A program made the position numbers and the translations under genes. Shown here piece by piece: positions 1 to 64,000 of a stretch of DNA of 64,000 nucleotides. Positions within the stretch are counted from its first letter, which is position 1; each line of letters starts with the position of its first letter. Origin of the DNA: an uncultured delta proteobacterium (lineage in GTDB: Bacteria > Myxococcota > Myxococcia > SLRQ01); assembly GCA_963727485.1 (NCBI GenBank), contig CAVSGM010000002.1, positions 198,854 to 262,853 on the forward strand, read 5' to 3'. Below the pieces are notes generated by a model. The model was not told the origin of the DNA. It made no database searches and saw only the letters and a program-made list of their open reading frames with translations.

Positions 1-543
1 TTGATCTGGATGTTGATCGCCTGGCCGGCGCGGGTGACCGTGTACTCGGCGATCACCATGCCGTGGATGCCGGCCATCTGCGCCTGCTTCGGGTAGCGCG
101 GCTGGCAGGCGTCGGCATCGACCTCCTTGGGAGGCACCATGCCGGGCTTGAGGAACACCGGCGGGGGCTCCCCGGTGCCGGTGCCGCCGAGCTGGCCGCC
201 GAGCTGGCCGCCGAGGACGCCGCCCACGACGCCGCCGACCACACCGCCGGCCACGCCGCCCTCGACGCCCTGGTCCTCGTTGTCGTCGTTGGTGTCGTCG
301 GTCTTCGGCTGTTCCTTGGGGATCTGCTTGGGCACGACCAGCTTGTGGGTCTTGTGCACCACGTGGTGCTTCTTGTGGTGGGTCGTGTGGTGGCTCGCCG
401 GCGGGGGCGGCGGCGGGGGCGGCGGCGGAGGCGCGTGGAACACGACCTTCACCGGCCCGTTCTTCGGCTGCTCCGCGACCGCCGTGGCGGCCCGGTACAG
501 CCAGAAGATCAGTCCCAGGTGGAAGGCGATCGCCACGACCATG
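1..543 (-). CDS. tonB: TonB family protein (N-terminal part; C-terminal domain runs off the window edge)
   Basis: Reverse-strand translation: MVVAIAFHLGLIFWLYRAA (membrane anchor), Pro-rich spacer with PPPPPPPPPPP and HHKKHH, then PRYPKQAQMAGIHGMVIAEYTVTRAGQ (TonB C-terminal signature). Open to position 1. Start ATG about 543, alternative GTG about 599. Hand-derived, not in ORF track. Confidence 0.6.
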
Positions 544-859
544 AAGGCGCTGCGGCGAACCGCCGAGGGGTTGTTGCTGCTGCCGACTGACTCGAACACT
601 GGACGCTCCCTGCCATTACGAGCCGGGGGAGGATGCCGAACCACTTGTGGCCCTGTCAAGCGGGGGTGTCGGTCGCGTGGCCAACCACGTCACCGCGACC
701 CGCACCCTCTCCTTAGAGGTGTCCCTGTTTCTGTGACGCATGGGTGGCGTCCAGCCCCGGCAATGGGTATCCTCCCGCCCGATCCCGAGAGGGTCGGGAA
801 CGGGGCCCAAGCTAGGCTTTCATACACACGAGCGCCAGCGCGTGTTCCCCGGGCCATGC

Positions 860-888
860 TTGACACTCTCAGAACGGGTGGATATACG
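860..888 (+). promoter_or_regulatory. Candidate sigma-70-type promoter for the TonB-dependent receptor (TTGACA, 17-nt spacer, TATACG)
   Basis: Read from sequence in the tonB/receptor divergent intergenic region; -10 matches consensus 4/6 only; coordinates approximate. Confidence 0.25.
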
Positions 889-996
889 ACCCACGCTCTT
901 GGATCCTGAGATCCCCAAAGTATGCTGGAAGCTTTCCAAACAGCCGTGACTGAGGGAGCCCGTCGCCAAAAGGCCGTCGGGCGGAGGAGGGAAGTC

Positions 997-3900
997 ATGC
1001 GATTGACCCGTAACTTTGCGCGTCTTGCCCTGGTGGCACTGGCGGCGGGGGCCTTTACGGCCGCCCAGGCCCAGACCACCGGAACGATCGTTGGTACGAT
1101 CCAGGACGCCAGCAACGGCAACCCCATTAGTGGCGCCCTCGTGGTCGCCCAGTCCCCGTCGCTGCAGGGCGAGCAGACCGCCCTGACCAGTGACGAGGGC
1201 ACGTTCCGCATCACCCTGCTGCCTCCTGGGCAGTACACGGTGATCGTCCAGGCCGACGGCTACCGCCCCGGCCAGCGAGGCAACATCACCGTTGACCTCG
1301 ACAAGACCATCCGGGTCACCATCCAGCTCGTGCCGAAGGCCCTCAAGGCCAAGGACGTGGTGGTCAAGGCGACCGCCCCGGTCATCGACCAGGGTTCCAC
1401 CTCCTCCGGCGCGGTGGTCAACGCCGACACCTTCGCGAAGAACGTCCCCACGGGCCGTTCCTTCCAGTCGGTGCTCAACGTGGCCCCCTCCGCCAGCTCC
1501 GACGGGCTGGGCACCACCTTCCGTGGGTCGTCCTCCCCCGAGAACAACTGGATCATCGACGGGGTCACCACCACCGACGTCGCCTACGGCAACGGCGGCA
1601 CCTCGCTGCCGAGCTTCTTCGTGAAGCAGGTCGAGGTGAAGACCGGTGGCTACCAGGCCGAGTACGGTCGCGCGACCGGCGGCGTGGTCAACGTCGTGAC
1701 CCGCTCCGGCGGCAACGCCTTCCACGGCGACGCCTTCGTTCGGTTCTCGTCGGGGGCCCTGAACCTCCCGAGCGCGAACATCCAGACCGGGTCGTCGCCG
1801 ATCAAGCCGACCGCCCAGCAGAGCCTGAACGTCGACTTCGGCTTCGACCTCGGCGGCTACATCATCAAGGACAAGCTCTGGTTCTTCGTGGGCGTGGTGC
1901 CCCAGATGGTCACCGACACCTACACCCGGTACGTGGAGCCGAAGACCACTGACGCCAGTGGCAACGACTTCACCTCGGGCCTGTGGCAGCCGACCTTCAA
2001 GAGCCCCATCGACAGCCTGACCAAGACCTACAACTGGAGCGGCACCACCATCGGCCGCATGGCCAAGCTGACCTGGAACGTCAACGAGAACAACTCGGCC
2101 CAGCTCTCCTACTTCGGGAACCCGGGGACGGACAGCGGCGTCATCAACTCGAGCCTCAACGGCACCGTGGCGGCCCTGTCCGCCAAGGAGGCCGGTGGCA
2201 ACCAGGACCTTAGCGTCCGGTGGACGAGCAAGCTCCTCAACAAGAAGATGCTCGCCGAGGTGTGGTACGGCCTGCACTACGAGACCAGCTCCACGCTGCC
2301 GGACACCAGCCTCCTGCAGTCGGGTGAGGGCTCGAGCGTGGCCACCAACGTCAGCGGTCCCATCGCCACCCAGTACCAGTACGACTACCTCCCGCCCGAG
2401 TTCGCCAACACCCCGGGCTGCGAGCCGACCACCGCCGGTGACAACACCACCTCCCCGTGCGCCAGCCGCTACTACATGGAGGGTCCGTGGTGGTACCAGT
2501 CGGACAACACCATGACCCGTAACGCGGTCGACCTGAAGTTCACCAACTTCGTGAACGCCGCCGGTCACCACGAGATCAAGTACGGTGGCGACTACCAGGT
2601 CAACCGGTTCCTCAACAAGTACGGCTACTACAACAAGTACGCCCAGCGGATCTACAACGGGTATACCCGGACCCAGGCCCTCGGTGACCTGAACGCCGCT
2701 GGCGACTTCGTGCCCAAGGACTTCCGCCGTCCGAACGGCCACACCTACGACACCAGCCTCTTCCTCCAGGACAACTACTCTCCTGTGGACGGGCTCTCGG
2801 TGAACCTCGGCCTCCGTTGGGCCACCCAGCAGGTGTGGGGCACCGGCCAGAAGAAGGCCTCCATCGCCATCAACGACAACCTGTCGCCGCGCGTTGGCGT
2901 GACCTACGACTGGACGGGGACCGGGCGCTCGAAGGTGTCGGCCTACTACGGCCGCTTCTACGAGGCCATCCCGATGGACATCAACTCCCGCGCCTTCGGT
3001 GGCGAGGTCTTCGGCCTCCAGTGGTGGCTGCCTGACGGCACCAACATCACCAACGGCATCTGCTCGCCGGGCAGCTGTGACGCCAGCGGCAACTACTACG
3101 CCCTCGGCGGGTCGGGCACCTACGTGGCCCCGGGCCTCAAGGGCCAGTACATCGACGAGTACAGCGCCGGCGTGCAGTACGAGATCCTCCCGGACCTCGC
3201 CGTGGGCGCCAACCTGGTCCACCGCAACCTCGGCCGCATCATCGAGGACGTCTCGCCTGACAACGGGAACACCTACATCCTCGCCAACCCCGGCGATCAG
3301 GGTGCCCTCGACGCCGGCGTCGCCGACCTCACCAAGCAGCTCCAGGCGGCCGGTGGCACCATGGGCAGCGACGGGACCCCCGACTGCTCGGCGGCCAGCA
3401 ACGCGGCCAGCTGCAACGACATCGCCAACAACCTGGTGCTGGTCCGCGGCGTCAAGGCCTTCCCGGCCCCGACCCGCAACTACGACGCCATCGAGCTGAG
3501 CGTGAAGAAGAACTTCTCGCGCAACTGGTACATGGTGGCGTCCCTGACCTTCTCCAAGACCTACGGCAACTACCCTGGTCTGTTCACCCCGGAGAACGGT
3601 CAGCTCGACCCGAACGTCACCTCCCAGTACGACCTCATCAGCCTCCTGTACAACCGGACCGGGCCTCTGCGCTCCGACCACCCGGTGTACTTCAAGCTCG
3701 ACGGGTACTACCTGTGGAACTTCGGTCTGGTCACCGGCCTCTCGCTCCGCGGGCGCTCCGGCACCCCGATCGACGCCCTCGGTGCCCACCCGGTGTACGG
3801 GCCGAACGAGGCCTTCGTCCTCCCCCGTGGCTCCGGCGGCCGTACCCCTCCGGTCTACGACGTGGACGTGAACGTGGGCTACACGCTGAAGGTGACCGGT

Positions 3901-4167
3901 GACGTGAAGGTGGCGCTCAACGCCAACATCTTCAACCTGTTCAACTTCCAGCAGCTCGTCGGCGTGAGCAGCACCTACACCGACAACAGCGTGATGCCGG
4001 TCGTCGGCGGTTCGCTCTCCGACATCCAGGATTCCAGCGGGAACCCGACCCTCCTGGACGTCAACGGCGACCTCATCACCAAGAGCCCGACCTGGCGCAA
4101 GCCGACGTCGAGCGGCAGTGTGCAGTCGCCGCTCGGGGCCCGGATCGACCTCCGCGTCTCCTTCTAG
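997..4167 (+). CDS. Oar-like TonB-dependent outer-membrane receptor with N-terminal carboxypeptidase-regulatory-like domain
   Basis: ORF 922..4167; internal start MRLTRNFARLALVALAAGAFTAAQAQ (signal peptide) preceded by GGAGG; N-terminal GTIVGTIQD...GTFRI...GQYTV domain; about 1057 aa; terminal residue Phe typical of beta-barrel OMPs. Confidence 0.85.
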   Translation: MRLTRNFARLALVALAAGAFTAAQAQTTGTIVGTIQDASNGNPISGALVVAQSPSLQGEQTALTSDEGTFRITLLPPGQYTVIVQADGYRPGQRGNITVDLDKTIRVTIQLVPKALKAKDVVVKATAPVIDQGSTSSGAVVNADTFAKNVPTGRSFQSVLNVAPSASSDGLGTTFRGSSSPENNWIIDGVTTTDVAYGNGGTSLPSFFVKQVEVKTGGYQAEYGRATGGVVNVVTRSGGNAFHGDAFVRFSSGALNLPSANIQTGSSPIKPTAQQSLNVDFGFDLGGYIIKDKLWFFVGVVPQMVTDTYTRYVEPKTTDASGNDFTSGLWQPTFKSPIDSLTKTYNWSGTTIGRMAKLTWNVNENNSAQLSYFGNPGTDSGVINSSLNGTVAALSAKEAGGNQDLSVRWTSKLLNKKMLAEVWYGLHYETSSTLPDTSLLQSGEGSSVATNVSGPIATQYQYDYLPPEFANTPGCEPTTAGDNTTSPCASRYYMEGPWWYQSDNTMTRNAVDLKFTNFVNAAGHHEIKYGGDYQVNRFLNKYGYYNKYAQRIYNGYTRTQALGDLNAAGDFVPKDFRRPNGHTYDTSLFLQDNYSPVDGLSVNLGLRWATQQVWGTGQKKASIAINDNLSPRVGVTYDWTGTGRSKVSAYYGRFYEAIPMDINSRAFGGEVFGLQWWLPDGTNITNGICSPGSCDASGNYYALGGSGTYVAPGLKGQYIDEYSAGVQYEILPDLAVGANLVHRNLGRIIEDVSPDNGNTYILANPGDQGALDAGVADLTKQLQAAGGTMGSDGTPDCSAASNAASCNDIANNLVLVRGVKAFPAPTRNYDAIELSVKKNFSRNWYMVASLTFSKTYGNYPGLFTPENGQLDPNVTSQYDLISLLYNRTGPLRSDHPVYFKLDGYYLWNFGLVTGLSLRGRSGTPIDALGAHPVYGPNEAFVLPRGSGGRTPPVYDVDVNVGYTLKVTGDVKVALNANIFNLFNFQQLVGVSSTYTDNSVMPVVGGSLSDIQDSSGNPTLLDVNGDLITKSPTWRKPTSSGSVQSPLGARIDLRVSF

Positions 4168-4269
4168 GTAGACGCGGGTCGAGAAGACCCGAGCTGTAGA
4201 TGAGGGCGGCGGACCTTGATGGTCCCGCCGCCCTCGTCGTATGTATCGCCCGCGGATCGGAAATCCACC

Positions 4270-7555
<3,286 letters not shown>

Positions 7556-7559
<4 letters not shown>

Positions 7560-8035
7560 TCGACAGCATTCCCATGACCGCCGAGGGCCACGTACGCCTC
7601 CGGGACGAGCTCAAGCGCCTCAAGTCCGTCGACCGCCCCGAGGTCTCCAAGGAGATCGGCGTGGCCCGCGAGCACGGCGACCTCAAGGAGAACGCCGAGT
7701 ACCACGCGGCCAAGGAGAAGCAGGGGATGATCGAGGCGCGGATCGCCTACCTCGAAGATCACCTGGCCCGGGCCGAGATCATCGACGTCTCCAAGCTCTC
7801 GGGCGACCGGGTGGTCTTTGGCGCCAAGGTGGAGCTCCTCGACGTGGACAACGACACCGAGGTCACCTACCAGATCGTCGGCGAGGACGAGGCCGATCTG
7901 GACCAGGGGCGCATCTCGGTGCGCTCGCCCATCGCCCGGGCCCTCATCGGCAAGGAGGTCGGGGACACGGCGGTGATGCAGACCGGCCGGGGGCGGCGCG
8001 AGTACGAGATCCTCGAGGTCGAATTCGAGGCGTAG
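7556..8035 (+). CDS. greA: Transcription elongation factor GreA
   Basis: [23 protein letters not shown]...; start overlaps the carB stop (ATGA); ORF 7511..8035. Confidence 0.9.
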
Positions 8036-8038
8036 AGG

Positions 8039-10545
8039 GTGCCCGGATCGGAGCTCGCGGGCCTCATCGGCCCCCTCCGGTTCGCGAGCCGGAACGACTT
8101 CGCCGGGGTGGAGCGGCTCCGGGGCTTCGAGGCCCTGGTGCGGGCCCGGGTCGAGGCGGCCCGGCGTGCCGGCGAGGCCGACGCGGCCCTCCTCGAGGCG
8201 CTCACCGAGGGGGTGAGGGGCTTCGACGGCAAGGATGCCGCGGCCCGGGAGGCGGTGGTCCGGGAGGTGGTGGCGCTCCTGGGGCGACACCTGGCGCTGC
8301 CGGCGGAGCTGGGCGCGCTGGCAGGGCAGGGGGCCGCGGCGCCCGCGAAGGCGGCGGTGGGGCCGAGGCCAACAGCGCCCGCGAAGCTCGCACCGCCCGC
8401 GTCCGCGTCCCACGCCCCGCACCTGGCCCGGGACGCCAGCCACGCCGGCGACGCCGCCCTCGCCGCCGCCGTCTCCACCCTCCCGGGGGTGGGGCCGAGC
8501 CGGGCCCACGCCTTCGAGGCCCGGGGGGTGGCCACGGTCGCCGACGCCCTCTGGTTCCTCCCGGTCTCCTGGGAGCGCCGGGTCCACGCCGGCCGCATCG
8601 CCGACCTGACCCACGGCACCAAGGCCGTCGTCGCCGGCACCGTGGAGACCGCCGGCGAGCGCTTCCTCGGGGCGCGGCACCGGAAGGTCTTCGAGGCCCT
8701 GGTCACCGACGGCACCGGCCGGGTCCGGGTGCGCTACTACCATCGCGCCGGGTGGGTGGCCCGCCGGCTCACCTCGGGCGCCCAGGTGGTCCTCTCGGGG
8801 CCGGTGCGCAAGGGCTACGGAGGTCTCCTGGAGATGGCGCACCCGGAGCTCCTCGAGCCCGAGGCCGTGGACGGAGACGAGGCCGACGAGGTGATCCCCC
8901 GCTACCCCGAGGTCGAGGGCGTGCCGCCGCGGACGGTGCGCCGGGCGGTCGCCGCGGCGGTGGTCCACGCCGACGCCCTCCCCGATCCCCTGCCCCCGGA
9001 GGTGGTGGCGCACCGGGGCCTGATGACCCCCGGGGCCGCGCTCCGGGGTCTGCACCTGCCCCCGCCCGGGACCCCGGTGGCGGCGCTCAACGAGGGGCGC
9101 ACCGACGCCCACCATCGCCTGGTCTACGAGGAGTTCTTCTTCCTCCAGCTCGGCCTGGCCCTGAAGGCCCGGGGGGTGAAGCTCGCACGGGGCATCGCCT
9201 TCCCGGTGGGGCCCGCGGAGGTGGAGGCGGCCCTGGAGGCGCTGCCCTGGCCTCCGACCGGGGCCCAGGGTCGGGTGGTCGAGGAGATCGCCGCCGACAT
9301 GGCCCGGGCCCAGCCCATGAACCGCCTCCTCCAGGGCGACGTGGGCTCGGGGAAGACCGCCGTCGCCGCGGTGGCGCTCTCGCTCGCCGTGGGCGCCGGG
9401 TGGCAGGGGGCGGTGATGGCGCCCACCGAGCTCCTCGCCGAGCAGCACGCCGCCACCCTCACCGGGCTCCTGGCGCCTAGGGGATCCGGGTGGTCCGCCT
9501 CTCCGGGAGCCTCGGGGCCGCCGCGCGGCGCCAGGTCCTCGCCGCCATCGCCGCTGGGGAGGCCCAGGTCGTCGTCGGGACCCACGCCCTGATCCAGCAG
9601 GGCGTCGAGTTCCACCGCCTGGGCCTGGTGGTGGTCGACGAGCAGCACCGCTTCGGGGTGCGCCAGCGCATGGAGCTGATGGAGAAGGGGACCCGCCCGG
9701 ACGTCCTGGTGATGACCGCGACCCCCATCCCCCGGACCCTCGCCATGACCGCCTACGGCGACCTGGATCTCTCGGTCCTCGACGAGATGCCCCCCGGGAG
9801 GACGCCGGTCGCCACCAAGCTCTACCGGGCCCAGGCGCGAGAGAAGGTCTACGACGTCATCCGCCGGGAGGTCGGCAAGGGCCACCAAGCCTACGTGGTC
9901 TACCCCTTGGTGGAGGTGAGCGAGAACCTCGAGGACGTCCAGGCCGCCACCGAGGCGGTGGCCCACCTCCAGGCCGAGGTGTTCCCGGAGCTGACCCTCG
10001 GTCTCCTCCACGGGAAGATGCCGCCGGCGGAGAAGGACCAGGTCATGGGCGCGTTCGCCGCCGGGCGCGTCGACGTCCTGGTGGCCACCACGGTCATCGA
10101 GGTGGGGATCGACGTCCCCAACGCCTCGGTGATGGTCGTCGAGCACGCCGAGCGCTTCGGCCTCTCCCAGCTCCACCAGCTCCGGGGCCGGGTGGGGCGG
10201 GGCGCCGCCAGGAGCTACTGCCTCCTGGTCGCCGAGGAGGTGAAGGGTGAGCGGGTGCGGGAGCGCCTCCGGGTCATGGAGGCGACCACCGACGGCTTCC
10301 GCATCGCCGAGGAGGACCTGCGCATCCGGGGCCCCGGGGAGATCCTGGGGACGCGCCAGAGCGGGCACCCGGACCTCCTCTTCGGGAACCTGGCCCGGGA
10401 CCGGGCGCTCCTCGCCCAGGCCCGGGGCGACGCCTTCGCCCTCATCGAGGCCGACCCCCACCTCCAGGCCCCGGGACACCACCGGGCGCGGATCGAGGTG
10501 GTGGCGCGGTGGGGCGGGCGGATCTCGTTGGGGCAGGTGGGCTGA
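8039..10545 (+). CDS. recG: ATP-dependent DNA helicase RecG, split by a frame change near 9475-9495
   Basis: N-terminal part in ORF 8039..9592 (Walker A GDVGSGKT, ...LAEQHAATLTGLLAP); C-terminal part in ORF 9490..10545 (VVGTHALIQ...DEQHRFGV...TATPIPRTL...LHQLRGRVGRG). The downstream frame has an in-frame TAG at the junction. Confidence 0.85.
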
Positions 10546-10574
10546 AGGGCGCCGCCGCTGGTAGAGTGGGCGCC

Positions 10575-10961
10575 GTGATCACCTGTCCCGTCTGCGAGCA
10601 TCCCCAGGCCCAGGGCACCGAGTGCGACGTCTGCGGCCGTCGCTTCCCCTCGGACCTGGTCCAGTCCGCCGGCCACGTCGATCCGCCCGCCGAGGTGGTC
10701 CCCGGCCTCGAGCTCACGGCGGTGGTGGCCCCCTCGGCGCCGACCCCGGCCCTGGCCGCCAACGCCCCCTGCGTCTGGTGCGGCCACGTCCAGGCCGAGG
10801 GCCGGATTCTGCGACCGCTGCGGGATGCAGCGCCACCGGGGAGAGCGCCTCGAGACGTCCGCGGCGGCCCCTGGCGACGAGGCGCCCGTGTGCCCCGAGT
10901 GCGGCCACCCCGCCGAAGGGACGCGGTGCCGCAACTGCGGGGGCCGGCTCCCGGAGGGCGC

Positions 10962-10965
<4 letters not shown>
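10575..10965 (+). CDS. Small triple zinc-ribbon protein (three CxxC-N8-12-CxxCG units), frame change near 10803
   Basis: VITCPVCEHPQAQGTECDVCG / CVWCGHVQAEGR[shift]FCDRCG / CPECGHPAEGTRCRNCGG; third unit and the stop are in a second frame; stop overlaps the thrC start. Confidence 0.5.
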
Positions 10966-12281
<1,316 letters not shown>

Positions 12282-13118
12282 TCGGCGCCGGGTCGGGATT
12301 CCGCTTCGGGAACCTGGGGGTAGGGCGACAGCCTCGCGTGTCACGTGATGGGTGTTCGGTATGTCCGGTCGTCACCGGACGCCGGGTGTGGCGTGCGGCG
12401 ACGCCGGAGGACGCTGCGGGGGCACCGGCGCCGGCGCGGGCGATCATCGTGCCGGCGGACGCCCCTTCCCCGATCCCCGGCCGACGGGATCGCGGCCGAC
12501 GGACCGGACGCCGGGTCTCCGCCGTGGACCCCTTCGGGCACCACGTGAGCGACGCCGCACAAGCCACGATTTCGTCGTGGAAATCACCCTCGGGGCGAGG
12601 GGGTGTCGAGGGGGCCGCCACGCGCTGTCGGCGACGGGACGGGTGCCCCCCCTGTCGCAGCGGACGGGCGGCGCCACGGTGGCGTCACCCGTGGGGGCCC
12701 ACAACGCCGGGGTGCATCTCGACCCACATTTCAAAGCACGAGAACGTGCTCCTCGCCGTCGTGACGCGGCGCACCCGATCACTTCGCGTCACCGGTTCGA
12801 CACCGCCCGCACCGCGTCTGCGCGCTGTCGTGCCCATTTTTCGCGGGCTGAAATGCGGTCGCTTGACGGGTCGGATCCGAGCGTGCTTGTGTGGCCGACG
12901 CTTTGAGGTCACGAGGGGGCAATCGTCGGATGCAGGATGGGGCAACGTCGCCTTTGGCGGCGTCCGGCGGGGGCCACCGAAGGGCCGAGGGGCAGCGGTC
13001 GTGCGGGGGGCGTGCGACACGCTAGGGCTGTGCCGCAACGTGCAGGTGCGGTCCCCGTGATTCCTGATCCTGTTCCCGTTCCAGTTCCTGTTGCAGCGGA
13101 AGTTCCCGGAGGTCGGTC

Positions 13119-16100
13119 ATGCGCATCACCCGTCGGTTCACGGTCGAGGGGGGCTCGCCCTACGACGCGTTCGAGTTCGTCGCGCGTACCAGCGAGATCC
13201 GCGATCCAGGCGGCAAGGTCGTCTTCCGGGCCGAGGACGTCCTGGTCCCCGAGCACTGGTCGCAGGTGGCCACCGACATCCTGGCCCAGAAGTACCTGCG
13301 CAAGGCCGGCGTCCCCGCGGTGGTGAAGCCCGTCGCCGAGAAGGGCGTCCCCAGGTGGCTCCAGCGCCGGGCGCCCGATGCCAAGGCCCTCGAGGCCCTC
13401 CCCGAGGCCGAGCGCCTCGGCCCCGAGCGCGACGCCCGGCAGGCCTTCGACCGCCTCGCCGGCACCTGGACCTACTGGGGCCACAAGCACGGGTACTTCG
13501 ACGGCGAGGACGACGCCCAGGCCTTCTACGACGAGCTGCGGTGGATGCTGGCGCGGCAGATGTGCGCCCCCAACTCGCCCCAGTGGTTCAACACCGGCCT
13601 CCACTGGGCCTACGGCATCGACGGGCCGCCCCAGGGCCACTGGTACGCCGACCCCAAGACCGGCGAGCTCAAGCGCTCCGAGAGCGCCTACGAGCACCCC
13701 CAGCCCCACGCCTGCTTCATCCAGTCCGTCGGCGACGACCTGGTGAGCGAGGGGGGCATCATGGACCTGTGGACCCGGGAGGCGCGCCTGTTCAAGTACG
13801 GCTCCGGGACCGGGACCAACTTCTCGGCGCTCCGGGGCGAGGGCGAGCCGCTCTCCGGCGGCGGGCGCAGCAGCGGCCTGATGAGCTTCCTCAAGATCGG
13901 CGACCGCGCCGCCGGGGCCATCAAGAGCGGCGGCACCACCCGCCGGGCCGCCAAGATGGTCTGCCTCGACCTCGACCACCCGGACATCGAGCAGTTCGTG
14001 GACTGGAAGGTCAACGAGGAGCAGAAGGTCGCCGCCCTGGTGGCCGGCTCCAAGGCCTGCTCGGTGAACCTCACCGCGGTCATGGCCGCCTGCCACACCG
14101 ACACCGTCGCCGGCGACGACCGCTTCGATCCCGAGGCCAACGCGGTCCTCAAGGACGCCGTCCGCGCCGCCCGGAAGGCGTACGTCCCCGCCGCCTACAT
14201 CCAGCGCTGCATCCAGCTCGCCCGCCAGGGCTTCAGCGGGGTGGAGTTCCCGGTCTACGACACCGACTGGCAGTCCGAGGCCTACGTCACCGTCGCCGGC
14301 CAGAACTCCAACAACTCGGTGCGCATCCCCGACGCCTTCATGAAGGCGGTCCTCGAGGACGGCAAGTGGGTCCTCACCCGGCGCACCGACGGCAAGGCGG
14401 CCAAGACCCTCGAGGCGCGCGACCTCTGGGAGCGCATCGCCTCGGCGGCCTGGAGCTGCGCCGACCCGGGCCTCCAGTTCGACTCCACCATCAACGCCTG
14501 GCACACCTGCCGCCCCGACGGGCGGATCAAGGCGTCGAACCCCTGCTCCGAGTACATGTTCCTCGACGACACGGCCTGCAACCTGGCGTCGGTGAACCTC
14601 ATGACCCTGGTCGACGCCGAGGGCAACTTCGACGTCGAGGGGTTCCGCCACGCCATCGAGGTGTGGACGGTGGTCCTCGAGGTCAGCGTCCTCATGGCCC
14701 AGTACCCGAGCCGGGCCATCGCCGAGCGCTCCTACTGGTACCGGACCCTGGGGCTCGGCTACGCCAACCTCGGCGCGGTGCTCATGCGCCTCGGGCTCCC
14801 CTACGACAGCGACGCCGGCCGGGCCTTCTGCGGGGCGGTGAGCGCCGTCCTCACCGGCACCGCCTACGCCACCAGCGCCCGGATGGCCGCCGAGCTCGGG
14901 GCCTTCCCCCGCTACGACGACAACGCCGAGGCGATGCTCCGGGTCATCCGCAACCACCGGCGCGCCGCCTACGCCGCCGCCGACGCCGACTACGAGGACC
15001 TCGAGGTTCCGCCGGTGGGCCTCGACGCCCGCCGCGCCCCCAAGGCGCTCCTCTCCGCCGCGCGCAACGCCTGGGACGAGGCCCTCGAGCTCGGCGAGGC
15101 CCACGGCTTCCGCAACGCCCAGGCCACCGTGATCGCCCCCACCGGGACCATCGGCCTGGTGATGGACTGCGACACCACCGGCATCGAGCCCGACTTCGCC
15201 CTGGTGAAGTTCAAGAAGCTCGCCGGCGGCGGGTACTTCAAGATCATCAACCAGTCGGTGCCCCCGGCCCTCACGCGCCTCGGGTACTCCGACGCCCAGG
15301 TCGCCGACATCGTCGCCTACGTGAAGGGCACCGGCACCCTGAAGGGCGCCCCGGGGGTGAGCCAGGCCGCCCTCAAGGAGAAGGGCTTCACCGACGCCGA
15401 CCTCGCCCGGGTCGACCAGGCCCTGGCGTCGGCCTTCGACATCACCTTCGCCTTCAACCGCTGGACCCTCGGCGACGCGCTGGTCACCGGCCGCCTCGGC
15501 GTCCCCGAGGACGAGCTGGCCCGGCCCGACTTCGACCTCCTCGCCTGGCTCGGCTTCGAGGCCGAGGACGTCCGGGCCGCCTCGGACCACGCCTGTGGGA
15601 CCATGACCATCGAGGGGGCGCCGCACCTCGACGAGGCGCACCTGCCCATCTTCGACTGCGCCAACCGGTGCGGCCGCTACGGCAAGCGCTTCATCGCCGC
15701 CGACGCGCACATCAAGATGATGTCCGTGGCCCAGCCGTTCATCTCCGGCGCCATCAGCAAGACCATCAACATGCCCGCCGAGGCCAGCGTCGAGGACGTG
15801 AAGCACGGCTACCTGCTGTCCTGGCGCCTGGGGCTCAAGGCCATCGCCCTCTACCGCGACGGCTCCAAGCTCTCCCAGCCCCTCTCGGCCACCTGGGCCC
15901 TCGAGGACGTGGACGACGAGGCGCTCCCGGTGGCGGCCGTGGCCTCGCCCGAGGAGGCCGCCGAGCGCATCGTCCTACGCTACCTCGCCCGGCGCCACCG
16001 CCTCCCACACCGGCGCGGCGGCTACACCCAGAAGGCCATCGTGGGCGCCCACAAGGTCTACCTGCGCACCGGCGAGTACCAGGACGGGCAGCTCGGCGAG

Positions 16101-16739
16101 GTGTTCATCGACATGCACAAGGAGGGCGCCGCCTTCCGGAGCCTGATGAACTCCTTCGCCATCGCCGTGAGCCTCGGCCTCCAGTACGGCGTGCCCCTCG
16201 AGGAGTTCGTCGAGGCCTTCGTCTTCAGCCGCTTCGAGCCCAACGGCATCGTCGAGGGCAACGACCGGATCAAGATGGCCACCAGCGTCATCGACTACAT
16301 CTTCCGGGAGCTGGCGGTGACCTACCTCGGGCGCAACGACCTGGCCCACGTCCAGGAGGAGGACCTGCGCCACGACGCCATCCACCGCGCCGAGGCCGAG
16401 CCCGAATACGAGGAGGAGGTCGTCCTCGAGGCGGGCGGGGCCCCGATCCCCATCCGCCACGCCCGGGCCTCCGAGGTCGTCGCCAGCGCGGTGGCCGGCG
16501 GGGCCACCCAGGTGGCGGCCGCGGGGAGCCAGGTGGCGGCCGGGGGGAGCCAGGTCCGGGCCGTCTCCGGGGGCCGGCGCGTGGCACCTCGGGGCGGCCA
16601 GCGCCTGGACGCCATCGCCGTGGCCCGGGCCCAGGGCTACGAAGGCGAGCCCTGCTCCGAGTGTGGCCAGATGACCATGGTCCGCAACGGCACCTGCCTC
16701 AAGTGCGTGAGCTGCGGCTCGACCTCGGGCTGCAGCTGA
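13119..16739 (+). CDS. nrdJ: Vitamin B12-dependent (class II) ribonucleotide reductase
   Basis: 1206-aa ORF; [21 protein letters not shown]...[21 protein letters not shown]...; C-terminal CSECGQ...CLKCVSCG zinc-finger tail; RBS GGAGG. Confidence 0.9.
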
Positions 16740-16813
16740 CGCGCGCCGGTCGTCTCCACCGGTCGCCGGGCGCCGTTGCGACCTGGCGACCGGTGCACTA
16801 GCATCCGCCGCCC

Positions 16814-17612
16814 ATGGCCGACGACAGACCCCGGATCCGCGTGGAGCGCCGCCACCAGGGCAAGGTCGCCCTGGTGGTCGTCGATTGCCCCGAGGTCCAC
16901 AACGCCCTGGACCTGGCGGCCATGGACCAGCTCGCCGCCGCGGTCGCCGGGCTCGGCCGGGACGGCGACCTGTTGGCGGTGGTGGTCACCGGCGCCGGCG
17001 AGAAGGCCTTCGTCTCCGGGGGTGATTCTCAAGGACCTCCACGGGGTCCGGGAGCACGCCGCCGCCCTGCGCATGGCCGAGACCATGGGCGGGGCGCTCG
17101 CGGGCCTCTCGGCCCTCCCGGTGCCGGTCATCGCCGCGGTCAACGGCCACGCCTTCGGCGGCGGGTGCGAGCTCGCCGTGGCCTGCGACTACCGGATCGC
17201 CGGCGACCACGTGCGCTTCGGGTTCCGGGCGGTGAAGTTCGGGGTCATGGGCGGGTGGGGCGGCACCACCCGGCTCCTGCGGATCATCGGCCGCTCCCGG
17301 GCGCTGAAGCTCCTGGTCACCGGCGAGGACCTCGACGCCGCCACCGCCCTGGACATCGGCCTCGTCGACGAGGTGGTCCCCCAGGGCGCGGTCCTCGAGC
17401 GGGCGCTGGCCTTCGCCTCGGAGATTGCCGCCGGCTCGCCGCTGGCGGTCAGGGCCACCAAGGAGGCCCTCCACGCCGCCGAGGACCTCGACTTCGACGA
17501 CGCCCGGGCCCTGGAGGCCGAGCGCTTCGCCGAGACCTGGGTGAGCGAGGACCACGCCGAGGCCCTGGCCGCCTTCCGCGCCGGAAGGCCCCCGAAGTGG
17601 CGGGGGCGGTGA
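16814..17612 (+). CDS. Enoyl-CoA hydratase/isomerase (crotonase) family protein, frame change near 17025-17040
   Basis: N-term KVALVVVDCPEVHNALD...VVTGAGEKAFVSGGD in ORF 16814 frame; continuation LKDLHGV...AAVNGHAFGGGCELAVACDYRIA... in ORF 16776..17612 frame; sequence reads ggtgattctc where ggtgatctc is expected. Confidence 0.8.
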
Positions 17613-18241
17613 TGGCGAGGCGGGGACGCTTCATCGCCCTCGAGGGCCTCGACGGGGCCGGGACCACCACCCAGGCCGCCCTCCTCGTCGAGCGGCTCCG
17701 GGCCGCGGGCCGGGAGGCCCACCTCACCCGGGAGCCCTCCGACGGCCCCCTGGGGGTGCTCATCCGCCAGATCCTCAAGGGGCGCCTGGTCGCCGCCGGG
17801 GCCCAGCCGGTGGACGCCGCGGCGGTGGCGCTCCTCTTCGCCGCCGACCGCCTGGAGCACCTCCAGAGCGAGATTGTCCCCCGCCTCGCCGCCGGGGTGG
17901 ACGTGGTCTCGGACCGGTACCTGGCAAGCTCGCTGGCCTACCAGGGCGCCGAGCTCGACCTCGCCTGGGTCGCCGGGATCAACGCCCGGGCCCGGGCCCC
18001 GGACGTCACCGTCTTCCTCGAGGTCACGCCCAGGGTGGCCGCCGCCCGGCGCACCGCCCGGGGCCAGGACGCCGAGCGCTTCGAGGCCACGGCCCTCCAG
18101 CGGAAGATCCACCGCACCTACGAGAAGGTGCTGGCGGCCGGCGAGGGGGTGGGGCGCCTGGTGCGGATCGACGGCGCCCTCGACGTCGACGCCGTCGCCG
18201 AGGCGGTGTGGGCGGGGGTGAAGCCCGGCAGGGGTCGGTGA
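17612..18241 (+). CDS. tmk: Thymidylate kinase
   Basis: MARRGRFIALEGLDGAGTTTQAALLVERL...DRYLASSLAYQG; start overlaps the crotonase stop. Confidence 0.85.
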   Translation: MARRGRFIALEGLDGAGTTTQAALLVERLRAAGREAHLTREPSDGPLGVLIRQILKGRLVAAGAQPVDAAAVALLFAADRLEHLQSEIVPRLAAGVDVVSDRYLASSLAYQGAELDLAWVAGINARARAPDVTVFLEVTPRVAAARRTARGQDAERFEATALQRKIHRTYEKVLAAGEGVGRLVRIDGALDVDAVAEAVWAGVKPGRGR

Positions 18242-18258
18242 TCCGCGCCGGTTGCGCT

Positions 18259-19666
18259 ATGCTCCCGCGGATGCGCCGATTCGCACTGCTGGCTGTCGCC
18301 CCGATCCTCGTCCTCGCTGCCTGCGGCCCCGTGCCGCCCGGGGGCGGTACCGACGGAGGCACGCCCGCCGCCCAGGTCGATCCCCGAATCCAGGCGCTGT
18401 GGGATCACCCGGCGGCCTGCGGGATGGCCGACTACCACTGGCTCCACGATCCCCGCATCGGCACGGTGGTGGGCTACCAGCCGGCGAACCCCGACCACAT
18501 CAGCACCAGTGACCTGGAGTCGGTGCTCGGGCAGGTCGGCTTCAAGGTCGGCCGGCCCTTCGACTACGACGTGAAGATCTACCGCTACCGGTACTGGACC
18601 CAGGACCGCGGGCAGATGGTCCAGGCCACCGGGCTCTTCGCCGTGCCCCAGGTGGGCGGGAACGCCGACCAGGCGTTCCCCATGGTCCTCTACCTCCACG
18701 GGACCTCGGGCTTCAACGACGACTGCGCCCCCTCCCGGGATCTCCTCGGGGGCGTTGCAGGTCGCGGCCCTGGCGTCCTTCGGGTACGTCGTCAGCGCCC
18801 CCGACTACCTGGGGATGGACGGCTGGGGCGCCCCCTCGACCCAGATGCACCCCTACCTGGTCGCCGAGCCCACGGCCATCGCCAGCCTCGACGCCCTCCG
18901 GGCGGGCCGGCGGATGCTCCAGATGGGCCTCGGGGGCAAGGCCACCGCCGTGCCCCACAAGTACATGATCCTCGGCGGCTCCCAGGGGGGCCACGCGGCG
19001 CTGTTCACCTCCCGGTACTCGCCCTACTACGCGCCGGAGGAGAAGCTCGTCGCCGTCGCCGCCTCGGTGCCCCCCGCCGACCTCGTCGACGAGGCGGCGC
19101 GCGCGGCCCAGCAGCTGGTGTCCGCCTCGGGCAACACCGCGGCGGCCATCGTGGGCTACTCGGACTGGTACGGCCTGGACATCTCCAGCGCCCTGATGCC
19201 CCCCTACGACACCGAGCTGCCCCCGGCGATGTCCCACGGCTGCCAGCTCTCGGGCATCGATCCCGTCCCCACCTCGGTGGACCAGGTCTTCACCCAGGGC
19301 TTCCGCGACGCCGCCGCCGCGGGCTTCCCCGACACCCCCGACGACACCTGGGGCTGCCTGCTCCGGCAGAACAGCCTCACCTCCACGCCCATCGCCCGCC
19401 TCCAGACCGTCCCCACCTTCTGGGAGCTCTCCGAGGACGACACCCTGGTGAACACGCCCATCGAGCAGAAGAGCTTCGACACCCTCTGCGCCCAGGGCAT
19501 GAAGATCCAGTACCTGGAGTGCGCCGGGGTGGGGCACACCGGCGGCGCCATCGGCTCCATCGCCGAGCAGACCCACTTCCTCGACGACCGGTGGGCCGGC
19601 AAGCCCTGGCCCGCGGCCGACATCTGCCACCGGACCGCCCCGGTGGTCTGCTCCGGGAACAAGTAG
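18259..19666 (+). CDS. Secreted lipoprotein, alpha/beta-hydrolase (lipase/esterase-like), frame change near 18735-18757
   Basis: Lipoprotein signal MRRFALLAVAPILVLAACG; N-term in ORF 18208 frame, remainder in ORF 18755..19666 with GGSQGGHAA nucleophile-elbow-like motif. Confidence 0.6.
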
Positions 19667-19692
19667 GGCGCGGGGCCGGGGGCGACCGGGCC

Positions 19693-20214
19693 TCAGGGCC
19701 CGGCGCGGAGGGCGGGCAGCGCCGCCGCGCCGGCGTGCGCGAACCGGGCGCAGGCGGACTGCCTCGGCGCCAGGCGCACCAGGAGCAGGAGGCACCCGGC
19801 GGCGATGGCCAGGTTTGGCCAGTGCCCCTGCACCGCGTAGACCACCGCGTCGAAGGCCCCCGCGGCGAAGATCAGGCCCCAGGGGATCGAGAGCCGCGCC
19901 CCGTAGGCGAGGACCAGCCGCGCGCCATCGCCGAGCTCCGGGGCGCCGGCGGGCCAGGTGCCATGGGCGATCTTGTAGAGGAGCCCGCGGCGGTAGGGCC
20001 CCCACACCAGGGCGGCGGTGAACAGGAAGGTCGCCGCCACCACCACGCCCGCGGGGACGATGAGGCCGATCTTGGGGTTGGCGGCCGGGGGCGCGAGGGC
20101 CTGGAGGGCGCCGGCGGCGGCGACCCCGACCCCGAGGAGGCCGGTGAGGATGCCATGGCGCCACCGCTGGCGCGGCGGGACCCGGACGGTCGGCAGTGGG
20201 GTGGGATCGGCCAT
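19693..20214 (-). CDS. Small integral membrane protein (hypothetical)
   Basis: Internal Met (codon 198) of ORF 19693..20805: MADPTPLPTV...GLLGVGVAAAGALQALA...IVPAGVVVAATFLFTAALVWG...; hydrophobic segments. The upstream part of the ORF is GC-frame read-through. Confidence 0.5.
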   Translation of the reverse strand: MADPTPLPTVRVPPRQRWRHGILTGLLGVGVAAAGALQALAPPAANPKIGLIVPAGVVVAATFLFTAALVWGPYRRGLLYKIAHGTWPAGAPELGDGARLVLAYGARLSIPWGLIFAAGAFDAVVYAVQGHWPNLAIAAGCLLLLVRLAPRQSACARFAHAGAAALPALRAGP

Positions 20215-20326
20215 GAAGCTCGCGGCGCGGCAGGGTAGCACTTCCGACCGGGCGGCACCCGATGGTTTCGAGGCGGGCTGCCTGCTACCATCAGATTTTG
20301 CCCGGGGCGACCCCGCGTCGAATCGC

Positions 20327-21898
20327 ATGATCGATTTCGCACGGTTCGAAGACCTCCACATCGTCCGGAAGATTCGCGAGAAGATCCGGGGGTGGTGGAA
20401 CATCGAGCTCTCGTATGCCGACGAGAGCGGGTACGTCCTCGACCACGCCCAGGGGAAGATCGTTCCGCCCCACAACGACCTCTGCCAGGGATCCCTGGGG
20501 CACCGCGAGGGCTTCCAGCGGTGCAACACCTCGGTGGAGCGGGCCATCGCCCAGATCCGCGGCGAGACCGAGATCCGGGCCCGGGTGGTCCAGACCTGCC
20601 ACCTGGCCTTCCCCCTGGTCCTGGTGCCGGTGGTCGATGACCTGGGGGTGTTCCACGGCGCCATCTTCGCCGGGGGCTTCCTCATCGACGACGAGGTCGA
20701 CGACCGGCGCCGGCGCATCCTCGACGAGACCGCCCGCCAGGGGCTCCCGGTGGCCGATCCCGACCAGGCCTTCGCCGGGATCCCGGTGATCCGGCGCCGC
20801 GACATGGACTACTTCTGCGACCTCCTCGAGACCACCGTCGAGGAGATCGTCGAGTTCAACAAGGCCCTGCGCGAGCGCGAGACCCGCATCGAGGCCCTCA
20901 CCGGCGAGCTCGAGGGGCGCTACCGGTTCGGCAACATCGTGGGCAAGTCCCCGGCGATGCGCCGGCTCTTCTCGCTGCTGGAGAAGGTGGTGCAGTCGGA
21001 CAGCACCATCCTGGTCACCGGGGCGAACGGCACCGGCAAGGAGCTCATCGCCCGGGCGCTCCACTACAACGGGCCGCGGGCCCGGGGCCCCTTCGTGGTC
21101 CAGAACTGCTCGGCGCTCAACGACAACCTCCTGGAGAGCGAGCTCTTCGGCCACGTGAAGGGCGCGTTCACCGGCGCCACCCGGGACAAGCAGGGCCTGT
21201 TCAAGGTGGCCGACGGGGGCACCTTCTTCCTCGACGAGGTCGGGGACATGTCCATGGCCATGCAGGTCAAGCTCCTCCGGGTCCTCCAGGAGGGCACCTT
21301 CATCCCCGTGGGCGGGACCGGCGCGGTGAAGGTCGACGTCCGCATCATCACCGCCACCAACCGCGACCTGAAGCAGATGGTCGAGCGCCGGGAGTTCCGC
21401 GAGGACCTCTACTACCGCCTCAACGTCATCAACGTGGAGGTGCCCCCCCTCCGGGACCGCAAGGAGGACCTGCCGCTCCTGGTGGCCCACTTCCTGGAGC
21501 AGCACGTCGACGGCCGGGGGCCCAAGCGCCTGGCCTCCGAGATCATGGCCCGGTTCTACGCCTACGACTGGCCCGGGAACGTCCGGGAGCTGGAGAACGA
21601 GATTGAGCGGCTGGTGGTCCTCTCCGGCGAGGGCGAGCTCATCGACGAGGGGGTCCTCGACGTGGCCACGCGCCCCTACCCGGAGGCGGCGAACCCGGCG
21701 CGCCTCGCCGGGAAGGGAGACCTCGCCAGCGCGGTTGCGGCCCTGGAGCGCGAGATGATCCGCGAGGGGCTGGTCGCCACCCACTGGAACAAGACGCGAC
21801 TGGCCGAGCGCCTCGGGGTCTCGCGCACTACGCTCATCAAGAAGATCAAGGAGTACGGCCTCGAGGAGCGGGGGAACCCGCTGGCCGAGGGGCACTGA
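20327..21898 (+). CDS. Sigma-54-dependent transcriptional activator with a non-receiver N-terminal Cys/His-containing sensory domain
   Basis: MIDFARFEDL...; AAA+ core GKSPAM...TGANGTGKEL...GAFTGA...GTFFLDEVGDM...ESELFGH...; C-terminal HTH; N-terminal about 190 aa has no receiver Asp motif. Confidence 0.85.
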   Translation: MIDFARFEDLHIVRKIREKIRGWWNIELSYADESGYVLDHAQGKIVPPHNDLCQGSLGHREGFQRCNTSVERAIAQIRGETEIRARVVQTCHLAFPLVLVPVVDDLGVFHGAIFAGGFLIDDEVDDRRRRILDETARQGLPVADPDQAFAGIPVIRRRDMDYFCDLLETTVEEIVEFNKALRERETRIEALTGELEGRYRFGNIVGKSPAMRRLFSLLEKVVQSDSTILVTGANGTGKELIARALHYNGPRARGPFVVQNCSALNDNLLESELFGHVKGAFTGATRDKQGLFKVADGGTFFLDEVGDMSMAMQVKLLRVLQEGTFIPVGGTGAVKVDVRIITATNRDLKQMVERREFREDLYYRLNVINVEVPPLRDRKEDLPLLVAHFLEQHVDGRGPKRLASEIMARFYAYDWPGNVRELENEIERLVVLSGEGELIDEGVLDVATRPYPEAANPARLAGKGDLASAVAALEREMIREGLVATHWNKTRLAERLGVSRTTLIKKIKEYGLEERGNPLAEGH

Positions 21899-21902
21899 CG
21901 CC

Positions 21903-22679
21903 ATGGCTGGCCACGATCCCCGCACCCCCACCGCCGGCGCGGTCATCATCGGCAACGAGGTCCTCTCGGGGAAGGTCCGCGACGCCAACACCCCGTTCCT
22001 CGTCGACACCCTCCGGAGCCTGGGGGTGGCGCTCAAGCGGGTGAGCATCGTCCCCGACGAGTGCGACGCGGTGGTCGAGGCGGTGGCCAGCGCCCACGAC
22101 GCCTTCGACCACGTGTTCACCTCCGGCGGCGTCGGCCCCACCCACGACGACATCACCATCGCCTGCGTCGCCTCGGCCCTCGGCCGTCCGGTGATCCGCG
22201 ACCGCGGCCTCGAGGCCCAGCTCCGCCGCCTCTTCGGCGAGCGCCTCAAGGAGGCGCACCTGCGCATGGCCGACGTCCCCGAGGGCACCGAGCTCATCAC
22301 CGGCCCGGGGGTGACCGTCCCGGTGATGAAGGTGGAGAACATCTTCATCCTCCCCGGGGTCCCGGACCTCTTCCAGGAGAAGGTCCTGGCCATCGCCGAC
22401 CGCCTCGCCGGGACGCCCTACCACGTGCGCTACGTCTACGTGACCCTGGGCGAGGGGACCCTGGCGCCGATCCTCGACGCGCTGGTCTCGCGCTTCCCCG
22501 ACGTGGACGTGGGCAGCTACCCGCGCTTCGACGCCGCCGACTACCGGGTGCGCGTCACCCTCGAGTCCAAGGACCCGGCGCGGACCACCGCCGCCACCGA
22601 GGCGCTCCTGGGGCGCCTGCCCTCCGAGCGGGTGGTGCGGGTCGAGGACCCCCAGGCGACCGCCGCCGACGTCGCCTGA
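21903..22679 (+). CDS. Molybdopterin-binding (MoCF-biosynthesis/CinA N-terminal-like) domain protein
   Basis: AGAVIIGNEVLSGKVRDANTPFL...FTSGGVGPTHDDIT motif typical of MogA/MoaB/CinA-type domains. Confidence 0.75.
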   Translation: MAGHDPRTPTAGAVIIGNEVLSGKVRDANTPFLVDTLRSLGVALKRVSIVPDECDAVVEAVASAHDAFDHVFTSGGVGPTHDDITIACVASALGRPVIRDRGLEAQLRRLFGERLKEAHLRMADVPEGTELITGPGVTVPVMKVENIFILPGVPDLFQEKVLAIADRLAGTPYHVRYVYVTLGEGTLAPILDALVSRFPDVDVGSYPRFDAADYRVRVTLESKDPARTTAATEALLGRLPSERVVRVEDPQATAADVA

Positions 22680-25600
22680 TCAGGCGATGGTCAGCGCCAG
22701 CTTCTGCCGGAGCCGGAAGAACTCCTCGCTGACGGCGAAGCGCACCAGGGCGCCGATTCTCGGGCACCGCCGCCAGGGCCTCCGCCGGCCGCTCGGGCTG
22801 CCGATGGCCATGCTCGGCGGCCACCAGCCGCAGCGAGGCGTCGAGGTCGCCGGAGAGGAGCAGGCCCGCCCGGTCGAGGCTCCGGCGCACCCCGGTGACG
22901 AAGGCCTCCAGGTGGTCGGGGGTGGCGCCGGCGACCTGGCCGGCGATCCCCTCCAGGGCCTTGCGCGCCTTCCGGGACATGGACTTGGCGCAGCGCTTGG
23001 AGAGCTCGGCGTCCGGCGGCGCCAGCTTCGCGGTCCCCGGCGCCGCGGCGTCGAGGCACCCCTGGAGGGTCGAGGCGAGGACCGGCGGGTCGAGGGCGAG
23101 GCAGAGGGCGGTGCCGGTGCGGACCTGGGCCATGAGCCGGGTGAAGAGGAAGCGCTGCTCCTTCATCGGGTGGCGGCGCACCACGTCGCTGCTCACCACC
23201 ACCGCCGGCGGGTCCCCGGCCATGACCTCCAGGGCGGTGGCGGCGCGCTCGGCCCGGTAGAGGTCGAAGCTGCCCCCACCGAGGGCGGCGAGGAGCCCGT
23301 CGCAGACCCGGCGCAGGGGGGAGTTGTCCTTGGGCGAGAGGCGGTCCCCCTTGCCCAGCCCGTAGCGGTCGAGGTCTTGGGGGTGGACCTTGCCGAGCTG
23401 GTCACCGACGACGGCCATGACCTCGGCGAAGGGGCCCCGGGCGGCGGGGTCGAGGAGCATCGCCTGGTCGCTCTCTTCGAGGGCGCCGGTGGTGTCCTGG
23501 GGCGCGTGCCCGCGGTTCTCGCTGAAGAAGAAGGCCTCGTCCTGGTCGCAGGCCCCGAGGAAGTGGAGCACCGCCGCCACGCAGAACGCCTTGTCGAAGG
23601 CCTTCTGGCTCTCGAAGAGGCGGTAGAGGGCGTGGTGGCTCTCCACCCGGAGCGGCTGCCGGGCGAGGATCTCCCGGTGCTCGTCGATGGCCAGCGCCAC
23701 GGTCTCGCCGTTGCCGGCGTAGAGGTCGGCGAGGGCGATGCGGGGGCCGAGCTCGTCGGGGCGGAGCTGGAGGGCCGCCCGGTAGGCCTGCATCGCCTTG
23801 GGGACGTCCTGGTTCACCCGGAGCTGGATCTCGGCGCTGCGGACGTGGAGGGGGTAGGCCCGGCCGCGCTCGGCCTCGGGGAGGAGCCCGATGAACGCGG
23901 CGTAGGTCTCCACCACCTTGTCCCAGGCCTGGGCCTGCTCGTAGAGGCGGCCGAGGCGCTCCACCGCCGGGACGTTGTGGGGGTCGAGGCGCCGGACCGC
24001 CTCGAGGGCCTGCATCGCCGCCTGGGGATCCTGGCGCCGGTCCGCGTGGAGGCCGGCGAGCTCGAGGAGGAGGGCGACCTGGGCCTCGGGCTCGGGGGTG
24101 ACCTGGGCCAGCCGGGTGAGGCTGGTGACCGCCCCCGCCCAGTTCTCCGCCGCGGTCTGGAGATCGGCGAGGCGCCGGAGGGCCTCCGGCTGGTCCGGGT
24201 GGGTGGCGAGGACGTCCTGGAGGAAGGCGGTGGCCCGCTGGGGGTCGCCGAGGGGCCCCTGGAAGAGGATGGCCAGGCGCAGGCGGGGGTGGGCCAGATC
24301 GTCGGGCTGGCCTCCGAGCTCGAGGCGGCGCTGGTACCACCCGGCGGCCCGCGAGGCGTCCTCGAGGCCGTAGGCGAGGTCCGCGGCCCGGGCCACCGCG
24401 GCCGGGGCGTTGGGGGCGGCGTCGATGGCCGCCTCCACCGCGGCGAGGGCTCGGGCGGGGTCCTGGAGGCGCTGCTCGTAGAGGTCGGCGGCGGCGAGGC
24501 AGGCGGCGGCGCGGTCGGCGGGATCGCGGAGGTGGCCCGCCCGGTCGAGCCAGGCCCCGGCGACCTCTGCGTGGCGGTCGGCGGCGGTGAGGAGGCGGCA
24601 GAGCCCCTCGAACGCCCGCGGCTCCACCGGGTCGCGCGCCAGGACCTTGCGGTAGCTCTCCAGGGCGCCCTCGGTGTCGCCGAGGTGCTGCTCCCGGAGG
24701 ACCCCGGACTCGTAGAGGAGGCCCACGGATCGGGCCGGGTCCCTGGCGGCCTCGCCCTCGCGGACCAGGAGCGACTGGACCTCGTCCCAGCGGCCGGCGG
24801 TCATCAGCACCGACTTGAGGCCCCGGAGGGCCGGGAGGAAGCCGCCGTCGGCCTCGAGGGCGGCGCGGTAGGCGGCCTCGGCGGCGGCGAGGTCCCCGAG
24901 GAGGGCCGCGGTCTCGGCGACCCCCATCGCCGCCGCGAGCCGTGAGCCCGGGTCGGCGGCGGCCTCGAGCTGGGCGCGGTAGAGGGTGAGGAGCGAGGCG
25001 AGGTCGCCGGCCTTCCGCCGGGCGAGCTCGGTGCGCCGGGCGGCGGCGTCGTTGTCCGGGGTCAGCGCCAGGAGCTTCGCCCAGTCGGAGTCCGCGGGAT
25101 CCGGCGGGTCCTGGAGGTGCTCCCGGGCCAGGGCCGCGGTCTCCACCAGGCCCGCGGCGGTGGCCCCGCCCGCGGCGTCGGCGAGGGCCTCCACGTCGGC
25201 GGCGGCCGCCCCGTGGGCGCCGGTGGCGGCGTGGAGCCGGGCCAGGGCCAGGCGGCTCACGGTGTCGGCGGGGTCGGCGGCGATGACCGCCTCGAGGCAC
25301 TGGATGGCCCGGGGCGGGTCGTCGAGGCGGTCGAGATAGAGGTGGGCCAGGGACCGGTAGACCGACGGGCGGGTGGCCGGTGGCGCCGCGGCGAGGGTGC
25401 GCTCGTAGACCTTGGCGAGCTCCCGCCAGGCGCCGGCCCGGGCGTAGAGCCGGGCGAGGCCCTCGAGGGCCCCGGCGTCCGCGGGCTGGGCGTCGAGGGC
25501 CTCGACGTAGAGCTCGGCGGCCTGGTCCGGCCGCCCCGAGCGGCCCGCCCGGACCTCGGCGGCGCGGGAGAGGATCCGTGCGCGCTCGGCGGGCTCGCTG

Positions 25601-27849
25601 ACCACCTCGGCCTCCCGGCGGAGCACGTCGACCACCGGGTCCCACTCCCCACGCCGGGCGTGGAGGCGCTGGAGGGCCCGGAGGGCGGGGAGGGCGTCGG
25701 GGCGCTCGTCGAGGACGGCGCGGTAGGTGCGGATGGCCTCGCCCTCGTCGAGGAGCTGCCCCTCGAAGAGGCCGCCCATCTTGAGGAGGAGGGCCACGCG
25801 GTGGGAGGTGTTCTCGGTGACCTCGAGCTCCCGCCGGTACATCTCCACCAGCTCCCCCCACCGGCCCTTCTGGAAGTAGAGCTTCCCCAGGGCCTTGAGG
25901 GCCGGGAGGTAGGCGGGCTGGAGCACCAGGACCTTGCGCCAGGCCTCGATGGCCGCGTCCCGGTCGCCGATGCGGCGCTCCAGGAGCTCGGCGACCTCGT
26001 GGAGCAGGGCCACCACCCGGCGCTGGTCGTCGACCAGCTCGGACTCGCGCTCGGTGAGGCGGACCAGCTCGTCCCAGCGCTCGAGGCCCCGGTTGAGGCG
26101 CTGGAGCTGGCGTACCGCCGGCAGGTGCTCCGGGCGCACCTCGAGGACCCGCTGGTAGGTGGCGATGGCCGCCTCCCGGTCGCCCTGGCGCTCCTCCTGG
26201 AGGCGCGCGATCTGGTCGAGGAGGTGGATTTGCTGGTCGACGTCCTCCCCGGCCTCGGTGAGCTCGAGCTCGTGGAGGGCGATGAGGTCGGCGAAGCGCC
26301 CGGTGGCCTCGTAGAGGCGGTTGAGGCTCTGGAGCGCCGGGAGGTAGCCGGCGCGGATCTCGAGGATGCGCCGGAGGGTCTCGATGGCCGCCTCGGGCTG
26401 CGCCAGCTGCGCCTCCTGGACCTCGGCGATCTTGAACAGGCGCATGGCCTGCTGCTTGGGATCGGTGGCCGCCGCCAGCTCCTGCTCGAAGGTCCAGATG
26501 AGGTCGTCCCAGCGCTCGGCGCGGAAGTAGAGCTTGCCCAGGGCCGAGAGGGCGTCGGGGGAGCCCGGGCGGGCCTGGAGCATCTGGCGGTAGGCGGCGG
26601 CGGCGTCGTCGGCGCGGTGGAGGCGCTCGTCGAGGAGCTGGCCGAGCTGGTGCCACACCTCGCCGAGGGTGTGGGGATCGATGACCCGCCCGGAGAGGTC
26701 CTGGAGGATGCCGACCAGGTCGTCCCAGCGCTCGTAGGCCTCGTAGGCCGGGGCGAGCTCCTGGAGGACGGCGACGGCGTCGGGGGCGAGCTGGCGGGCC
26801 TTCTCCAGGAGCGCCACGGCGTGCTCGGGGCTCCCCAGGCGTTCCCGGGCCACCTGGGCGGCGTGTCGCAGGGTCGCCGCGGCCTTGCCGGCGTTCTCGG
26901 TGGCCTCGGCCTCCGCCTCGAGGATCCCCACCAGGGCCTTGGCGTCGCCGGCGGCGTCGTGGAGGCGCTCGAGGGCCAGGAGCGGCACCGGGTGGGCGGG
27001 GTCGACCTGGTGCGCCTGCTCGTAGAGGGCCCGGGCCTCGTCGGCCTGGCCGAGGCGGTCGGCGTGGAGGCCGGCGGCGGCGCAGAGGAGGGCGAGCTTC
27101 AGGGCCGGGGCGCCCTCCGCGGCGTTGGCCAGCGCCTGGTAGCGCGCGGCGAGGGCGGCGTGGTCGCCCTCGCGGGCGGCGACCTGGGCCAGGTAGACCG
27201 AGGCGGCGCGCCCCTCGGGATCGAGGCGCTCGACCTCGGCGAGGATGGGGAGGGCGTCGACGGGCTTGCCCAGGCGGTCGTGGAGGAGCACCGCGCGCTC
27301 GAAGAGGAGCTGGGCCCGCTTCCTTGGGGCCGGGTCGGCGTCGGCCTCGGCCTGGAGGAGCTGGGCGACCATGGCCCAGTTGCCCACGCCGGTGAACAGG
27401 CGCCTGGCGGCGCGGAGGTTCGGGCGGTAGGTGGCGTCGGCCTTGAACGCCGACTGGTAGCAGACCGCGGCCTCCCGGGGCTTGTCGAGCCAGGCCTCGA
27501 AGACCTGGCCGGCGGCGTGCCACAGCCGCGCGGCCGCCGGGTCCCCGGCCCGGGCCTGGGCCTCACGGCGGTAGCTCTCGGCGAGGTCCTCCCAGCTCCC
27601 GCCCTCGAGGAGGATCGAGGCGTCGGGGCCCGGGTCAGCGGCGTCGGTGGGGCCGTCGGCGCCGTCGGGCGCGGGGGGGGGCGCCGCCTCGGTGGGCCCA
27701 TCCCCGGCCGCGGCCACGGGGGGCACGCCATCGGCCGCCGCCCCGGGCTGGGGCGGTGACTGGGGACCGTTGTCGAAGAACGACGCCTCGAGGGGGTTGT
27801 CGGCCGGGCTCCCGCCCTCGCCCGGAGCCTTGGGCTCACCTGCCATGTG
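22680..27849 (-). CDS. Very large TPR-repeat protein (about 1720 aa), C-terminal frame change near 22750
   Basis: ORF 22555..27897; start at second Met [11 protein letters not shown] after GGGGAGG; dozens of TPR-like units (...ALYEQA...DPAH..., ...AYRRVLE..RP....AL..L..LY...). True C-terminus ...[26 protein letters not shown] is in an adjacent frame ending about 22680. Confidence 0.75.
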
Positions 27850-27954
27850 GCCTCCCCAGGTGGCCGCGGGGCCACCCATCACAGGCCACGGTAGCATCCC
27901 CCCCGGGGCCGGTACAACGTCCCGTCCCGACGGAGGAAAGCGGTCCCCGGGGGA

Positions 27955-29500
27955 TCAGCCCAGGGGGCCGGCGGCGTGCTCGGCCGCGCCGAGGATCACG
28001 CCCTCGTCGATCAGGGCGCACAGGGCCTCGATGTCCTTGTGGAGGGTCCGGTCCCCGTCGAGGGGGGGAACCTTCCGGCGGATGGCCGCGTGGACGGGCA
28101 CCACACCCTTCCCGGGCTTCACCGGGAGCCGGTACTCCAGGGCCTGGGCGGCGCAGAGCATCTCGATGGCCGAGGATGGTCCGCACGTTCTCCACCACCG
28201 TGCGCAGCTTCACCGCCGCGGTCATGCCCATGGACACGTGGTCCTCGCGGCCGGCGCTCGAGGGGATGGAGTCGACCGACGCCGGGTGGCAGAGGATCTT
28301 GTTCTCGGCGACCAGGGCCGCGGCGGTGACCTGGGCGATCATGAAGCCCGAGTCGAGGCCCGGCTCGTGGGCGAGGAACGGCGGGAGCCCCGAGAGGCTC
28401 GGGTTGACCAGCTGCTCGATGCGCCGCTCGCTGATGCTCCCGAGCTCGGCGACGGCGATGGCGAGGAAGTCGAGGGCGAGGGCCACCGGCTGGCCGTGGA
28501 AGTTCCCGCCGCTGACGATCTCGCCGGTGTCGGGGAAGACCAGGGGGTTGTCGGTGGCGGAGTTCACCTCGCGCTCCAGGACCTGCCGGGCGTAGGCGAT
28601 GGCGTCGCGGGACGCGCCGTGGACCTGGGGCATGCAGCGCAGGGAGTAGGGGTCCTGGACCTTGCCGCAGCTCCGGTGGCTCTCGACGATGCCGCTCTCG
28701 TCGAGGAGGGCGCGGAGGTTGGCCGCCACGGTGGCCTGGCCCGGGTGGCCGCGCACCGCGTGGAGGGGCGCGTCGAAGGGCTTCACGCTGCCCATCAGGC
28801 CCTCGAGGGTCAGGGCCCCGGCGACGTCGGCGGTGCGGGCCACCGACTCGGCGCGCAGCAGCGCCAGGGTGCCCACGGCGGTCATGGCCTGGGTGCCGTT
28901 GATGAGGGCGAGGCCCTCCTTGGCCCGGAGGGTCACCGGCGCCAGGCCCGCGCGCGCCAGGGCCTCGCCGCCGGGGAGGCGCTCGCCGTCGTGCCAGGCC
29001 TCGCCCTCGCCCACGAGGACCAGCGCCAGGTGGGCCAGCGGCGCCAGGTCGCCGGAGGCGCCGAGCGACCCCTTCTCGGGGACCACCGGCACCACGTCCC
29101 GGTTGAGCATCTCGACCAGGAGGTCGACGATCTCGGGCCTGGCCCCGGAGTGGCCCTTGGCCAGCACGTTGGCCCGCAGCACCATCAGGGCGCGGGCCTC
29201 GTCCTCGGAGAGGGGCTCGCCGACGCCGCAGGCGTGGGAGCGCACCAGGTTGAGCTGGAGGCGGGCGAGGTCGTGGGGATCGATCCGGACCTCGGCGAGC
29301 TTCCCGAAGCCGGTGTTGATCCCGTAGACGAGCCGGTCCGAGGCGAGGATGTCCTCGACGACGGCGCGGGCGCGGCCCACGGCGGCGCGGGCCTCGGGGG
29401 CGACCTCCACCGAGGCGCCGTCGCCGGCGACGAGGGCCACCTCTTCGAGGCGGAGGGTGTCGCCGTCGAGGGCCACGTGACGGGGATGGGACGCGGGCAT
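27955..29500 (-). CDS. hutH: Histidine ammonia-lyase, frame change near 28160-28175
   Basis: [16 protein letters not shown]...[15 protein letters not shown] (Ala-Ser-Gly MIO triad)...; C-terminal segment [14 protein letters not shown]... in ORF 27955..28161 frame. Confidence 0.85.
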
Positions 29501-29618
29501 GTCCGGCGCTCTAGCACCGGCGGCAGGCTCCGTAAAGCGCCGCCCCCCGCCGCCGCGCCGGCCGCCCGCGGCGCGCCGTTGACCCGCCGCAGCGCGTCAA
29601 ATACCCTCCGTCCCGCCC

Positions 29619-30856
29619 ATGGCGCTCCTGGTCCAGAAGTACGGCGGCACCTCGGTCGGGTCCGTCGACCGCATCCTCAACGTCGCCCGCCGGTGCCTCG
29701 CCGCCCGGGCGCGTGGCGACGACGTCGTGGTGGTGGTGAGCGCCATGGCCGGGGAGACCAACCGGCTGCTGGGCCTGGTCTCGGAGATCACCCCCCGGCC
29801 CGCGGAGCGCGAGCAGGACGTGGTGGTCTCCAGCGGCGAGCAGGTGAGCGTGGGGCTCCTGGCCCTGGCCATCCACAGCCTCGGGGGCAAGGCCCGCAGC
29901 TTCCTCGGCCACCAGATCCGCATCCTCACCGACTCGGCCTTCTCCCGGGCGCGGATCCAGGCCATCCAGGCGGACAAGCTCTACGAGGCCCTGGAGCGGG
30001 GCGAGATCGCCGTGGTCGCCGGCTTCCAGGGCGTCGACGACGCCGGGAACATCACCACCCTGGGCCGCGGGGGCTCGGACACCTCGGCGGTCGCGCTCGC
30101 GGCCGCGGTGGGCGCCGACGCCTGCGAGATCTACACCGACGTCGACGGGGTGTTCACCACCGACCCGGGCATCTGCCCGGCGGCGCGGAAGCTCGAGCGG
30201 ATCTCCTACGAGGAGATGCTCGAGCTGGCGAGCCTGGGGGCCAAGGTCCTCCAGATCCGCTCGGTCGCCGCCGCCATGATTCACAACGTGCCGCTCTGGG
30301 TCCGGTCGTCGTTCAACGACGACCCGGGGACCCTGGTGGCCGCGGAGGACAGCGCCGTGGAGCAGCTCGTCGTTTCCGGCATCGCCTACGATCGCCACCA
30401 GGCCAAGATCGCCGTCCGCCGGGTGCCCGACACCCCGGGCGTCGCCGCGGCCCTCTTCGACGCCCTCGCCGAGGAGGGGGTGGTGGTCGACATGATCGTC
30501 CAGAACGCCTCGCGTGGAGGGGCACACCGACGTCACCTTCACCGTGCGCGAGGACCGACCTCGATCGGGCCAAGGAGATCGTCGACCGGGTCGCCGCCGA
30601 GCTCGGCGCCGGCTCGGTGGAGACCGACGACCGGATGGCGAAGGTCTCGGTGGTCGGGGTGGGGATGCGGACCCACGCCGGCGTGGCCGCGCGGATGTTC
30701 CACACGCTCTCGCAGGAGAACATCAACGTCCAGATGATCTCCACCTCGGAGATCAAGGTCTCGGCGGTCATCGACGAGAAGTACGTCGAGCTCGCCGTCC
30801 GCTCCCTCCACACGGCCTTTGGCCTCGACGCCGCGCCGGCGACCCCGGCGGCCTAG
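29619..30856 (+). CDS. lysC: Aspartate kinase, two frame changes about 35 nt apart near 30515-30560
   Basis: [15 protein letters not shown]...[12 protein letters not shown]...; ACT-domain tail [13 protein letters not shown] / [12 protein letters not shown]...[23 protein letters not shown]...ISTSEIKVS spread over three frames. Confidence 0.85.
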
Positions 30857-30864
30857 GAGACGCC

Positions 30865-31408
30865 ATGCGCCGGGGGCCGGTCATCATCGCCGGGATCCTG
30901 CTGGTGGTCCTCACCGGCCTCGGGATCTGGCGCTACGTCGCCCGCCCGGGGGAGGGCGCCCAGGTGCCCCTGCCGGGTCGGCCGAGCTGCCCCGAGGTCA
31001 TCTCCCTCGAGCGCCCGGAGCACCGCGCCGAGCTCGTCTGCCTCGCCAACGGCCCGGGCCCGGGCGACGCAGGTGGCCGCCCGGCTCGGTTGCACCCTCG
31101 AGAAGCTGCCCCACCTGGTCGCCGGAGATCGCCTGGTCGTGGAGCCGGGCACCCCCGACTGCAAGACCACCGTGGCCCGGATGAGCGGGTCGAGCCTCCT
31201 CGCCCTGGGCCTGCCCGTGGACCTCAACCGGGCCACCGTCGACGACCTCGAGGCGCTGCCGGGGATCGGGCCCACCAAGGCCGAGGCCATCGTCGACGAC
31301 CGCCTGGCCCACGGGCGCTTCCACTCGATCGCCGACCTCGCCCGGGTGAAGGGCATCGGGCCGGCGACGGTGAGGCGCCTCGCCGGGAAGATTTCCGTCG
31401 AGCCCTGA
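30865..31408 (+). CDS. comEA: ComEA-like competence protein (membrane anchor plus helix-hairpin-helix DNA-binding domain), frame change near 31065-31075
   Basis: MRRGPVIIAGILLVVLTGLGIW (TM) then ...LNRATVDDLEALPGIGPTKAEAIV...RFHSIADLARVKGIGPATV (HhH) in ORF 31073..31408 frame. Confidence 0.75.
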
Positions 31409-31423
31409 GGCGGCGCCTCGAGG

Positions 31424-32240
31424 TCAGCGCACCACGGTCCCGAAGCCGGCGAAGAGCTCGGCGGCCAGCCGACTGGCCGTGGCGGCCCCGGCGCAGGTAG
31501 CTGTTGACCACCCGGTGGGTCTTCGGGTCCCGGTGGCGGTGGGGGTGGGCCAGGTCCAGGTAGGCCCGGTCGACGCCCCGGCTGCCGTACTGCACCAGGA
31601 CCACGGTTCCGTCGGCGCGGATGCGCTCGACCAGGGCCACGTGGGTCAGCGGGTCGTCCCGGCGCCCGTCCCGGTTCCGGTCGAGGGTGTCGTGGAAGAA
31701 GACCAGGTCGCCGGGGTGGGGGCCGTCCCGGTGGAGGCCGCCGCGGCGCCGGACGTAGCCGTAGATGATGGCGACGCCGTTCTCCCGGCGGTGGGAGGCG
31801 CCGTCGGCGAAGAGGTCGATGCCCTCGCTGCGGTAGACCGCCTGGGCGAGGCCCGAGCAGTCGGCGCGGTAGCGGTGCCCGTGGAGCCGGAGGCGCCGGC
31901 GGCCCACCAGGCGTCCGGCGAGGTCGGCGAGGGCGTCCTGGCGGGCGAGGATCCGGGCCCGGGCGTGGGCGACCTCCCCGGGGGCCTCGGGGGAGAGGCT
32001 GGCGAGGGCCGGGGTGGGGCGGGGGGCCCGGGCGGTGGCCGCGGCGGGGGCCGGCGCCGGGGCGGGCACCGCCGGGGGCGGCGCGGGGTAGTGGGTCGGC
32101 GGGGGCGGGGGCACCGCGTCCTGGAACCGGCTGGCGAGGGCGGCGGCGTCCAGGGGGGTGCGCACCGGGGCCACGGCGCAGCCGCCGGCGAGGAGGGCGG
32201 CGGCGGCGAGGAGGACCAGGCTCGAGGTGCTGCGTGACAT
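31424..32240 (-). CDS. NlpC/P60 (C40) family peptidase lipoprotein, C-terminal frame change near 31440-31500
   Basis: Lipoprotein signal MSRSTSSLVLLAAAALLAGGC; catalytic-Cys motif YRADCSGLAQAVY; ...HVALVER...DGTVVLVQYGS; plausible true C-terminus ...SRLAAELFAGFGTVVR* in adjacent frame (end approximate). Confidence 0.65.
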
Positions 32241-32389
32241 CTTCCGCCGCCTTCCAGGGTACCGGGGCGGACGATCCGGTCAACTTCGGGGCCGGGAGTG
32301 TGGCCTCCGTCCCCGGGCCCGTGGTATCCCCTCCGGACCCGCCCCTTCGGGCCCTCGGGGAGACGGCGATCCTGGAAAATGCTTCAAGG

Positions 32390-34269
32390 ATGACGCGCAA
32401 GTACCTGATCTGGAGCGCCTTTCTCCTTCTGCTCCTCGGCGGCGGCGGCTGCGCCAGCGCCTTCCAGGAGGCGGCGCGGGCGGACACGCCGGCGGCCTAC
32501 CGGGCCTTCCTCGCCAGCGGCCAGGGGACCGACGCCGAGCGCCAGTCCGCCAGGAGCCGCCTCGACGCCATCAGCTTCGACCGGGCGCGGAAGGCCGGGA
32601 CCCTCGCCGGGTACAAGCGCTACCTCGAGGCCTTCCCCCACGGCGACCACGCCGAGTCCGCCGCCGCCGCCCTCGAGGCCCTGCGCTTCAAGGCGGCGAT
32701 GGGCACCCAGGGGCCCTGGGCCCTGGAAGACTTCCTCGCCCGCTACCCCAGCGGGCCCCACTCGGCGGCGGCGCGCGACGCCCTGTCGGTCCGGACCCGC
32801 AAGGCGGCGCTGGCGAGCAAGGACCCGGCGCGGTACCGGGCGTGGCTCGACCGCTACCCCGACGCCCCGGGGGCGGCCGCAGGTCCGCCGGGCCCTCGCC
32901 CAGCGCGCCTGGGCCCGGGCGTCGAAGGCGGGCACCTTCGCGGCCCTGTCCCACTTCGTCCACGCCTTCCCCGGCGATCCCCACCAGGCGGGAGGCGGCG
33001 CTCCGGATCCGGGCCCTGGAGGTCCGGGCCGGCGTCGCCGCCGGGAAGCTCGACGCGGCACGCAAGGTGGTCGCCGGCACCGGCAACCCCGAGGGCCCAC
33101 GCCCGCCTCCAGGCGGCCTTCGACCGGGCGCTCCTCCACCGGGCCCTCGTGGACCTCGACCCGGCGGCCCTCGGGGCCCTCGCCGCCGAGCCCGGGGTGG
33201 GGCCCCGAGGCCGCCGCGGCCCTGAAGGCCCTCCGGGCCCGGCCCCGGCATGGGCGCCGGCTCACCGCCGCCGCCGAGGTCCTGGCCACCCCCGCCGCCG
33301 GGCCTCACCGAGGTGGAGATCACCGCGGGCCTCGCCAGCACCGACCCCCGGCGCCGCCGGGTCTCCGTCCGGGCGCTCGGCTACACCCGGGATCCGGACC
33401 GCCTCCGGCGCCTGGTCGACGCCCTCGGGGACCCGGACCTCCTGGTCCGCCTCGAGGCCCAGGGGGCGATCCGGCGCCTGGCCGCCAGCCTCGATCCCCT
33501 GGTCCGGGACGTGGCCTTCGCCGCCAACCTCCAGCGCCTCCACGCCCGGGCCGCCGGGAGCAGGCTGCTCACCGCCGAGGGCATCGTCCTCGAGGCCGCC
33601 GGCCGCCCGGGGGCCCGGGACGCCCTCCGCCGCGCCGCCGCGAACCCGGGGCGGATCCTGGCGCCGCTCCACCTCGTCGACCTCGAGACCGACCCCGAGC
33701 GCCGGTGGGTGGCCCTGACCCAGGCGGCCCACCGGATCATGGCCGCCGTCCACGACCGCCTCGGTGCCCTGGACCGGGCCCGGACCAAGGGGCCGGTGGA
33801 CGTGGCCCTCCTGCGCCAGTGCGCCGGCTTCGACCAGGTCCTCGGGCAGGTCCTCGCCCACACCGCCGGCGTCGCGAAGGCCCGGGCCCAGGCCACCGGC
33901 CTCCCCAAGGTCGAGCCGCTCCCCTGGGCCGCCGACGCCCGCACCCTCGAGGCGCGCCTCCACCGGATGCGGGCCGACGCCGAGGCCCGGGCCCGGGTCG
34001 TCGACCGGAGCTACCTGTCCTTCGACGTGGACGAGGGCGCCGGTCGGCGGGCCGCGGCGGCGAAGAAGAAGCTCGCGGCGGTGAAGGTCCTCGCCCGGGC
34101 GCCCGGGGTGCCTGGGGTCCACGCCGCCCTGGCGCGCGCCGCCCGGAGCCCCCTCGCCGCAGTGGCCGCCGCGGCCCGGGGGGTGCTCGCCGCCGAGGCG
34201 AAGCCGGCGCCGGAGACCGCGGCGAAGACCGCGAACCCGGCGCCGAAGACCGCGGAGGGCGCCCGATGA
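32390..34269 (+). CDS. Lipoprotein with repeated ARYRAWLDRYPDAP-type motifs and C-terminal HEAT-like repeats; several frame changes
   Basis: MTRKYLIWSAFLLLLLGGGGC lipobox after AAGGA; protein-like segments alternate between three frames across 32880-33320; C-terminal part (ORF 33250..34269) has HEAT-like LGYTRDPDRLRRLVDALGDPDLLVRLEAQGAIRRL. Could be two genes. Confidence 0.45.
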
Positions 34270-34688
34270 AGCTCCCGGACGCCCTCTGCCGGGACGTCGC
34301 CGGCCTCCTCCAGGGCCGGCACCAGGACCGCCTCGGCCCCGGTGAGCTGTTCACCGTCGCAGGCGAGATGGACGCCGACGGGGTCGAGGTCACCCTCGTC
34401 CTCGACGCCCCGGGCGGCCACGACCGGGCCGAGGCCGTGTGCCGGGTCGCGGTGCCCAAGGGCGCCCCCGACGCCGACGCCGCCCTCGACCGTGCCCTCG
34501 ACGCCGCCGACGCCTTCCTCGGGAGCTGGCTCGAGGGGGACCGGGCCGAGCACTTCCCGGTGGACTTCGAGGAGTACGAGTACGGGGGCGCGCCGGTGAG
34601 CCTCCGGTTCCGGCGGTCCCGGCCCACGGTCGAGACCGAGGCCGACCGGCTCCTCCGGGAAGCCGGCCACGATCCCGACGACGTCTGA
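34266..34688 (+). CDS. Hypothetical protein (140 aa)
   Basis: MKLPDALCRDVAGLLQGRHQDRLGPGELFTVAGEMDADGVEVTLVLDAPGG...; start overlaps upstream stop (ATGA). Confidence 0.5.
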   Translation: MKLPDALCRDVAGLLQGRHQDRLGPGELFTVAGEMDADGVEVTLVLDAPGGHDRAEAVCRVAVPKGAPDADAALDRALDAADAFLGSWLEGDRAEHFPVDFEEYEYGGAPVSLRFRRSRPTVETEADRLLREAGHDPDDV

Positions 34689-34725
34689 TCCGGCCGTCGG
34701 CCCGGCGCCGCCGCCGGCGCGGCGG

Positions 34726-35025
34726 TCACGCCTCGCCGGACCCCTCGGGCCCGCCCTCGCCGTAGCCGTAGGGGGCCTCGGGGAGCGCCTCGCCCTCGGC
34801 GAGACCGAGGAAGACCTTCATCTGGACGTCGAGCTTCTCCGCGTCGGCGGCGCTCGCCAGGTTGAGCCGGAACTCGTTGATCACCTTGGTCTGCATCACC
34901 TGCCAGGCCCGCCAGCAGGAAAGGCACACGTGGTCCTGGATCTCCTGACCCGAGGGCCCGGGCCAGGGGGGCGCCGGCAGGGCCTCCCGCGCCTCGCCAC
35001 ATCTCGCACACTTCACCGTCGCCAT
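34726..35025 (-). CDS. YggX-like Fe(2+)-trafficking/oxidative-damage protection protein
   Basis: MATVKCARCGEAREALP...HVCLSCWRAWQVMQTKVINEFRLNLASAADAEKLDVQMKVFL, resembling the YggX W..W...QT.LINE..LN...FL pattern; GGAGG RBS. Confidence 0.6.
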   Translation of the reverse strand: MATVKCARCGEAREALPAPPWPGPSGQEIQDHVCLSCWRAWQVMQTKVINEFRLNLASAADAEKLDVQMKVFLGLAEGEALPEAPYGYGEGGPEGSGEA

Positions 35026-35040
35026 GGGTTCCTCCGAGGA

Positions 35041-35057
35041 CTGCACTGACATTCAGG
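35041..35057. promoter_or_regulatory. Candidate LexA box (CTGCACTGACATTCAGG) in the divergent yggX-like/uvrD-like promoter region
   Basis: Matches the delta-proteobacterial LexA motif CTRHAMRYBYGTTCAGS at 13/17 and shares CTG-N9-TTCAGG with the site upstream of lexA in this window. Confidence 0.35.
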
Positions 35058-35084
35058 GGTGCGTGCTATATCACTGTGTTGCTC

Positions 35085-37196
35085 ATGGCCAGCCGTCGCT
35101 ACACCCTGAAGTCGCACGTCCCCGCCGTCAACTGGCGCATCGACTACGCCCAGGATCTCAACGCCGAGCAGCTCCGGGTCGTCGAGGCCGGCAACGGCCC
35201 GCTCCTGGTCATCGCCGGGGCGGGCTCGGGGAAGACCCGGACCCTCACCTACCGGGTGGCAAGGCTCCTCGAGTCGGGGGTCCGGCCCGAGGAGGTCCTT
35301 CTCCTCACGTTCACCAACCGCGCCGCCCGGGAGATGATCGGCCGGGTGAACGAGCTCGGGGGCGAGGCCCTCGGCAACGACCTGCGCCGCCTCTGGGGCG
35401 GAACCTTCCACCACGTGGCGGCGCTCACCCTCCGGGAGCACGCCTCGGTGCTCGGCTACGGCGAGCGCTTCGGCATCCTCGACCGCGAGGACTCGAGCGA
35501 GCTGATGAAGGCCTGCATCGCCGAGCTGGGCCTGGCGAGCCTCCCCCGGCGCTTCCCCAAGCCCGACGTGGTGGTCAGCCTGGTCTCCAGCGCGGTGAAC
35601 ACCCAGACCCCCATCGCCGACGTGGTCGCCGACCGGACGCCCCAGTTCGTGGTCCTCACCGAGGAGATCCTCCAGGCCGCCGCCCGGTACATGGAGCGCA
35701 AGGTCGCCCTCAACGTCATGGACTTCGACGACCTCCTCCTCAACTGGAAGGTGCTCCTCGCCGAGCACCCGGCGGTCCGCGCCGCCCAGGCCGGCCGCTT
35801 CCGCCACGTCCTGGTCGACGAGTACCAGGACACCAACCAGCTCCAGGGCGACCTCGTCGACCTGGTGAGCTCGGTCCACGGCAACCTCATGGTCGTCGGC
35901 GACGACGCCCAGAGCATCTACTCGTTCCGGGGGGCGCACTTCGCCAACATCTTCGAGTTCCCCGAGCGCCATGCCGGGGCCCAGGTCTTCCACCTCACCG
36001 CCAACTACCGGTCGACCCCCCAGATCCTCGAGCTCGCCAACGCCTCCATCGCCAACAACGACAAGCAGTTCGAGAAGACCCTCACCGCGGTCCGCGACGC
36101 CGGGGTGCTCCCGGCGCTGGTGCCCACCCGGGACGTGTTCCAGCAGGCCGAGTTCGTCTGCCAGCGCATCCTCGAGGTCCGCGACGAGGGCATCCCCCTC
36201 AAGGACGTGGCGGTCCTCTACCGGGCCCACCACCACTCCATGGAGCTGCAGGTCGAGCTCTCGCGCCGGGGCATCCCCTTCGTGGTGCGCTCGGGGCTGC
36301 GGTTCTTCGAGCAGGCCCACATCAAGGACGTGCTGGCCCACCTGCGCCTCACGGCCAACCCCCGCGACGAGCTGGCCTTCAAGCGCACCATCCGCCTGGT
36401 GCGGGGCATCGGCAGCGCCATCGCCGAGCGCCTCTGGACCTGGATGCGCGCCCGGTCCGAGGGCGCCGGCGACCCGGTGTCGGCGATCCTTCGCCGCGAG
36501 GCGCTCGAGGAGGTCCCGCCGCGGGCCCGGGCCAGCGTGGGGCGGTACCAGGGGCTCCTCCGCGAGCTGGGCAAGCCGTCCCTCCGGGACACCCCCGGCG
36601 AGATGATCCGCCTGGTGCTCGAGAGCGGCTACGACGACTACCTGAAGGACACCTTCCTCAACGGTGAGTCGCGCCTCGAGGACCTGGAGCAGCTCGCCAC
36701 CTTCGCCGACTCGTACACCGACCTCGACACCTTCCTCGGCGAGGTCAGCCTCCTCACCGAGCTCGAGGGCGAGGAGGTCGTCGACGGTGTCGAGCCCGAC
36801 GAGCACGTGACCCTCTCCACCATCCACAAGGCCAAGGGCCTCGAGTGGCGGGCGGTGTTCCTGGTGTGGCTCGCCGACGGGCGCTTCCCGGTCCCGGCGG
36901 CCTACCGCACCGCCGACGGCCTCGAGGAGGAGCGGCGCCTCTTCTACGTCGCCTGCACCCGGGCCAAGGACGAGCTCTACCTCTGCCACCCGATCATGCA
37001 CACCCAGCGGGACAGCGAGCGCATCGTGATGAAGGCCTCGCCCTTCGTCGAGGAGCTCCCCGAGGGGGACGACGCCCCGTATGAGCGGTGGAGCCTGGAG
37101 GTCGAGGCGGTGGATCCCGGGCCGGCGCTGGGGCCCGGGGCGGGGATCGCCGGCGCCCTCGGCGAGGGGGGCGAGGGCCCGGATTCCGCTGATTGA
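35085..37196 (+). CDS. UvrD/PcrA/Rep-family ATP-dependent DNA helicase
   Basis: MASRRYTLKSHVPAVNW...LNAEQLRVVEAGNGPLLVIAGAGSGKTRTLTYRVA...VLVDEYQDTN...YSFRGA... Confidence 0.85.
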   Translation: MASRRYTLKSHVPAVNWRIDYAQDLNAEQLRVVEAGNGPLLVIAGAGSGKTRTLTYRVARLLESGVRPEEVLLLTFTNRAAREMIGRVNELGGEALGNDLRRLWGGTFHHVAALTLREHASVLGYGERFGILDREDSSELMKACIAELGLASLPRRFPKPDVVVSLVSSAVNTQTPIADVVADRTPQFVVLTEEILQAAARYMERKVALNVMDFDDLLLNWKVLLAEHPAVRAAQAGRFRHVLVDEYQDTNQLQGDLVDLVSSVHGNLMVVGDDAQSIYSFRGAHFANIFEFPERHAGAQVFHLTANYRSTPQILELANASIANNDKQFEKTLTAVRDAGVLPALVPTRDVFQQAEFVCQRILEVRDEGIPLKDVAVLYRAHHHSMELQVELSRRGIPFVVRSGLRFFEQAHIKDVLAHLRLTANPRDELAFKRTIRLVRGIGSAIAERLWTWMRARSEGAGDPVSAILRREALEEVPPRARASVGRYQGLLRELGKPSLRDTPGEMIRLVLESGYDDYLKDTFLNGESRLEDLEQLATFADSYTDLDTFLGEVSLLTELEGEEVVDGVEPDEHVTLSTIHKAKGLEWRAVFLVWLADGRFPVPAAYRTADGLEEERRLFYVACTRAKDELYLCHPIMHTQRDSERIVMKASPFVEELPEGDDAPYERWSLEVEAVDPGPALGPGAGIAGALGEGGEGPDSAD

Positions 37197-37219
37197 CCGG
37201 GCCCTTGGGCGCCGATACG

Positions 37220-37967
37220 ATGCGGCCCACAGTGCCGGGCCGCGAAGCATCAGGGGGGGGCGTCGGGTCCCCCACGGGGGGTGGAAACGTCGTGCCGCCG
37301 CGGTGGCGCGGGGCCTGGCCACGGCCCTGGCGTGCCTGTCCCTCGGCGCCTGCGCCACGCCCACCTCGGGCCTCGCCGCCCCCGGCGCCGACACCGCCGG
37401 GAGCGTGACGCCCCCGGGGCGCGCCTTCCCCACCGAGGTCACCTTTCCCGACGGCTACGGCCGCGCCTGGGACGCCACGGTGGCGGTCCTCGCCTCCCGG
37501 GGCTTCCCCCTGCGCTCGGTGGCCCGGGCGTCGGGGATCGTCCAGACCGGGTGGCGGGTCACCGCCGGGCGCTACGAGACCCGGGTCGGCGGGGTCCTCT
37601 ACTACGGCCGGAAGGTCGAGCGGCTCACGGTCCTGGTCCGGCCCCTCTCCCACGGGACCGCGGTCTCGGTGCAGGCCCAGGCGGCCCTGGTGAGCCCCGA
37701 GTGGAGCGCCGCCGGCACCCCGGCGCCGGGGCAGGCCGCCGACGTCCCCGACGACACCATCACCGACTACGGGATCCTCCATGACCTGGGGCGGGTGCTC
37801 CGCCGGCCCCTGGCCCGGGCGCCCGACGCCGGCTACCCGGGGCCCCTGGCCGGCGGCGGGGTGTTCACGGCGCCGGTGAGGGCCGCGGCGCCGGTGAAGG
37901 CCGCGCCGCCGCCCCAGGCCCCCACCTCGCCGCCGCCCCCGCCGCCCGCCACCGCCGGAGGGACCCC

Positions 37968-37971
<4 letters not shown>
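37220..37971 (+). CDS. Lipoprotein (hypothetical), probable frame change in a poly-G run near 37250-37290
   Basis: Met in ORF 37193 frame (MRPTVPG...) followed by lipoprotein signal ...KRRAAAVARGLATALACLSLGAC and mature domain in ORF 37081..37971 frame; start uncertain. Confidence 0.45.
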
Positions 37972-39569
<1,598 letters not shown>

Positions 39570-39572
39570 GCG

Positions 39573-39845
39573 ATGGGTATGAAGGACAAGGCCACCAACC
39601 TCGGGATGAAGGTCATGAACGACATCATGACCGACCCCGAGAAGGCCCAGAAGCTGGCGAAGGCCATGGGGGCCTACCAGAAGGGGCGTGACTCGGTGCG
39701 CGAGAGCCAGGAGAAGCTCCTGCACTCGGTGGGGCTGCCCACCACCGGTGACGTCGAGGGCCTCACCAAGCGGATCTCGAAGGTCCGCCGACGCATCAAG
39801 GACGTGTCCAAGCGTCTGGGAAAGGTGCAGGGACGACTGGCTTGA
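39573..39845 (+). CDS. Small coiled-coil protein, possibly phasin-like (hypothetical)
   Basis: MGMKDKATNLGMKVMNDIMTDPEKAQKLAKAMGAYQKGRDSVRESQEKLLHSVGLPTTGDVEGLTKRISKVRRRIKDVSKRL; 4 nt downstream of the Hsp70 gene; functional call is weak. Confidence 0.4.
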   Translation: MGMKDKATNLGMKVMNDIMTDPEKAQKLAKAMGAYQKGRDSVRESQEKLLHSVGLPTTGDVEGLTKRISKVRRRIKDVSKRLGKVQGRLA

Positions 39846-39890
39846 CAGGCGGCCGAGCCAACACCATACTCCGCCGCCGTTTCACGGTTT

Positions 39891-39965
39891 GCGCGCGTAA
39901 CTCAGCGGTAGAGTGCCACCTTCACACGGTGGAAGTCGCTGGTTCGAACCCAGCCGCGCGTACCA
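39891..39965 (+). tRNA. tRNA-Val (anticodon CAC)
   Basis: GCGCGCGTAACTCAGCGGTAGAGTGCCACCTTCACACGGTGGAAGTCGCTGGTTCGAACCCAGCCGCGCGTACCA: 7-bp acceptor stem, D-stem ACTC/GAGT, anticodon stem CCACC/GGTGG with loop TTCACAC, T-arm GCTGG-TTCGAAC-CCAGC, encoded CCA. Confidence 0.9.
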
Positions 39966-40029
39966 TCTTCCCGCGCCCGCTCCCCCAGGTTGGGGGGCGG
40001 GCGCGGGCTTCTCGACGCCGCGCCTACTG

Positions 40030-41568
40030 ATGGCTGCTTCCGAGCGCAGGCCCCGGGCCCTGGTCGTCGACGACGACGACGGGATGCGTGGGAACATGGC
40101 CCACATCCTCGAGGCCGACGGCTTCGAGACGGTGGGCGCGGTCGACGGGATGGACGCCCTGGGGCGGCTCGAGCGCGCCAGCTTCGACATCGCCCTCCTC
40201 GACATCCAGATGCCGGGCATCGACGGCCTGGAGACGCTGAAGCGGATCCGGGAGAAGGCGCCGGAGGTCGAGGTGGTGATGGTCACGGTGCTCAAGGAGA
40301 TCCCCAAGGTCGTCGAGGCGATGAAGCTCGGGGCCTTCGACTTCCTCACCAAGGACTTCCGGGCCAGCGAGCTGCAGCTCAAGGCCCAGCAGGCCCTGAC
40401 CCACAGGCGCACCGCCCGGCAGATGGCCTACCTCCGCGACGAGGTGGAGCGACAGGCCCCCGGCGAGATGATCATGGGCGACGGGCCGGCGATGCGCGAG
40501 GTGTCGACCCTGGTCGACAAGGTGGCGCCGCTCCCCGCCACGGTGCTGGTCCTCGGCGAGAGCGGGACGGGCAAGGAGCTGCTGGCCAGGCGTCTCCACC
40601 GCATCTGGTCCGGGGGCGACAAGAAGAAGCCCTTCGTCACGGTGAACCTGGCGGCGATGCCCGCCAGCCTCATCGAGTCCCAGCTCTTCGGGCACGAGAA
40701 GGGGGCGTTCACCGGGGCCACCGAGCAGCGCCTGGGGAAGTTCGAGCTCGCCGACGGAGGCACGCTCTTCCTCGACGAGATTGGCGAGCTGCGCCTCGAT
40801 CTCCAGGCGAAGCTCCTGCGCGCCATCCAGGAGCGCGAGGTGGAGCGCCTCGGGGGCAAGCGTCCGGTGCCGGTGGATGTCCGGCTCATCACCGCCACCA
40901 ACGTCGACCTCAAGGAGGCGGTCCACGCCGGTCGCTTCCGTGAAGACCTCTACTACCGCATCAACGTCATCCCCATCCGGCTGCCGCCCCTGCGCGAGCG
41001 CATCGAGGACGTGCCGGTGCTGGCGCGGCACTTCGCCCGGAAGGCGGGGCAGCGGTTCAACCGGCCAGTGCCCGAGCTCACCGACACGGCGCTCGAGGTG
41101 CTGATGCGCTACCCCTGGCCCGGGAACGTCCGGGAGCTGGAGAACCGCATCGCCGGGCTGGTGGCGGTGCAGGACCGGCCGGTCATCGACGACGTGGACC
41201 TGCCCATCGAGTTCAGCTACCCGCGCTTCTACGACGAGGCCCGGCGCAAGAAGGCGGACGGGCTGGCGGTGGCGCTCACGGCCTTCGAGCGGTCGTTCAT
41301 CGCCATGACCCTGGAGAAGACGGGGTGGCACCGGAAGCAGGCGGCGGCGGAGCTGGGCATCGGCTACTCGACGCTGAAGAAGAAGCTCAAGAAGCTGGGT
41401 GCTCGCGCCGCCCGGGGGGCGCCACGCCGACGGGGACCCGGACGGCGACGACGACGAGGGGTGAGCCCTCACCGGCGCCGGAGGGACGTGGCGCGCGTGG
41501 CCGGCGTCGTCAGGCGGCGTCGGGGGACGACTCGGCCACCGGGGGACTGGCGCGCCGGGGCAGGGTGA
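40030..41568 (+). CDS. NtrC-family sigma-54-dependent response regulator (receiver, AAA+, HTH) with Arg-rich C-terminal extension
   Basis: MAASERRPRALVVDDDDG...DIALLDIQMPGIDG (receiver) ...GESGTGKELLA...GAFTGA...ELADGGTLFLDEIGEL...AAELGIGYSTLKKKLKKLG (HTH); the last about 55 aa are low-complexity and overlap the convergent kinase gene, so the true stop may be earlier. Confidence 0.85.
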   Translation: MAASERRPRALVVDDDDGMRGNMAHILEADGFETVGAVDGMDALGRLERASFDIALLDIQMPGIDGLETLKRIREKAPEVEVVMVTVLKEIPKVVEAMKLGAFDFLTKDFRASELQLKAQQALTHRRTARQMAYLRDEVERQAPGEMIMGDGPAMREVSTLVDKVAPLPATVLVLGESGTGKELLARRLHRIWSGGDKKKPFVTVNLAAMPASLIESQLFGHEKGAFTGATEQRLGKFELADGGTLFLDEIGELRLDLQAKLLRAIQEREVERLGGKRPVPVDVRLITATNVDLKEAVHAGRFREDLYYRINVIPIRLPPLRERIEDVPVLARHFARKAGQRFNRPVPELTDTALEVLMRYPWPGNVRELENRIAGLVAVQDRPVIDDVDLPIEFSYPRFYDEARRKKADGLAVALTAFERSFIAMTLEKTGWHRKQAAAELGIGYSTLKKKLKKLGARAARGAPRRRGPGRRRRRGVSPHRRRRDVARVAGVVRRRRGTTRPPGDWRAGAG

Positions 41569-43288
41569 CCACGAAGACGGCGCCGCCGCTGGGGCGGTTC
41601 CCGGCGGAGACGGTGCCCCCCTGCTCCTCGACGATGCGACGGACCACGGCGAGGCCGAGGCCGAGGCCGTTGCCCGAGCCCTTGGTGGTGCGGAAGGCGT
41701 CGAAGAGGTCGTGGAGGAGCGCCGGGGGGATGCCCGGGCCGTCGTCCTCGACCACCACGGTGACCCGGCTCGCCTCGAGGCCGACGCGGAGGGTGACGTG
41801 TCCCCCGTGGTCGCGGAGGGCGTCGAGGGCGTTCTCCACGAGGTTGCGCACGGCGCGCTCGAGGGCCAGGGCGTCGACCTCGACCATGGGGTCCCCGTCG
41901 CCCTCGACGACCAGGGCGAGGGAGATGCCGCGGGTGCGGGCGGTGGCGGTGAGGCTGCCCTCGAGGCGACGGAGGAGGTCGGGGAGGAGCACCGGCGCGG
42001 CCTCGGCCTCCCGGGGGTTGGCGAACTCCGAGAGGTCGGCGAAGAGCCGGTCGATGTAGGCCTGCTCCCGGTCGAGGTTCGCCTCGAGGTCTTGGCGGGT
42101 GGCCTCGGTCTCGGGGATGTCGAGGAAGGTCCGGACGTGGGTGATGAGGTGCTGGAACGGGCGCTTGAGATCGTGGGCCAGCCCGCCGGCGATGCGGCCG
42201 AAGAACGCCAGGCGCTCCTGGCGGCGAATCTCCTGGGTGAGGGTGCCGAGGTCCTCGGCCATGTGGTTGAAGCCCCGGGCCAGGTCGCCGAGCTCGTCGG
42301 GGCGGTCGTGGTGGACGCGGACGGTGAAGTCGCCCTCGCCGATGCGCCGGGCGCCGGCGGCGAGGCGCTCCACGGGGTTGACGATGGTCCGGGCGCCGAT
42401 GAAGGTCACGGTGCCCACGGCGAGGAGCGCCGCGAAGAGCACGATGAGCAGGCCGAGGCCGAGCGCCCGCGCCTGGGCGAAGGCGTCCCGCGCAGGTGTC
42501 TCCACCACGGCGACCCAGTCGGTGCCCGGGACGGAGGCGGCGGCGCCGACCACCTGCAGCCCGTCGCGGCGGTCATAGGTCGCCGACACGGCGCCGCCGT
42601 CCTTCTCCACCTCGTTCACGATCTTCGGGGTGGGGTAGGGGCGGCGCTGGATGGCGTAGACGAGCTCCTTGGCGATGCCGTGGGCGAAGAGGTGCCCGTG
42701 GCGGTCGACGAGGTAGGTGTAGCCGGTGCGACCGAGGCGCAGGTCGCGGACCATGGACCACAGCTCCAGGGTGTCGACCTCGGCGGCGAGCGCCCCCACG
42801 GTCCGCCCGAGGCGGTGGACCGGCACGGCCACGGCCATCACCGGCAGCAGGTCGTCGCCGATGACCACCTGGGTCACCTGGGGCTTGCCGGTGGCCAGGG
42901 TCTTGTCCGCGGCGCCGCGCACCAGCTTGGAGGGCCCCTTGTCCGGCAGCAAGGTGCTGAAGGTCCGTTTGCCCCCGTGGTCGAAGTCGACCAGGTAGCG
43001 CAGGGTGCGGTCCTCGAGGAGCGCCCGCGCCAGCACCCGGTCGGTCTCGGTGGCGTCGAGCCCGTTGCCCGGGCTCACCGCCGCCCCCACCGCCCGCACC
43101 ACGTCCACGCGCCCGCGGACGAAGGCCCCGACCCGCTTGGCCACCTCCGACGCCGCCGCCCGGGTCCCGGCGGTCACGCCCTCCTGCGCCCCGCGGATTC
43201 CGGACCAGGTGGCGTAGACCCCGTAGGCGCCGAGGGGAAAGAGCGTGGTGAGCGCCAGGAAGAGCAGGAGCTTGGCGCGCAGGCGCAT
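41510..43288 (-). CDS. Sensor histidine kinase (two TM segments, periplasmic sensor domain, HAMP, HisKA, HATPase)
   Basis: MRLRAKLLLFLALTTLFPLGAYGVY (TM1), about 270-aa extracytoplasmic region, LGLGLLIVLFAALLAVGTVTFIGA (TM2), ...FFGRIAGGLAHDLKRPFQ (H-box)...ENALDA...GNGLGLGLAVVRRIVE... Confidence 0.85.
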   Translation of the reverse strand: MRLRAKLLLFLALTTLFPLGAYGVYATWSGIRGAQEGVTAGTRAAASEVAKRVGAFVRGRVDVVRAVGAAVSPGNGLDATETDRVLARALLEDRTLRYLVDFDHGGKRTFSTLLPDKGPSKLVRGAADKTLATGKPQVTQVVIGDDLLPVMAVAVPVHRLGRTVGALAAEVDTLELWSMVRDLRLGRTGYTYLVDRHGHLFAHGIAKELVYAIQRRPYPTPKIVNEVEKDGGAVSATYDRRDGLQVVGAAASVPGTDWVAVVETPARDAFAQARALGLGLLIVLFAALLAVGTVTFIGARTIVNPVERLAAGARRIGEGDFTVRVHHDRPDELGDLARGFNHMAEDLGTLTQEIRRQERLAFFGRIAGGLAHDLKRPFQHLITHVRTFLDIPETEATRQDLEANLDREQAYIDRLFADLSEFANPREAEAAPVLLPDLLRRLEGSLTATARTRGISLALVVEGDGDPMVEVDALALERAVRNLVENALDALRDHGGHVTLRVGLEASRVTVVVEDDGPGIPPALLHDLFDAFRTTKGSGNGLGLGLAVVRRIVEEQGGTVSAGNRPSGGAVFVVTLPRRASPPVAESSPDAA

Positions 43289-44616
43289 CTAGTGGGCCTT
43301 GGCCGGGCGGATGGAGAGGGCCAGCGAGTAGGGCTCGGTCGAGTCGGGCTTGGGATGGACGAAGCGGAAGCGCTTGGAGGTGACGGCGACGCGGGGGAGC
43401 ACGCCCAGCGGCACGAAGGGCGGGTTCTCCGCGAGGCGCTTGCGGATGTCCTTCCAGGTCGCGCCCTTGGCGAGCATGGCGTCGAGGACCGGGTCGTGGT
43501 GGTGGCCGACGTTCAGGCGGGCGCTCGATGGCGACATACAACGTTGGGGCCCGAGCGGGTGGCGCAAGTTGATGAAGCTAGGCGGAGGTCGAGCTTCCAT
43601 GGGCTGGCCAAGTCGCTGCTTGGGCCACATGCTGTCACATGAGCCTGGACTCCTGCATCCGCTAGGCTCACGAAGAGGTCTTCGGTCGCCATGCGCGATC
43701 TCCTCGAGGTTGACGATCTCGAGGTCTAGCGGCTTGGTGATGGTCTTCAGCATCCTCTTGCACCCAGCGCGGAGGGGCGTGTCAGAACCGACTTGCCGAT
43801 GGACCCGTGCGGGCGTCGGGGCCAGCCCATAGGCGACCTGCCAACGCCCGGAAGGCAGGAGTGATGGCTCTGGCAATGCACCGCCGGACCGCCGTGACTT
43901 TGGAGTAGGGGCTCATCTTCGTTGAAGACGAGCACAGCCTCGGTGTTCCTCTGCAGTACGGAGTCACCAGTCCTACCCGAGGCAGCGAGCAGGCGATCGT
44001 GCTGTAGGGGGAGCCCGCCGGCCACGTCGGCGTCGCCGGCTAGCAGGTGGGCGAAGACGGCCACGCGGCCCCGAGACGTGTCGGACGACCATCAGCCGAG
44101 GGTCGTGCATGGGCTGCACGGCGCGCGAGACAGATCCGGCTGGGCGCTCTGGGAGCGACCCGGTACGGGCCTGCGCCAATCCACGCCCCGTCCCGACCTC
44201 TTCGGGCAACGGGTGCCCACGGGACCGCGTGCATGTCCGGTGTCGGCAGGTGCAGGATACAGCCTGCCGTTGCGCTGCCAGTGCCAGCTCTCGCTCTGGG
44301 ACCCCAGATGCAGCTCACGGCGGATCGCGCTGACGAGGTCGCGCGGCCGGATCGGGGAGCCGTCCTGGAAGTACCAGGTCGGCTTGAGGTTCGACCGCAC
44401 AAGGATTCTCGCTGGGGCAGTGCAGGGCAGCCGGATAAGACGTGATCCGAGTGGAGGCGCAATTAGGTCGAGCAGGGTGGCCGAGTCGCCGTTGTGGGGC
44501 ATGCCGGGAACGAGCGGCTCGAGAGGGCGGGGTGAGACCCACACGAGCGGTCGCTCCTGGCGCTGGCGGGCGTGGCCTGACACAGGCCGACAGGAGAAGC
44601 CCAAGCGCAAGCGCAA
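43289..44616 (-). other. Gene remnant/degraded region: intact-looking C-terminal about 80 codons (43289-43540) followed upstream by about 1.1 kb of lower-GC sequence with stops in all frames
   Basis: Reverse strand ...HHHDPVLDAMLAKGATWKDIRKRLAENPPFVPLGVLPRVAVTSKRFRFVHPKPDSTEPYSLALSIRPAKAH* is protein-like with high-GC codon use; upstream only short discontinuous ORFs (e.g. ...TWYFQDGSPIRPRDLVSAIRRELHLGSQSESWHWQRNG...); local GC about 58-62%. Confidence 0.35.
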
Positions 44617-44735
44617 GCGGTACAGTCCTTCGGTGCCTCACCGAGACAGCCTAGTCGTAGTCGCGCAGTCCGACGGAAGACAAAGGCCCCCGTCGCTGAC
44701 GAGGGCCTCTCGAATCTCAGAACGGTGACCGCGGG

Positions 44736-44804
44736 TTAGAAGCCGGCGAGGGCGTCGCAGGGGATGCGCTTCCGATTCCGCTTGTTGAGGGGCTTCTTGA
44801 CCAT
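44736..44804 (-). CDS. 22-codon cationic small ORF (MVKKPLNKRNRKRIPCDALAGF) immediately downstream of the radical SAM gene; candidate peptide
   Basis: ATG preceded by AAGGAAGG at about 7 nt; 69 nt to TAA; single Cys; about 120 nt after the radical SAM stop on the same strand. No homology could be checked. Confidence 0.3.
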   Translation of the reverse strand: MVKKPLNKRNRKRIPCDALAGF

Positions 44805-44925
44805 GGCGAACCTTCCTTTCGGGAAGTGGGGGGACTTCGTTGGGGGGGACTTCAGGGGGCAGAGGTCGGGCTTGCAGGTCCCCACACGTGGGGAGCCTCC
44901 CGGCCCCGGCGTCGGACAAAGGCGG

Positions 44926-46254
44926 CTAGGCCGCCACTTCCTCCGAGGGCATCCGGCCCTCGTAGAACTCGTCGAGGTAGCGCCGCTTCAGGGTCTCGCG
45001 GCCCACCGTGTCGAAGTAGTCGTGCTCACAGCTCACGCCGAGGGTGCCGTTGCGGCGGTAGGTCGTCGCCCGGCAACCGCCGGCGCACACGGGCAGGTAC
45101 TCGCACTGGCCGCAGTCCTTCACCGGGTCGAGGCTCTCGAGGAGCTCGACGCGGGGCAGCCAGCGGTCGTCGGTGATCCGGCCGACGGCCATCTTCGGAT
45201 CGCCCACCAGGACGTCGCACTTGTAGAGGTAGCCGCCGGCGTCGACGAGCAGGTACTGGTCCATGTGGAGGCCACAGGGGCCGAGGCCGAACTCGGGCTC
45301 GGGGCTGAGGCCCGAGCTCACCGCCTTCATCTGGAGGTGGACCAGGCCGTCGGGGTCGGCGTCGGAGATGCGGGTGGCGCAGTCGCCGTCGCCGCGTCCG
45401 TCGAGGACCGGCTTGAACTTCAGCTCGCTGATGGCGTCGGCGAGCCCCTCGCGGCGCAGCACGTCGGCGAGCTCGCCGTACGCGTGCTCGAGGCCCGCGG
45501 GCACGTTGCTGCCGATGTGGATGCGCACCCGCCCGGCGACCGCCTTGAGGTTCGCGAGGATCTGGTCCCAGGAGCCCGTCCCGTCCTTGCGAACCCGGCT
45601 CTGGTCGTGGTGGTGCTTGGGCCCGTCGAGGGTGACCTTGACCGACTCGAGCCCCAAGGGCGCCATGGCGTCGACGAAGGGCCGGTCGAGGAGGGCGCCG
45701 TTGGTGATGATCCGGCAGCTGAAGGCGCGACCGTCCTCGGCGAGCTCGCGCTGGAAACGCTCGGCGGTGCGGAGGATGAGGGGCTTCTTGAGGAGCGGCT
45801 CGCCGCCGAAGTAGGTGAGCTCCAGGGTGTGGAGGTCGTAGCGGGCCATCCGGCGCCGGACCCAGCCGTGGAGCGCCTGCTCCACCGTCTTGCCCATCCC
45901 CGGCCCGCTGGGGCCACCCTCGGCCTCGTAGCAGTAGGGGCACCCGAAGTTGCAGTTCTCGGTGACCAGCACCCGCAGGCGCAGCACTCCGTCGCCCTGC
46001 TTCATCCCCAGCATGAAGTCGCGGAGGGCGGCGTCGTCGGCGACCTCGTCCTCGACGAGGAAGCCCTCGGCCGAAAGGTAGTCGACCTCCTCCTGCTCGA
46101 GGGCGCTCGCCGGCGGCCCGCCCGACAGGGACCCGACCCAGCCGAGGGCCCGGTCGTCGAGGCCGACCAGGTTGTCGGTCAGGGTGTTGTAGAGGACGTG
46201 CTCCCCGGGGAGTGGGAAGTCTCGGATGAGGACGTGGAACCGGGTGAGCTGCAT
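44926..46254 (-). CDS. Radical SAM/SPASM-domain protein (peptide-maturase-like), 442 aa
   Basis: MQLTRFHVLIRDFPLPGEHVLYNTLTD... about 95-aa N-terminal domain, then VTENCNFGCPYCYE (CxxxCxxC), GGEPLL; C-terminal auxiliary-cluster motifs C-x18-C and CGQCEYLPVCAGGC (Cx2Cx5Cx3C) plus terminal VSC; GGGAG RBS. Confidence 0.85.
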   Translation of the reverse strand: MQLTRFHVLIRDFPLPGEHVLYNTLTDNLVGLDDRALGWVGSLSGGPPASALEQEEVDYLSAEGFLVEDEVADDAALRDFMLGMKQGDGVLRLRVLVTENCNFGCPYCYEAEGGPSGPGMGKTVEQALHGWVRRRMARYDLHTLELTYFGGEPLLKKPLILRTAERFQRELAEDGRAFSCRIITNGALLDRPFVDAMAPLGLESVKVTLDGPKHHHDQSRVRKDGTGSWDQILANLKAVAGRVRIHIGSNVPAGLEHAYGELADVLRREGLADAISELKFKPVLDGRGDGDCATRISDADPDGLVHLQMKAVSSGLSPEPEFGLGPCGLHMDQYLLVDAGGYLYKCDVLVGDPKMAVGRITDDRWLPRVELLESLDPVKDCGQCEYLPVCAGGCRATTYRRNGTLGVSCEHDYFDTVGRETLKRRYLDEFYEGRMPSEEVAA

Positions 46255-46299
46255 GGGGTGTCTCCCTGAATCGCCCCCCGAGAGAGCAGGGAGCGTGCC

Positions 46300-46660
46300 A
46301 CCCGCCAGGGGGCTCCAAATCGAGCCCTCCCGACTCGGCTCAGCGGTCCAAGCTGGAAATCTCAATTGATTTCAACCACCTGTCACCAAGGCTCAAAATA
46401 GAGCCCCACGTGGCTACCCTCGCCCGAAGCGACACAAGCCACCGGAATCACTGTGAATCGCCTGGACCAGGCCCCGAATGGGGCTTATCCCGACCCCAGG
46501 GGACTCTTCCAAAAAACACCTGTGATCACAAGGCGTTGGAAAGAGGGTGGCGACCCCGCCGGGGCACGTCGCCCAGCTTCGGGAAAGGGCTCCATTTGGA
46601 GCCCTTTCGTCCCGGGGCGGGGCCAGATCACGGGGAAATACCAATAAAAACCGTGATTTG
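46300..46660. promoter_or_regulatory. AT-richer intergenic control region with multiple palindromes between the radical SAM gene and the divergent small-protein/kinase operon
   Basis: GGGCTC-caaatc-GAGCCC (about 46310-46327), GGCTC-aaaata-GAGCC (about 46390-46405), GAAAGGGCTCCA-tt-TGGAGCCCTTTC (about 46583-46608), TGTGATCACA (about 46521-46530), TCAATTGA, ATCACGG-N18-CCGTGAT; codon usage in short ORFs here is atypical. Confidence 0.3.
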
Positions 46661-46741
46661 GGCGCAGCCGCTCCTAGGCGAGCCCTCAGGTCTCACCCTA
46701 GAGCCAGTGGTGGCACGCCGCTGGCAAAAGAGACCAGTGCA

Positions 46742-46990
46742 ATGTCCAGGCTCGCCAAGGTCAAGGTCGTCGAGCTCGACGGGAAAAAGGTGTTCCTCCA
46801 CTTCTACGAGGACGTCTCGACCCTCGGGACGCCCCGCTACTCGGTGGAGATCCGCTTCGGCCCCGAGGACCGCGTCGTCTTCGACGGCCCCAGCATCTCG
46901 GACCTCGAGGCGACCACCCAGGCCTGCCTCCCTGCCACCTGGGCCAGCCGGCGGATGCTCGCCGGCGCGGCCTACGGCGCCCCCCACTGA
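46742..46990 (+). CDS. Small protein (82 aa, hypothetical) translationally coupled to the downstream histidine kinase
   Basis: MSRLAKVKVVELDGKKVFLHFYEDVSTLGTPRYSVEIRFGPEDRVVFDGPSISDLEATTQACLPATWASRRMLAGAAYGAPH; stop overlaps the kinase ATG (TGATG). Confidence 0.5.
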   Translation: MSRLAKVKVVELDGKKVFLHFYEDVSTLGTPRYSVEIRFGPEDRVVFDGPSISDLEATTQACLPATWASRRMLAGAAYGAPH

Positions 46991-47865
46991 TGCAACCCCT
47001 CGCCTCCCAGCCGACGCCCTCGCGTCCCTACCGCGCCGATCCCATGCCCCGCGACCCCGAGCTTCACGCCGCCCGCCTCGTCGAGCTGGGCAGCCTGGTA
47101 CCGGGGCTGGTGCACGAGCTCTCGAACCCGGCCGCGGTCCTCCGGGGCAACCTCGGCGCCGTCGTCGACCACGCCGACACCCTGGGCCGACTGGTCAACG
47201 GCCTCGACCAGGGGCAGGACGCCTCGGCCCTGCGCCGGGACCTCGAGCTCGATGACACCGCCATCGACCTCGCCGAGCTGGTGGGCGAGTCCGCCGGCGC
47301 CCTCGACGAGCTGGTCTCCCTCCTCGGCGACATCCGTCACTACGCCGCCGGCGCCGAGGCCGAGGCCGAGGCCGATCTCGCCTCGGCCGTCGCCGCCGCC
47401 CTGCGCCTCGCCACCTACGAGACCAAGTACCGGGCCGCCGTGAGCGTCGGCGTCGGCGACCTCCCTCGGATCGCCCTGTGCCCCGTCCACCTGGTGCAGC
47501 TGGTGCTGGCCCTCATCCTCAACGCCGCCCAGGCCCTCGCCGACCACCGGCAGCTCCACGGCGACCTGGGCCACGTGTCCCTCTCGGCCAGGGCCGAGGG
47601 CGACGACCTCGTCGTCCTCGAGGTCCGCGACGACGGCCCCGGCGTGTCCCCCGACCTCGCCGACCGCGTCTTCGAGCCCGGGGTCACCTCGCGGCCCGGG
47701 GCCAGGGGCATGGGCCTGTACCACGCCCGGAACCTCCTCGAGCGCGCCGGTGGCGCCCTCGTCCTCCAACCGCCCCGTGGCGGGGGCGCCGTCTTCGTCG
47801 CGCGCCTGCCCGCCCTCTCCGACGACATTCACAGTGAGGCCATCGGTCCTGTCCACAAGACATAG
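46990..47865 (+). CDS. Soluble histidine kinase core (HisKA plus HATPase, no TM or recognisable sensor domain)
   Basis: ...ARLVELGSLVPGLVHELSNPAAVLRGNLG (H-box near N-terminus)...ILNAAQAL...LEVRDDGPGVSPDLADRVFEPGVTSRPGARGMGLYHARNLLERAGGAL. Confidence 0.75.
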   Translation: MQPLASQPTPSRPYRADPMPRDPELHAARLVELGSLVPGLVHELSNPAAVLRGNLGAVVDHADTLGRLVNGLDQGQDASALRRDLELDDTAIDLAELVGESAGALDELVSLLGDIRHYAAGAEAEAEADLASAVAAALRLATYETKYRAAVSVGVGDLPRIALCPVHLVQLVLALILNAAQALADHRQLHGDLGHVSLSARAEGDDLVVLEVRDDGPGVSPDLADRVFEPGVTSRPGARGMGLYHARNLLERAGGALVLQPPRGGGAVFVARLPALSDDIHSEAIGPVHKT

Positions 47866-47989
47866 GGTCTTGTGACCATGCCCCCCCGCAGAGGTCGATG
47901 GCCGGGAACCCCGCCGTGAATACGGCGGGGTTCTCTTTTTCCGTCCCCCGCGCCCGTCGGACGAGGGGAGCGCAAGGCGCGGCCTGCGC

Positions 47990-48379
47990 CTACGCCTCGG
48001 GCGTCTCGGTCTCCCGCTTGCGCAGCATGTACTTCACCTTGCGCATCAGCCCGTCGAGGTCGAAGGGTTTCTCGATGAAGTCCTCGGCCCCGAGCTCCAG
48101 GCCGAGCTGGCGGCTGAAGGGGTCGCCCCGGGCCGAGAGGAAGAGGACCGGGATCGCCCGGGTCTGGTCGTCGGCCTTCAGCGCCCGGCACACGTCCCGG
48201 CCGTCCATCCGCGGCATGTTCACGTCGAGGACCACCAGGTCGGGTTGGTCGCTCTGGGCGAGGGCGAGGCCCTCGACGCCATCGGCCGCGGTGATCACCG
48301 TGAAGCCGTGGCGCTCGGCGGTGCGACGGAAGATCGTGCGCAGCTCGGCGTCGTCGTCGACGAAGAGGAGGCGAGCCAT
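47990..48379 (-). CDS. Single-domain (CheY-like) response regulator
   Basis: MARLLFVDDDAELRTIFRRTAERHGFTVITAADGVEGLALAQSDQPDLVVLDVNMPRMDGRDVCRALK...IPVLFLSARGD...; 129 aa; convergent with the kinase core. Confidence 0.8.
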   Translation of the reverse strand: MARLLFVDDDAELRTIFRRTAERHGFTVITAADGVEGLALAQSDQPDLVVLDVNMPRMDGRDVCRALKADDQTRAIPVLFLSARGDPFSRQLGLELGAEDFIEKPFDLDGLMRKVKYMLRKRETETPEA

Positions 48380-48451
48380 GGCGGGCATTATAGGGATCGA
48401 TCGCGTCCGCGTCTCTCCATCGGTCGCGCTCCGGTGATACGCTCCCGGGCC

Positions 48452-49693
48452 ATGCACCGCCACCTCGCCTGGCTCTGCGCCGCCACCGTCGTCTTCGCCG
48501 CCTGCAGCAAGGGGAACAGCGTCGTCCCCACGCCGGCCCTCAAGGCCCAGGCCGCCTACCACCAGGGCAACGCCAAGCTCGTCGCCGGCGACTTCAAGGC
48601 GGCGCTGGTGCTCCTGCGCCGATCGGTGCGCCTCGATCCGGGGCTGGTCCAGGCGCACCAGGCCCTGGGCGAGACCTACCTCGGCCTGCTCCGGGGCCCG
48701 GAGGCCGAGGAGCAGTTCCGCCTCGCTCTCAAGATCCAGCCCAAGAAGTACCTGGCGTGGGAGGGCCTCGGCGACGCGCTCCGCCTCGAGCACCAGCTCG
48801 ACAAGGCCCTCGACGCCTACGCCCACGCCGCCACCCTCGACCAGACCCTCCCCGATCCCTGGACCTCCCAGGGCGAGGTGCTCCGGGACCAGGACGCCTA
48901 CGCCGACGCCGCCGCCGCCTTCGAGAAGGCCGCGGCCCGCGCCTCGGGAAAGGACGTCGCCACCCAGTGGACCAGCGCCGGCGGGGCCTGGGGCAAGGCC
49001 GGCAAGTGGGACCGCGCCGCCGCCAATCTGGCCAAGGCCGCCGCCGCGACCCCCAAGGCCGCCAGCGCCTGGGACCGCCTCGGTCAGGCCCGGGCCCACG
49101 CCGGGGACATGAAGGGCGTGGCCACCGCCTACGCCCGGGCCGTCGCCGTCTCGCCCGAGGACCCGGTCCTCTGGGAGCTCCTCGGCGCCGCCCGCCGGGC
49201 CCTCGGTGACGCCGCCGGGGCCCGCAAGGCCTACGAGCGGGCTCGAGACCTGGCGCCGCACCGCGCCTCGGTCTGGGAGGGGCTCGGGCGCCTCGACCTC
49301 GACGCCAAGGACCTCCCCGCCGCCACCCGGGACGCCCACCGCGCCCTCGACGCCCTGGGGAGCACTGGCCCGTCCCAGGGCAAGAAGGGCGCCGCCGTCG
49401 CCGCCGAGGTCGAGGACGACAACGTGGTCGCCAACGTCGCCAATCTCCTCGCCAAGGTCGGCGACCACGACCGCGCCGCGGGCCTCTACCGGATGCTCCT
49501 CGGAGGCAAGGGCGACCACGATCCCCAGCTCTGGATCGCCCTGGCCCACGAGGACACCGCCCTCGGCGACAAGGCGGCCGTGGCCCTCGACTGCGCGACC
49601 GCCCGGAAGGACGCCGGAACGCAGGCGCTCACCGGCCTCGAGGTCTGCCCCAAGGCGCCCAAGCCGTCGCCGGGCAAGTCCCCGGGCAAGTAG
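48452..49693 (+). CDS. TPR-repeat lipoprotein
   Basis: MHRHLAWLCAATVVFAACSKGN (lipobox), then TPR-like units ...YHQGNAKLVAGDFKAALVLLRRSVRLDPGLVQAHQALGETYLGL... Confidence 0.75.
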   Translation: MHRHLAWLCAATVVFAACSKGNSVVPTPALKAQAAYHQGNAKLVAGDFKAALVLLRRSVRLDPGLVQAHQALGETYLGLLRGPEAEEQFRLALKIQPKKYLAWEGLGDALRLEHQLDKALDAYAHAATLDQTLPDPWTSQGEVLRDQDAYADAAAAFEKAAARASGKDVATQWTSAGGAWGKAGKWDRAAANLAKAAAATPKAASAWDRLGQARAHAGDMKGVATAYARAVAVSPEDPVLWELLGAARRALGDAAGARKAYERARDLAPHRASVWEGLGRLDLDAKDLPAATRDAHRALDALGSTGPSQGKKGAAVAAEVEDDNVVANVANLLAKVGDHDRAAGLYRMLLGGKGDHDPQLWIALAHEDTALGDKAAVALDCATARKDAGTQALTGLEVCPKAPKPSPGKSPGK

Positions 49694-49702
49694 ACGCCGG
49701 AC

Positions 49703-50389
49703 CTAGTGGACCCGGCGGTAGACGCCGACCACCACGCCCAGGATCTGGGTGTCCCGGAAGTCCTGCTGGTGGACGTAGATGGGCTGCATCGCCGCGTTCG
49801 CCGGCTGGAAGCGGATGCGGTCGCCCTCGGGGAAGTAGCGCTTCACCGTGGCGTCGCCGTCGATCATGGCGACCACGATGTCGCCGGCGTCGGCGGTGAG
49901 CTGCTTCTTCACGAAGATGTAGTCGCCGTCGAGGATGCCGTCGTCGATCATGGACTCACCGCTGACCCGGAGGCCGAAGACCTTCTTGGTGGTCCCCCCG
50001 AGGAAGAAGCTGTCCACGTGCACCGTGTCGGTGACGTTCTCCTCGGCGAGGATCGGGCTCCCGGCGGCGACCCGCCCGAGGACCGGGATCGCGACCAGGT
50101 CGCCCTCGGGGAAGATCGCCGGCACCGCCACGTCGACCGCGGTGGGGTGGGGCGCCTCGCCGAGGGCGCGCAGGGCCGGGGCGGTGAGGGCGAGAGCCCG
50201 GGACTTCTTGTCGCCACGCTCGATGTACCCCTTGCGCTCGAGGGCCTTGAGGTGGTCGTTGACGCCGTTGGTGGACCTGATGCCGAAGGCGGTGCCAATC
50301 TCGCGGATGGTCGGGGGGTAGCCGCTCCCGTTGATGCTCTGGTGGATGAAGCCGAGGATGTCCCGCTGCCGCTGGGTGAGCTCCTGCAT
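49703..50389 (-). CDS. lexA: LexA repressor
   Basis: [58 protein letters not shown]...[24 protein letters not shown]...[17 protein letters not shown] (S24 peptidase Ser/Lys region). Confidence 0.9.
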
Positions 50390-50400
50390 GTCCGCCCTCT

Positions 50401-50433
50401 CCTGAAAACAGGTTCAGGCACAAGATACTGAAC
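50401..50433. promoter_or_regulatory. Candidate LexA operator(s) upstream of lexA (CCTGAACCTGTTTTCAGG on the lexA strand, plus GTTCAG-N10-CTGAAC)
   Basis: CTGAACCTGTTTTCAGG matches the delta-type LexA motif CTRHAMRYBYGTTCAGS at 15/17; within 30 nt of the lexA start codon. Confidence 0.45.
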
Positions 50434-50502
50434 GGGCGCCCAGCGCGTCAAGAAATCCGGCGCCGCCTTCCGCCCCGGACGCCCCTGGGGTACACAGGGC
50501 CC

Positions 50503-51582
50503 ATGCGACCGGCGACCCGCCACCTGGGCCACGGGGTCAGGGCCACTCTCCGCCACCTGCCCCTGGTGGCCCTCCAGGCCTCCGTGGACCTCACCGCGAG
50601 CCTGGCGGCCCTGCTCCCGGCGGTGGTCGCCGCGGTCCTGGTGGTGCGCCACGCCGTCACGCTGGTCTCGGCCCTGCCCCCGACCCGCAACCCCCTGGCC
50701 CTCGCCGCGGCGGAGCTGCTGGGCTACCTCCTCTCGGCGCGCTTCCTGATGCCGGTGGTGGGCCTCGCCGCGGCCGGGGCGCTGCTGGTGGCGATGATGC
50801 GGGTCCTCTATCTCACCGGCGCCCTGGGCCTCCTCGCCGGCGACCTCCGCGCGGGTGGCCGGGCGCCGGCCGGCGGCTTCATGGACGCGGTGGTCGCCCG
50901 GTTCCCGGCGGCCCTCGCCGTGGTCGCCCTCATGGGGGTCGCGGGCCTCGCGGTGGCGGGCCTGGTCGCGGGCCTGGTGGGCGCCGCCGGCGCCGTGTTC
51001 GCCGCCGGGCCCTCGGTGGCGAGCGCCGCGGGCCTCGCCCTCGCCGGGAGCCTGACGGTGGTCCTGCTCGCGATCTTCGAGGCCGTCCGGCACCTCGCCC
51101 TGGTCCGCACCGTGGCCCTCGGCGAGGGCCCGGGTGTGGCCACCTACGAGGCCGGGGCCCTGGTCCTCCGGCGTCCCGGGACCCTCCTCGCCCTGGGGGT
51201 CCTGCTCCTTGGCGTCGAGCTGGCCGTGGCGGTGATCTTCGCCAGCGCCACCGGGATGCAGGGCCTCCTCCCCGCCGCCGCCGCGGCCACCGGATGGGCC
51301 GTCGGCGCCCGGGTCGTAGGCGAGGTCACGGCCACCGTGGCCCTCGCCGTGGTCGGCGTGGTCGCCTGGGGCGCCCTGGTGTCCCTGGCCCTCGATGACG
51401 CCGGGGCGCTCCCGCCGGACCCCGAGCCCGCGCCCCGGTCGACCCCGCCCGCACCCGCGCCGGCGGTCCCGGCGCGGCGGGTGTCCCTCGCCCGGCCCGT
51501 GTCGGAGGTGTGGCCGCCGGCGCCGGCGCCTCAGGCCGACGCCCCGGGCGACGACGCCTCAGACGACGACCCCTCGGCGTAG
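50503..51582 (+). CDS. Polytopic membrane protein (hypothetical), Ala/Leu/Val-rich
   Basis: Multiple hydrophobic segments (LVAGLVGAAGAVFAAG, LTVVLLAIFEAV, VALAVVGVVAWGALVSLAL); low-complexity, so the exact frame/start is uncertain. Confidence 0.45.
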   Translation: MRPATRHLGHGVRATLRHLPLVALQASVDLTASLAALLPAVVAAVLVVRHAVTLVSALPPTRNPLALAAAELLGYLLSARFLMPVVGLAAAGALLVAMMRVLYLTGALGLLAGDLRAGGRAPAGGFMDAVVARFPAALAVVALMGVAGLAVAGLVAGLVGAAGAVFAAGPSVASAAGLALAGSLTVVLLAIFEAVRHLALVRTVALGEGPGVATYEAGALVLRRPGTLLALGVLLLGVELAVAVIFASATGMQGLLPAAAAATGWAVGARVVGEVTATVALAVVGVVAWGALVSLALDDAGALPPDPEPAPRSTPPAPAPAVPARRVSLARPVSEVWPPAPAPQADAPGDDASDDDPSA

Positions 51583-52463
51583 CACCCGAGCCGGTCCCGG
51601 AAGAACTTCTCGAGGCGCAGGTTGAGCAGCTCCGGCTGCTCGATGGGCGCCGCGTGGCTCCCCTTGGGGATCACCAGCAGCTCGGCGTCGGGGATGAGGT
51701 CGGCCATCTCCTCGGAGAGCCACATGGGCGTGAAGGTGTCGAGCTCGGCGCCGACCACCAGGGTGGGCACGTCGACGTGCCCCAGGTGGTCCCGGGTGCT
51801 GTGGGCCGCGGCGTGGGAGAGGAGCCGCACGAAGACCTCCGGGTCCATCTTCCCCAGGTGGTCGAAGTAGGGCTGCATGTCCTCCCAGCGGATGAGCGAG
51901 CGGTTCACCTCCCCGGCGAGGAAGGCGAGGAGCCAGGCCATCCGCGAGGGGAGCAGCGCCCGCCACAGCCCCACCACCGCCCCGGGGAAGCCTTCGAGGA
52001 TCCGGTTGATGTAGGGCAGGCCCTCCTTGAGGGCGGCGGTGCCGTGGAAGGTGTCCAGGGGCCGGCCGTAGCTGCCGCAGACCAGCACCAGGGCGGCGAC
52101 GCGCCCGGGCATGCGCCGGTGGGCCTCGAGGACCACCTGCACCCCCACCGAGTGCCCGGCGAGGATGGCGCGCTCGCTGCCGGCGGCGTCGAGGACGGCG
52201 CCGAGGTCGCCCACCAGGTCCTCGATGGCCATGCGGTCGAGGTCCCGGGGCGTCGCCGAGCGTCCGTGGCCCCGGTAGTGCCAGCGGATCACCCGGTGCC
52301 GGTCGGCGAAGGCGGGCACCACGTACTTCCACACGAAGCCGTCGCAGCCGATGCCGTCGCAGAGCACCAGGTCCGGTGCCGTGGGGCGGTCGGGCCCGGC
52401 GATGGTGTAGTAGATCGACGTCCCGTCGGACGCCTGGCAGAACCCCTCGGTGTAGCGCTCCAT
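51531..52463 (-). CDS. Alpha/beta-fold hydrolase
   Basis: MERYTEGFCQASDGTSIYYTIAGPDRPTAPDLVLCDGIGCDGFVWKY...AILAGHSVGVQVVLEA (GHSxG nucleophile elbow). Confidence 0.8.
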   Translation of the reverse strand: MERYTEGFCQASDGTSIYYTIAGPDRPTAPDLVLCDGIGCDGFVWKYVVPAFADRHRVIRWHYRGHGRSATPRDLDRMAIEDLVGDLGAVLDAAGSERAILAGHSVGVQVVLEAHRRMPGRVAALVLVCGSYGRPLDTFHGTAALKEGLPYINRILEGFPGAVVGLWRALLPSRMAWLLAFLAGEVNRSLIRWEDMQPYFDHLGKMDPEVFVRLLSHAAAHSTRDHLGHVDVPTLVVGAELDTFTPMWLSEEMADLIPDAELLVIPKGSHAAPIEQPELLNLRLEKFFRDRLGCYAEGSSSEASSPGASA

Positions 52464-52480
52464 GACCCCTTCCCGCGCCG

Positions 52481-54047
52481 TCAGCGTGCGGCCTGGCGCG
52501 GCTCCTCGAGGCCGTACTTCTCACACTTCGCGATGAGGTTCGAGCGGCTCACGCCCAGCTCGCGCGCGAGGCGCGACTTGTTCCAGTGGGTGCGGATGAG
52601 CCCCTGGTGGATCATCTCCCGCTCCAGGGCCTCGACGGCGTGCTTGAGCTTGCCGGTGGTCTTGATGGGGCTGACCCCCTTGGGCGTCCCCACCGCGTCG
52701 CGGATCCGGGGGCTGACCAGGTCGACCCCGAGCTCGCCGTCGTCGGCGCCGAGGACCAGGAGCCGCTCGAATCTCGTTCTCGAGCTCGCGGATGTTCCCG
52801 GGCCAGTCGTAGGTGCCCAGCAGCTCGAGGCACTCGCGCGCGAGGGTCCGGGCGTCGCCGTTGCCGTGCTTGCGCAGGAAGTGCTCCACCAGCAGGGGGA
52901 TGTCGTCGCGGCGCTCGCGCAGGGCCGGGACGTCGATCTTGATGACGTTGATCCGGTAGTAGAGGTCCTCGCGGAACTCGCCGGCCTCGACCATCTTGGC
53001 CAGGTCCTTGTGGGTGGCGGCGATGACCCGGACGTCGACCTCCCTGGCGGAGGTCCCGCCCACCGGCGTGAAGGTGCCCTCCTGGAGCACCCGGAGGAGC
53101 TTGACCTGGAGGGTGGGGGACATGTCCCCGACCTCGTCGAGGAAGAAGGTCCCGCCGTCGGCGACCTCGAAGAGGCCCTTCTTGTCCTTGATGGCGCCGG
53201 TGAACGCGCCCTTCACGTGACCGAAGAGGGCGCTCTCCAGGAGGTTGTCGTTGAACGCCGAGCAGTTCTGGACCACGAACGCCTTGTCCTTGCGCGGCCC
53301 GTTGTAGTGGATGGCCCGGGCGACCAGCTCCTTGCCGGTGCCGCTCTCCCCGTGGACCAGGACCGTGGAGTCGGAGTTGCACACCTTCTCCAGGACCCGG
53401 TAGACGTCCTGCATCGCCTGGCTGGAGCCGATGATGGACTCGAAGCGGTAGCGCTCGGAGAGCTCGTCGGAGAGGTGCTGGATCTCCCGGTCGCGCTTGC
53501 CCATCTCCAGCTCGAAGGCGGCAATCTCGTCGGCGCCGAACTCGAGGAGGTCGCAGAGCTTCTCCACGCCCTCCGGGGGGATCACCGGGAGCCGCTGGAC
53601 GGCCCGGTCGAGGTCGGTGGCCCCGGGGTTGAGCACCCGGATCCGCGAGCTGGCCTGCTCGACCTGCCGCTCGGTGAGATCCTCCCGGAGGAAGCCACCG
53701 ACGAACATGAAGCCCTTGTACTCGGAGGCCACCACGATGGGGCAGCCGACGATGGTGAACCCCAGGTGGCAGTCGTGGAAGAGGCAGCGCCTGGGCTTCT
53801 TGCTGGCGCGGAACTTGTCGCCGACGAACTTCACCGACTCGTTGCAGCGCCGAAAGCCCTCCTTGGAGAAGAGCGAGAGGCGGCAGAAGTCGTTGTTCGG
53901 GGGGATGATCTGGCCGTTGGCGTGCTCGAGGACGTAGCCGGTCTTGTCGGCGAAGGCGAGCTCGAGGCCCCACCACTTGCGGATCACGTCCCGCAGCATG
54001 ATGATGGTGTGCAGGTTCTGGTAGCGCTCGTACTCCTGCAACGCCAT
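52481..54047 (-). CDS. Sigma-54-dependent transcriptional activator, paralogue of the 20327-21898 gene (same N-terminal Cys/His domain), frame change near 52765-52775
   Basis: MALQEYERYQNLHTIIMLRDVIRKWWGLELAFADKTGYVLEHANGQIIPPNNDFCRLSL...KEGFRRCNESV...; AAA+ core GESGTGKELVA...GAFTGA...GTFFLDEVGDM; HTH tail ...HWNKSRLARELGVSRSNLIAKCEKYG in ORF 52481..52693 frame; [11 protein letters not shown]. Confidence 0.8.
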
Positions 54048-54134
54048 GCTCTTTCTCCTCCCGGGACGGCCAGCGGTAAGGCGCCCCTTGGTGACTTGAC
54101 CTGACCGGCGACACCCCACCGCCGGCTGCACAGA

Positions 54135-54190
54135 ATCAGGACAATCCTACCGGCCCGATGTAGACAATCGCAAGGCACGATTGTCCTGAT
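54135..54190. promoter_or_regulatory. Nested inverted/direct repeats of GACAATC in the promoter region between the second sigma-54 activator and the divergent downstream gene
   Basis: ATCAGGACAATC ...16 nt... GACAATCG ...7 nt... CGATTGTCCTGAT: the right arm is complementary to both left copies; coordinates approximate. Confidence 0.3.
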
Positions 54191-54228
54191 CCAGGGCAGA
54201 CGCCGCCACCGAGGAGCGTTCCAAGACC

Positions 54229-55212
54229 ATGTCCGCCGTCGATCCGATCCACCGCCACGTCCCGGCCCCGGTGGCCCACCGGCTCGGGGATCGCCCGGGG
54301 GTGACCATCCTCGGCCTCCGGGACGTCCTCCGGGGGCTCGAGGGCTCCGGGCGGGTGCTCCTGGTGGCGGTGTGCGAGTCGCCCCTGGCGGTGGCACCCA
54401 TCCTCCGGGCCGCCCGGGAGCTCGACGCGGTGGTGGGGCTGGCCCCGGCGCTGCCCGAGACCGGACCCCGGGATCGCCACGCCTTCTTCGAGACCGTGTG
54501 CCGCGCCGCCGAGGAGACCGGGCACCGGCGGGCGGTGGTCACCGTGTCGCCGCCGGTGGCCCTCGGGCGCCCCGAGGACGCCGAGACCGTCGCCGAGCAA
54601 ATCTACGGCCGGGTCGACGCCGGGTTCTCGCACGTGCCCCTGGACGTGTCGGCCCTCAATCCCGCGCGCGCCGCGCCCACCATCCGCCGGGCCGCCGAGG
54701 CCCTCCTCGACCTGGAGCTGGGCCTGGATCTGCGCCTGGCCCCGGGGCAGGAGGACGCCGCCGGGGAGCTCGCCGCGGGCCTCAAGCTCCTGGGGGTCGA
54801 GGTCGACCTGGTGGGCGTCGCCGGCGAGGAGGGCGTGGGCCTCGCGGTGGTCGCCAGCGAGGTGGACCCGGTGGGGGTGAGCTGGGCCGAGGGGGACGAC
54901 GACGCCGACTTCCGGGGCGGGCTGCGCAACGCCGTGGGCGCCGGGGTGCGCCTGGTGAGCCTGCGCTCGCCGTTCACCCGCCAGGTCCTCGCGGGCCTGC
55001 CGCCGGCCCTCGCCCGGTCCCTCGAGGCCGGCGCCGGGACCCGGGGCAGCATCGCCGCCGCGCTCCAGGACCGGGGCGACGAGCTTGCGGCCCTCGACGC
55101 CGAGGCCGTGGACCGGGTCGAGGCCCGGGTCCACGCCGAGGCCGAGGAGCTCCTCCGCCTCCTGCGCCTCGACGGGGCCCACCGCCTGCTCCGGGACCGC
55201 CTGCTGGGCTGA
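54229..55212 (+). CDS. Hypothetical protein (327 aa)
   Basis: ORF 54229..55212, MSAVDPIHRHVPAPVAHRLGDRPGVTILGLRDVLRGLEGSGRVLLVAVCESPL...; no recognisable motif. Confidence 0.45.
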   Translation: MSAVDPIHRHVPAPVAHRLGDRPGVTILGLRDVLRGLEGSGRVLLVAVCESPLAVAPILRAARELDAVVGLAPALPETGPRDRHAFFETVCRAAEETGHRRAVVTVSPPVALGRPEDAETVAEQIYGRVDAGFSHVPLDVSALNPARAAPTIRRAAEALLDLELGLDLRLAPGQEDAAGELAAGLKLLGVEVDLVGVAGEEGVGLAVVASEVDPVGVSWAEGDDDADFRGGLRNAVGAGVRLVSLRSPFTRQVLAGLPPALARSLEAGAGTRGSIAAALQDRGDELAALDAEAVDRVEARVHAEAEELLRLLRLDGAHRLLRDRLLG

Positions 55213-55216
55213 CGCC

Positions 55217-55777
55217 ATGCGCATCATCGGCGGCAGCGCCCGGGGGCGGCCGCTTCGCGCCCCCAAGGGAACCGGGACCCGGCCCACCCTCGACCGGGTG
55301 CGCCAGAGCCTCTTCGACGTCCTGGGGCAGCGCTGCGACGGCCTGGCGGTCCTGGACCTCTTCGCCGGGACCGGGGCCCTGGGCCTCGAGGCCGTCAGCC
55401 GGGGGGCGGCGCGGGCGGTGCTGGTGGAGCAGGGGCGGCCGGCGCTCGCGGCCCTGGCGCACAACCTCGAGACCCTGGGCTTCGGGGACCGGGCGACGGT
55501 GGTCCCGGGCGACGCCCTGAACCTCGCCGGCCTCGCCGGGGCCCTGGGCCCCTTCGACCTGGTCCTCGCCGACCCGCCCTACGTCCTGGGGGTGGCGAAG
55601 GTCCTGGAGGCCCTCGCCGCGGCCCCCGGCCTCCTCGTCGAAGACGCCCGCGTCGTGGTAGAACACGCCCGGCGCGACCCCGCCCCCGAGCGGGTGGGGA
55701 CGCTCCTCCACCGCGACACCCGCCGGTACGGCGACACCATGGTGAGCTTCTACACAGCGCAGGGAGCGACGACATGA
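55217..55777 (+). CDS. rsmD: 16S rRNA (guanine966-N2)-methyltransferase RsmD
   Basis: [37 protein letters not shown]...[20 protein letters not shown]...LVLADPPY. Confidence 0.8.
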
Positions 55778-56250
55778 AGGTGGCCATCTACCCCGGGTCC
55801 TTCGATCCCCTGACCAACGGCCACGTGAACATCGTCGAGCGTGGGCTGGCGGTCTTCGACAAGCTCATCGTCGCCGTCGCCAGCAACCCCCGCAAGAGCC
55901 CGATGTTCTCCGTGGCCGAGCGCCGCGCCATCCTCGAGGAGGCGCTGACCGCCGATGGCCGCGTCGAGGTCGACGACTTCGAGGGGCTCCTGGTCGACTA
56001 CTGCAAGCAGCGCGGCGTCCCCCTCGTCCTCCGGGGCCTCCGCGCCGTCTCCGACTTCGAGTACGAGCTGCAGATGGCCAACATGAACCGCAAGCTGGCC
56101 CCGGACATCGAGACCGTCTTCATGATGACCGGCGAGGAGCACTTCTACATCTCCAGCCAGTTCGTCCGCGAGGTCATCAAGTTCGGCGGTGACGTGAGCG
56201 CGCTCGTCCCCGAGTGCGTCACCCGCCGCCTCAAGGAGCGTGAGTCGTGA
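55774..56250 (+). CDS. coaD: Phosphopantetheine adenylyltransferase
   Basis: [24 protein letters not shown]...; overlaps rsmD stop, conserved rsmD-coaD pair. Confidence 0.9.
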
Positions 56251-57446
56251 TCCGCCTCTCCCGGCGCGCCGCCGCCGTCAAGCCGTCCGCCACCCTCGCC
56301 ACCGCCGCCAAGGCCCGGGCCCTCAAGGCCAAGGGCGTCGACGTGGTCCTCTTCGGGACCGGTGAGCCCGACTTCGACACCCCGGACCACATCAAGATCG
56401 CCGCGGTGAAGGGCCTGCGCGAGGGTCGCACCCACTACCCGCCGCTCTCGGGGATCCCCGAGCTGAAGAGCGCCATCCAGGACCGCCTCCAGGTCGACCA
56501 CGGGCTGTCCTTCGGGCTCTCGGAGATCCTGGTCACCATCGGCGCCAAGCAGGCCCTCTACAACCTCTGCCAGGCCGTCCTCGACGAGGGCGACCAGGCG
56601 GTGATCCCCGGGCCCTACTGGGTGAGCTACCCGGACATGGTGACGCTGGCCGGCGCCGAGCCGGTCCACGTCCCCTCGGATCCCGCCGCGGGCTTCGTCC
56701 CCCGGGCCGAGGACCTCGAGGCGGCGATCACCGGCCACACCCGCCTGCTCTTCCTCAACTCGCCCTCGAACCCCACGGGCATCCTCTACCCGCACGGGGC
56801 CCTCGAGGCCATCGCCGAGGTGGTCCGCCGGCACCCGCAGATCGTCGTCGTCTCCGACGACATCTACGAGAAGCTCATCTACGACGGGCAGAAGTTCGAG
56901 AACCTGCTCATGGTCGCCCCGGATCTACGCGACCGCATCGTGCTGGTGAACGGCGTCTCCAAGAGCTACGCCATGACCGGCTGGCGCCTGGGCTGGGCCG
57001 CGGGGCCCCCGGACGTCATCGCGGCGATGCAGCGGATCCAGGGCCAGAGCACCAGCGGCGCCACCAGCTTCGCCCAGCTCGGCGCGGTGGCGGCGCTCAC
57101 CGGCGACCAGAAGGTGGTCGCCGACTTCCTCGCCGAGTTCGACACGCGCCGCAAGCACATGGTGGCGCGCCTCAACGAGATCGAGGGCATCTCCTGCGCC
57201 ATGCCCGGCGGGGCCTTCTACGCCTTCCCCGACGTGCGCGGGGTGCTGGCGCGGCGCCTCAAGGGCGAGGTCATCGGTGACACGGCGCGCCTGTGCGAGC
57301 TCCTCCTCGACGAGGTGGCGGTGGCGGCGGTGCCCGGGGCGCCGTTCGGCGCCGAGGGGTTCCTGCGGATGAGCTTCGCCACGTCGATGGCGGAGATCGA
57401 CCGGGGGCTCGACCGCCTCGCCGACTTCGTGTCGCGGCTCGACTGA
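56247..57446 (+). CDS. Class I PLP-dependent aminotransferase (aspartate aminotransferase-like)
   Basis: ...[16 protein letters not shown]...[11 protein letters not shown]...[21 protein letters not shown] (PLP-Lys region). Confidence 0.85.
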
Positions 57447-57469
57447 CGGCGCGCGGAGGAGGGCGGCGG

Positions 57470-58902
57470 TCAGGGCGCGGCGGTGCACCTTGGGTCGCCG
57501 TCGTCGGCGACCTCCACGCCGGGGAGCATGTGGCACTTGGCCTTTCCCCGCTGGTCGTGGCGGACCTCGACCGTGATGGTCGGATCGGCCTCGTTGCCGG
57601 AGGCGTCCCGGGCCATGAGGTACACCTTATAGACCCTCGGGGTAGAGCTGCTGCCCTGGCGCTCGGCCCGAAGGCACACGTGGTCCGGCCGCACGAAGAC
57701 GTCGGGGCTCGTGTTGCCGGAGCCGCGGCCGGTCGCCGGCTGGTTGCTCTCGGCGCCGACGATCTCGAGCTTCGGCGACGGGTCGCAGGTGTCCTTGACC
57801 GTTGCCGACAGGTCGCGGTTGGTACGGACCACGACCCACTTGTGGTTGGGCGGCCATAGGCAGAGCGGTCCGGTGTAGGCGAAGTCCGTGAGGTGCGGCG
57901 GCGTGGTGTCGCGCACGGTCACGGGGATTGTCGTTTCCCCGCTGCCGAGGACGTGGTCGTAGACGTGGAGCGTGTAGTCTGTCGTGCCCAGGGGCGCCTG
58001 AACGGTGACGGTCTCGGAGTTCCCGTCCCGGGCAAGGGCGCCGTCGTCGCCGGTGCCGAGCGGGTGGAACCACTGGTAGTGTGTGACGTGGTCATTCGGG
58101 TCGGGGTCGGTGGAGCCGCTTGCGGACAGGGTGACCTTGGCGCCCTCCGGGGAGGTGCACTCGGTAGGCTTTGCCGGCCCGCTGGCGGCAGCCGTGGGCG
58201 GGTGGTTCACGATGTGGCCGCGCAAGTGGAGCTCGATGGCATTGCCCGATGAGTCCTGCCCGGAGGCGGTGAGGGAGAAGGTGTTGTTGCCCAGATCGAG
58301 GGTTCCGGTCACCGGCGCCTGTGTGACGATCTCGGCTCCCTCCCACGCGCCGTTGTCCTTGGCGCGGACGACAATGAGCATCCGACCCGCGGGGATGGTG
58401 AACTTGGTGGCGGAGGTCAACCTTCCGTCCGTGGACGGGCTCGGGGCAGCCGCTCGCCCTTCCATTGGCAGTAGCGCACGGCCGCCTTGGCCGAGACGCC
58501 GTAGATCGGATACTTGCGGTGGGTCGGGTCGGCCATCTCCGCCTTGAGGTCTGGGACGAGGCTCGTCATCTCCCACGGCGTCGTGCAGAAGCCGGCGTCC
58601 ATGCACTTCTTGTAGTCGCCGAAGGTCACCTCGTAGGTGTCGATGAAGTACGGGCTGAGAGTCACCTGGTGGACCGGCGCGAAGTCGCTGCACAGCACGT
58701 TGCCACCCTGCTGGTTGTCACAGGCTGGCGCGCCGGGCATCGGTGCGTGTCCCATCTCGAAGGTCCCGCCGGGGATGAACACCTCGCCCGGCGGAACCTT
58801 CGGTACCACGGGCTGGCACTCGCATCCGCCGACCGTCAACGCGACCACCAGCATCGGGAGCCGTCCACCCCGTCCTCTTGCAGGTCGCCCCAGCGTCGGC
58901 AT
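57470..58902 (-). CDS. Lipoprotein with N-terminal FGE-sulfatase (SUMF1-like) domain fragment and C-terminal Ig/PKD-like region; frame change near 58410-58440
   Basis: N-term (ORF 58417..58902): signal ...LVVALTVGGCEC, FIPGGTFEMG...YFIDTYEVTFGDYKKCMDAGFC...YGVSAKAAVRYCQWKGERLP; the rest continues in ORF 57470..58693 frame. Confidence 0.55.
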
Positions 58903-59088
58903 GGGCTATCTCCTAGGTGATCACGCTACCTGCCTGGAGTGGCCGCGGTCAAAGCGGCCTCTTGACGGACGCCACCGCTGACTTCCTTGGGTGACGGTCG
59001 CCGAGGCAGCTCCCGAGCCGACCGCCGTAGCTCGGTACAGCGCTCCACCGCCGGTGTCACGAGCCGCGAGGGAGTAGCCTGCCCCCGG

Positions 59089-59925
59089 TCAGTCGGTGTA
59101 CGCCACCGCGACCCAGCGGCCGTACTTCTTCTTGAACACCGCGACGTAGCCGTGGCCGCCGAGGTCGGCGATGGCCACCCAGGCGCCCTCGAGGTCCAGC
59201 TTGCCGAGACGCGCGGGCGGGGCGCCGTACTGCTTCACCATCGCGTCCGCCGGGAGTGTCTTCATCCCGTAGAGGGGCAGGCGGGAGAAGTCCTTGCCCT
59301 GGAAGAGCACCGTGAGCCGGCTGACCAAGTTCGACTTGGAGCGGAGGGTCTCGCCGTCGAGATCGAAGGGGAAGCCCGAGAGCTCGGCCATCGCCGCCGG
59401 GACCTGGCTGGTGAGACCCTGGAAGAAGAGCCGGGCGGTGGCGACGAGCTCGGGATTGGCGGCCGGAATCGGGGCCACCGGCGTCTTGGCCGCCGGGGCA
59501 GGCGTCGCCGCCCTCCGAGTCACCTGGGCCTTCGGCGCGGTCTTCTTCTTCGCCGGCGCGGGCGCCGGTGCCACCTTGGCCGTGGCGTTCTTCGCCGGGG
59601 TGGGGGACTTCGCCGCGCCGGCGTGTGCCTTCTCGGCGGCATGCCGCTTGGTCACCCCAAGCTGTTTGCCCGCCACGGCCTTCTTCGCCGGCTTCGCCTT
59701 CTTCTTGGCGACGGCCGGTTTCTTCTTCGCCGTTGCCGCCGTCTTCTTCGCCGGCGCGGGCGCCGGCGCCGCCATGGCCGCGGCCTTCTTCGCCGGCGCC
59801 GCGGCCTTCTTCGCCGGCGCCGCCCTGGCAGCCGGCGCGCTCGCTGCCCCGCCCCCATCCTGGGCGAAGGCCACGAGAGGGATCGACCCGGCGGCGACGA
59901 GGGCAGCGATCAGGCGCGTACGCAT
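59089..59925 (-). CDS. Secreted protein with Lys/Ala/Pro-rich AKKA-type repeats and a C-terminal globular domain
   Basis: MRTRLIAALVAAGSIPLVAFAQ (signal), PAKKAAAPAKKAAAMAAPAPAPAKKTAATAKKKPAVAKKKAKPAKK..., then ...LFFQGLTSQVPAAMAELSGFPFDLDGETL...GRWVAVAYTD; reads in frame with pyk in the ORF track. Confidence 0.5.
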   Translation of the reverse strand: MRTRLIAALVAAGSIPLVAFAQDGGGAASAPAARAAPAKKAAAPAKKAAAMAAPAPAPAKKTAATAKKKPAVAKKKAKPAKKAVAGKQLGVTKRHAAEKAHAGAAKSPTPAKNATAKVAPAPAPAKKKTAPKAQVTRRAATPAPAAKTPVAPIPAANPELVATARLFFQGLTSQVPAAMAELSGFPFDLDGETLRSKSNLVSRLTVLFQGKDFSRLPLYGMKTLPADAMVKQYGAPPARLGKLDLEGAWVAIADLGGHGYVAVFKKKYGRWVAVAYTD

Positions 59926-59984
59926 CGCCCGCGAGGATGCCGAGGCCCGGGATGCCGGTCGACCATCCCGTGCCCCCGGCCCGC

Positions 59985-61404
59985 CTACTCGAATCCGGTG
60001 CAGCTTCAAGAGGTTCGTCGACTGCCGCTGGTTCGGCGGCACCCCGGCCACCAGCGCGATCGCCTCGCCCTTGCCGCAGATCCGCCGCTCCACCAGGTAC
60101 CGCTCCACCGCGTCGAACATCTCGTCGGTGGACCCGAAGCGCTTGATGGGCTGGGGCATCACCCCCCAGGTCAGGGCCATGCGCCGGAGGGTCGCCGGTA
60201 CCGGGGTGAAGGCGACGATCCGCGCTTCGGGCCGGTACTCGGAGATGAGCACGGCGCTGCGCCCGGTCTCGGTGAAGGCCACGATGGTGTCGATCCCCAG
60301 GTCCGAGGCGGCGCTCACCGCGGCCCGGGCGGTGGCGTTCTGGAAGGTGGGCAGGTCCTTGAGGAACGCCCGGTTGGACTGGGCCCGGTACCGGGGGCTC
60401 GCCTCGACCTCCATGACGATGGAGGCCATCATCTCGACCGACGCCACCGGGTGATCGCCGGCCGCCGTCTCCCCGGAGAGCATCACCGCGTCGCTCCCGT
60501 CGAACACGGCGTTGGCCACGTCCGAGACCTCGGCCCGGGTGGGCCGGGGGTTCTTGGTCATGGACTCGAGCATCTGGGTGGCGGTGATCACCAGCTTGCC
60601 GAAGGCGTTCCCCCGCTCGATGGCCGTCTTCTGGATCACCGGGACCTTCTCCGGGGGCAGCTCCACCCCCAGGTCCCCGCGGGCGACCATGATCCCGTCG
60701 GCGGCGGCGATGATGGCGTCGAGGCGGTCCACCGCGTTGGGCCGCTCGATCTTGGCGATGATCGGGGTCCCGCCGCTCATGGGATCCCCCAGGATCTCCC
60801 GGAGCGCGCGCACGTCCTCGGGCCCCTGGACGAACGACAGGGCCACGTAGTCCATCCCCAGCTGCTTGCCGAACTCGGCGTCGGCGATGTCCTTCTCGGT
60901 GAGCGCCGGCTGGCTCACCGCGCTCCCCGGGAGGTTCATGCCCTTCCGGTCCTTGAGGACCCCGCCGTTGACCACCCGGCACTTCACCTCGTCCTTCTTG
61001 ACCTTGAGGACCTCGAGCTTGATCAGCCCGTCGTCGAGGAGGATGGGTTCGCCGCGCTGCACGTCCCGGGGCAGGGCCTCGTACTCGGTGGGGATCCGGG
61101 CGGCGGTGCCGATCACCTTCTTGGTGGTGATCGTCACCTCGGCGCCCTCCTCCAGGGTCACCTTCCCGCCCTTCATCTTCCCCACGCGGATCTTGGGGCC
61201 GCAGAGGTCCTGGAGGATCGCCACCGGCCGGCCGAGGCGCTCGGAGGCCTGGCGGACCCGGCGGAAGACCTCGGCGTGATCGTCGTGGGTGCCGTGGGAG
61301 AAGTTCAGGCGGGCACAGTCCATCCCTGCCTGGATGAGGGCTTCGATGCGCTCCGGGGTGTGGGACGCCGGCCCCAGGGTGCAGATGATCTTGGTCTTGC
61401 GCAT
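59985..61404 (-). CDS. pyk: Pyruvate kinase (stop codon apparently lost; 3' end approximate)
   Basis: MRKTKIICTLGPAS...LNFSHG...MVARGDLGVE...NLLKLHRI; no in-frame stop before the downstream repeat-protein start; a TAG lies in the adjacent frame about 59985-59987. Confidence 0.85.
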
Positions 61405-61537
61405 GGGGTCCCTGCATAGGACGACCCGTGGGTGACGGCAATCACTTGACCGTGACGGGGGGGAAAACCTAGGCTGCGCCGCAGAGTTGGGTCCGAGCCG
61501 GGGGGACCGGCCGGACGTCGACCGGAGGACTCTTGAG

Positions 61538-61930
61538 ATGACCAATCCGACCCAGCAGACCAATGGCACCGAGCCCGCGGCCACGCCCGGGGGGCCGCTC
61601 GCCACCCAGAAGCGCGACCAGGACGGCGCGATGATCTTCCTGTCCTACTTCGGGATCTTCTCGCTGATCCCGTTCCTCACCGTGAAGGACAGCGACTACA
61701 TCCGCTGGCACGCCAAGCAGGGCCTCACCTTCACCGCGGTGTGGTTCGCGGCGTACATCGCCCTGTTGATCGTCAACGTCATCCCGGTGATCGGGACGAT
61801 CATCGGCCTGATCGGCTGGGCGGTGATGGGCGTCGGCGGGTTCGTCCTCTGGATCATGGCCATGGTGAAGGCCTTCGGCGGGGAGCGCTGGAAGATCCCC
61901 GTCATCGGCGACCTCGCCGAGAAGTGGTAG
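61538..61930 (+). CDS. Small membrane protein (hypothetical, two TM segments)
   Basis: MTNPTQQTNG...MIFLSYFGIFSLIPFLTVKDSDYIRWHAKQGLTFTAVWFAAYIALLIVNVIPVIGTIIGLIGWAVMGV...; GGAGG RBS. Confidence 0.6.
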   Translation: MTNPTQQTNGTEPAATPGGPLATQKRDQDGAMIFLSYFGIFSLIPFLTVKDSDYIRWHAKQGLTFTAVWFAAYIALLIVNVIPVIGTIIGLIGWAVMGVGGFVLWIMAMVKAFGGERWKIPVIGDLAEKW

Positions 61931-61976
61931 CGGCGGCGCCCGCCCGGGCGCCCCACCGTCCGGCGGGGACGACCTC

Positions 61977-62261
61977 CTAGAGGTCGTCCTCGTCCTCGTC
62001 GTCGTCGATCGCCACGCCGACGATGCCGTCGGCCGCGGGCAGGTCCTCCTCGCCGTTGACCTCCACGGAGATCACGAAGGCGCGGGAGAGGCGCGCGGCG
62101 GACGCCAGGAACTCCTCGAGGGTGGCGGCCACGTCGCCGACCTGAGTGGGGTCGGCCTCCACGCCGCACCCCTCGCACACGAGGACCGGGTCATCGGTGA
62201 GATCCGCGAGGTCGGCCTCGGTCTCCGCACCGCACTTCCTGCAGGTGAATTGGAGTTCCAT
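61977..62261 (-). CDS. Small acidic zinc-ribbon protein (hypothetical)
   Basis: MELQFTCRKCGAETEADLADLTDDPVLVCEGCGVEADPT...; two CxxC pairs; C-terminal DDDEDEDDL. Confidence 0.5.
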   Translation of the reverse strand: MELQFTCRKCGAETEADLADLTDDPVLVCEGCGVEADPTQVGDVAATLEEFLASAARLSRAFVISVEVNGEEDLPAADGIVGVAIDDDEDEDDL

Positions 62262-62363
62262 GGACCGCCGGATAAGGCACGTCCCCGTCGGTGTCAAGCG
62301 CCGGAGCCGGGGGCCCACGGGGCGCCCGCGGCGGCCGGATCCGCGCGCGTCGGCCCGCCTTGA

Positions 62364-63566
<1,203 letters not shown>

Positions 63567-63572
63567 CCCAAC

Positions 63573-64000
63573 ATGAAGATCCACGAGTACCAGGCCAAGG
63601 AGATCCTCCGGCGCTTCGGGGTTCCGACCCTCGAGGGGCAGGTGGCCGATGAACCCGCCGATGCCGAGCGCATCGCCAAGGAGCTGGGGACCCCCGTGGT
63701 GGTGGTCAAGGCCCAGATCCACGCCGGTGGTCGCGGCAAGGGTGGCGGGGTGAAGCTCGCCAGGAGCCCCGCCGAGGCCAAGGCCGCACGCCGCGGCGAT
63801 GCTGGGCAAGCCCCTGGTGACCCACCAGACCGGCCCCGAGGGCAAGGTGGTGCACCGGGTGCTGGTGGAGGCCGGGTGCGACATCGCCCGGGAGCTCTAC
63901 CTCGCCGTCACCCTCGACCGCGACCGCGCCCAGGACGCCATCATGGCCTCCAGCGAGGGCGGGGTGGAGATCGAGGAGGTGGCGACCCACCACCCGGAGA
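63573..64000 (+). CDS. sucC: Succinyl-CoA synthetase beta subunit (5' part; frame change near 63785-63795; runs off window)
   Basis: [63 protein letters not shown]...; continuation ...[43 protein letters not shown] is in an adjacent frame. Confidence 0.85.

What the first reader, a model, noticed from the sequence alone, without database searches (positions are those of the whole stretch)
43289..44735. Composition-atypical, ORF-poor 1.4-kb tract with a truncated gene remnant between the kinase and the radical SAM module
Only the last about 80 codons of a minus-strand gene look intact. Upstream, GC drops to about 60% and all six frames are broken into short ORFs whose fragments still look protein-like. 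This could be a decayed gene (possibly a former partner of the radical SAM enzyme), an unusually error-dense stretch, or a long non-coding RNA.
Basis: partly seen in the sequence, partly recalled or inferred. Interest (0 to 1): 0.5.

Follow-up and report, generated by a model that had tools for sequence, protein, structure and literature searches.

The report
Binding-protein gene broken by assembly errors
The "ORF-poor, decayed" 1.4-kb tract is one ordinary gene for a periplasmic solute-binding lipoprotein that partners the neighbouring sensor kinase, and it looks broken most likely because this assembly carries about a dozen spurious single-base insertions in a gene that varies strongly between co-occurring strains.

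Summary
Window 43538-44735 has no strongly coding frame (GC 67% vs 72%), and only the last ~75 codons before the kinase look intact.

The tract is not a decayed remnant or an RNA. A frameshift-tolerant alignment rebuilds one continuous ~440-aa protein, from GTG 44641 to the stop at 43289 on the minus strand. It has a lipoprotein signal peptide, no in-frame stop, and 9-11 frameshifts, nearly all +1. It belongs to solute-binding protein family 5 (PF00496). The 82-aa "remnant" is its C-terminus.

Intact homologues (395-448 aa) sit directly upstream of dCache-HAMP histidine kinases. In one lineage they also sit downstream of the same 22-aa peptide gene.

Three results point to assembly error rather than decay:
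- On the window's own branch there are 8 single-base insertions, no deletions and only 2 substitutions.
- At 5-6 of the 8 insertions the window carries both strain alleles of an adjacent SNP side by side.
- The same window has frameshifts in CarB, RecG, aspartokinase, enoyl-CoA hydratase and a sigma54 regulator.

The gene body is genuinely hypervariable between near-identical strains (dS 1.24 vs 0.04-0.06 in flanks). Reads were not available, so a real pseudogene is not excluded. Interest is low.

The parts
43289..44641 (-). Gene for a solute-binding protein family 5 (SBP_bac_5) lipoprotein, ~440 aa once frameshifts are removed. In this assembly it is split over three frames.
   Evidence: Frameshift-aware alignment to the L003 allele gives 63% identity, 11 frameshifts and 0 stops. 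Alignment to intact homologues P0008/P0009 gives 43-44% identity, 9-11 frameshifts and 0 stops. PF00496 scores 38.0 bits for the L003 allele, 38.8 for P0008 and 49.5 for P0009 (gathering 32.4), and 26.7 bits for the corrected window protein. The family profile hits PDB family-5 binding proteins: AccA at E 2e-9, plus Lmo0135, NikA and AppA.
44582..44641 (-). Start codon GTG and lipoprotein signal peptide MRHRRTVPLALALGLLLSAC (lipobox LSAC, Cys20).
   Evidence: Translation of ORF 44315-44641. The start aligns with the L003 N-terminus VGQRLRAVLAGLFTLAAC. Homologues in L005 (..GALTAC) and P0011 also carry a signal peptide ending in Cys.
43289..43537 (-). The 'remnant': the annotated 82-aa ORF. Its last ~75 codons (43289-43516) are the in-frame C-terminus of the binding protein (NVGHHHDPVLD...PPFVPLG...VTSKRF).
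   Evidence: An exhaustive HMMER search with ORF 43289-43876 aligns it to the C-terminal ends of 395-448-aa proteins: P0008 at E 4e-21, residues 245-401 of 405, and P0009 at E 6e-21, residues 290-392 of 395. See also alignment A1. Over 43289-43516 there is 1 difference from L003 and 1 from L002 in 228 nt.
43528..44560 (-). About 13 extra bases and one missing base that break the frame. Extra bases lie at ~44560, ~44398, ~44265-44280, 44126, 44060, 43895, 43829, 43699, 43634, ~43591, 43548-43549 and 43528. One base is missing at ~44439.
   Evidence: Three-way alignment with L002 and L003 and frameshift-aware alignments. Positions 5' of 44134 rest on L003 and the homologues only.
44682..44710 (-). 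Terminator-like hairpin (13-bp stem, 3-nt loop, then UUUGUCUU) between the peptide gene and the binding-protein gene.
   Evidence: Fold energy is -38 kcal/mol, z -2.4. The stem is kept in L003 with a changed loop. A similar hairpin precedes the homologous gene in L007-L009.
44736..44804 (-). 22-aa peptide gene MVKKPLNKRNRKRIPCDALAGF with Shine-Dalgarno GGAAGG. It is a likely substrate of the radical SAM enzyme.
   Evidence: Sequence reading. GC3 is 0.91. Its homologue MVRKPKTKATRKALPCDLVSF lies upstream of the intact binding-protein gene in L005.
44926..46254 (-). Radical SAM/SPASM peptide maturase, 442 aa.
   Evidence: PF04055. TIGR04280 geopeptide maturase scores 222 bits, below its cut-off of 400; the SPASM domain TIGR04085 scores 48.9 against a cut-off of 27. 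The exact protein is on record.
41510..43288 (-). dCache_1-HAMP-HATPase_c sensor histidine kinase. Its ATG abuts the binding-protein stop codon.
   Evidence: Pfam. The same pairing occurs in L004, L005 and L007-L009 with 1-4-nt overlaps.
40030..41568 (+). Convergent sigma54-dependent response regulator (REC-AAA+-HTH_8). Its C-terminal tail is frameshifted by one extra base at ~41400.
   Evidence: Pfam. Comparison with the L003 protein shows that removing one base restores ...KLGLAPPGGRHADGD...EG*. The same convergent regulator follows the pair in L007.

Best explanation
The tract is a single gene on the minus strand (GTG 44641 to stop 43289). It encodes a ~440-aa lipoprotein of solute-binding protein family 5. 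The gene lies in a conserved set: radical SAM/SPASM maturase, 22-aa peptide, binding protein, dCache histidine kinase, and a convergent sigma54 response regulator. Its stop codon touches the kinase start codon.

Most likely function (inferred): a periplasmic ligand-binding co-sensor that hands its signal to the dCache kinase. The ligand may be the radical-SAM-modified peptide.

In this deposited assembly the gene is interrupted by about 13 spurious inserted bases, roughly 1 per 100 nt. It therefore falls into three frames and looks non-coding.

Most likely cause of the insertions (inferred): consensus or polishing errors in an assembly built from a mixture of strains. The body of this gene differs strongly between otherwise near-identical strains, so reads from different alleles were piled up together, and at SNP positions both alleles' bases were written into the consensus.

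The lower GC reflects a lower GC3 (about 0.80) of this fast-evolving allele, plus the loss of frame. It does not reflect foreign or non-coding DNA.

Shown: the homology, the gene order, the frameshift positions, the strain comparison, and the frameshifts elsewhere in the window. Inferred: that the insertions are artefacts, and what the protein does.
For: (1) One continuous protein is reconstructed with 0 in-frame stops against three independent references. It aligns end to end with intact 395-448-aa homologues.

(2) It belongs to PF00496 and hits PDB family-5 binding proteins. The 82-aa ORF matches the C-termini of those homologues.

(3) The gene order is conserved: binding protein then dCache kinase in L004, L005/L006 and L007-9, peptide then binding protein in L005, and a sigma54 regulator in L007.

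(4) I polarised the window-versus-L002 differences over 43517-44134 with L003 as outgroup. The window's own branch has 8 single-base insertions, 0 deletions and 2 substitutions. The L002 branch has 28 substitutions and few indels. Natural non-coding divergence at this locus has about 0.1 indel per substitution.

(5) At 5 of the 8 insertions, or 6 with a better local alignment at 43829, the window carries the L002 base and the L003 base of an adjacent SNP side by side. The null mean is 1.6 of 8, with P 0.012 for 5 and 0.001 for 6. L003 shows the same kind of doublet in its peptide gene.

(6) Frameshifts, mostly +1, also split housekeeping genes in this window: CarB, RecG, enoyl-CoA hydratase, aspartokinase (twice), a lipase-like gene and the sigma54 regulator tail.

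(7) The body has evolved as a coding gene. Window versus L003 gives dN/dS 0.33 with dS 1.24, against dS 0.057 for the kinase and 0.035 for the radical SAM gene.
Against: - No reads could be inspected, so the artefact is inferred from pattern only.
- The error density in the tract (~1 per 100 nt) is about 100 times that of the rest of the window (at least 7 per ~62 kb). This needs a local cause. Strain mixture is plausible but unproven.
- All three assemblies of this clade have at least one frameshift in this gene: 1-2 in L003 and 1 in L002. That could mean the gene is truly decaying in the clade.
- GC3 of the window and L002 alleles (0.80-0.82) is below that of L003 (0.85), of the homologues (0.88-0.91) and of neighbouring genes (0.97). 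This is compatible with relaxed selection.
- Window versus L002 gives dN/dS 0.56.
- The corrected window protein scores 26.7 bits on PF00496, below the gathering score.
- Frameshift positions 5' of 44134 rest on distant references only.
Confidence: 0.78

Rival explanations
1. Real, recent pseudogene. The binding-protein gene has truly been inactivated in this strain by many frameshifts, and only its 3' end is kept, for example because it carries signals needed to express the kinase.
For: - Disruptions are confined to this gene, while the flanking kinase and radical SAM genes have no indel relative to L003.
- L003 and L002 also carry 1-2 frameshifts in the same gene.
- GC3 is reduced to 0.80, and dN/dS against L002 is 0.56.
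- The last 228 nt are almost invariant between strains while the rest diverges.
Against: - A branch with 8 single-base insertions, 0 deletions and 2 substitutions is not what neutral decay gives. Substitutions should outnumber indels about tenfold, as in the intergenic DNA of this locus.
- There is no nonsense codon in ~440 reconstructed codons.
- The inserted bases reproduce the other allele's base at adjacent SNPs.
- Essential genes (CarB, RecG, aspartokinase) carry frameshifts, mostly +1, in the same window.
Confidence: 0.17
2. Remnant of foreign or mobile DNA (insertion sequence, prophage or island fragment) lodged between the kinase and the radical SAM module. This would explain the atypical composition.
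For: GC is lower than the surroundings. Divergence between near-identical strains is extreme: 34% in the tract against 0-3% in the flanks. A tRNA-Val lies 3.5 kb away.
Against: - The tract is fully accounted for by one gene that is syntenic with the kinase in four independent lineages.
- No repeats bound it.
- No transposase, integrase or phage domain is found in any frame.
- The allele exchange that does seem to occur replaces one version of the same gene by another.
Confidence: 0.02
3. A long non-coding or regulatory RNA, or a leader, for the kinase operon.
For: No strongly coding frame in the deposited sequence.
Against: There is no Rfam match at E <= 1 in 42500-45500 and none at gathering score in the window. 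The sequence aligns as protein, codon by codon, with homologues at dN/dS 0.33.
Confidence: 0.01

Closest known systems
Solute-binding protein family 5 / cluster C periplasmic binding proteins (OppA, DppA, NikA, AccA; Pfam PF00496)
   Same: Significant matches to PF00496 and to solved AccA, Lmo0135, NikA and AppA chains. The matches are co-linear from the N-terminal lobe to the C-terminal ...PxxPL...avskr... segment. The protein has a secretion signal with a lipobox.
   Different: It is shorter (395-448 aa against ~500-560). No ABC permease or ATPase genes lie next to it in any locus seen. It is always followed by a dCache histidine kinase. The subfamily is rare: an exhaustive search of 1.84 billion cluster representatives with the 195-aa ORF 43289-43876 (the C-terminal third of the gene) found four relatives besides the window's own ORF.
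Binding proteins that act as co-sensors of sensor kinases and are encoded next to them (LuxP-LuxQ, TorT-TorS, ChvE-VirA, the AgtS/AruS-linked proteins; reviewed in PMC8050422, studied in PMC11113362)
   Same: The binding-protein gene lies immediately upstream of, and is translationally coupled to, a sensor kinase with an extracytoplasmic sensor domain. No transporter is nearby.
   Different: No interaction or ligand has been tested. The partner kinase has its own dCache ligand-binding domain. A radical SAM/peptide pair lies upstream in two lineages. I do not know of this for the named examples (own knowledge).
Local error-dense stretches in long-read or hybrid metagenome assemblies where co-occurring strains differ (collapsed strain variation)
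   Same: Single-base insertions are clustered where strains differ. Both alleles' bases are written side by side. Sporadic frameshifts occur in essential genes elsewhere in the same contig.
   Different: The sequencing platform, coverage and polishing history of the source are unknown to me. The mechanism is inferred, not observed.
Geopeptide-type radical SAM/SPASM RiPP clusters (NCBIfam TIGR04280)
   Same: The neighbouring enzyme's best match is TIGR04280 over its full length, with a SPASM domain. A short Cys-containing peptide gene follows it.
   Different: The score of 222 bits is far below the family cut-off of 400. The peptide matches no NCBIfam or Pfam model. The word 'geopeptide' occurs in no paper of the library.

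Membership tests
Solute-binding protein family 5 (PF00496, SBP_bac_5) | Sequence match to the family model above the curated threshold | tested here: met
   The L003 allele scores 38.0 bits, P0008 38.8 and P0009 49.5, against a gathering score of 32.4. The hand-corrected window protein reaches only 26.7 bits, E 3.9e-6. No single uncorrected frame of the window matches.
Solute-binding protein family 5 (PF00496, SBP_bac_5) | Homology to solved family-5 binding proteins over both lobes | tested here: met
   Profile A1 against the PDB gives AccA 4zec/4ra1 at E 2e-9. Lmo0135 (5isu) aligns over profile positions 74-385 and chain residues 76-445. NikA and AppA also match. The fold itself was not predicted.
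Solute-binding protein family 5 (PF00496, SBP_bac_5) | Export signal (signal peptide or lipobox) | tested here: met
   MRHRRTVPLALALGLLLSAC in the window..LFTLAAC in L003..GALTAC in L005. This was read by eye; no predictor was run.
Solute-binding protein family 5 (PF00496, SBP_bac_5) | Encoded with ABC transporter permease and ATPase genes (typical of transport binding proteins) | tested here: not met
   No such gene is called in the 5-10 kb shown around the gene in L003, L004 or L007. A histidine kinase follows instead.
Kinase-associated binding-protein co-sensor | Conserved adjacency or translational coupling with a sensor kinase | tested here: met
   Junctions are TAGATG in the window, a 4-nt overlap in L004, and 1-nt overlaps in L005 and L007. 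All partners are dCache_1-HAMP-HATPase_c kinases.
Kinase-associated binding-protein co-sensor | Physical interaction with the kinase sensor domain and ligand-dependent signalling | not testable with these tools
   This needs binding and phosphorylation assays.
Assembly artefact (indel errors) | The same kind of error occurs in genes that cannot plausibly be pseudogenes in the same assembly | tested here: met
   CPSase_L_D2 of CarB, the DEAD domain of RecG, ECH_1, and the ACT region of aspartokinase are each split over two frames. The sigma54 regulator tail is shifted by +1 relative to L003.
Assembly artefact (indel errors) | Disruptions are assembly-specific and have an error-like spectrum | tested here: met
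   The window's own branch has 8 single-base insertions, 0 deletions and 2 substitutions. At 5-6 of the 8 sites the window shows both-allele doublets, P 0.012-0.001.
Assembly artefact (indel errors) | Reads do not support the inserted bases | not testable with these tools
   No read data were available. An independent contig, L002 (run ERR11594398), lacks all 8 insertions.
Pseudogene (evolutionary decay) | Neutral pattern of change: substitutions far outnumber indels, deletions at least as common as insertions, nonsense codons present, dN/dS near 1 | tested here: not met
   The insertion-only branch. No stop codon in the reconstructed frame. dN/dS is 0.33 against L003 and 0.56 against L002.
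Known RNA family | Match to an Rfam covariance model | tested here: not met
   No match at E <= 1 in 42500-45500. Only tRNA-Val at gathering score in the whole window.
Geopeptide radical SAM maturase (TIGR04280), neighbouring gene | Score above the curated cut-off | tested here: not met
   222 bits against a cut-off of 400. It is the best of 65 radical SAM/SPASM models.

The most novel reading that the evidence does not exclude
The binding protein may be the receptor of a peptide-signalling circuit. The radical SAM/SPASM enzyme would modify the 22-aa peptide (conserved ..PCD..F end). The exported product would be bound by the family-5 lipoprotein, which would then activate the dCache kinase and the sigma54 regulator. 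The receptor body would exist as deeply diverged, recombining alleles within one species (dS 1.24 against 0.04-0.06 in flanks, dN/dS 0.33), suggesting diversifying selection on the receptor. That would be a RiPP-based, binding-protein-mediated signalling module with receptor polymorphism. I know of no described example.
Probability: 0.2. Interest if true: 0.6.

Novelty: not a real feature. Interest (0 to 1): 0.2.

Why it matters
It matters mainly as a caution. A gene that differs strongly between co-occurring strains can be turned into an apparent pseudogene or "non-coding island" by consensus errors. In this case it left an 82-aa ORF on record and no gene call for the longest ORFs in the rest of the tract. 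The same contig has frameshifts in CarB, RecG and aspartokinase, so pseudogene counts from this assembly would be inflated.

The biology underneath is modest but usable:
- a rare subfamily of family-5 binding proteins that is always paired with a dCache kinase, and sometimes with a radical SAM/peptide pair;
- unusually deep allelic divergence confined to the binding-protein body.

Tried and rejected
- Pfam on the individual ORFs and on all six full-frame translations of the tract: nothing.
- NCBIfam on two of the tract's ORFs, the 82-aa ORF, the 49-aa peptide ORF and several neighbours: nothing for the tract ORFs.
- Rfam at a permissive threshold: nothing.
- Word-indexed protein searches, one with a three-frame concatenate and one with the reconstructed L003 protein. 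Each took 8000 candidates and returned no hit, not even the window's own ORF, so I treat these negatives as uninformative.
- Scan of species-representative genomes with the radical SAM protein: only a distant Fibrobacter relative.
- Metagenome scan with the family alignment: only the contig already held.
- Exact look-up of the radical SAM protein returned nothing, first with the wrong start codon and then with the ATG 46254 start. later showed that the 442-aa protein from ATG 46254 is on record.
- Diversity-generating retroelement idea: rejected. The differences are spread over more than 600 nt and are not adenine-specific.
- In-situ neutral decay as the cause of the 34% divergence from L003: rejected. 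dS is 20-35 times that of the flanks, dN/dS is 0.33, and there are no stop codons.
- Mobile-element idea: no bounding repeats.
- Promoter/terminator consensus scan: found nothing, although folding shows a strong hairpin after the peptide gene.
- Paralogue in the window as a source of mis-mapped reads: none found.
- Literature search for 'geopeptide': no occurrence.

Full report
**1. Checking the observation**

The window is 72.3% GC, and real genes have third-position GC of 0.97 (kinase and radical SAM gene).

- A frame plot shows GC3 of 0.97-1.0 from the kinase up to about 43520. After that no frame exceeds ~0.88 until 44740.
- In a scan of the whole window, 43540-44881 is the longest stretch without a frame of GC3 >= 0.88.
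- The tract is 67.2% GC.
- All six frames are interrupted. None of the ORFs or full-frame translations hits Pfam.
- There is no Rfam match.
- The 3' piece is real: ORF 43289-43537 (82 aa) ends in TAG immediately followed by the kinase ATG.
- This exact 82-aa protein is on record from a 1,887,778-bp NCBI/ENA contig. So are the 49-aa ORF that contains the peptide gene, the radical SAM protein and the kinase. The window is therefore as deposited.

**2. Related sequences**

The kinase look-up returned a 3-kb contig assembled from run ERR11594398 (L002). It is 98.2% identical to window 41116-44134.

Cluster look-up revealed a second genome, ENA ERZ25039500 contig_8292. Its syntenic locus is L003.

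L002 differs from the window at 55 positions. Of these, 52 lie in 43516-44134 and only 3 in the 2.4 kb of kinase plus small ORF.

L003 compared with the window:

| Region | Divergence from window |
|---|---|
| Several kb at 47450-51200 | ~0% |
| Radical SAM gene | 1.1% |
| Kinase | 2.9% |
| 43289-43516 | 0.4% |
| Tract | 34% |

**3. What the tract encodes**

In L002 the homologous 600 nt read as one open frame. In L003 one frame is open across the whole tract, and the N-terminus has a lipobox.

The conceptual L003 protein hits PF00496 (SBP_bac_5) at 38 bits, above the gathering score of 32.4.

A frameshift-aware alignment of that protein to the window DNA gives a continuous path from GTG 44641 to the stop at 43289. 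It has 63% identity, no in-frame stop and 11 frameshifts, nine of them +1.

An exhaustive HMMER search with window ORF 43289-43876 found four relatives among 1.84 billion representatives. The small ORF aligns to the C-terminal ends of P0008 (405 aa), P0009 (395 aa) and P0011 (448 aa). P0008 and P0009 pass the PF00496 threshold; P0011 matches below it at 25.1 bits.

These independent homologues also align end to end with the window DNA: 43-44% identity for P0008/P0009, 9-11 frameshifts at the same places, and no stops. The five proteins align co-linearly with shared motifs: two Cys, VGTGPYR, FNE, RRC, NxGxHxDxxLD, PPFVPLG and VTSxRF. The family profile hits solved family-5 binding proteins: AccA at E 2e-9, plus Lmo0135, NikA and AppA.

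The window N-terminus MRHRRTVPLALALGLLLSAC is a lipoprotein signal.

The whole interval between the terminator hairpin at 44682-44710 and the kinase is therefore one gene. The "remnant" is its last 75 codons.

**4. Context**

Intact homologues are always followed by a dCache_1-HAMP-HATPase_c kinase, with a 1-4-nt overlap (L004, L005/6, L007-9).

In L007 a convergent sigma54 REC-AAA-HTH_8 regulator follows, as in the window.

In L005 the gene is preceded by a peptide gene, MVRKPKTKATRKALPCDLVSF. This is homologous to the window's MVKKPLNKRNRKRIPCDALAGF. In the window, the peptide gene follows a radical SAM/SPASM maturase whose best but sub-threshold match is the geopeptide maturase model.

No ABC transporter genes are adjacent in any locus. 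Binding proteins encoded next to sensor kinases are known to act as co-sensors (PMC8050422, PMC11113362). That role is the most likely one here, by inference only.

**5. Are the frameshifts real?**

(a) *Polarity of the changes.* I used L003 as outgroup over 43517-44134. The window-specific changes are 8 single-base insertions, no deletion and 2 substitutions. L002-specific changes are 28 substitutions, biased from GC to AT, plus a few indels. Between the window and L003, unconstrained DNA at this locus shows about one indel event per ten substitutions. An insertion-only branch is therefore not what mutation and drift produce.

(b) *Both-allele doublets.* At 44126, 44060, 43895, 43699 and 43528 the window has two adjacent bases where L002 has one of them and L003 the other. 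With a better local alignment this also holds at 43829. Random placement gives 1.6 such cases of 8, so P is 0.012 for 5 and 0.001 for 6. This is what a consensus built from two alleles would write. L003 shows the same kind of doublet in its peptide gene: AAGAAG[C]ATC against AAGCGCATC.

(c) *Frameshifts elsewhere in the window.* Single-base frameshifts also split housekeeping genes in this window:
- CarB at ~4805, with CPSase_L_D2 divided between ORFs 4216-4929 and 4200-7559.
- RecG at ~9480, with the DEAD domain divided.
- Enoyl-CoA hydratase at ~17024, with an extra T inside the ..GGD-LKDL.. motif.
- A lipase-like gene at ~18735.
- Aspartokinase at ~30512 and ~30565, two +1 shifts.
- The sigma54 regulator tail at 41400, +1 relative to L003.

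These rest. Most are +1, as in the tract.

(d) *No stops.* The reconstructed frame has no stop codon.

What remains against this:
- The error density is about 100-fold higher in the tract than elsewhere.
- L003 and L002 each have 1-2 frameshifts in the same gene.
- GC3 of the window allele is only 0.80.
- Reads could not be examined.

I put the artefact reading at 0.78 and a real pseudogene at 0.17.

**6. Why here?**

The body of this gene is genuinely hypervariable.

| Comparison | dS | dN | dN/dS |
|---|---|---|---|
| Binding-protein body, window vs L003 | 1.24 | 0.40 | 0.33 |
| Kinase, window vs L003 | 0.057 | 0.019 | 0.33 |
| Radical SAM gene, window vs L003 | 0.035 | 0.004 | 0.12 |
| Binding-protein body, window vs L002 | 0.107 | 0.060 | 0.56 |

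These are old, functional alleles exchanged by recombination between near-identical genomes. The break points lie at the conserved 3' 228 nt and near the terminator.

A mixed population carrying such alleles is the situation in which long-read consensus and polishing go wrong. It also explains why the L002 contig ends inside the gene. The lower GC comes from the allele's lower GC3, not from foreign or non-coding DNA.

**7. Comparison with known systems, and verdict**

The gene is a member of solute-binding protein family 5. It is short and is linked to a kinase rather than a transporter. The arrangement resembles known binding-protein/kinase co-sensor pairs. The radical SAM/peptide pair upstream is an untested lead.

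The flagged "decayed, ORF-poor tract" is best filed as an assembly artefact laid over an ordinary gene.

Interest is low (0.2). The most novel reading not excluded is a radical-SAM-peptide, binding-protein, kinase signalling circuit with polymorphic receptor alleles (probability ~0.2).

Noticed in passing
window 44736-44804 (-); L005 11-76: A 22-aa peptide gene (MVKKPLNKRNRKRIPCDALAGF) with a strong Shine-Dalgarno sequence lies just after the radical SAM/SPASM gene and is followed by a hairpin terminator. A homologue (MVRKPKTKATRKALPCDLVSF) lies upstream of the intact binding-protein gene in an unrelated metagenome contig. It matches no Pfam or NCBIfam model. The source record holds a 49-aa version from an upstream GTG.
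   Followed up: partly
window ~4805, ~9480, ~17024, ~18735, ~30512, ~30565, 41400: Single-base frameshifts split CarB, RecG, enoyl-CoA hydratase, a lipase-like gene, aspartokinase (twice) and the tail of the sigma54 response regulator. Pfam domains are divided between two overlapping ORFs. The contig seems to carry residual indel errors, mostly +1, at about 1 per 9 kb or more.
   Followed up: partly
window 46200-46450: The non-coding stretch upstream of the radical SAM gene is a second divergence hot spot relative to L003: ~20% mismatches and many 1-nt indels, against 1% in the gene itself. It may be a promoter/regulatory region that is exchanged or evolves fast, or it may be further consensus trouble.
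   Followed up: no
L003 ~6487 (peptide gene), ~6736 and ~7620-7680 (binding-protein gene): The second genome (ENA ERZ25039500 contig_8292) has an extra base in the 22-aa peptide gene that would destroy the conserved ..IPCD..F end. It also has 1-2 frameshifts in the binding-protein gene. Its gene caller placed a 342-aa antisense ORF over the gene.
   Followed up: partly
window 43289-43516: The last 228 nt of the binding-protein gene show 1 difference from L003, although the adjacent kinase differs by 2.9% and the gene body by 34%. This may be a recombination anchor, or the sequence may be constrained for kinase expression.
   Followed up: no
window 37833-39725 (-): This minus-strand ORF hits PF10712 (NAD-GH) at E 4e-81. 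The GC3 phase indicates that the real gene is on the plus strand (~37968-39569), so the hit is probably to an antisense translation.
   Followed up: no
window 12280-13141: This is the second-longest stretch (~860 nt, 71% GC) without a high-GC3 frame. It has no Rfam match and I did not recognise any ORF in it.
   Followed up: no
window 41116-41145 and 21569-21598: An exact 30-nt direct repeat, where contig L002 ends. The first copy lies inside the sigma54 regulator ORF; the gene around the second copy was not examined.
   Followed up: no
L007, L008, L009 positions 1-40: Three independent assemblies of a distant relative all begin within or just before a GC-rich hairpin ~90 nt upstream of the binding-protein gene. 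Assemblies may tend to break at this point.
   Followed up: no

What the first reader, a model, noticed from the sequence alone, without database searches (positions are those of the whole stretch)
44736..46254. Radical SAM/SPASM maturase-like gene with an adjacent 22-codon cationic ORF: candidate uncharacterised RiPP-type module
The 442-aa protein has the canonical CxxxCxxC radical SAM motif (VTENCNFGCPYCYE), a full SPASM auxiliary-cluster signature (Cx2Cx5Cx3C) and an about 95-aa N-terminal extension of the size seen in peptide-recognition domains of RiPP maturases. Directly downstream on the same strand, behind a strong RBS, is a 22-codon ORF, MVKKPLNKRNRKRIPCDALAGF, whose size and charge fit a precursor or leader-like peptide but match no family I can name from memory. 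The module lies in an accessory-looking context next to regulators.
Basis: partly seen in the sequence, partly recalled or inferred. Interest (0 to 1): 0.8.

Follow-up and report, generated by a model that had tools for sequence, protein, structure and literature searches.

The report
Radical-SAM enzyme, mini-peptide, sensor cassette
The 22-codon reading frame is a real, conserved gene: the likely substrate of the neighbouring radical-SAM enzyme, in a multi-phylum cassette that also carries a peptide-binding protein, a sensor kinase and a sigma-54 activator, so it may be an undescribed peptide signalling system in Gram-negative-type bacteria.

Summary
Observation confirmed. Window 44926-46254 (-) encodes a 442-aa radical SAM/SPASM enzyme with an N-terminal peptide-recognition (RRE-like) fold. 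Its best structural match is CteB and its best curated family is TIGR04280 "geopeptide maturase", but it scores below that cutoff. The 22-codon ORF (44736-44804, -) is not chance. A homologous 21-33-aa ORF sits directly beside the enzyme gene in about 73 of 77 related loci from Myxococcota, Acidobacteriota, Nitrospirae-labelled and deltaproteobacterial genomes. All share a basic N-terminus, one invariant Cys at residue 16-20 and a hypervariable tail. No Pfam or NCBIfam model recognises these peptides.

The regulators are not accessory context. The conserved cassette is rSAM, peptide, SBP_bac_5 lipoprotein, dCache/HAMP histidine kinase, sigma-54 response regulator and an 80-aa protein. It is driven by a sigma-54 promoter (46285-46300) with three dyad sites.

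Best reading: a leader-guided, Cys-centred modification yields a small RiPP. It most plausibly acts as a self-induced signal with agr/comQXPA-like logic. The chemistry, export and sensing steps are inferred, not shown. In this genome the binding-protein gene is a multi-frameshift pseudogene.

Verdict: an uncharacterised variant of a known kind, and interesting.

The parts
44926..46254 (-). Radical SAM/SPASM peptide maturase gene (442 aa plus stop). Covers the RRE-like domain (residues 1-~88), the rSAM barrel and the SPASM domain.
   Evidence: AF2 pLDDT 90.9. Best PDB match is CteB.
45931..45954 (-). Codons 101-108, the CxxxCxxC radical-SAM cluster motif (CNFGCPYC).
   Evidence: C105 and C108 are invariant and C101 is conserved in at least 90% of 135 homologues.
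45073..45114 (-). Codons 381-394, the SPASM Cx2Cx5Cx3C auxiliary-cluster motif (CGQCEYLPVCAGGC).
   Evidence: TIGR04085 scores 49.1 bits against cutoff 27 over residues 327-406. C381, C384 and C390 are invariant.
44736..44804 (-). 22-codon precursor-peptide gene, MVKKPLNKRNRKRIPCDALAGF. It has a basic leader, an invariant Cys16 and a variable 6-residue tail.
   Evidence: Orthologues in L087, L005, L003 and L001. Family alignment A2 has a single invariant Cys. Position-specific HMM hits. GC3 phase.
44811..44819 (-). Shine-Dalgarno AAAGGAAGG, 6 nt upstream of the peptide ATG.
   Evidence: Read directly. Conserved in L005 and L087.
44876..44898 (-). Hairpin between the rSAM stop codon and the peptide RBS.
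   Evidence: A hairpin at the same place but with a different sequence occurs in L005 and L003. Not significant against shuffles.
44677..44707 (-). Terminator- or attenuator-like element after the peptide stop codon: GC-rich 10-bp stem, 3-nt loop, then UUUGUCUU.
   Evidence: ViennaRNA fold -31.4 kcal/mol, z -2.4. The consensus scan did not flag it.
46285..46300 (-). Sigma-54 (-24/-12) promoter TGGCACGCTCCCTGCT; the motif starts 46 nt upstream of the rSAM ATG.
   Evidence: Only match in the 64 kb window. The same element lies 28-57 nt upstream of the enzyme start in relatives, against 2 hits in 1.2 Mb elsewhere.
46311..46326 (.). Dyad GGCTC-N6-GAGCC, site 1. Candidate activator-binding site.
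   Evidence: All three exact copies in the window lie in this intergenic region. Their positions -72, -151 and -350 are conserved in L005, and in L001 and L003 with variations.
46390..46405 (.). Dyad GGCTC-N6-GAGCC, site 2.
46588..46603 (.). Dyad GGCTC-N6-GAGCC, site 3.
43289..44641 (-). Pseudogene of the cassette's SBP_bac_5-type lipoprotein. The lipobox LLSAC is still readable; the gene carries at least 4 frameshifts plus an in-frame stop.
   Evidence: tblastn against the intact L005 and L003 orthologues gives colinear pieces in alternating frames. No ORF longer than 195 aa. GC3 periodicity collapses and switches phase. Intact orthologues hit PF00496.
41510..43288 (-). dCache + HAMP + HATPase sensor histidine kinase (592 aa), cassette member K.
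   Evidence: Pfam. Conserved position downstream of the SBP gene in most loci.
40024..41568 (+). NtrC-type sigma-54-dependent response regulator (REC + AAA+ + HTH_8), cassette member R.
   Evidence: Pfam. Adjacent to the cassette in most loci with sequence at that position.
46742..46990 (+). 82-aa conserved protein S of unknown fold, divergently transcribed from the enzyme gene.
   Evidence: Conserved next to the cassette in Myxococcota, and after the kinase gene in Acidobacteriota. No Pfam hit and no PDB fold match.
46990..47865 (+). 291-aa soluble histidine kinase H. Its start codon overlaps the stop codon of S. Specific to the window clade.
   Evidence: HATPase_c hit. Synteny in L003, L005 and L001.

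Best explanation
**Shown.** The 442-aa gene encodes a three-domain radical SAM/SPASM RiPP maturase: an RRE-like domain, a radical-SAM barrel and a SPASM domain with two auxiliary clusters. The 22-codon ORF 122 nt downstream is a genuine conserved gene. It belongs to a large peptide family with no database model. Members have a cationic N-terminal segment (M-[KV]-[IK]-K...), one invariant Cys at a fixed distance from the N-terminus (residue 16-20), and a short tail that varies even between close relatives.

**Inferred.**
- The RRE-like domain binds the conserved N-terminal segment as a leader.
- The enzyme performs one Cys-centred radical modification. Most likely this is a single intramolecular thioether, which would have to be sactionine-like (S to C-alpha) because no acceptor side chain is conserved. 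Less likely it is an oxidation of the Cys itself, as in anSME or SbtM.
- The result would be a small ring-plus-tail peptide.

**Shown by sequence and synteny.** The enzyme-peptide operon sits behind a sigma-54 promoter with three dyad sites. Across several phyla it is physically coupled to an SBP_bac_5 lipoprotein, a dCache/HAMP histidine kinase and an NtrC-type sigma-54 activator.

**Inferred.** The modified peptide is released and sensed in the periplasm by the binding protein and kinase. It then feeds back through the sigma-54 activator on its own operon. This is an autoinducer circuit with the logic of agrBDCA or comQXPA.

In this particular genome the binding-protein gene has decayed. The loop is therefore either broken or runs through the kinase alone.
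For: **Enzyme.**
- CxxxCxxC and Cx2Cx5Cx3C motifs.
- SPASM model above cutoff. The top-scoring NCBIfam hits are peptide maturases; TIGR04280 leads with 222.7 bits over its full length.
- The AF2 model (pLDDT 90.9) has an N-terminal bbb-aaa module.
- Foldseek's best match is CteB, aligned over full length with TM 0.66-0.72.
- A profile search of the PDB gives CteB at 2.3e-39.

**Peptide.**
- Orthologues MVKKPQNKRNRKRMPCDIITY, MVKKPQNKKARKAFPCDTISF, MIKKPTKKTETRRRAPCQLWLG and MIKKTTKTKQNTKRMPCQWMIS lie downstream of enzymes that are 82, 78, 59 and 53% identical.
- 66 of 77 eligible loci have an HMM hit in position, and 7 more were found by inspection.
- Cys is the only invariant column in the alignment.
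- Cys sits at residue 16-20 in all 73 peptides, and 70 of the 73 have exactly one Cys.
- Six loci carry tandem copies, and one precursor has a duplicated core.
- GC3 is about 0.9 in frame.

**Cassette.** The order R-A-P-B-K-S (Acidobacteriota) or S|A-P-B-K|R (Myxococcota) is seen across about 80 loci, with Pfam identities for the members.

**Regulation.**
- The window has a single sigma-54 motif, upstream of the enzyme gene.
- The motif is conserved in relatives.
- All three exact dyads lie in the same intergenic region and sit at conserved positions.
Against: - There is no experimental or expression data of any kind.
- No exporter, leader peptidase or ABC permease/ATPase was among the families followed across loci, but only a few neighbour clusters were identified by Pfam or NCBIfam. 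How a highly basic 22-mer would reach the periplasm is unexplained.
- In this window the proposed co-receptor gene is a pseudogene.
- Tight linkage to a two-component system is equally expected if the peptide is merely an output of that system.
- The peptide HMM was built from 43 of the peptides it then detects, so only the positional specificity is independent evidence.
- The chemistry is inferred only from the nearest relatives. The enzyme scores below the trusted cutoff of every curated subfamily.
- The RRE-like domain gives no sequence-level PqqD/RRE hit in Pfam.
- 4 of 77 loci showed no peptide.
Confidence: 0.6

Rival explanations
1. This is a RiPP that is an output, not a signal. The SBP, dCache kinase and sigma-54 activator sense some external cue such as oligopeptides, a metal complex or a nutrient. 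They then switch on the enzyme-peptide operon. The product would act as an effector, for example an antimicrobial, a thiol-based metal-binding peptide or an intracellular cofactor-like molecule.
For: - The cassette architecture and sigma-54 promoter fit an output equally well.
- SBP_bac_5 relatives include nickel- and metallophore-binding proteins such as NikA and CntA.
- No exporter was seen among the families followed across loci, which fits an intracellular product.
- The enzyme and peptide stay intact here although the SBP gene has decayed.
Against: - The binding protein and kinase genes lie downstream of the peptide gene on the same strand, apparently in the same sigma-54 operon. That arrangement gives the positive feedback typical of autoinducer circuits.
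- A peptide-type binding protein is retained with a peptide gene across several phyla.
- The tail varies between close relatives in a pherotype-like way while the leader stays constant.
Confidence: 0.3
2. The short ORF is not the enzyme's substrate. It would instead be a translated regulatory leader for the downstream binding-protein and kinase genes, or an independent small protein. The radical SAM enzyme would modify something else, such as the binding protein or another protein, in the way anSME and QhpD do.
For: - A terminator- or attenuator-like hairpin follows the ORF.
- anSME is among the structural matches.
Against: - The enzyme has an RRE-like leader-binding domain that anSME lacks.
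- anSME and QhpD models score far below their cutoffs.
- Conservation is at the amino-acid level: an invariant Cys at fixed spacing and a conserved leader.
- The peptide occurs in tandem copies, once with a duplicated core, and once upstream of the enzyme gene (L016). These patterns are typical of RiPP precursors rather than attenuator leaders.
Confidence: 0.06
3. The short ORF is a chance open frame in GC-rich intergenic DNA.
For: GC-rich genomes produce many spurious ORFs.
Against: - The ORF is conserved in position, length, start codon, RBS and Cys across about 73 loci in several phyla.
- The upstream spacer differs by indels that are not multiples of three, while the ORF stays in frame.
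- GC3 phase fits a coding frame.
Confidence: 0.02

Closest known systems
TIGR04280 'geopeptide radical SAM maturase' (NCBIfam hypothetical equivalog, defined bioinformatically)
   Same: It is the best-scoring curated family for the window enzyme and for all 20 relatives scanned. Alignments cover the full length (1-418 of the enzyme against 1-417 of the 428-position model). It is likewise predicted to mature a short peptide.
   Different: Scores are 222.7 bits for the window enzyme and at most 353 bits for relatives, against a trusted cutoff of 400. By NCBI's criterion this is a sister clade, not a member. I could not retrieve a bona fide member, so I do not know whether true geopeptide loci share the peptide type or the SBP-kinase-sigma-54 cassette. 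No paper in the searchable library mentions the family.
CteB / SCIFF ranthipeptide maturases, and PapB
   Same: Same three-domain architecture of RRE, radical-SAM barrel and SPASM domain. CteB is the best sequence and structure match in the PDB. The substrates are Cys-containing ribosomal peptides.
   Different: SCIFF and freyrasin precursors carry six Cys residues or repeated CxxxD motifs; this family has one Cys and no conserved acceptor residue. TIGR03974 scores 85.9 against a cutoff of 425, and PapB NF047865 scores 118 against 340. Precursors here are only 21-33 aa.
anSME and SbtM: radical SAM/SPASM enzymes that oxidise a single Cys or Sec (to formylglycine or a thio/seleno-oxazole)
   Same: Both carry out chemistry centred on one Cys using SPASM auxiliary clusters. 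anSME is a strong structural match. SbtM acts on a single Cys or Sec in a Geobacter peptide (PMC9204691).
   Different: anSME lacks the RRE domain and acts on sulfatases; its model scores 75.6 against a cutoff of 349. No SbtM-family model appeared among the 25 best hits shown. Neither is known to be linked to a sensor cassette.
agrBDCA and comQXPA peptide quorum-sensing operons of Firmicutes
   Same: The logic matches: a modifying enzyme, a short precursor with a conserved leader and a variable mature part, and a histidine kinase and response regulator in one locus, with an apparent self-regulated promoter. The Cys-plus-5-residue C-terminus in many members recalls the Cys-plus-4 ring of AIPs.
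   Different: The proteins are unrelated: a radical SAM enzyme instead of AgrB or ComQ. The hosts are diderm. There is an extra periplasmic SBP_bac_5 component. The output is sigma-54 dependent. Secretion and sensing are untested.

Membership tests
Radical SAM superfamily (PF04055) | A CxxxCxxC cluster motif and a Pfam score above the gathering threshold. | tested here: met
   C101/C105/C108 are present. PF04055 scores 55.7 bits against 29.5.
SPASM-domain radical SAM enzymes (TIGR04085) | A C-terminal auxiliary-cluster domain with Cx2Cx5Cx3C, and a model score above cutoff. | tested here: met
   49.1 bits against cutoff 27 over residues 327-406. The motif spans C381-C394. Eight conserved Cys lie in the C-terminal half.
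RRE-containing RiPP maturases | An N-terminal PqqD-like winged-helix domain (three strands plus three helices) that binds the leader peptide. | tested here: inconclusive
   The AF2 topology is E7-10, E18-23, E28-33, H34-45, H51-62, H70-86. The full-length structural alignment to CteB includes its RRE. However, there is no Pfam PqqD sequence hit, and leader binding was not tested.
TIGR04280 geopeptide radical SAM maturase | An HMM score at or above the trusted cutoff of 400 bits. | tested here: not met
   222.7 bits. The 20 relatives scanned score 238-353 bits.
TIGR04280 geopeptide radical SAM maturase | An adjacent 'geopeptide' precursor of the family's own type. | not testable with these tools
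   No NCBIfam or Pfam model hit any of 11 peptides. No bona fide member locus could be retrieved.
SCIFF/ranthipeptide system (TIGR03974; CteB) | A maturase model score of at least 425 and a precursor with about six Cys residues. | tested here: not met
   85.9 bits. Precursors have one Cys in 70 of 73 cases.
PapB-type ranthipeptide maturases (NF047865) | A model score of at least 340 and CxxxD/E acceptor motifs in the precursor. | tested here: not met
   118.3 bits. The window peptide has Asp directly after Cys. Asp at +5 occurs only in some clades and is not conserved.
Anaerobic sulfatase maturase (TIGR03942) | A model score of at least 349, no RRE domain, and a sulfatase partner. | tested here: not met
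   75.6 bits. An RRE-like domain is present. No sulfatase was among the conserved neighbours identified.
Sactipeptide / thioether RiPP (chemistry) | A Cys sulfur to carbon cross-link installed by the enzyme. | not testable with these tools
   Needs mass spectrometry and NMR of the co-expressed product.
Autoinducing-peptide quorum-sensing circuit (agr/com-like, functional class) | Precursor, modifying enzyme, sensor kinase and response regulator are genetically linked. | tested here: met
   The cassette is conserved across phyla, with domain identities from Pfam.
Autoinducing-peptide quorum-sensing circuit (agr/com-like, functional class) | The peptide is exported, sensed by the linked receptor, and induces its own operon. 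| not testable with these tools
   Only the promoter architecture is consistent (sigma-54 motif plus dyads). No exporter was found.

The most novel reading that the evidence does not exclude
The cassette is a RiPP-based autoinducing-peptide system of diderm bacteria (Myxococcota, Acidobacteriota, Nitrospirae-labelled and deltaproteobacterial genomes). A radical SAM/SPASM enzyme would turn a roughly 22-33-aa precursor into a small Cys-cross-linked peptide. That peptide would be sensed in the periplasm by a dedicated SBP_bac_5 co-receptor and a dCache kinase. It would then activate its own sigma-54 promoter through an NtrC-type regulator. The hypervariable tails would define pherotypes.
Probability: 0.35. 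Interest if true: 0.85.

Novelty: new variant of a known kind. Interest (0 to 1): 0.72.

Why it matters
Radical SAM/SPASM RiPPs are a known kind, but this clade has several features that make it worth pursuing.

- **Uncharacterised family.** I found no experimental characterisation of it. Its precursors are among the shortest for this class (21-33 aa, one Cys). Gene callers miss most of them, and no Pfam or NCBIfam model recognises them.
- **Breadth.** 422 candidate stretches in GTDB species-representative genomes encode relatives of the enzyme, mostly from poorly studied soil and sediment phyla.
- **Fixed coupling to a sensor system.** The peptide-binding protein, Cache kinase and sigma-54 activator give a concrete, testable candidate for peptide-based cell-cell signalling in Gram-negative-type bacteria, where such systems are rare. 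Communication in Acidobacteriota is essentially unknown.
- **Chemistry.** Even if the peptide is only an output, the family offers a minimal substrate for studying Cys-directed radical SAM chemistry.

Tried and rejected
**Searches that gave nothing**
- Eleven peptides were scanned against NCBIfam and four against Pfam at E up to 10. There were no hits.
- Exact look-up of 10 peptides found none of those of 26 aa or less. The roughly 30-aa ones are present only as 'hypothetical protein'.
- Literature searches for 'geopeptide' and 'TIGR04280' returned 0 papers. Searches for several radical SAM / histidine kinase / sigma-54 / quorum-sensing combinations found nothing describing this cassette.
- The source contig of the window protein was not on record.
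- Rfam found no RNA family in the locus above its gathering score.

**Attempt to reach true TIGR04280 members**
- I ran a second homology search from the highest-scoring relative, L036 (353 bits). Twenty proteins in all were scanned against NCBIfam (ten locus-derived enzymes including L036, then ten hits of that search). None reached 400 bits.

**Protein S**
- It has no Pfam hit and only 2 word-index homologues. The AF2 model has pLDDT 78. No PDB fold match scored below E = 0.3. It has 35 representative clusters. Its function remains unknown.

**Other checks**
- The consensus scan found no sigma-70 promoter and no terminator. The hairpin after the peptide gene was found only by folding.
- The intergenic hairpins are not significant against shuffles.

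**Readings rejected**
- The longer 49-aa GTG-started version of the ORF (44736-44885) was rejected. The upstream part is not conserved and differs by out-of-frame indels.
- General assembly error as the cause of the broken SBP gene was rejected. The flanking genes have clean GC3 phase.
Full report
**1. Observation**

The minus strand of the window carries an ORF at 44926-46254. From the ATG at 46254 it gives a 442-aa protein containing VTENCNFGCPYCYE (CxxxCxxC, C101/C105/C108) and CGQCEYLPVCAGGC (Cx2Cx5Cx3C, C381-C394). Pfam Radical_SAM scores 55.7 bits and the NCBIfam SPASM domain model scores 49.1 bits against a cutoff of 27; both pass their thresholds.

The stop codon (44926-44928) is followed by 121 nt of spacer and then an ATG at 44804. 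This ATG opens the 22-codon frame MVKKPLNKRNRKRIPCDALAGF, which ends at 44736. A GGAAGG Shine-Dalgarno (44811-44816) lies 6 nt before the ATG. Third-position GC in that frame is about 0.9, the coding signature of this roughly 70% GC genome.

**2. Is the short ORF real?**

Five close relatives of the enzyme were found in metagenomes and MAGs, at 82-53% identity. Four of their contigs extend past the stop codon. Each carries a 21-22-codon ORF at the same place:
- L087: MVKKPQNKRNRKRMPCDIITY
- L005: MVKKPQNKKARKAFPCDTISF
- L003: MIKKPTKKTETRRRAPCQLWLG
- L001: MIKKTTKTKQNTKRMPCQWMIS

The DNA alignment shows a conserved RBS, ATG, 'AAGAAG' and 'CCxTGC'. The spacer upstream differs by indels that are not multiples of three. 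The annotated start is therefore the ATG at 44804, not the GTG at 44885.

A scan of GTDB species-representative genomes found 422 candidate stretches that encode relatives of the enzyme, and 80 loci were fetched. In these loci a 21-33-aa ORF lies beside the enzyme gene, usually starting up to about 130 nt after its stop codon. Typical forms are:
- Myxococcota: MKIKRSxRKSxRxxxPCxxxxx
- Acidobacteriota: MKIxVVKKGxxxxKPxxxCPWxxDxPPExxK
- Nitrospirae-labelled MAGs: MKIIKKGEKKVKSTPVHCTFLIG
- deltaproteobacterial MAGs: MKLQVIKKGTRKDDKKTLYCAWFVST

In an alignment of 43 peptides the only invariant column is one Cys. An HMM built from that alignment was run against all 4,420 small ATG-ORFs of the loci.
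- It scored 10 bits or more in the expected position in 66 of 77 loci that had enough downstream sequence.
- It hit only one unrelated ORF elsewhere.
- Seven more loci have the peptide on inspection: longer variants, a GTG start, one upstream copy, one sub-threshold copy (9.1 bits) and one mis-positioned by my own stop-codon estimate.

The HMM is partly circular, but its positional specificity is independent evidence.

Among 73 peptides, the Cys sits at residue 16-20 in every case, and 70 have exactly one Cys. The segment before the Cys carries a net charge of +4 to +6. Six loci have 2-3 tandem copies, and one precursor has a duplicated core. These are the hallmarks of RiPP precursors.

None of the peptides hits any Pfam or NCBIfam model. 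Those of 26 aa or less are absent from a 15-billion-protein collection, and longer ones appear only as 'hypothetical protein'.

**3. The enzyme**

The best NCBIfam hit is TIGR04280 'geopeptide radical SAM maturase', with 222.7 bits over its full length against a cutoff of 400. Next come CefB, TIGR04463, Clo7bot, PapB, the nif11-type maturase, DynA, the SCIFF maturase and QhpD. Anaerobic sulfatase maturase scores only 75.6 bits.

AlphaFold2 was run with 135 homologues and gave pLDDT 90.9 and pTM 0.89. The model begins with three strands and three helices (residues 7-86), the RRE topology, followed by the radical-SAM barrel and the SPASM domain.

Foldseek's best PDB matches, in order:
- CteB, the SCIFF thioether synthase, aligned over its whole length including its RRE (TM 0.66-0.72)
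- TigE
- anSME
- ChlB

A profile search of PDB sequences also puts CteB first, at 2.3e-39.

By architecture the enzyme is therefore a leader-dependent peptide maturase. It fails the trusted cutoff of every curated subfamily, so I do not file it in any of them.

**4. Surroundings: a conserved cassette, not accessory context**

Clustering of neighbouring ORFs and mapping of representatives show a fixed gene set.
- Acidobacteriota: sigma-54 response regulator, rSAM, peptide, SBP_bac_5, dCache/HAMP histidine kinase and an 80-aa protein S, all on one strand.
- Myxococcota: S is divergent upstream. rSAM, peptide, SBP and kinase follow on the other strand. The response regulator is convergent downstream.

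Pfam confirms SBP_bac_5 at up to 285 bits. The nearest named relatives are oligopeptide, nickel and opine binding proteins. Pfam also confirms dCache_1 + HAMP + HATPase_c for the kinase and REC + Sigma54_activat + HTH_8 for the regulator.

The SBP orthologues of the window clade (L005, L003) begin with lipoprotein signal peptides, and a readable lipobox remains in the window's copy. No ABC permease or ATPase, exporter or peptidase was among the families followed across loci.

The window has the Myxococcota arrangement:
- S: 46742-46990 (+)
- a clade-specific soluble kinase H: 46990-47865 (+)
- rSAM, then the peptide (both on the minus strand)
- kinase K: 41510-43288 (-)
- regulator R: about 40024-41568 (+)

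**5. Regulation**

The only match to TGGCAC-N5-YTGCW in the 64 kb window is TGGCACGCTCCCTGCT at 46285-46300 (-); the motif starts 46 nt upstream of the enzyme's ATG.

The same -24/-12 element lies 28-57 nt upstream of the enzyme start in 18 of 81 loci under a strict pattern, against 2 hits in 1.2 Mb elsewhere in the loci. Under a slightly relaxed pattern it appears in 18 of 24 loci inspected; Acidobacteriota use TGGAAC-N5-TTGC.

All three exact copies in the window of the dyad GGCTC-N6-GAGCC fall in the 487-nt rSAM/S intergenic region, at 46311, 46390 and 46588. Equivalent dyads sit at about -72, -151 and -350 in L005, and at similar positions in L001, L003 and L087. They are good candidates for binding sites of the HTH_8 activator. 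Binding itself is inferred.

After the peptide stop codon there is a GC-rich hairpin followed by UUUGUCUU (44677-44707; -31.4 kcal/mol, z -2.4). A comparable GC stem follows the peptide gene in L005. This may attenuate read-through into the sensor genes.

**6. A broken part in this genome**

The window has no intact ORF where the SBP gene should be (43289-44641). tblastn with the intact L005 and L003 orthologues gives colinear pieces that alternate between all three frames, plus an in-frame stop.

GC3 periodicity is 0.93-1.0 throughout the kinase gene and 0.95-1.0 through nearly all of the enzyme gene. It collapses and switches phase across this interval. This is a genuine multi-frameshift pseudogene rather than general assembly noise.

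**7. Mechanism**

Shown:
- The enzyme class and architecture.
- A conserved co-located peptide with an invariant Cys at fixed spacing.
- A sigma-54 promoter.
- Conserved linkage to the binding protein, kinase and activator.

Inferred: the RRE-like domain binds the conserved cationic N-terminal segment and presents the Cys to the active site.

The nearest characterised relatives (CteB, PapB) make Cys thioethers. No acceptor side chain is conserved in the tail, so an S-to-C-alpha (sactionine-type) link is the most economical guess. Chemistry on the Cys itself is the alternative:
- formylglycine, as made by anSME
- a thio-oxazole, as made by Geobacter SbtM on a single Cys or Sec (PMC9204691)

Many Myxococcota and Nitrospirae-type peptides end exactly five residues after the Cys. 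The tail is also hypervariable between enzymes that are 82% identical, while the leader is nearly constant. This pattern resembles pherotype diversification in AgrD and ComX.

Three points make an autoinducing signal the most plausible function:
- the peptide-type periplasmic binding protein,
- the Cache kinase,
- the location of both genes downstream of the peptide gene, behind the same sigma-54 promoter.

The main rival is that the peptide is simply an output of that two-component system.

Weak points of the signal model are the absence of any exporter or protease, and the decayed binding-protein gene in this genome.

**8. Comparison with the known, and novelty**

As a radical SAM/SPASM RiPP module this is a known kind. 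As a family it is uncharacterised:
- It falls below the cutoff of TIGR04280, which is itself only a bioinformatic 'hypothetical equivalog'.
- Its precursors have no model.
- I found no paper describing the cassette.

I could not obtain a true TIGR04280 locus: twenty proteins were scanned and the best scored 353 bits. It remains possible that Geobacter 'geopeptide' loci have the same cassette, which would make this a new member rather than a new variant.

I rate it a new variant of a known kind, with interest 0.72. The most novel reading not excluded is a RiPP-type autoinducer system in diderm phyla, with probability about 0.35.

Noticed in passing
window 43289-44641 (-): The SBP_bac_5 lipoprotein gene of the cassette is a pseudogene with at least 4 frameshifts and an in-frame stop. 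The flanking enzyme, peptide and kinase genes are intact, and GC3 phase collapses only in this interval.
   Followed up: yes
window 46255-46741: The divergent intergenic region holds the window's only sigma-54 promoter match and all three exact copies of a 16-bp dyad, GGCTC-N6-GAGCC. Two one-mismatch copies lie at 46669-46684 and 46690-46705.
   Followed up: yes
window 39891-39965 (+): A tRNA-Val (CAC) lies just upstream of the sigma-54 response regulator gene. The GTG-extended ORF 39913-41568 overlaps it, so the real start of the regulator is about 40024-40030.
   Followed up: partly
window 46742-47865 (+) and 47990-48430 (-): An 82-aa protein S of unknown fold is translationally coupled to a 291-aa sensor-less histidine kinase, with a stand-alone receiver protein nearby. 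This extra module is conserved in the window clade (S and H in L003 and L005, S in L001; an adjacent receiver gene was called only in L003). In Acidobacteriota, S instead follows the Cache kinase gene.
   Followed up: partly
L081 5475-5621; L072, L075, L079 downstream of the rSAM gene: One Acidobacteriota precursor carries two copies of the core (..KPSTCPWMVDVPE.. twice). Three loci carry an additional Cys-less paralogue ending ..LRPWLVDVxVDxLR, next to 2 normal copies.
   Followed up: no
L016 about 1400-1680; L082 5440-5560: In a Bryobacteraceae locus the precursor (..LKIKVGSARLQPDEPSNCPWGFD..) lies upstream of the enzyme gene instead of downstream. In L082 the peptide appears to start with GTG.
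   Followed up: partly
L004 1546-1668 versus L003 5470-5630: Two metagenome contigs encode the identical 489-aa enzyme but differ immediately after the stop codon. L004 lacks the peptide ORF within the 120 nt available. This may be strain variation or an assembly chimera.
   Followed up: no
window 44876-44898 (-): A hairpin lies between the enzyme stop codon and the peptide RBS. L005 and L003 have a hairpin at the same position with a different sequence. It is not significant against shuffles.
   Followed up: partly
window 49703-50389 (-): A LexA repressor gene lies about 3.5 kb from the cassette. LexA is also near the cassette in L001 and L002, so this flank is syntenic within the clade.
   Followed up: no

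What the first reader, a model, noticed from the sequence alone, without database searches (positions are those of the whole stretch)
46300..46660. Palindrome-dense, AT-richer control region upstream of the radical SAM gene
Three related GGGCTC...GAGCCC inverted repeats (the longest a 12+12 bp perfect palindrome), a perfect TGTGATCACA palindrome and further inverted repeats cluster in about 350 bp between the radical SAM gene and the divergent small-protein/kinase operon. This density suggests several operator sites for dimeric regulators, or a structured non-coding RNA.
Basis: seen in the sequence. Interest (0 to 1): 0.5.

Follow-up and report, generated by a model that had tools for sequence, protein, structure and literature searches.

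The report
Shared enhancer of two sigma-54 promoters
The palindromes are real, conserved protein-binding sites lying between two back-to-back sigma-54 promoters. They most likely dock a nearby NtrC-type response regulator that switches on a radical SAM peptide-maturation operon and a divergent small-protein/kinase operon. This is an ordinary kind of control region, but it belongs to an undescribed gene module.

Summary
The motif is GGCTC-N6-GAGCC. Its only three exact copies in the 64 kb window lie at 46311, 46390 and 46588, where about 0.002-0.004 are expected (P about 1e-8). Two weaker copies lie at 46669 and 46690.

Two -24/-12 sigma-54 promoters flank the sites and point outwards: TGGCACGCTCCCTGC (46300-46286, minus strand, radical SAM gene) and TGGCACGCCGCTGGC (46711-46725, plus strand, small ORF and kinase).

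In five orthologous loci (53-82% protein identity) the palindrome arms, both promoters and the site spacing (79-82 bp) are kept, while the spacers and the surrounding sequence diverge. In 80 more distant loci both promoters recur, GGC-N10-GCC dyads are 9-fold enriched, and the same gene module recurs. The module is: small protein | radical SAM - 21-27 aa precursor peptide - SBP-like protein - Cache kinase, then a convergent NtrC-type activator. The window has that activator at 40030-41568.

There is no Rfam hit and no covariation, and the sites lie upstream of both predicted starts, so an RNA reading is not supported. TGTGATCACA is a chance match and is not conserved.

Verdict: upstream activator sites of a divergent sigma-54 promoter pair, a new member of a known kind. 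Binding by the activator is inferred, not shown.

The parts
46286..46300 (-). Sigma-54 type -24/-12 promoter of the radical SAM operon (TGGCACGCTCCCTGC). The predicted start is about 46274, giving a leader of about 20 nt with an AGGGAGA Shine-Dalgarno sequence.
   Evidence: It is the only exact TGGCAC-N5-YTGC match in the window. The GG/GC elements are invariant in all 6 aligned orthologues, 33-37 nt (50 in L003) from the start codon. An exact TGGCAC-N5-TTGC sits before the radical SAM gene in 63 of 80 wider-family loci, and a one-mismatch TGGCAT variant in 11 more. The start site is inferred.
46310..46327 (.). Palindrome 1, GGGCTCCAAATCGAGCCC, centred at about -44.5 from the radical SAM promoter (promoter-proximal site).
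   Evidence: Exact match. The arms are invariant in 6 of 6 orthologues and the spacer varies. The offset from the -12 GC is 31.5-32.5 bp in 5 loci and 42.5 bp (about one helical turn more) in L003.
46353..46377 (.). AT-rich patch midway between palindromes 1 and 2. It may be a DNA-bending or IHF-type site.
   Evidence: It is the most AT-rich 20-mer stretch of the intergenic region. A patch lies at a similar position in L008, L003 and L005. No WATCAANNNNTTR match was found, so this role is conjectural.
46389..46406 (.). Palindrome 2, AGGCTCAAAATAGAGCCC, centred at about -123.5 from the radical SAM promoter (distal site).
   Evidence: Exact core match. The arms are invariant in the 5 orthologues that reach it. 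It lies 79-81 bp from palindrome 1 in every orthologue.
46583..46608 (.). Palindrome 3. The core GGGCTCCATTTGGAGCCC is at 46587-46604, within the 12+12 perfect palindrome. It is centred at about -141.5 from the small-ORF promoter (distal site).
   Evidence: The core is conserved in L002, L008 and L003. L005 instead has an exact copy elsewhere in its intergenic region. The extension beyond the core and the longer hairpin 46571-46623 (-53.9 kcal/mol, z = -3.6) are not conserved.
46634..46660 (.). Second AT-rich patch (GGAAATACCAATAAAAACCGTGATTT), between palindromes 3 and 4.
   Evidence: Read from the sequence. In the alignment the equivalent position in the orthologues looks relatively A/T-rich, by eye only. 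Its role is conjectural.
46668..46685 (.). Palindrome 4, CCGCTCCTAGGCGAGCCC (one mismatch in the 10-nt core), centred at about -60.5 from the small-ORF promoter.
   Evidence: One-mismatch equivalents lie at the same offset in L002 and L008 and at a similar one in L005, 81-82 bp from palindrome 3 in L002 and L008.
46689..46706 (.). Palindrome 5, GGTCTCACCCTAGAGCCA (weak copy), 21 bp from palindrome 4 and centred at about -39.5 from the small-ORF promoter.
   Evidence: The L003 equivalent is an exact GGCTCCCTCGCGAGCC. A 21-bp spacing is the commonest inter-site spacing in the wider family. This is the weakest site.
46711..46725 (+). Sigma-54 type -24/-12 promoter of the small-ORF/kinase operon (TGGCACGCCGCTGGC). 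The predicted start is about 46737, giving a leader of about 5 nt.
   Evidence: one mismatch. TGGCA[C/T]G-N4-TGGCA is conserved in all 5 orthologues that reach it. A sigma-54-like element (mostly TGGCGC-N5-TTGCT) precedes the small ORF in 67 of 70 non-redundant loci.
44926..46254 (-). Radical SAM/SPASM peptide-maturase gene (442 aa), first gene of the regulated operon.
   Evidence: Pfam Radical_SAM and Fer4_12. NCBIfam SPASM domain; the best family match is TIGR04280 'geopeptide radical SAM maturase' at 222.7 bits, below its cutoff of 400.
44736..44804 (-). Short ORF with a ribosome-binding site, MVKKPLNKRNRKRIPCDALAGF (22 aa). It is the putative precursor peptide.
   Evidence: It is conserved directly downstream of the radical SAM gene in the close orthologues. 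In nearly all wider-family loci the equivalent is MKIKRSxRKSxRKAxPCxxhh..., in 1-3 copies. No NCBIfam match.
43295..44553 (-). SBP_bac_5-like gene, split over two reading frames in the window (frameshift, pseudogene or assembly error).
   Evidence: tblastn of the L002 and L003 downstream proteins hits frames -2 and -1. Pfam SBP_bac_5 matches the intact homologues.
41510..43288 (-). dCache_1-HAMP-HATPase sensor histidine kinase, last gene of the operon.
   Evidence: Pfam. It holds the same position in the module in the wider-family loci.
40030..41568 (+). NtrC-family response regulator (REC, sigma-54-interacting AAA+ with GAFTGA, HTH_8), convergent with the kinase gene. It is the proposed binder of the palindromes.
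   Evidence: GAFTGA motif. NCBIfam AtoC/NtrC-type matches. It is 52% identical to the convergent regulator of L012, against 44% to another activator in that locus. A convergent homologue of about 50% identity follows the Cache kinase in 31 loci. The recognition helix IGYSTLK is invariant.
46742..46990 (+). Conserved 82-aa protein of unknown function, divergent from the radical SAM gene.
   Evidence: Orthologues align. Divergent homologues occur in about 70 loci. No Pfam or NCBIfam match. The model has four strands and two helices (pLDDT 77.6) with no significant PDB match.
46990..47865 (+). 291-aa cytoplasmic histidine kinase. Its start codon overlaps the stop codon of the small ORF.
   Evidence: Pfam HATPase_c. 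The arrangement is kept in L002, L003 and L005.
47990..48385 (-). 131-aa receiver-only response regulator with no DNA-binding domain.
   Evidence: Pfam Response_reg only. A receiver-only gene lies at the matching position in L003.

Best explanation
The 487-bp intergenic region is a bidirectional sigma-54 control region.

Two outward-facing -24/-12 promoters sit at its edges. One (46300-46286, minus strand) drives the operon radical SAM - precursor peptide - SBP-like - Cache kinase. The other (46711-46725, plus strand) drives the small protein and the 291-aa kinase.

Between them lie four to five GGCTC-N6-GAGCC dyads, centred at about -44 and -123 from the first promoter and at about -39, -60 and -141 from the second. 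These are upstream activator (enhancer) sites.

Inferred mechanism:
1. The Cache-HAMP kinase (41510-43288) phosphorylates the NtrC-family regulator (40030-41568).
2. Dimers of the regulator bind the dyads through their Fis-type HTH. The half-sites are 11 bp apart centre to centre.
3. The bound dimers assemble into an AAA+ ring and reach the closed sigma-54 holoenzyme complexes, probably across the AT-rich spacers.
4. ATP hydrolysis opens both promoters.

Because the kinase lies in the activated operon, the circuit would be positively autoregulated.

Shown: the sites, their statistical significance, their conservation and fixed geometry, both promoters, and the conserved link between this module and this regulator family.
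Inferred: sigma-54 use, the start sites, the identity of the binding protein, phosphotransfer, and DNA bending.
For: - All exact GGCTC-N6-GAGCC copies in the 64 kb window lie in this region; P is about 1e-8.
- In five orthologous loci (53-82% radical SAM identity) the arms are invariant, the spacers and flanks diverge, and the geometry is fixed. Palindrome 1 sits 31.5-32.5 bp from the -12 GC, or one helical turn more in L003. Palindromes 1-2 are 79-81 bp apart and 3-4 are 81-82 bp apart.
- Both -24/-12 elements are conserved in these orthologues.
- In the wider family an exact TGGCAC-N5-TTGC precedes the radical SAM gene in 63 of 80 loci, and a one-mismatch TGGCAT variant in 11 more. A sigma-54-like element precedes the small ORF in 67 of 70.
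- No sigma-70-like promoter is found in the region.
- GGC-N10-GCC dyads number 198 against 21 expected in the 260 nt upstream of the promoter across 68 non-redundant loci. The consensus is GGCY(C/A)G-AWTN-C(T/G)GGCC, with a preferred 21-bp spacing.
- A convergent REC-AAA+-HTH_8 activator about 50% identical to window 40030-41568 follows the Cache kinase in 31 loci, all but one of those that extend far enough.
- The window regulator is closer to that cluster regulator (52%) than to another activator in the same locus (44%).
- Its recognition helix IGYSTLK is invariant across the cluster regulators and differs in an unrelated PocR-type activator.
Against: - No binding, transcription-start or sigma-54-dependence data exist. 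Everything rests on sequence and comparison.
- Sites at about -39, -44 and -60 are closer to the promoter than classical activator sites (-80 to -200). They may act differently, for example as low-affinity or limiting sites.
- The plus-strand promoter has TGGC rather than TTGC at -12, and its predicted leader is only about 5 nt.
- No IHF consensus was found.
- The window holds two other sigma-54 activators, both PocR-type (20210-21898 and 52521-54146). The second is syntenic in L005 and L006 and cannot be excluded as the binder.
- No regulator gene from the close clade (L002, L003, L008) is on the short contigs, so co-variation between regulator and site could not be tested.
- rpoN is not in the window.
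Confidence: 0.72

Rival explanations
1. The dyads are bound by a different protein. Candidates are a classical repressor or operator-binding protein, one of the PocR-type sigma-54 activators in the window, or the conserved 82-aa protein. The NtrC-type regulator would then act elsewhere or not at all.
For: - Palindromes 1, 4 and 5 lie within about 15-36 bp of the -24 elements. A repressor or anti-activator could block the holoenzyme or the activator from there.
- A PocR-type activator is syntenic in L005 and L006.
- The small protein is as tightly linked to the module as the regulator is.
Against: - The same motif also sits at the classical enhancer distances of -123 and -141.
- In the wider family the dyads peak at about -110 to -130 in 21-bp tandems.
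- The PocR-type activator is not part of the conserved module in the 80 wider loci, and its HTH differs.
- The small protein has no detectable DNA-binding fold or family.
Confidence: 0.17
2. The palindromes form hairpins of a structured non-coding RNA or a cis-regulatory leader, such as a riboswitch, an attenuator or a small RNA transcribed from the intergenic region.
For: - The window sequence around palindrome 3 folds into a long hairpin (-53.9 kcal/mol, z = -3.6).
- There is a weak Rfam hit, LAGLIDADG-2, at 24.7 bits with E = 0.046.
Against: - The Rfam hit is far below its gathering score of 94.9, and nothing else matches.
- The core arms never vary. Covariation is no higher than in shuffles (129 of 500 shuffles reach the observed score) or than in the slid controls.
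- The extended hairpin is not conserved.
- Wider-family sites have unlike half-sites (GGCTCG...CTGGCC), which would mispair as RNA.
- All sites lie upstream of both conserved outward-facing promoters, and no sigma-70 promoter or terminator is predicted inside the region.
Confidence: 0.03
3. The repeats are a dispersed repetitive element (REP or MITE-like), or a chance cluster in GC-rich DNA, with no locus-specific role.
For: Short GC-rich palindromes are common in high-GC genomes. With one mismatch allowed, 17 matches occur against 12.5 expected in the window.
Against: - No exact copy occurs elsewhere in the 64 kb, and the clustering has P about 1e-8.
- The copies sit at fixed positions relative to the promoters in independent orthologous loci whose flanking DNA has diverged.
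Confidence: 0.02

Closest known systems
E. coli zraP-zraSR intergenic region (ZraR/HydG activator sites between divergent sigma-54 promoters). Cited from my own knowledge, not checked here.
   Same: Two divergent sigma-54 promoters share inverted-repeat activator sites in one intergenic region. One arm encodes a small accessory protein. The two-component system is itself activated, giving positive autoregulation.
   Different: - Here the kinase is in the activated operon, but the regulator gene is separate and convergent.
- The motif (GGCTC-N6-GAGCC) and the cargo (radical SAM/SPASM peptide maturation) are unrelated.
- The region is longer, with about 80-bp site pairs for each promoter.
- The regulator scores below the ZraR cutoff (363.7 against 760 bits).
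NtrC enhancer at glnAp2: strong sites near -140 and -108, and weak promoter-proximal sites down to about -45. Cited from my own knowledge.
   Same: - An NtrC-family regulator with a Fis-type HTH.
- Dyad sites with half-sites one helical turn apart.
- Several sites per promoter, including sites close to the -24 element.
- Activation of sigma-54 from a distance.
   Different: - The half-site sequence differs (NtrC: TGCACC-N5-GGTGCA).
- The window regulator scores below the NtrC cutoff (410.8 against 558.6 bits).
- One site set serves two promoters.
- The function of the proximal sites is untested.
Geopeptide radical SAM maturase system (NCBIfam TIGR04280)
   Same: The radical SAM/SPASM enzyme aligns over its full length with this model, which is its best match (222.7 bits). 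A short peptide gene lies next to it.
   Different: - The score is well below the family cutoff of 400.
- The putative precursors match no NCBIfam model.
- Nothing was found in the paper library on regulation of that system.

Membership tests
Sigma-54 (-24/-12) promoters | GG and GC dinucleotides exactly 10 bp apart within a TGGCAC-N5-TTGCW-like sequence, oriented towards the gene | tested here: met
   Minus strand 46300-46286, TGGCACGCTCCCTGC (0 mismatches to TGGCAC-N5-YTGC). Plus strand 46711-46725, TGGCACGCCGCTGGC (1 mismatch).
Sigma-54 (-24/-12) promoters | Conservation of the element at a fixed distance from the start codon in orthologues | tested here: met
   Present in all 6 (radical SAM side) and all 5 (small-ORF side) close orthologues. 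Before the radical SAM gene, 63 of 80 wider-family loci have an exact match and 11 more a one-mismatch match. Before the small ORF, 67 of 70 non-redundant loci have a sigma-54-like element.
Sigma-54 (-24/-12) promoters | No competing sigma-70 -35/-10 promoter | tested here: met
   No sigma-70-like sites in 45800-47200. This was a simple consensus scan only.
Sigma-54 (-24/-12) promoters | rpoN present; transcription depends on sigma-54; start site about 12 nt downstream of the GC | not testable with these tools
   rpoN is not in the window. Three sigma-54 activator genes in the window imply that the genome has sigma-54. No transcript data are available.
Enhancer-binding-protein upstream activator sites (NtrC type) | Dyad-symmetric sites with half-sites about one helical turn apart, conserved in sequence rather than by compensatory change | tested here: met
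   GGCTC and GAGCC are 11 bp apart centre to centre. The arms never vary and the spacers do.
Enhancer-binding-protein upstream activator sites (NtrC type) | Two or more sites, about 80-200 bp upstream of the promoter | tested here: inconclusive
   Palindromes 2 (-123.5) and 3 (-141.5) fit. Palindromes 1 (-44.5), 4 (-60.5) and 5 (-39.5) are closer than the classical range. Wider-family dyads peak at about -110 to -130, with others at -50 to -90.
Enhancer-binding-protein upstream activator sites (NtrC type) | A cognate activator with a DNA-binding domain genetically linked to the target | tested here: met
   A REC-AAA+(GAFTGA)-HTH_8 regulator lies at 40030-41568. A convergent homologue ends the module in 31 loci. 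The recognition helix is invariant.
Enhancer-binding-protein upstream activator sites (NtrC type) | Direct binding of the activator, and site-dependent activation | not testable with these tools
   Needs EMSA or footprinting, and reporter mutagenesis.
Enhancer-binding-protein upstream activator sites (NtrC type) | An IHF or intrinsic bend between sites and promoter (common, not obligatory) | tested here: inconclusive
   AT-rich patches lie at 46353-46377 and 46634-46660, but there is no WATCAANNNNTTR match within one mismatch in the window and no consistent match in the orthologues.
Structured non-coding RNA or riboswitch | Match to a curated RNA family | tested here: not met
   The best hit is 24.7 bits against a gathering score of 94.9. 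Only a tRNA passes threshold in the whole window.
Structured non-coding RNA or riboswitch | Compensatory base-pair changes that support the helices | tested here: not met
   The covariation score is 0.080 against a shuffle mean of 0.070 (129 of 500 shuffles as high). Helices 1 and 2 never vary in 5 of 6 pairs each. The extended hairpin is not conserved.
Dispersed repeat element (REP or MITE) | Many copies scattered through the genome | tested here: not met
   No exact copy lies outside 46311-46603 in the 64 kb. The rest of the genome is not available.

The most novel reading that the evidence does not exclude
The region would be the cis-regulatory hub of an undescribed peptide circuit found in many metagenome loci.

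The circuit has these parts: a radical SAM/SPASM maturase; a 21-27 aa precursor with a strongly basic leader and a single invariant Cys; an SBP-like periplasmic protein; a Cache kinase; an NtrC-type activator; and a small protein with a beta-sheet followed by two helices. 408 stretches matched in metagenomes. The few source names given for homologues are myxobacterial.

In this reading the matured peptide, or a ligand it controls, is sensed by the SBP-like protein and the Cache kinase. The signal feeds back through the palindromes and sigma-54. That would make a peptide autoinduction loop of a kind not described for Gram-negative radical SAM peptides.
Probability: 0.25. Interest if true: 0.65.

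Novelty: new member of a known kind. Interest (0 to 1): 0.35.

Why it matters
The architecture itself is textbook bacterial regulation: divergent sigma-54 promoters sharing activator sites. A specialist would not be surprised by it.

The value lies in what it annotates. It gives a concrete, testable recognition motif (GGCTC-N6-GAGCC, or more generally GGCYNG-N4-CNRGCC) and a candidate regulator for a conserved, uncharacterised radical SAM peptide module seen in dozens of metagenome loci. It also exposes the unannotated precursor-peptide gene. Together these make the inducing signal and the product of the cluster experimentally approachable.

Tried and rejected
- **Wrong spacer.** My first motif search used a 7-nt spacer and missed every site. 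It was corrected to N6.
- **Wrong frame.** I first translated the small ORF from 46743, which is the wrong frame. The correct start is 46742. The repeat searches still found no family.
- **Genome scan.** The scan of genome contigs with the radical SAM protein found only one distant, uninformative locus, L001. Orthologues came from the protein search and contig look-ups instead.
- **RNA reading.** Tested with Rfam, RNAalifold, single-sequence folding and pair counting, and rejected.
- **TGTGATCACA and the ACACCTGT direct repeat.** The palindrome is a chance-level match and neither is conserved.
- **IHF consensus.** No consistent site.
- **Small protein as the DNA binder.** No family, no HTH in the model, and no significant PDB match. 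A sensitive search found only 19 homologues and gave no annotation.
- **Literature.** Searches for 'geopeptide', for the motif together with sigma-54, and for radical SAM together with myxobacteria and regulators found nothing relevant.
- **L010 and a few other distant loci** (L013, L015, L016, L058) lack the small ORF, the SBP-like gene and the motif. I did not use them.
Full report
**1. What is in the sequence**

The region lies between two genes. The radical SAM/SPASM gene is on the minus strand (44926-46254; Pfam Radical_SAM and Fer4_12; SPASM domain). On the plus strand is an 82-aa ORF (46742-46990), whose stop codon overlaps the start of a 291-aa histidine kinase (46990-47865).

The intergenic 487 bp has GC 0.605-0.63, against 0.70-0.77 in the flanking genes.

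The repeated motif is GGCTC-N6-GAGCC. The spacer is 6 nt; my first search with 7 nt found nothing.
- Exact copies: 46311, 46390 and 46588. These are the only exact copies in the 64 kb window.
- One-mismatch copies: 46669 and 46690.

A first-order Markov model expects 0.55 exact copies per 64 kb and 0.002-0.004 in this intergenic region. Three copies therefore give a Poisson P of 2e-9 to 1e-8, or about 3e-6 after correcting for scanning the whole window. The pentamers GGCTC and GAGCC occur 9 times against 1.7 expected.

The 12+12 palindrome (46583-46608) is an extended form of the third copy.

TGTGATCACA (46521-46530) is what chance gives: 0.58 perfect 10-bp palindromes are expected and P = 0.45.

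**2.

Directly outside the palindrome cluster are two sigma-54 type -24/-12 elements, each pointing at its gene.
- TGGCACGCTCCCTGC on the minus strand (46300-46286). It is the only exact TGGCAC-N5-YTGC match in the window.
- TGGCACGCCGCTGGC on the plus strand (46711-46725).

The two -24 elements form the 10-nt inverted repeat I15. No sigma-70-like promoter and no terminator is predicted in 45800-47200.

Taking the C of the GC dinucleotide as -12, the inferred starts are as follows.
- About 46274 on the minus strand. This gives a 20-nt leader with an AGGGAGA Shine-Dalgarno sequence.
- About 46737 on the plus strand. This gives a 5-nt leader.

The centres of the palindromes then fall at these positions:

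| Palindrome | Relative to the radical SAM promoter | Relative to the small-ORF promoter |
|---|---|---|
| 1 | -44.5 | |
| 2 | -123.5 | |
| 3 | | -141.5 |
| 4 | | -60.5 |
| 5 | | -39.5 |

**3. Close orthologues**

The radical SAM protein has relatives at 82, 78, 71, 59 and 53% identity. Their contigs (L009, L002, L008, L003, L005-L007) carry the same divergent small ORF and kinase.

In the alignment of the intergenic regions (A1):
- The arms of palindromes 1 and 2 are invariant in every sequence that covers them. The core of palindrome 3 is kept in three of the four orthologues that reach it.
- The spacers differ (CAAATC, GATATC, CAATTG, GATCTC, CAATTA, CGAATG).
- Both -24/-12 elements are conserved.
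- The sequence between them has diverged beyond recognition.

The geometry is also fixed:
- Palindrome 1 lies 31.5-32.5 bp from the -12 GC in five loci. In L003 it lies 42.5 bp away, about one helical turn more.
- Palindromes 1 and 2 are 79-81 bp apart.
- Palindromes 3 and 4 are 81-82 bp apart.

TGTGATCACA is not conserved, and neither is the long hairpin around palindrome 3.

**4. The wider family**

A profile scan of metagenomes returned 80 loci at 34-38% identity, out of 408 confirmed stretches.

- *Promoters.* 63 of the 80 loci have an exact TGGCAC-N5-TTGC, and 11 more a one-mismatch TGGCAT variant, 13-17 nt before the radical SAM start codon. Those transcripts would be nearly leaderless. 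A sigma-54-like element, mostly TGGCGC-N5-TTGCT, precedes the divergent small ORF in 67 of 70 non-redundant loci.
- *Sites.* In the 260 nt upstream of the radical SAM promoter, GGC-N10-GCC dyads number 198 against 21 expected across 68 non-redundant loci. The consensus is GGCY(C/A)G-AWTN-C(T/G)GGCC. The commonest spacing between sites is 21 bp, two helical turns; further peaks are at 19, 37 and 84 bp. The window's GGCTC-N6-GAGCC is therefore a clade-specific, more symmetric version of a widespread site.
- *Gene order.* tblastn against all loci shows one conserved module: small protein (divergent) | radical SAM -> SBP_bac_5-like -> dCache kinase, then a convergent REC-AAA+-HTH_8 activator. A convergent activator about 50% identical to window 40030-41568 follows the kinase in 31 loci. 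That is every locus that extends far enough except L011.

The window has the same order:
- radical SAM gene, 44926-46254, minus strand;
- SBP-like gene, 43295-44553, minus strand, split over two frames;
- Cache-HAMP kinase, 41510-43288, minus strand;
- activator, 40030-41568, plus strand.

The window activator is 52% identical to the convergent activator of L012, but only 44% identical to another NtrC-type activator in that locus. Its recognition helix, IGYSTLK(x)KLK, is invariant among the cluster activators and differs in an unrelated PocR-type activator. This matches the shared GGC...GCC core of the sites.

**5. Mechanism**

The best-supported reading is a shared enhancer for two divergent sigma-54 promoters. 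The steps below are inferred.
1. The Cache-HAMP kinase phosphorylates the NtrC-type regulator.
2. Regulator dimers bind the dyads, whose half-sites are 11 bp apart.
3. The dimers oligomerise into the AAA+ ring and contact the closed sigma-54 complexes, probably across the AT-rich spacers (46353-46377 and 46634-46660).
4. ATP hydrolysis opens both promoters.

The kinase gene lies in the activated operon, so the loop is positive.

The promoter-proximal sites (-39 to -60) are closer than classical activator sites, and their role is open. NtrC at glnAp2 also has weak proximal sites that limit expression at high activator levels (my own knowledge). An IHF consensus was not found.

None of sigma-54 dependence, the start sites, or binding has been shown.

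**6. Rivals**

- *A different binding protein.* A repressor, a PocR-type activator or the 82-aa protein cannot be excluded. It is less likely because the motif also sits at enhancer distances. In addition, the PocR activator is not part of the module, and the small protein shows no DNA-binding family or fold.
- *A structured RNA.* This is not supported. There is no Rfam match and no covariation beyond shuffles. In the wider family the half-sites are asymmetric and would mispair as RNA. The sites also lie upstream of both promoters.
- *A dispersed repeat or chance.* This is excluded within the limits of the 64 kb window and by the positional conservation.

**7. Comparison with known systems**

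Functionally the region works like the zraP-zraSR divergent sigma-54 region and like NtrC enhancers (my own knowledge). The regulator scores below the curated cutoffs of AtoC, NtrC and ZraR, so it is an unnamed member of the NtrC family.

The radical SAM enzyme is nearest to TIGR04280, 'geopeptide radical SAM maturase', but at 222.7 bits against a cutoff of 400 it is not a member.

No paper on this module or motif was found.

**8. Verdict**

The 'operator' interpretation is half right, and the RNA interpretation is wrong.

The feature is a new member of a known kind: sigma-54 upstream activator sites shared by divergent promoters. Its interest is moderate to low in itself. It gains some interest because it gives a motif and a candidate regulator for a widespread, uncharacterised radical SAM peptide module.

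Noticed in passing
window 44736-44804 (minus strand); also L002 from 3303, L009 from 1539, L003 from 5904, and most of L011-L092: An unannotated short ORF with a ribosome-binding site lies directly after the radical SAM gene. In the window it reads MVKKPLNKRNRKRIPCDALAGF. In the wider family it reads MKIKRSxRKSxRKAxPCxxhh... (21-27 aa), with a basic leader and one invariant Cys, and occurs in 1-3 tandem copies (for example L063 and L089). It is the likely precursor peptide and matches no NCBIfam family.
   Followed up: partly
window 43295-44553 (minus strand): The SBP_bac_5-like gene between the radical SAM gene and the Cache kinase is split between frames -2 and -1 in the window. It is intact in L003, L011 and L012. 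This could be a frameshifted pseudogene or an assembly error. It explains the apparently gene-free 1.6 kb at 43289-44925.
   Followed up: partly
L013-L092; window 46725-46742: In the wider family the -12 GC of the radical SAM promoter is only 13-17 nt from the ATG. In the window the small-ORF promoter is 16 nt from its ATG. The predicted sigma-54 transcripts would therefore be nearly leaderless, with no Shine-Dalgarno sequence.
   Followed up: no
window 46742-46990: The conserved 82-aa protein divergent from the radical SAM gene has no family. Its predicted fold is four strands followed by two helices (pLDDT 77.6), with no significant PDB match. It is present in about 70 loci of the module, but only 19 homologues were detected by single-sequence HMMER.
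   Followed up: partly
window 20210-21898 (plus strand) and 52521-54146 (minus strand): Two further sigma-54 activators lie in the same 64 kb. The 52521-54146 gene matches, by gene order, the activator that carries a PocR sensor domain in L005/L006; the 20210 gene has a similar N-terminal region, and neither was scanned against Pfam here. The translation of the 52521-54146 gene turns into an Arg/Pro-rich tail where the HTH should be, which suggests a frameshift. Its neighbourhood (LexA, an alpha/beta hydrolase) is syntenic with L005 and L006.
   Followed up: no
window 46571-46623: In this genome only, palindrome 3 sits inside a roughly 50-nt imperfect hairpin (-53.9 kcal/mol, z = -3.6). The hairpin is not conserved in the orthologues and has no evident function.
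   Followed up: yes
window 39891-39965: A tRNA-Val (CAC) gene lies about 65 nt upstream of the NtrC-type regulator gene.
   Followed up: no

Follow-up and report, generated by a model that had tools for sequence, protein, structure and literature searches.

One locus of the 64-kb stretch of DNA analysed here (the window) raises the question of how a histidine kinase that carries no sensor of its own could receive its input, and what part the 82-aa protein (p82) encoded directly ahead of it plays in this. The p82 gene, located at 46742-46990 on the forward strand and reading MSRLAKVKVV...GAPH up to its stop codon, is, as the initial annotation had assumed, a genuine conserved gene under purifying selection. 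Its frame shows strong GC3 periodicity (0.83-1.00 in the frame plot), its dN/dS against the related loci L001 and L003 is 0.16-0.26, its homologues include P0001 (88% identity) and P0002 (77% identity), and it belongs to an unannotated family of about 80-aa proteins comprising 2,210 clusters, with 35 representatives at E<=1e-3. An exact-sequence look-up found neither the p82 nor the kinase of the window on record. The p82 TGA (46988-46990) and the kinase ATG (46990) share one base in the sequence TGATG, so that the overlap noted in the initial annotation was recovered, and CACTGATG is invariant across four aligned loci, namely the window, L001, L002 and L003, with L002 identical to L001 within the aligned region. 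L001 and L003 share the TGATG overlap, and in L009 and at P0008 the two genes overlap by 4 nt. A second in-frame ATG of the kinase corresponds to Met18 (47041), and since this is the start called in L001, the overlapping start at 46990 is to be taken as likely rather than proven; a start at Met18 would abolish the overlap.

The kinase gene (46990-47865, forward strand, frame-plot GC3 of 0.87-1.00) encodes 291 amino acids, which contain only the DHp and CA parts, with the H-box GLVHELSNP placing the phospho-acceptor His42 at 47113-47115. HATPase_c (PF02518) is its only Pfam domain, covering residues 166-275 (47485-47814) with 59.5 bits against a cutoff of 26.4. Pfam and hydropathy revealed no membrane segment or sensor domain, and the sole hydrophobic peak (Kyte-Doolittle 2.13) is, by sequence reading, the N-box helix inside the ATPase domain; the description of an H-box close to the N-terminus of a sensor-less protein thus stands. 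NCBIfam alignments over residues 26-279 point to T2SS_HK, EspA, ZraS and AtoS, all far below cutoffs, and only these sub-threshold full-length alignments cover the DHp region, for which Pfam HisKA gave no match at E<=0.01. By the features of class I histidine kinases, the protein has the H-box histidine and the HATPase_c boxes, but not a recognisable Pfam HisKA domain; N178, D214xG216xG218, F228 and G240xG242L, representing the N, G1, F and G2 boxes, are invariant in the kinase alignment A6. Compared with p82, the bare kinase is less constrained, with a dN/dS against L001 of 0.58 vs 0.16. It shares 31% identity with the core of a second kinase of the window, a dCache-HAMP sensor kinase (41510-43288, reverse strand, dCache_1-HAMP-HATPase_c by Pfam), relative to which its DHp region contains an insertion of about 15-25 residues. 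The H-box reads GLVHELSNP in the bare kinase vs GLAHDLKRP in the dCache kinase and GLVHDLSHP in the L007 kinase, with Gly in L009, and alignment A6 shows residues H+7 to H+12 to differ between the two kinases of the window. Such differences are consistent with different regulator partners of the bare and dCache kinases. A recent duplication of the dCache kinase core as the origin of the bare kinase was considered and rejected, given the identity of only 31% and the different residues after the histidine.

Convergent to the kinase gene lies the gene of a stand-alone CheY-like receiver of 129 aa (47990-48379, reverse strand), and a hairpin with a T-run at 47904-47935 (forward strand; a 14-pair stem followed by TTTTT in the terminator scan) separates the two. 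This hairpin also accounts for the only match, itself sub-threshold, in an Rfam scan of 43.2-48.6 kb. Response_reg (PF00072, 97.7 bits) covers residues 5-115 of the receiver, no output domain is present, and the acidic pocket D8-D10, the phospho-accepting D52, S82 and K104 could be read from the translation, defining it as a single-domain CheY-like receiver, as the initial annotation had described. That annotation had also considered it the only nearby regulator, a view that cannot be maintained, since an NtrC-type regulator (40030-41568) and the dCache-HAMP kinase are encoded close by. A partial copy of the receiver occurs in L001 (94% identity over the 35 residues present) and no copy was found in L009/L010; the receiver is hence present where the kinase has its histidine (the window and, partially, L001) and absent where the histidine is lost (L009), a comparison of two lineages vs one. 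Adjacency and this joint absence suggest that the bare kinase would phosphorylate the receiver and so open a second output branch. Alternatively, the bare kinase might mainly feed the NtrC-type regulator in a positive feedback, leaving the receiver as a phosphate sink or an unrelated protein. ZraS and AtoS, which are among the best family alignments of the kinase, have NtrC-type partner regulators, the NtrC-type regulator is encoded 5.4 kb away, and the operon of p82 and the kinase has itself a predicted sigma-54-dependent promoter. However, all kinase family scores are far under their cutoffs, the dCache kinase, the presumed partner of the NtrC-type regulator, has other residues after its histidine, and the receiver co-occurs with the kinase histidine, making this feedback improbable.

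The neighbouring region at 40.0-46.3 kb contains all parts of what is found in relatives as a canonical cluster: an NtrC-type regulator, a radical SAM maturase, a short peptide, an SBP_bac_5 protein and the dCache-HAMP kinase. The NtrC-type regulator (forward strand) consists of REC, sigma54 AAA+ and HTH_8 domains by Pfam, and its start is read at the ATG at 40030 because tRNA-Val occupies 39891-39965. The radical SAM/SPASM maturase (44926-46254, reverse strand; Pfam Radical_SAM, NCBIfam SPASM) has 442 aa when read from Met38 of the listed ORF, in agreement with the 442-443 aa of its orthologues in L001, L003 and L009. Its SPASM domain scores 48.9 bits with TIGR04085 (cutoff 27), and its best-scoring family, as for the canonical maturase, is the geopeptide maturase family TIGR04280. 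The likeness extends to the SPASM domain and a short Cys-bearing peptide alongside, but the scores of 222 bits (window) and 246 bits (canonical) both lie below the cutoff of 400 bits, and the peptides match no NCBIfam model; no mention of TIGR04280 was found in the collection of papers searched. A 22-aa candidate precursor, MVKKPLNKRNRKRIPCDALAGF, is encoded at 44736-44804 (reverse strand) with GAAAGGAAGG upstream and a hairpin downstream, and has counterparts in L001 (MVKKPQNKKARKAFPCDTISF), in L009 (MIKKTTKTKQNTKRMPCQWMIS) and, as MKIKVVKK...C... peptides, in 16 further loci. Between the precursor and the dCache kinase genes, a degraded gene of an SBP_bac_5-like lipoprotein with in-frame stops was located by tblastn (43291-44629, reverse strand): the intact L001 gene aligns with 31.5% identity over 460 columns, stops interrupt all three reverse-strand frames, and the stretch contains no ORF with high GC3. 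This points to a possible partial decay of the system in this genome. Proximity of a small protein to a SPASM enzyme, together with Cys62 and the motif ACLPATWASR conserved in p82 of the window clade, could suggest p82 itself as the maturase substrate, either as a second, larger precursor or as a protein-derived cofactor carrier. This is highly improbable, since Cys62 is missing from most family members, whose consensus at this place is L.PAT.YSR, p82 is modelled as a folded domain, and a separate conserved single-Cys peptide ORF directly follows the maturase gene in every lineage examined. For the last two reasons p82 was rejected as a RiPP precursor.

The initial annotation had linked the p82-kinase pair to the adjoining radical SAM module, and the region between the two operons bears this out. 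A sigma-54-type promoter, TGGCACGCCGCTGGCA, is predicted ahead of p82 (46711-46726, forward strand), with a core invariant in L001, L002 and L003 and a counterpart in L009 that reads, by eye, TGGCATGAAAATGGCA; a second one, TGGCACGCTCCCTGCT, precedes the maturase operon in divergent orientation (46285-46300, reverse strand), and L001, L003 and L009 have TGGCAC-N5-CTGCT in the corresponding position. Both divergent motifs are thus kept in these three relatives. They are the only two sigma-54 motif matches in the entire window, a number not above chance (2.5 expected), and therefore it is their position and conservation that carry the argument. The predicted transcription start at about 46737 leaves p82 in the window with a leader of about 5 nt lacking a Shine-Dalgarno sequence; the leaders in relatives are longer and have GGAGG-like sites. 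Three exact GGCTC-N6-GAGCC palindromes (46311-46326, 46390-46405 and 46588-46603), the only ones in the window, lie between the two promoters and represent candidate activator-binding sites. The corresponding intergenic regions of L001, L003 and L009 carry precisely three copies each, with intervals of about 80 and 199 bp in L001 and L003, as in the window, and of 80 and 76 bp in L009.

Comparison of gene neighbourhoods places this arrangement in a wider context. In L004, in L006/L007 and in a JGI contig, the canonical order is NtrC-type regulator, radical SAM maturase, peptide (21-31 aa, single Cys), SBP_bac_5 protein, dCache kinase and the 80-aa protein, and the same order is found at every locus having upstream sequence in a set of 80 metagenome loci; since each of these shares at least 76% identity with a single reference, the set represents approximately one lineage. 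About eight independent gene contexts were sampled among the 2,210 clusters, each with a signalling gene beside the small gene, and in most sampled members the small gene lies directly 3' of a full-length dCache-HAMP kinase gene, whose architecture is that of the dCache kinase in the window. The diverged member L093 (42% GC) retains the canonical order, with a NarL-type regulator after its 83-aa protein (p83) and a TGGCAT-N5-TTGC motif of its own ahead of p83, and in L094 the small gene is found 38 nt past a kinase C-terminus. In the window lineage, the gene orders indicate that the small gene was relocated from behind the dCache kinase and acquired its own putative sigma-54-type promoter; rather than an isolated kinase pair, it represents a six-part cluster of wide distribution that has been rearranged specifically in this lineage. 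The gene coupled behind p82 is a bare kinase in the window and L001, a kinase-like ATPase lacking the histidine in L009 and an HD-GYP protein in L003; in L091 a REC-HD-GYP gene follows 87 nt after the small gene without overlap. Hence the pairing of p82 with the kinase proposed in the initial annotation does not hold as a fixed partnership: the overlap with a signalling gene recurs among relatives, but the kinase itself is swapped, and the family occurs mostly in a dCache-HAMP context. With the downstream gene varying in this way, p82 is the constant part and the kinase the replaceable one, and p82 is probably, judged from gene context, an input or partner subunit of sensor-less signalling enzymes.

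Structure prediction of p82, which had been proposed as a check, gave an AF2 model of a folded domain with four strands and a long helix (pLDDT 88.6), among whose nearest folds are type III secretion chaperones. No match was obtained against Pfam (25 family members scanned), NCBIfam or PDB sequences by profile search, and these searches showed no homology to PmrD, SipA, Sda, KipI, H-NOX or NosP. A genome-collection scan with a three-sequence p82 alignment gave no match, and one with four sequences retrieved only L010, apparently the same sequence as L009; the family is abundant in soil metagenomes, MAGs of Vicinamibacterales (Acidobacteriota) are the source of its named members, and literature searches found no description of a p82/radical SAM signalling system. 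The interpretation of RxxxR...DxSxx, present in canonical members, as PilZ-like was dropped because the motifs are missing from the window clade and Pfam gave no match. The resemblance to holders of extended peptides suggests that p82 could serve the peptide pathway, as a chaperone of precursor or product, in export or in self-protection, without touching the kinase; the overlap would then reflect co-expression only, and the kinase would be constitutive with a purely transcriptional input through sigma-54. Indeed, no neighbour in the window clade is as constant as the maturase, the precursors carry the strand-like basic leader MKIKVVKK, and sigma-54 control already provides the kinase with an input. 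Against this, the N-terminal stretch of SPASM maturases could be their own leader-recognition domain, and the Pfam match of the window maturase begins at residue 133 of the 479-aa ORF, leaving about 95 residues from the likely start Met38 ahead of the radical SAM core. Furthermore, p82 has no sequence or fold match to PqqD-type or recognition-element domains, for which reason a PqqD-like role was rejected, the canonical small gene follows the kinase gene instead of adjoining maturase or precursor, and in L091 it pairs with REC-HD-GYP, with no maturase seen in the short contigs of this type (2.6 and 1.5 kb). A function confined to the peptide pathway is accordingly considered rather unlikely.

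Less probable is a reading in which the about 80-aa protein acts as a partner-switching adaptor, holding the basic leader of the unmodified precursor and, once freed, switching sensor-less enzymes. The leader would be held in the manner in which secretion chaperones hold their clients, with release upon maturation or export of the peptide, and the targets would be the kinase core, HD-GYP or the cytoplasmic core of the dCache kinase. An action of p82 on transcription, as an anti-activator of the NtrC-type regulator or as a beta-sheet binder of the palindromes exerting feedback on both sigma-54 promoters, is very unlikely: a profile comparison with the AP2 family was null (probability 0.13%), on which ground an AP2/integrase-type beta-sheet DNA-binding domain was rejected, the window protein is neutral and its L091 counterpart acidic, a NarL-type regulator adjoins p83 in L093, and such an action would not account for the small gene being coupled time and again to HD-GYP and kinase genes.

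The most likely role of p82 is that of a regulatory subunit with a binder-type fold for sensor-less signalling enzymes. As a specific model, with a confidence that falls just short of even, the p82 family is viewed as a fixed accessory of the cluster that docks on such enzymes, with a second output branch through the receiver. The NtrC-type regulator, phosphorylated by the dCache kinase, would bind the GGCTC-N6-GAGCC palindromes and fire both divergent sigma-54 promoters, one leading to synthesis of maturase and precursor and the other to that of p82 and the bare kinase, which the stop/start overlap would keep in fixed proportion by translational coupling. As gene neighbourhoods suggest, p82 with its four-strand-plus-helix fold would then dock on enzymes without their own sensor and set their activity. 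Its target would be the bare kinase in the window; relatives would offer HD-GYP or the His-less ATPase, and canonical clusters the cytoplasmic core of the dCache kinase.

Known systems offer partial parallels. H-NOX with its kinase and NosP with NahK are stand-alone sensor proteins encoded beside the kinases that they regulate; p82 resembles them as a separate small protein in an operon with a signalling enzyme, to which it would supply input, and in that the partner can be a kinase or a cyclic-di-GMP enzyme, but it has no sequence or fold relation to them, half the size and no cofactor-binding motif. PmrD, SipA (acting on NblS), Sda and KipI are proteins of about 50-130 aa that bind a kinase or regulator and that, in many cases, are induced by one two-component system and modulate a second one. 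Similarly, p82 is small and its promoter is probably controlled by the dCache/NtrC pair; unlike them, it matches no family, is tied to a radical SAM cluster and has a kinase or HD-GYP as partner. The peptide-pheromone operons agrBDCA and comCDE contain precursor, kinase and regulator, and the window cluster likewise unites a short precursor, a modifying enzyme, a sensor kinase and a regulator, which suggests autoinduction. It differs in that sensing would use SBP_bac_5, a dCache kinase and sigma-54, in the lack of an exporter or protease, and in the about 80-aa cytoplasmic protein, which has no counterpart there.

If these interpretations hold, a function would be named for an unannotated family of more than 2,000 sequence clusters, and an undescribed peptide-signalling cluster of six parts would be defined, in which sigma-54 control is combined with a radical SAM/SPASM maturase, a peptide with a single Cys, a binding protein, the small protein and a dCache kinase. 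The wiring of the same small protein to a kinase, a His-less kinase or HD-GYP in related genomes would further constitute a natural experiment, making the input route of sensor-less signalling enzymes directly testable. Should the adaptor reading be true, peptide production inside the cell would have a direct link to phosphorelay and to cyclic-di-GMP output. This would be a novel signalling logic, operating with a class of radical-SAM-modified peptides that is likewise new and that abounds in soil Vicinamibacterales.

The small open reading frame at 46742-46990 (+), which translates into an 82-residue protein (p82), is by the criteria of its sequence a gene. In this window of 72% G+C, third-position G+C amounts to 0.83-1.00 in the p82 frame and 0.87-1.00 in that of the histidine kinase gene directly after it (46990-47865, +), with the high values switching from the first frame to the second at about 46960-47020. 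The overlap proposed in the initial annotation (TGATG) was found as described, with p82 TGA and kinase ATG having one base in common, and the 82-residue frame is conserved, since its two close homologues (88% and 77% identity, on contigs L001/L002 and L003) are both of 82 residues, with dN/dS of 0.16-0.26 over the whole gene and 0.10-0.18 for codons 1-74. The junction string with the downstream gene, CACTGATG, is invariant in 4/4 loci (the window, L001, L002 and L003), and a more distant relative on contig L009 (P0003, 49% identity) has a 4-nt overlap with its downstream gene. In L001 the kinase is called from a second in-frame ATG, Met18; over the 18 codons separating the two ATGs the window and L001 agree in frame and length, and the start at the overlap ATG is likely the one used.

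The encoded kinase of 291 residues has HATPase_c (residues 166-275) as its only Pfam domain and an H-box, GLVHELSNP, with His42, while neither Pfam nor hydropathy revealed a sensor domain and its single hydrophobic peak was read from the sequence as the N-box helix of the ATPase domain; its description as a sensor-less kinase with an H-box near the N-terminus thus holds. Against NCBIfam, residues 26-279 were aligned with every score far under cutoff, T2SS_HK, EspA, ZraS and AtoS being the top models. A hairpin with a T-run (47904-47935) separates this gene from the stand-alone regulator previously noticed on the opposite strand (47990-48379, -), a receiver-only protein of 129 residues (Response_reg, 97.7 bits) with a full set of catalytic residues; L001 has part of a copy, with 94% identity across the 35 residues that the contig covers. 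With the core of the cluster's separate dCache sensor kinase the bare kinase shares only 31% identity and differs from H+7 to H+12, which speaks against its being a recent duplicate of that core and against a regulator common to both. That the bare kinase feeds the NtrC-type regulator of the cluster is considered unlikely, and would be compatible with p82 as a subunit of the kinase.

The gene behind the small one varies among relatives. The proposed pairing with a kinase is retained in L001, which carries an orthologue 61% identical, but not in L003, where a sensor-less HD-GYP protein (HDVGK...HHERLDGS) follows with the same TGATG coupling, nor in L009/L010, where a kinase-like protein (2234-3043 in L009; the sequence in L010 is the same) keeps the N, G1, F and G2 boxes with Gly replacing the phospho-acceptor His, and where the convergent receiver is absent and a TPR gene comes directly next. 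Relative to L001, dN/dS is 0.58 for the kinase, 0.37 for the maturase (the radical SAM/SPASM enzyme) and 0.16 for p82. Together with the varying partner genes, the lower value for p82 indicates that it is the small protein that is conserved and the signalling enzyme behind it that can be replaced.

A three-sequence profile run against 1.84 billion representatives returned 35 matches at E<=1e-3, nearly all of 70-120 residues, and a 25-sequence profile retrieved 2,210 clusters from a 5.8-billion-sequence collection. Among the matches listed for the latter profile, the name wherever given is "hypothetical protein", the two organisms named are both Vicinamibacterales MAGs and none has a Pfam domain. 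Invariant or near-invariant are R32, E36, D43, D48, L55, E56, S69 and R70. The AlphaFold2 model of p82 (56 sequences, pLDDT 88.6) places residues 3-12, 15-25, 31-40 and 43-49 in four antiparallel strands and residues 52-79 in a single long helix. Three members, P0022, P0025 and P0027, appear fused at the RRYSAE motif to MurG-, MerR-type regulator- and radical SAM-like fragments and are probably assembly or gene-calling artefacts.

In the canonical cluster, as read in L004, L006/L007/L008 and a JGI contig, one strand carries in order an NtrC-type regulator, the radical SAM/SPASM enzyme, 1-3 tiny ORFs, SBP_bac_5, a dCache_1-HAMP-HATPase_c kinase and an 80-residue gene. Of 80 metagenome loci, which share at least 76% identity with a single reference and hence represent roughly one lineage, each of sufficient length shows this whole order, and in each with upstream sequence the dCache kinase lies 16-143 nt ahead of the small gene. 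Among diverged loci, L093 (42% GC) keeps the order, with a sigma-54 motif just before its 83-residue member and a NarL-type regulator after it; in L094 the small gene lies 38 nt behind a kinase C-terminus, in L091 (35% GC) a REC-HD-GYP gene begins 87 nt behind an 85-residue member, and at the P0008 locus the small gene overlaps the downstream gene by 4 nt. That the family serves the peptide pathway without contacting the kinase is considered rather doubtful. Upstream of its maturase L004 also contains a ~41-nt unit repeated in tandem about six times (2200-2450), and a tandem duplication (3900-4600) takes in the 3' end of its maturase gene together with the precursor gene, so that the precursor is present twice, with one residue different; the contig end of L094 (~640-723) resembles an Illumina adapter (AGATCGGAAGAGCACACG...), i.e. 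untrimmed reads in a public assembly.

The window carries all parts of the cluster, with the small gene alone relocated, so that p82 lies, as annotated, beside the radical SAM module, where it is transcribed divergently from the maturase (44926-46254, -; SPASM domain present; TIGR04280 222 bits, below the cutoff of 400). The NtrC-type regulator (40030-41568, +), whose start is most likely 40030, has a C-terminal tail overlapping by 59 nt the 3' end of the convergent dCache-HAMP kinase gene (41510-43288, -); directly upstream of it is a tRNA-Val (anticodon cac, 39891-39965, +), across which the long ORFs listed are artefacts. The SBP_bac_5-like lipoprotein gene, intact in L001, is a pseudogene or assembly error in the window (43291-44629, -), with stops in every frame and without its neighbours' high GC3. 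After the maturase comes a 22-residue ORF (44804-44736, -; MVKKPLNKRNRKRIPCDALAGF), preceded by a ribosome-binding site and followed by a hairpin, whose counterparts are MVKKPQNKKARKAFPCDTISF in L001 and MIKKTTKTKQNTKRMPCQWMIS in L009. It belongs to short single-Cys peptides with a basic leader (MKIKVVKK...C...), which no NCBIfam model matches; the tiny ORFs of canonical loci form a clear family (MKIKVVKKAxNxKPxGFCxxFVD[DE]PPMNKK), and that of L093 reads MKLKVVKKGVKKISRALWCSWWVRH. The 22-residue peptide is probably the maturase's real substrate, and it is considered extremely improbable that the p82 family is itself a substrate of this enzyme.

Matches to the sigma-54 motif TGGCAC-N5-TKGCW with at most one mismatch number two in the 64-kb window, a count not above chance; one lies 16 nt ahead of the p82 ATG, leaving a leader of only ~5 nt from the predicted transcription start, and the other, correctly oriented, ~30 nt ahead of the maturase ATG, and both are kept in L001, L003 and L009. 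The window has three exact GGCTC-N6-GAGCC palindromes, all of them between these divergent promoters (46285-46726), with one adjoining the maturase promoter at its -24 element; each of L001, L003 and L009 likewise has exactly three. Their spacings are ~80 and 199 bp in all of these loci except L009, where they are 80 and 76 bp. In canonical loci a sigma-54 motif precedes the maturase, but the palindromes there are GGCCAA-N4-TTGGCC. We infer that an enhancer-binding activator may control p82 and the kinase together with the maturase; the NtrC-type regulator of the cluster would be the most economical candidate. Another candidate for palindrome binding is a second sigma-54 activator, which has no receiver domain (52521-54131, -, in the window; 7483-9069, -, in L009, whose orthologue has a PocR domain) and lies in conserved synteny with LexA and a hydrolase. 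Action of the p82 family on the activator or on DNA is regarded as very unlikely.

Accessory proteins feeding sensor-less kinases are already a known kind. The p82 family had no match in Pfam, NCBIfam or a PDB profile search, nor did the searched literature describe the family, its fold or its constant association with a radical SAM peptide cluster. Contact between p82 and the enzyme, like every mechanistic step past gene order, motifs and conservation, is something we infer. Tentatively, at somewhat short of even confidence, the family may be a regulatory or binding subunit for sensor-less signalling enzymes that would give the peptide system a second output, running in the window from the bare kinase to the CheY-like receiver and in relatives through cyclic-di-GMP hydrolysis.

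Follow-up and report, generated by a model that had tools for sequence, protein, structure and literature searches.

Two candidate Myxococcus-type LexA operators in the lexA promoter of an uncultured myxobacterial lineage

The lexA promoter analysed here probably carries two separate Myxococcus-type LexA operators, box A and box B, which would mediate autorepression of the gene. The promoter lies in a stretch of DNA of 64,000 nucleotides (64 kb; the whole stretch is called the window below). The LexA relatives place the window in the Myxococcota, the former Deltaproteobacteria, in agreement with the delta-type lineage named in a preliminary description of the same DNA. Both boxes overlap the only promoter predicted there, as that description had claimed for its LexA operator candidates. 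Most likely, LexA shuts off its own gene through box A and box B; LexA binding is suggested by the conservation of the two sites. What the analysis establishes directly is the sequence, placement, and conservation of the boxes, together with the intactness and recognition helix of LexA; the transcription start, the binding of LexA, and any cooperation between the boxes are inferred.

The lexA gene and its promoter

The window LexA belongs to the NCBIfam equivalog family TIGR00498 (4.4e-67; 225.6 bits against a cut-off of 110.95). PF01726 and PF00717 are on record for a protein identical to it, and comparison with the LexA chains in the PDB gave matches down to 7e-37. The protein has the DNA-binding and S24 domains, the Ala-Gly cleavage site, and the Ser/Lys dyad of the LexA class. 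The corresponding motifs, VAAG (cleavage site), GESM (serine), and TVKR (lysine), all align with solved LexA structures; RecA-stimulated self-cleavage is therefore expected. The start codon is the ATG at 50389, and the N-terminus MQELTQRQ aligns with MEELTxRQ and MQGLTQRQ of the relatives. The helix-turn-helix region starts with PPTIREIG, and the recognition helix has the majority sequence of 80 Myxococcota LexA proteins. A 17-residue part of this helix is identical in the Myxococcus/Archangium-type LexA proteins (L024, L040, and L011). Since the recognition helix is the same as in the Myxococcaceae, it is reasonable to expect the same half-site preference.

The gap between lexA and a divergent open reading frame is 113 bp long, and on the lexA (minus) strand it reads ...ggatttcTTGACGcgCTGGGCGCCCGTTCAGTATCTTgtgcCTGAACCTGTTTTCAGGAGAGGGcggacATG. 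The sequence inspected for the bases first flagged (50401-50433) reads ...TTGACGcgCTGGGCGCCCGTTCAGTATCTTgtgcCTGAACCTGTTTTCAGGAGAGGGcggacATG on this strand; the left half of box A falls outside those coordinates. The features are as follows:

49703-50389, minus strand: lexA coding sequence (228 aa), with an N-terminal winged helix-turn-helix domain and an S24 self-cleaving peptidase domain
50395-50403, minus strand: ribosome-binding site AGGAGAGGG, read from the sequence, ending 5 nt before the ATG
50401-50417, minus strand: box B, the proximal candidate operator, CTGAAC-CTGT-TTTCAG-G, at about +1 to +16 of the predicted transcript
50412-50433, no strand assigned: everted repeat GTTCAG-N10-CTGAAC, an exact match, found in 0 of 100 shuffles
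50422-50427, minus strand: predicted -10 hexamer TATCTT (promoter scan), with an N18 spacer to the -35 hexamer
50427-50443, minus strand: box A, the distal candidate operator, CTGGGCGCCCGTTCAGT = CTGGGC-GCCC-GTTCAG-T, filling the -35/-10 spacer
50446-50451, minus strand: predicted -35 hexamer TTGACG (promoter scan), where TTTCTTGAC is invariant in the alignment of close relatives (alignment A2)
50503-51582, plus strand: divergent open reading frame of 359 aa, Ala/Leu/Gly-rich, a putative multi-pass membrane protein (judged by eye)

TTGACG-N18-TATCTT was the only sigma-70-like promoter predicted in 50200-50700 on both strands, and none of 50 shuffles gave one. In four of the six promoters compared (the window and its five closest relatives), a TAnnnT hexamer stands immediately 3' of GTTCAG. 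Both boxes overlap this predicted core promoter, as would a Myxococcus-type LexA operator. Box B begins 4 nt past the -10 hexamer and covers the predicted transcription start (about 50412-50418); its final bases are overlapped by the ribosome-binding site. The candidates had been placed within about 30 nt upstream of lexA; they do lie upstream, but slightly further away, at -12 to -44 from the start codon.

In this arrangement, a LexA dimer on box A, between TTGACG and TATCTT, would exclude RNA polymerase from the promoter. A dimer on box B, which extends from the predicted start to the ribosome-binding site, would block open-complex formation or promoter escape. Upon DNA damage, RecA on single-stranded DNA would bring about self-cleavage of LexA at the Ala-Gly bond. 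Cleavage would vacate both boxes, allowing lexA to be re-expressed and the SOS response to be reset.

Consensus matches, matrix scores, and the Myxococcota promoters

The M. xanthus LexA box CTRHAMRYBYGTTCAGS is known from the lexA and recA2 promoters (Campoy et al. 2003, cited in PMC9705874 and PMC2248561). Box B, CTGAACCTGTTTTCAGG (50417 to 50401, minus strand), matches 15 of its 17 positions, with mismatches at positions 7 and 11; the 17-mer originally reported with this score was thus recovered, letter for letter. The other strand of box B, CTGAAAACAGGTTCAGG (50402-50418), likewise matches at 15/17, with GTTCAGG intact. Box A matches at 14/17, and neither box agrees fully with the published consensus. 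By chance, a 64-kb window should hold about 1.2 matches to the 17-mer with two mismatches, and the bare consensus or palindrome, with mismatches allowed, gives 1.2-1.4 expected matches per window. A bare consensus match therefore proves nothing, and as neither it nor the palindrome is significant alone, position-aware and comparative tests were used in its place. More specific elements are rarer. GTTCAG occurs only 11 times in the 64 kb (both strands), two of them 10 nt apart in the lexA promoter; CTGAAC-N4-TTTCAG with at most one mismatch has a chance expectation of 0.03.

A first weight matrix was built solely from the lexA promoters of other organisms (80 genome loci). When both strands of the window were scanned with it, the three best matches all fell within a 43-bp stretch of the lexA promoter: box B (16.0 bits), its other strand (14.4 bits), and box A (13.6 bits). 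With a relaxed matrix, box B scored 15.5 bits and box A 13.8 bits. Over the two matrices, box B ranked best or second-best in the window, and box A third among the loci. Across 160 related loci, the density of matches with at least 13 bits is 5 per kb in the DNA upstream of lexA and 0.015 per kb in the flanking DNA.

These numbers bear on the possibility that the matches arose by chance in an AT-richer intergenic stretch, and that lexA is not autoregulated through them. The expectation of about 1.2 two-mismatch 17-mers per window would allow it, as would the dinucleotide shuffles, which gave matches of at least 13.5 bits at 0.75 per window, and the low scores of the window among lexA promoters. 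However, the boxes lie in the one region that was relevant a priori, where about 0.002 matches of at least 13 bits are expected in 113 bp, and two separate boxes were observed rather than one. Relatives with different flanking bases also keep them base for base, and within about 750 kb of related loci CTGAAC-N4-TTTCAG occurs only at the box B position. An origin by chance is hardly credible against this evidence.

With the relaxed matrix, the median score of the relatives' best sites is 20 bits, and the 5th percentile is 15 bits. Of the 88 best sites, 69 have an A at position 5, where box A has another base. The T at position 11 of box B is found in none of these 88 sites, and neither is the G at position 10 of its other strand. 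The relaxed-matrix scores compare with those of the M. xanthus sites as follows:

M. xanthus lexA site: 22.6 bits; bound in vitro (PMC9705874)
M. xanthus recA2 site: 20.9 bits; bound in vitro (PMC9705874)
M. xanthus pafBC site: 16.3 bits; weak in vitro (PMC9705874)
Window box B: 15.5 bits; between the M. xanthus pafBC and recN scores
M. xanthus recN site: 15.0 bits; not bound in vitro (PMC9705874)
Window box A: 13.8 bits; the lowest score in the comparison

Both boxes score low, in the range of weak or no in vitro binding by M. xanthus LexA. In M. xanthus, sites with two mismatches show weak binding (pafBC) or none (recN) (PMC9705874). The sub-consensus boxes of the window suggest a weak or easily relieved autorepression, which would rely on the two sites together.

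A LexA protein search gave 80 genome loci and 80 metagenome loci, all of them Myxococcota where named, and 138 non-identical lexA promoters formed the comparison set. In the genome loci, GTTCAG on the lexA strand lies at most 120 nt upstream of lexA in 76 of 80 (31-fold enrichment), and TTGACA is likewise enriched. GTTCAG is present in 132 of the 138 promoters. In 78 of them its first base lies 16-18 nt past a -35-like TTGAC, so that the operator fills the promoter spacer there; in another 45 it stands 31-35 nt after the -35, overlapping the -10 and +1. The genome-set matrix found a match of at least 10 bits in all 58 independent metagenome lexA promoters. Its consensus, approximately C-T-R-Y-A-C-G-N-N-Y-GTTCAG-K, agrees with the published M. 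xanthus box. The general form of the Myxococcus-type operator, about CTRYAC-N4-GTTCAG, can be read as a degenerate relative of the Gram-positive GAAC-N4-GTTC.

Two non-overlapping boxes were found in 75 of the 138 promoters. The Myxococcus/Archangium-type lexA promoters (L024, L029, L039, L040, L044, L068, L132, and L159) carry a second, reverse-oriented box, CTGAACGTTCGTTTCC (other strand GGAAACGAACGTTCAGT), which scores 20-21 bits. Relative to the start codon it lies at about -34, and the first box, which is the published one after the -35, is 8 nt upstream of it. For M. xanthus itself, a limited literature search found no mention of a second lexA operator. The Polyangiaceae lexA promoters (L041, L045, L049, L050, L053, L054, L065, L069-L071, L080, and others) read TTGACGA-TAGAAC-N4-GTTCAG-TAG; their operators hold a full Gram-positive-type GAAC-N4-GTTC box within the promoter spacer.

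Conservation of box A and box B in the closest relatives

The five closest relatives were chosen by LexA identity: L166 (79%), L169 (72%), L001 (71%), L170 (70%), and L168 (69%). L001 has the nearest LexA in the genome collection; L166, L169, L170, and L168 were obtained through protein search and contig look-ups. Closer relatives were not found in the JGI metagenomes (none above 65% identity). L167 was left out, with only 15 nt of upstream DNA. L081 gives no independent evidence, because it represents the window organism in a second assembly (97.7% overall identity, with no difference in the promoter).

In the alignment of the window and these five relatives, TTTCTTGAC-N3-CT...C...C-GTTCAGTA is invariant. 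The conservation to be expected of a Myxococcus-type LexA operator was found for both boxes, for box A in 5/5 relatives, all in register, and for box B in 3/5. The left half-sites of box A are:

Window: CTGGGC
L170: CTGGGC
L166: CTGCGC
L168: CTGTCC
L169: CTACCC
L001: CTAATC

Judging by these left halves, the absence of the A at position 5 is typical of the clade and not a sign of decay in the window. Box B (CTGAAC-N4-TTTCAG) is present in the window, L166, L170, and L168, at -28 to -36 from the lexA ATG. The first candidate of the preliminary description is thus a conserved element in these relatives. Its half-sites are invariant; its 4-nt spacer varies (CTGT, CCCC, CCCT, and CCAA, respectively). 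The exact motif occurs in 4 of 170 fetched loci (about 750 kb), solely at box B: L081, L166, L170, and L168. Invariant half-sites with a free spacer would be the footprint expected of a dimeric DNA-binding protein.

This protein might be different from LexA. Box A alone could be the LexA operator, and box B, written as CTGAACC-N3-TTTCAGR, could be a clade-specific conserved element with another role: it could serve as a binding site for some other regulator, as an element of the initiation region or 5' UTR, or as a small hairpin by the ribosome-binding site. Box B breaks two of the most conserved matrix positions (T11, or G10 on the other strand), and these departures from the pan-Myxococcota matrix are themselves kept in L166, L170, and L168. 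Its distance is fairly constant to the ATG, but not to box A, and it is absent from the aligned promoters of L001 and L169, both of which have box A. Because the departures are conserved in the clade, this explanation keeps a small share of the probability. Nevertheless, CTGAAC and TTTCAG each equal the LexA half-site or differ from it by one base, and the spacer is exactly 4 nt as in LexA boxes, with its letters free to vary. The Myxococcaceae lexA promoters also have their second, reverse-oriented box of 20-21 bits at the equivalent place. A 5'-UTR RNA hairpin, CCUGAA...UUCAGG, was rejected: the fold is unremarkable (z = -1.15), 26 of 200 shuffles fold equally well, and the stem has just 5-6 mostly A-U pairs, partly upstream of the predicted start. 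A role for box B unrelated to LexA is thus considered unlikely.

The GTTCAG-N10-CTGAAC palindrome of the preliminary description is exact in the window, but it does not hold as an operator unit. In the reading tied to it, a single LexA dimer or a different dimeric regulator would occupy one long everted operator, with the -10 hexamer at its centre. The exact 6+6 match, not reproduced in 100 shuffles, and the bracketing of the -10 hexamer speak for it. However, the spacing from the box A GTTCAG to the box B CTGAAC in the clade is 10, 15, 16, or 18 nt, with 10 nt in the window and the larger values in its closest relatives. Across the 138 Myxococcota promoters the same pair stands 6, 8, 13-17, or 26 nt apart, never 10. 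As the half-site spacing is not conserved among orthologous promoters, the palindrome was rejected as a functional unit. The known LexA boxes of the lineage and the derived matrix pair their half-sites in the opposite manner (inverted, N4), and each hexamer of the palindrome has its own N4 partner. The distal GTTCAG, assigned to the palindrome at first, is instead the right half-site of box A (50443-50427). A single everted operator is accordingly very improbable, and the palindrome is just the strong half-sites of box A and box B facing each other across the -10 hexamer.

With two LexA operators as the preferred reading, the strength and spacing of the boxes can be compared. In L001, box A is strong (20.5 bits) and box B is absent; the weaker versions of box A accompany extra boxes. 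This fits compensation by multiple weak sites, in a correlation that covers six sequences only. The centre-to-centre distance between box A and box B is 26 bp in the window and 31-33 bp in the relatives; this variation means that no conserved helical phasing backs a strict cooperativity. In this clade, lexA autoregulation might have shifted from one strong operator to several sub-consensus sites, including the variant CTGAACC-N3-TTTCAGR at the transcription start, although this is a tentative proposal of low probability. If true, the shift could reflect a LexA of looser or changed specificity, a lexA promoter that is leaky by design, or joint control with the divergent putative membrane protein gene (50503-51582).

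The box A promoter of L001 (958-1104) lies 132 nt upstream of the first in-frame ATG, and the annotated LexA of L001 (269 aa) has an N-terminal extension of about 40 aa compared with the window protein. L001 may have either a long leader or an extended LexA protein.

Known operators and other features of the window

The EMSA-bound M. xanthus lexA probe is GTTGACTCTACACGTCTGTTCAGGGAGAG (PMC9705874), so the experimentally bound operator lies directly after the -35, as box A does. The comparison with a characterised Myxococcus promoter, suggested at the start, therefore places box A at the position of a bound operator. The layout TTGACT-CTACACGTCTGTTCAGG puts the M. xanthus operator where box A sits, with the same right half-site GTTCAG (PMC9705874), and the recognition helix of M. 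xanthus LexA is the same as that of the window LexA. The left half is CTAYAC in M. xanthus; in contrast, it is CTGGGC in box A, where position 5 is not A, as is typical of the window clade. Set against the M. xanthus operator, the window also has a further candidate operator, CTGAAC-N4-TTTCAG, at about +1.

The Gram-positive Cheo box is CGAACRNRYGTTYC (GAAC-N4-GTTC), according to PMC2248561. The window boxes share its inverted half-sites 4 nt apart: GAAC-N4-TTTC of box B agrees with it at 7/8 positions and GGGC-N4-GTTC of box A at 6/8, whereas the Polyangiaceae lexA promoters carry the full TAGAAC-N4-GTTCAG. The Myxococcota operators differ from the Cheo box in a longer half-site, GTTCAG, and in a far more degenerate left half.

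The E. coli lexA promoter has two tandem SOS boxes. It is similar in having two adjacent operators that overlap its own promoter or start site, with negative autoregulation resetting the SOS response. Its SOS box motif, CTGT-N8-ACAG, is unlike the window boxes, and its boxes are adjacent at a fixed spacing, whereas the centres are 26 bp apart here and 31-33 bp apart in close relatives.

LexA autoregulation via operators in its own promoter is textbook biology, and no open question is therefore touched. A lexA promoter with two operators is nothing unusual, found here in a lineage that has been little studied; the features peculiar to the clade are minor (box B and the degenerate left half of box A). 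The main use of the analysis is annotation, as it locates the lexA promoter and its candidate operators for an uncultured lineage of myxobacteria. Owing to the degeneracy of the left half-site, the consensus published for M. xanthus turns out to be too strict here. A further product is a matrix for the Myxococcota as a whole (about CTRYAC-N4-GTTCAG), which found a site in 58/58 independent lexA promoters. The weak, doubled candidate operators may be a small point of interest for the tightness of SOS repression in myxobacteria, where LexA is reported to repress only a very small regulon directly (PMC9705874).

Beyond lexA, the matrix scan and the orthologous loci revealed no other conserved promoter under LexA control in the 64 kb. 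The top relaxed-matrix match in the window (16.0 bits) is CTGCACTGACATTCAGG, located between two genes:

34726-35052, minus strand: YggX-like gene, on the other side of the site from the helicase gene
35041-35057, plus strand: CTGCACTGACATTCAGG
35076/35085-37196, plus strand: UvrD/Rep-family helicase (PF00580, 6e-68), with the site in the short gap before it

The site was rejected as a LexA-regulated helicase promoter, being absent from four syntenic orthologous loci (L162-L165; 91%, 75%, 69%, and 68% identity), with no sigma-70 promoter predicted at 35041-35057; it may be lineage-specific or due to chance. The other matrix matches of at least 10 bits (1824-1840 and 26431-26447) were rejected as lying inside long open reading frames. 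Among the submitted window open reading frames annotated with Pfam, no further recognisable SOS-type gene with a site was found.

The divergent open reading frame has no Pfam or NCBIfam match. Its arrangement with lexA and a downstream TPR gene is kept in the clade (L166 52%, L002 42%, L169 44%, L001 39%, and L168 36%), and was not seen in the other 150-odd Myxococcota lexA loci. In Gram-positive bacteria, cell-division-inhibitor genes are found beside lexA, and the pairing of a divergent putative membrane protein gene with lexA is reminiscent of this neighbourhood. Box A lies about 60-76 nt upstream of the start codon of the divergent gene; no promoter was predicted on the strand of this gene (50200-50700).

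The window sequence shows some irregularities. The recG gene is seemingly split into overlapping open reading frames in different frames, 8039-9592 (plus strand) and 9490-10545 (plus strand). The first contains the RecG wedge and the start of DEAD; the second contains the rest of DEAD, Helicase_C, and RecG_dom3_C. The split looks like a frameshift, possibly an assembly indel. L081 (ENA ERZ25039500 contig_8292) aligns with 46703-53332 of the window at 97.7% identity over 6.7 kb with 50 gap openings, and the divergent gene is called as 389 aa in L081 versus 359 aa in the window. These differences suggest indel errors in one or both assemblies.

The 64 kb contain three sigma-54 enhancer-binding proteins, at 20018-21898 (plus strand), 39913-41568 (plus strand), and 52521-54131 (minus strand). 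Two of these proteins have a PocR sensory domain. Over 0.6 kb (21039-21622), the window DNA is about 81% identical to the start of L081, a region equivalent to about 52.7-53.3 kb of the window and situated inside the third of these genes. The genes at 20018-21898 and 52521-54131 look like recent paralogues.
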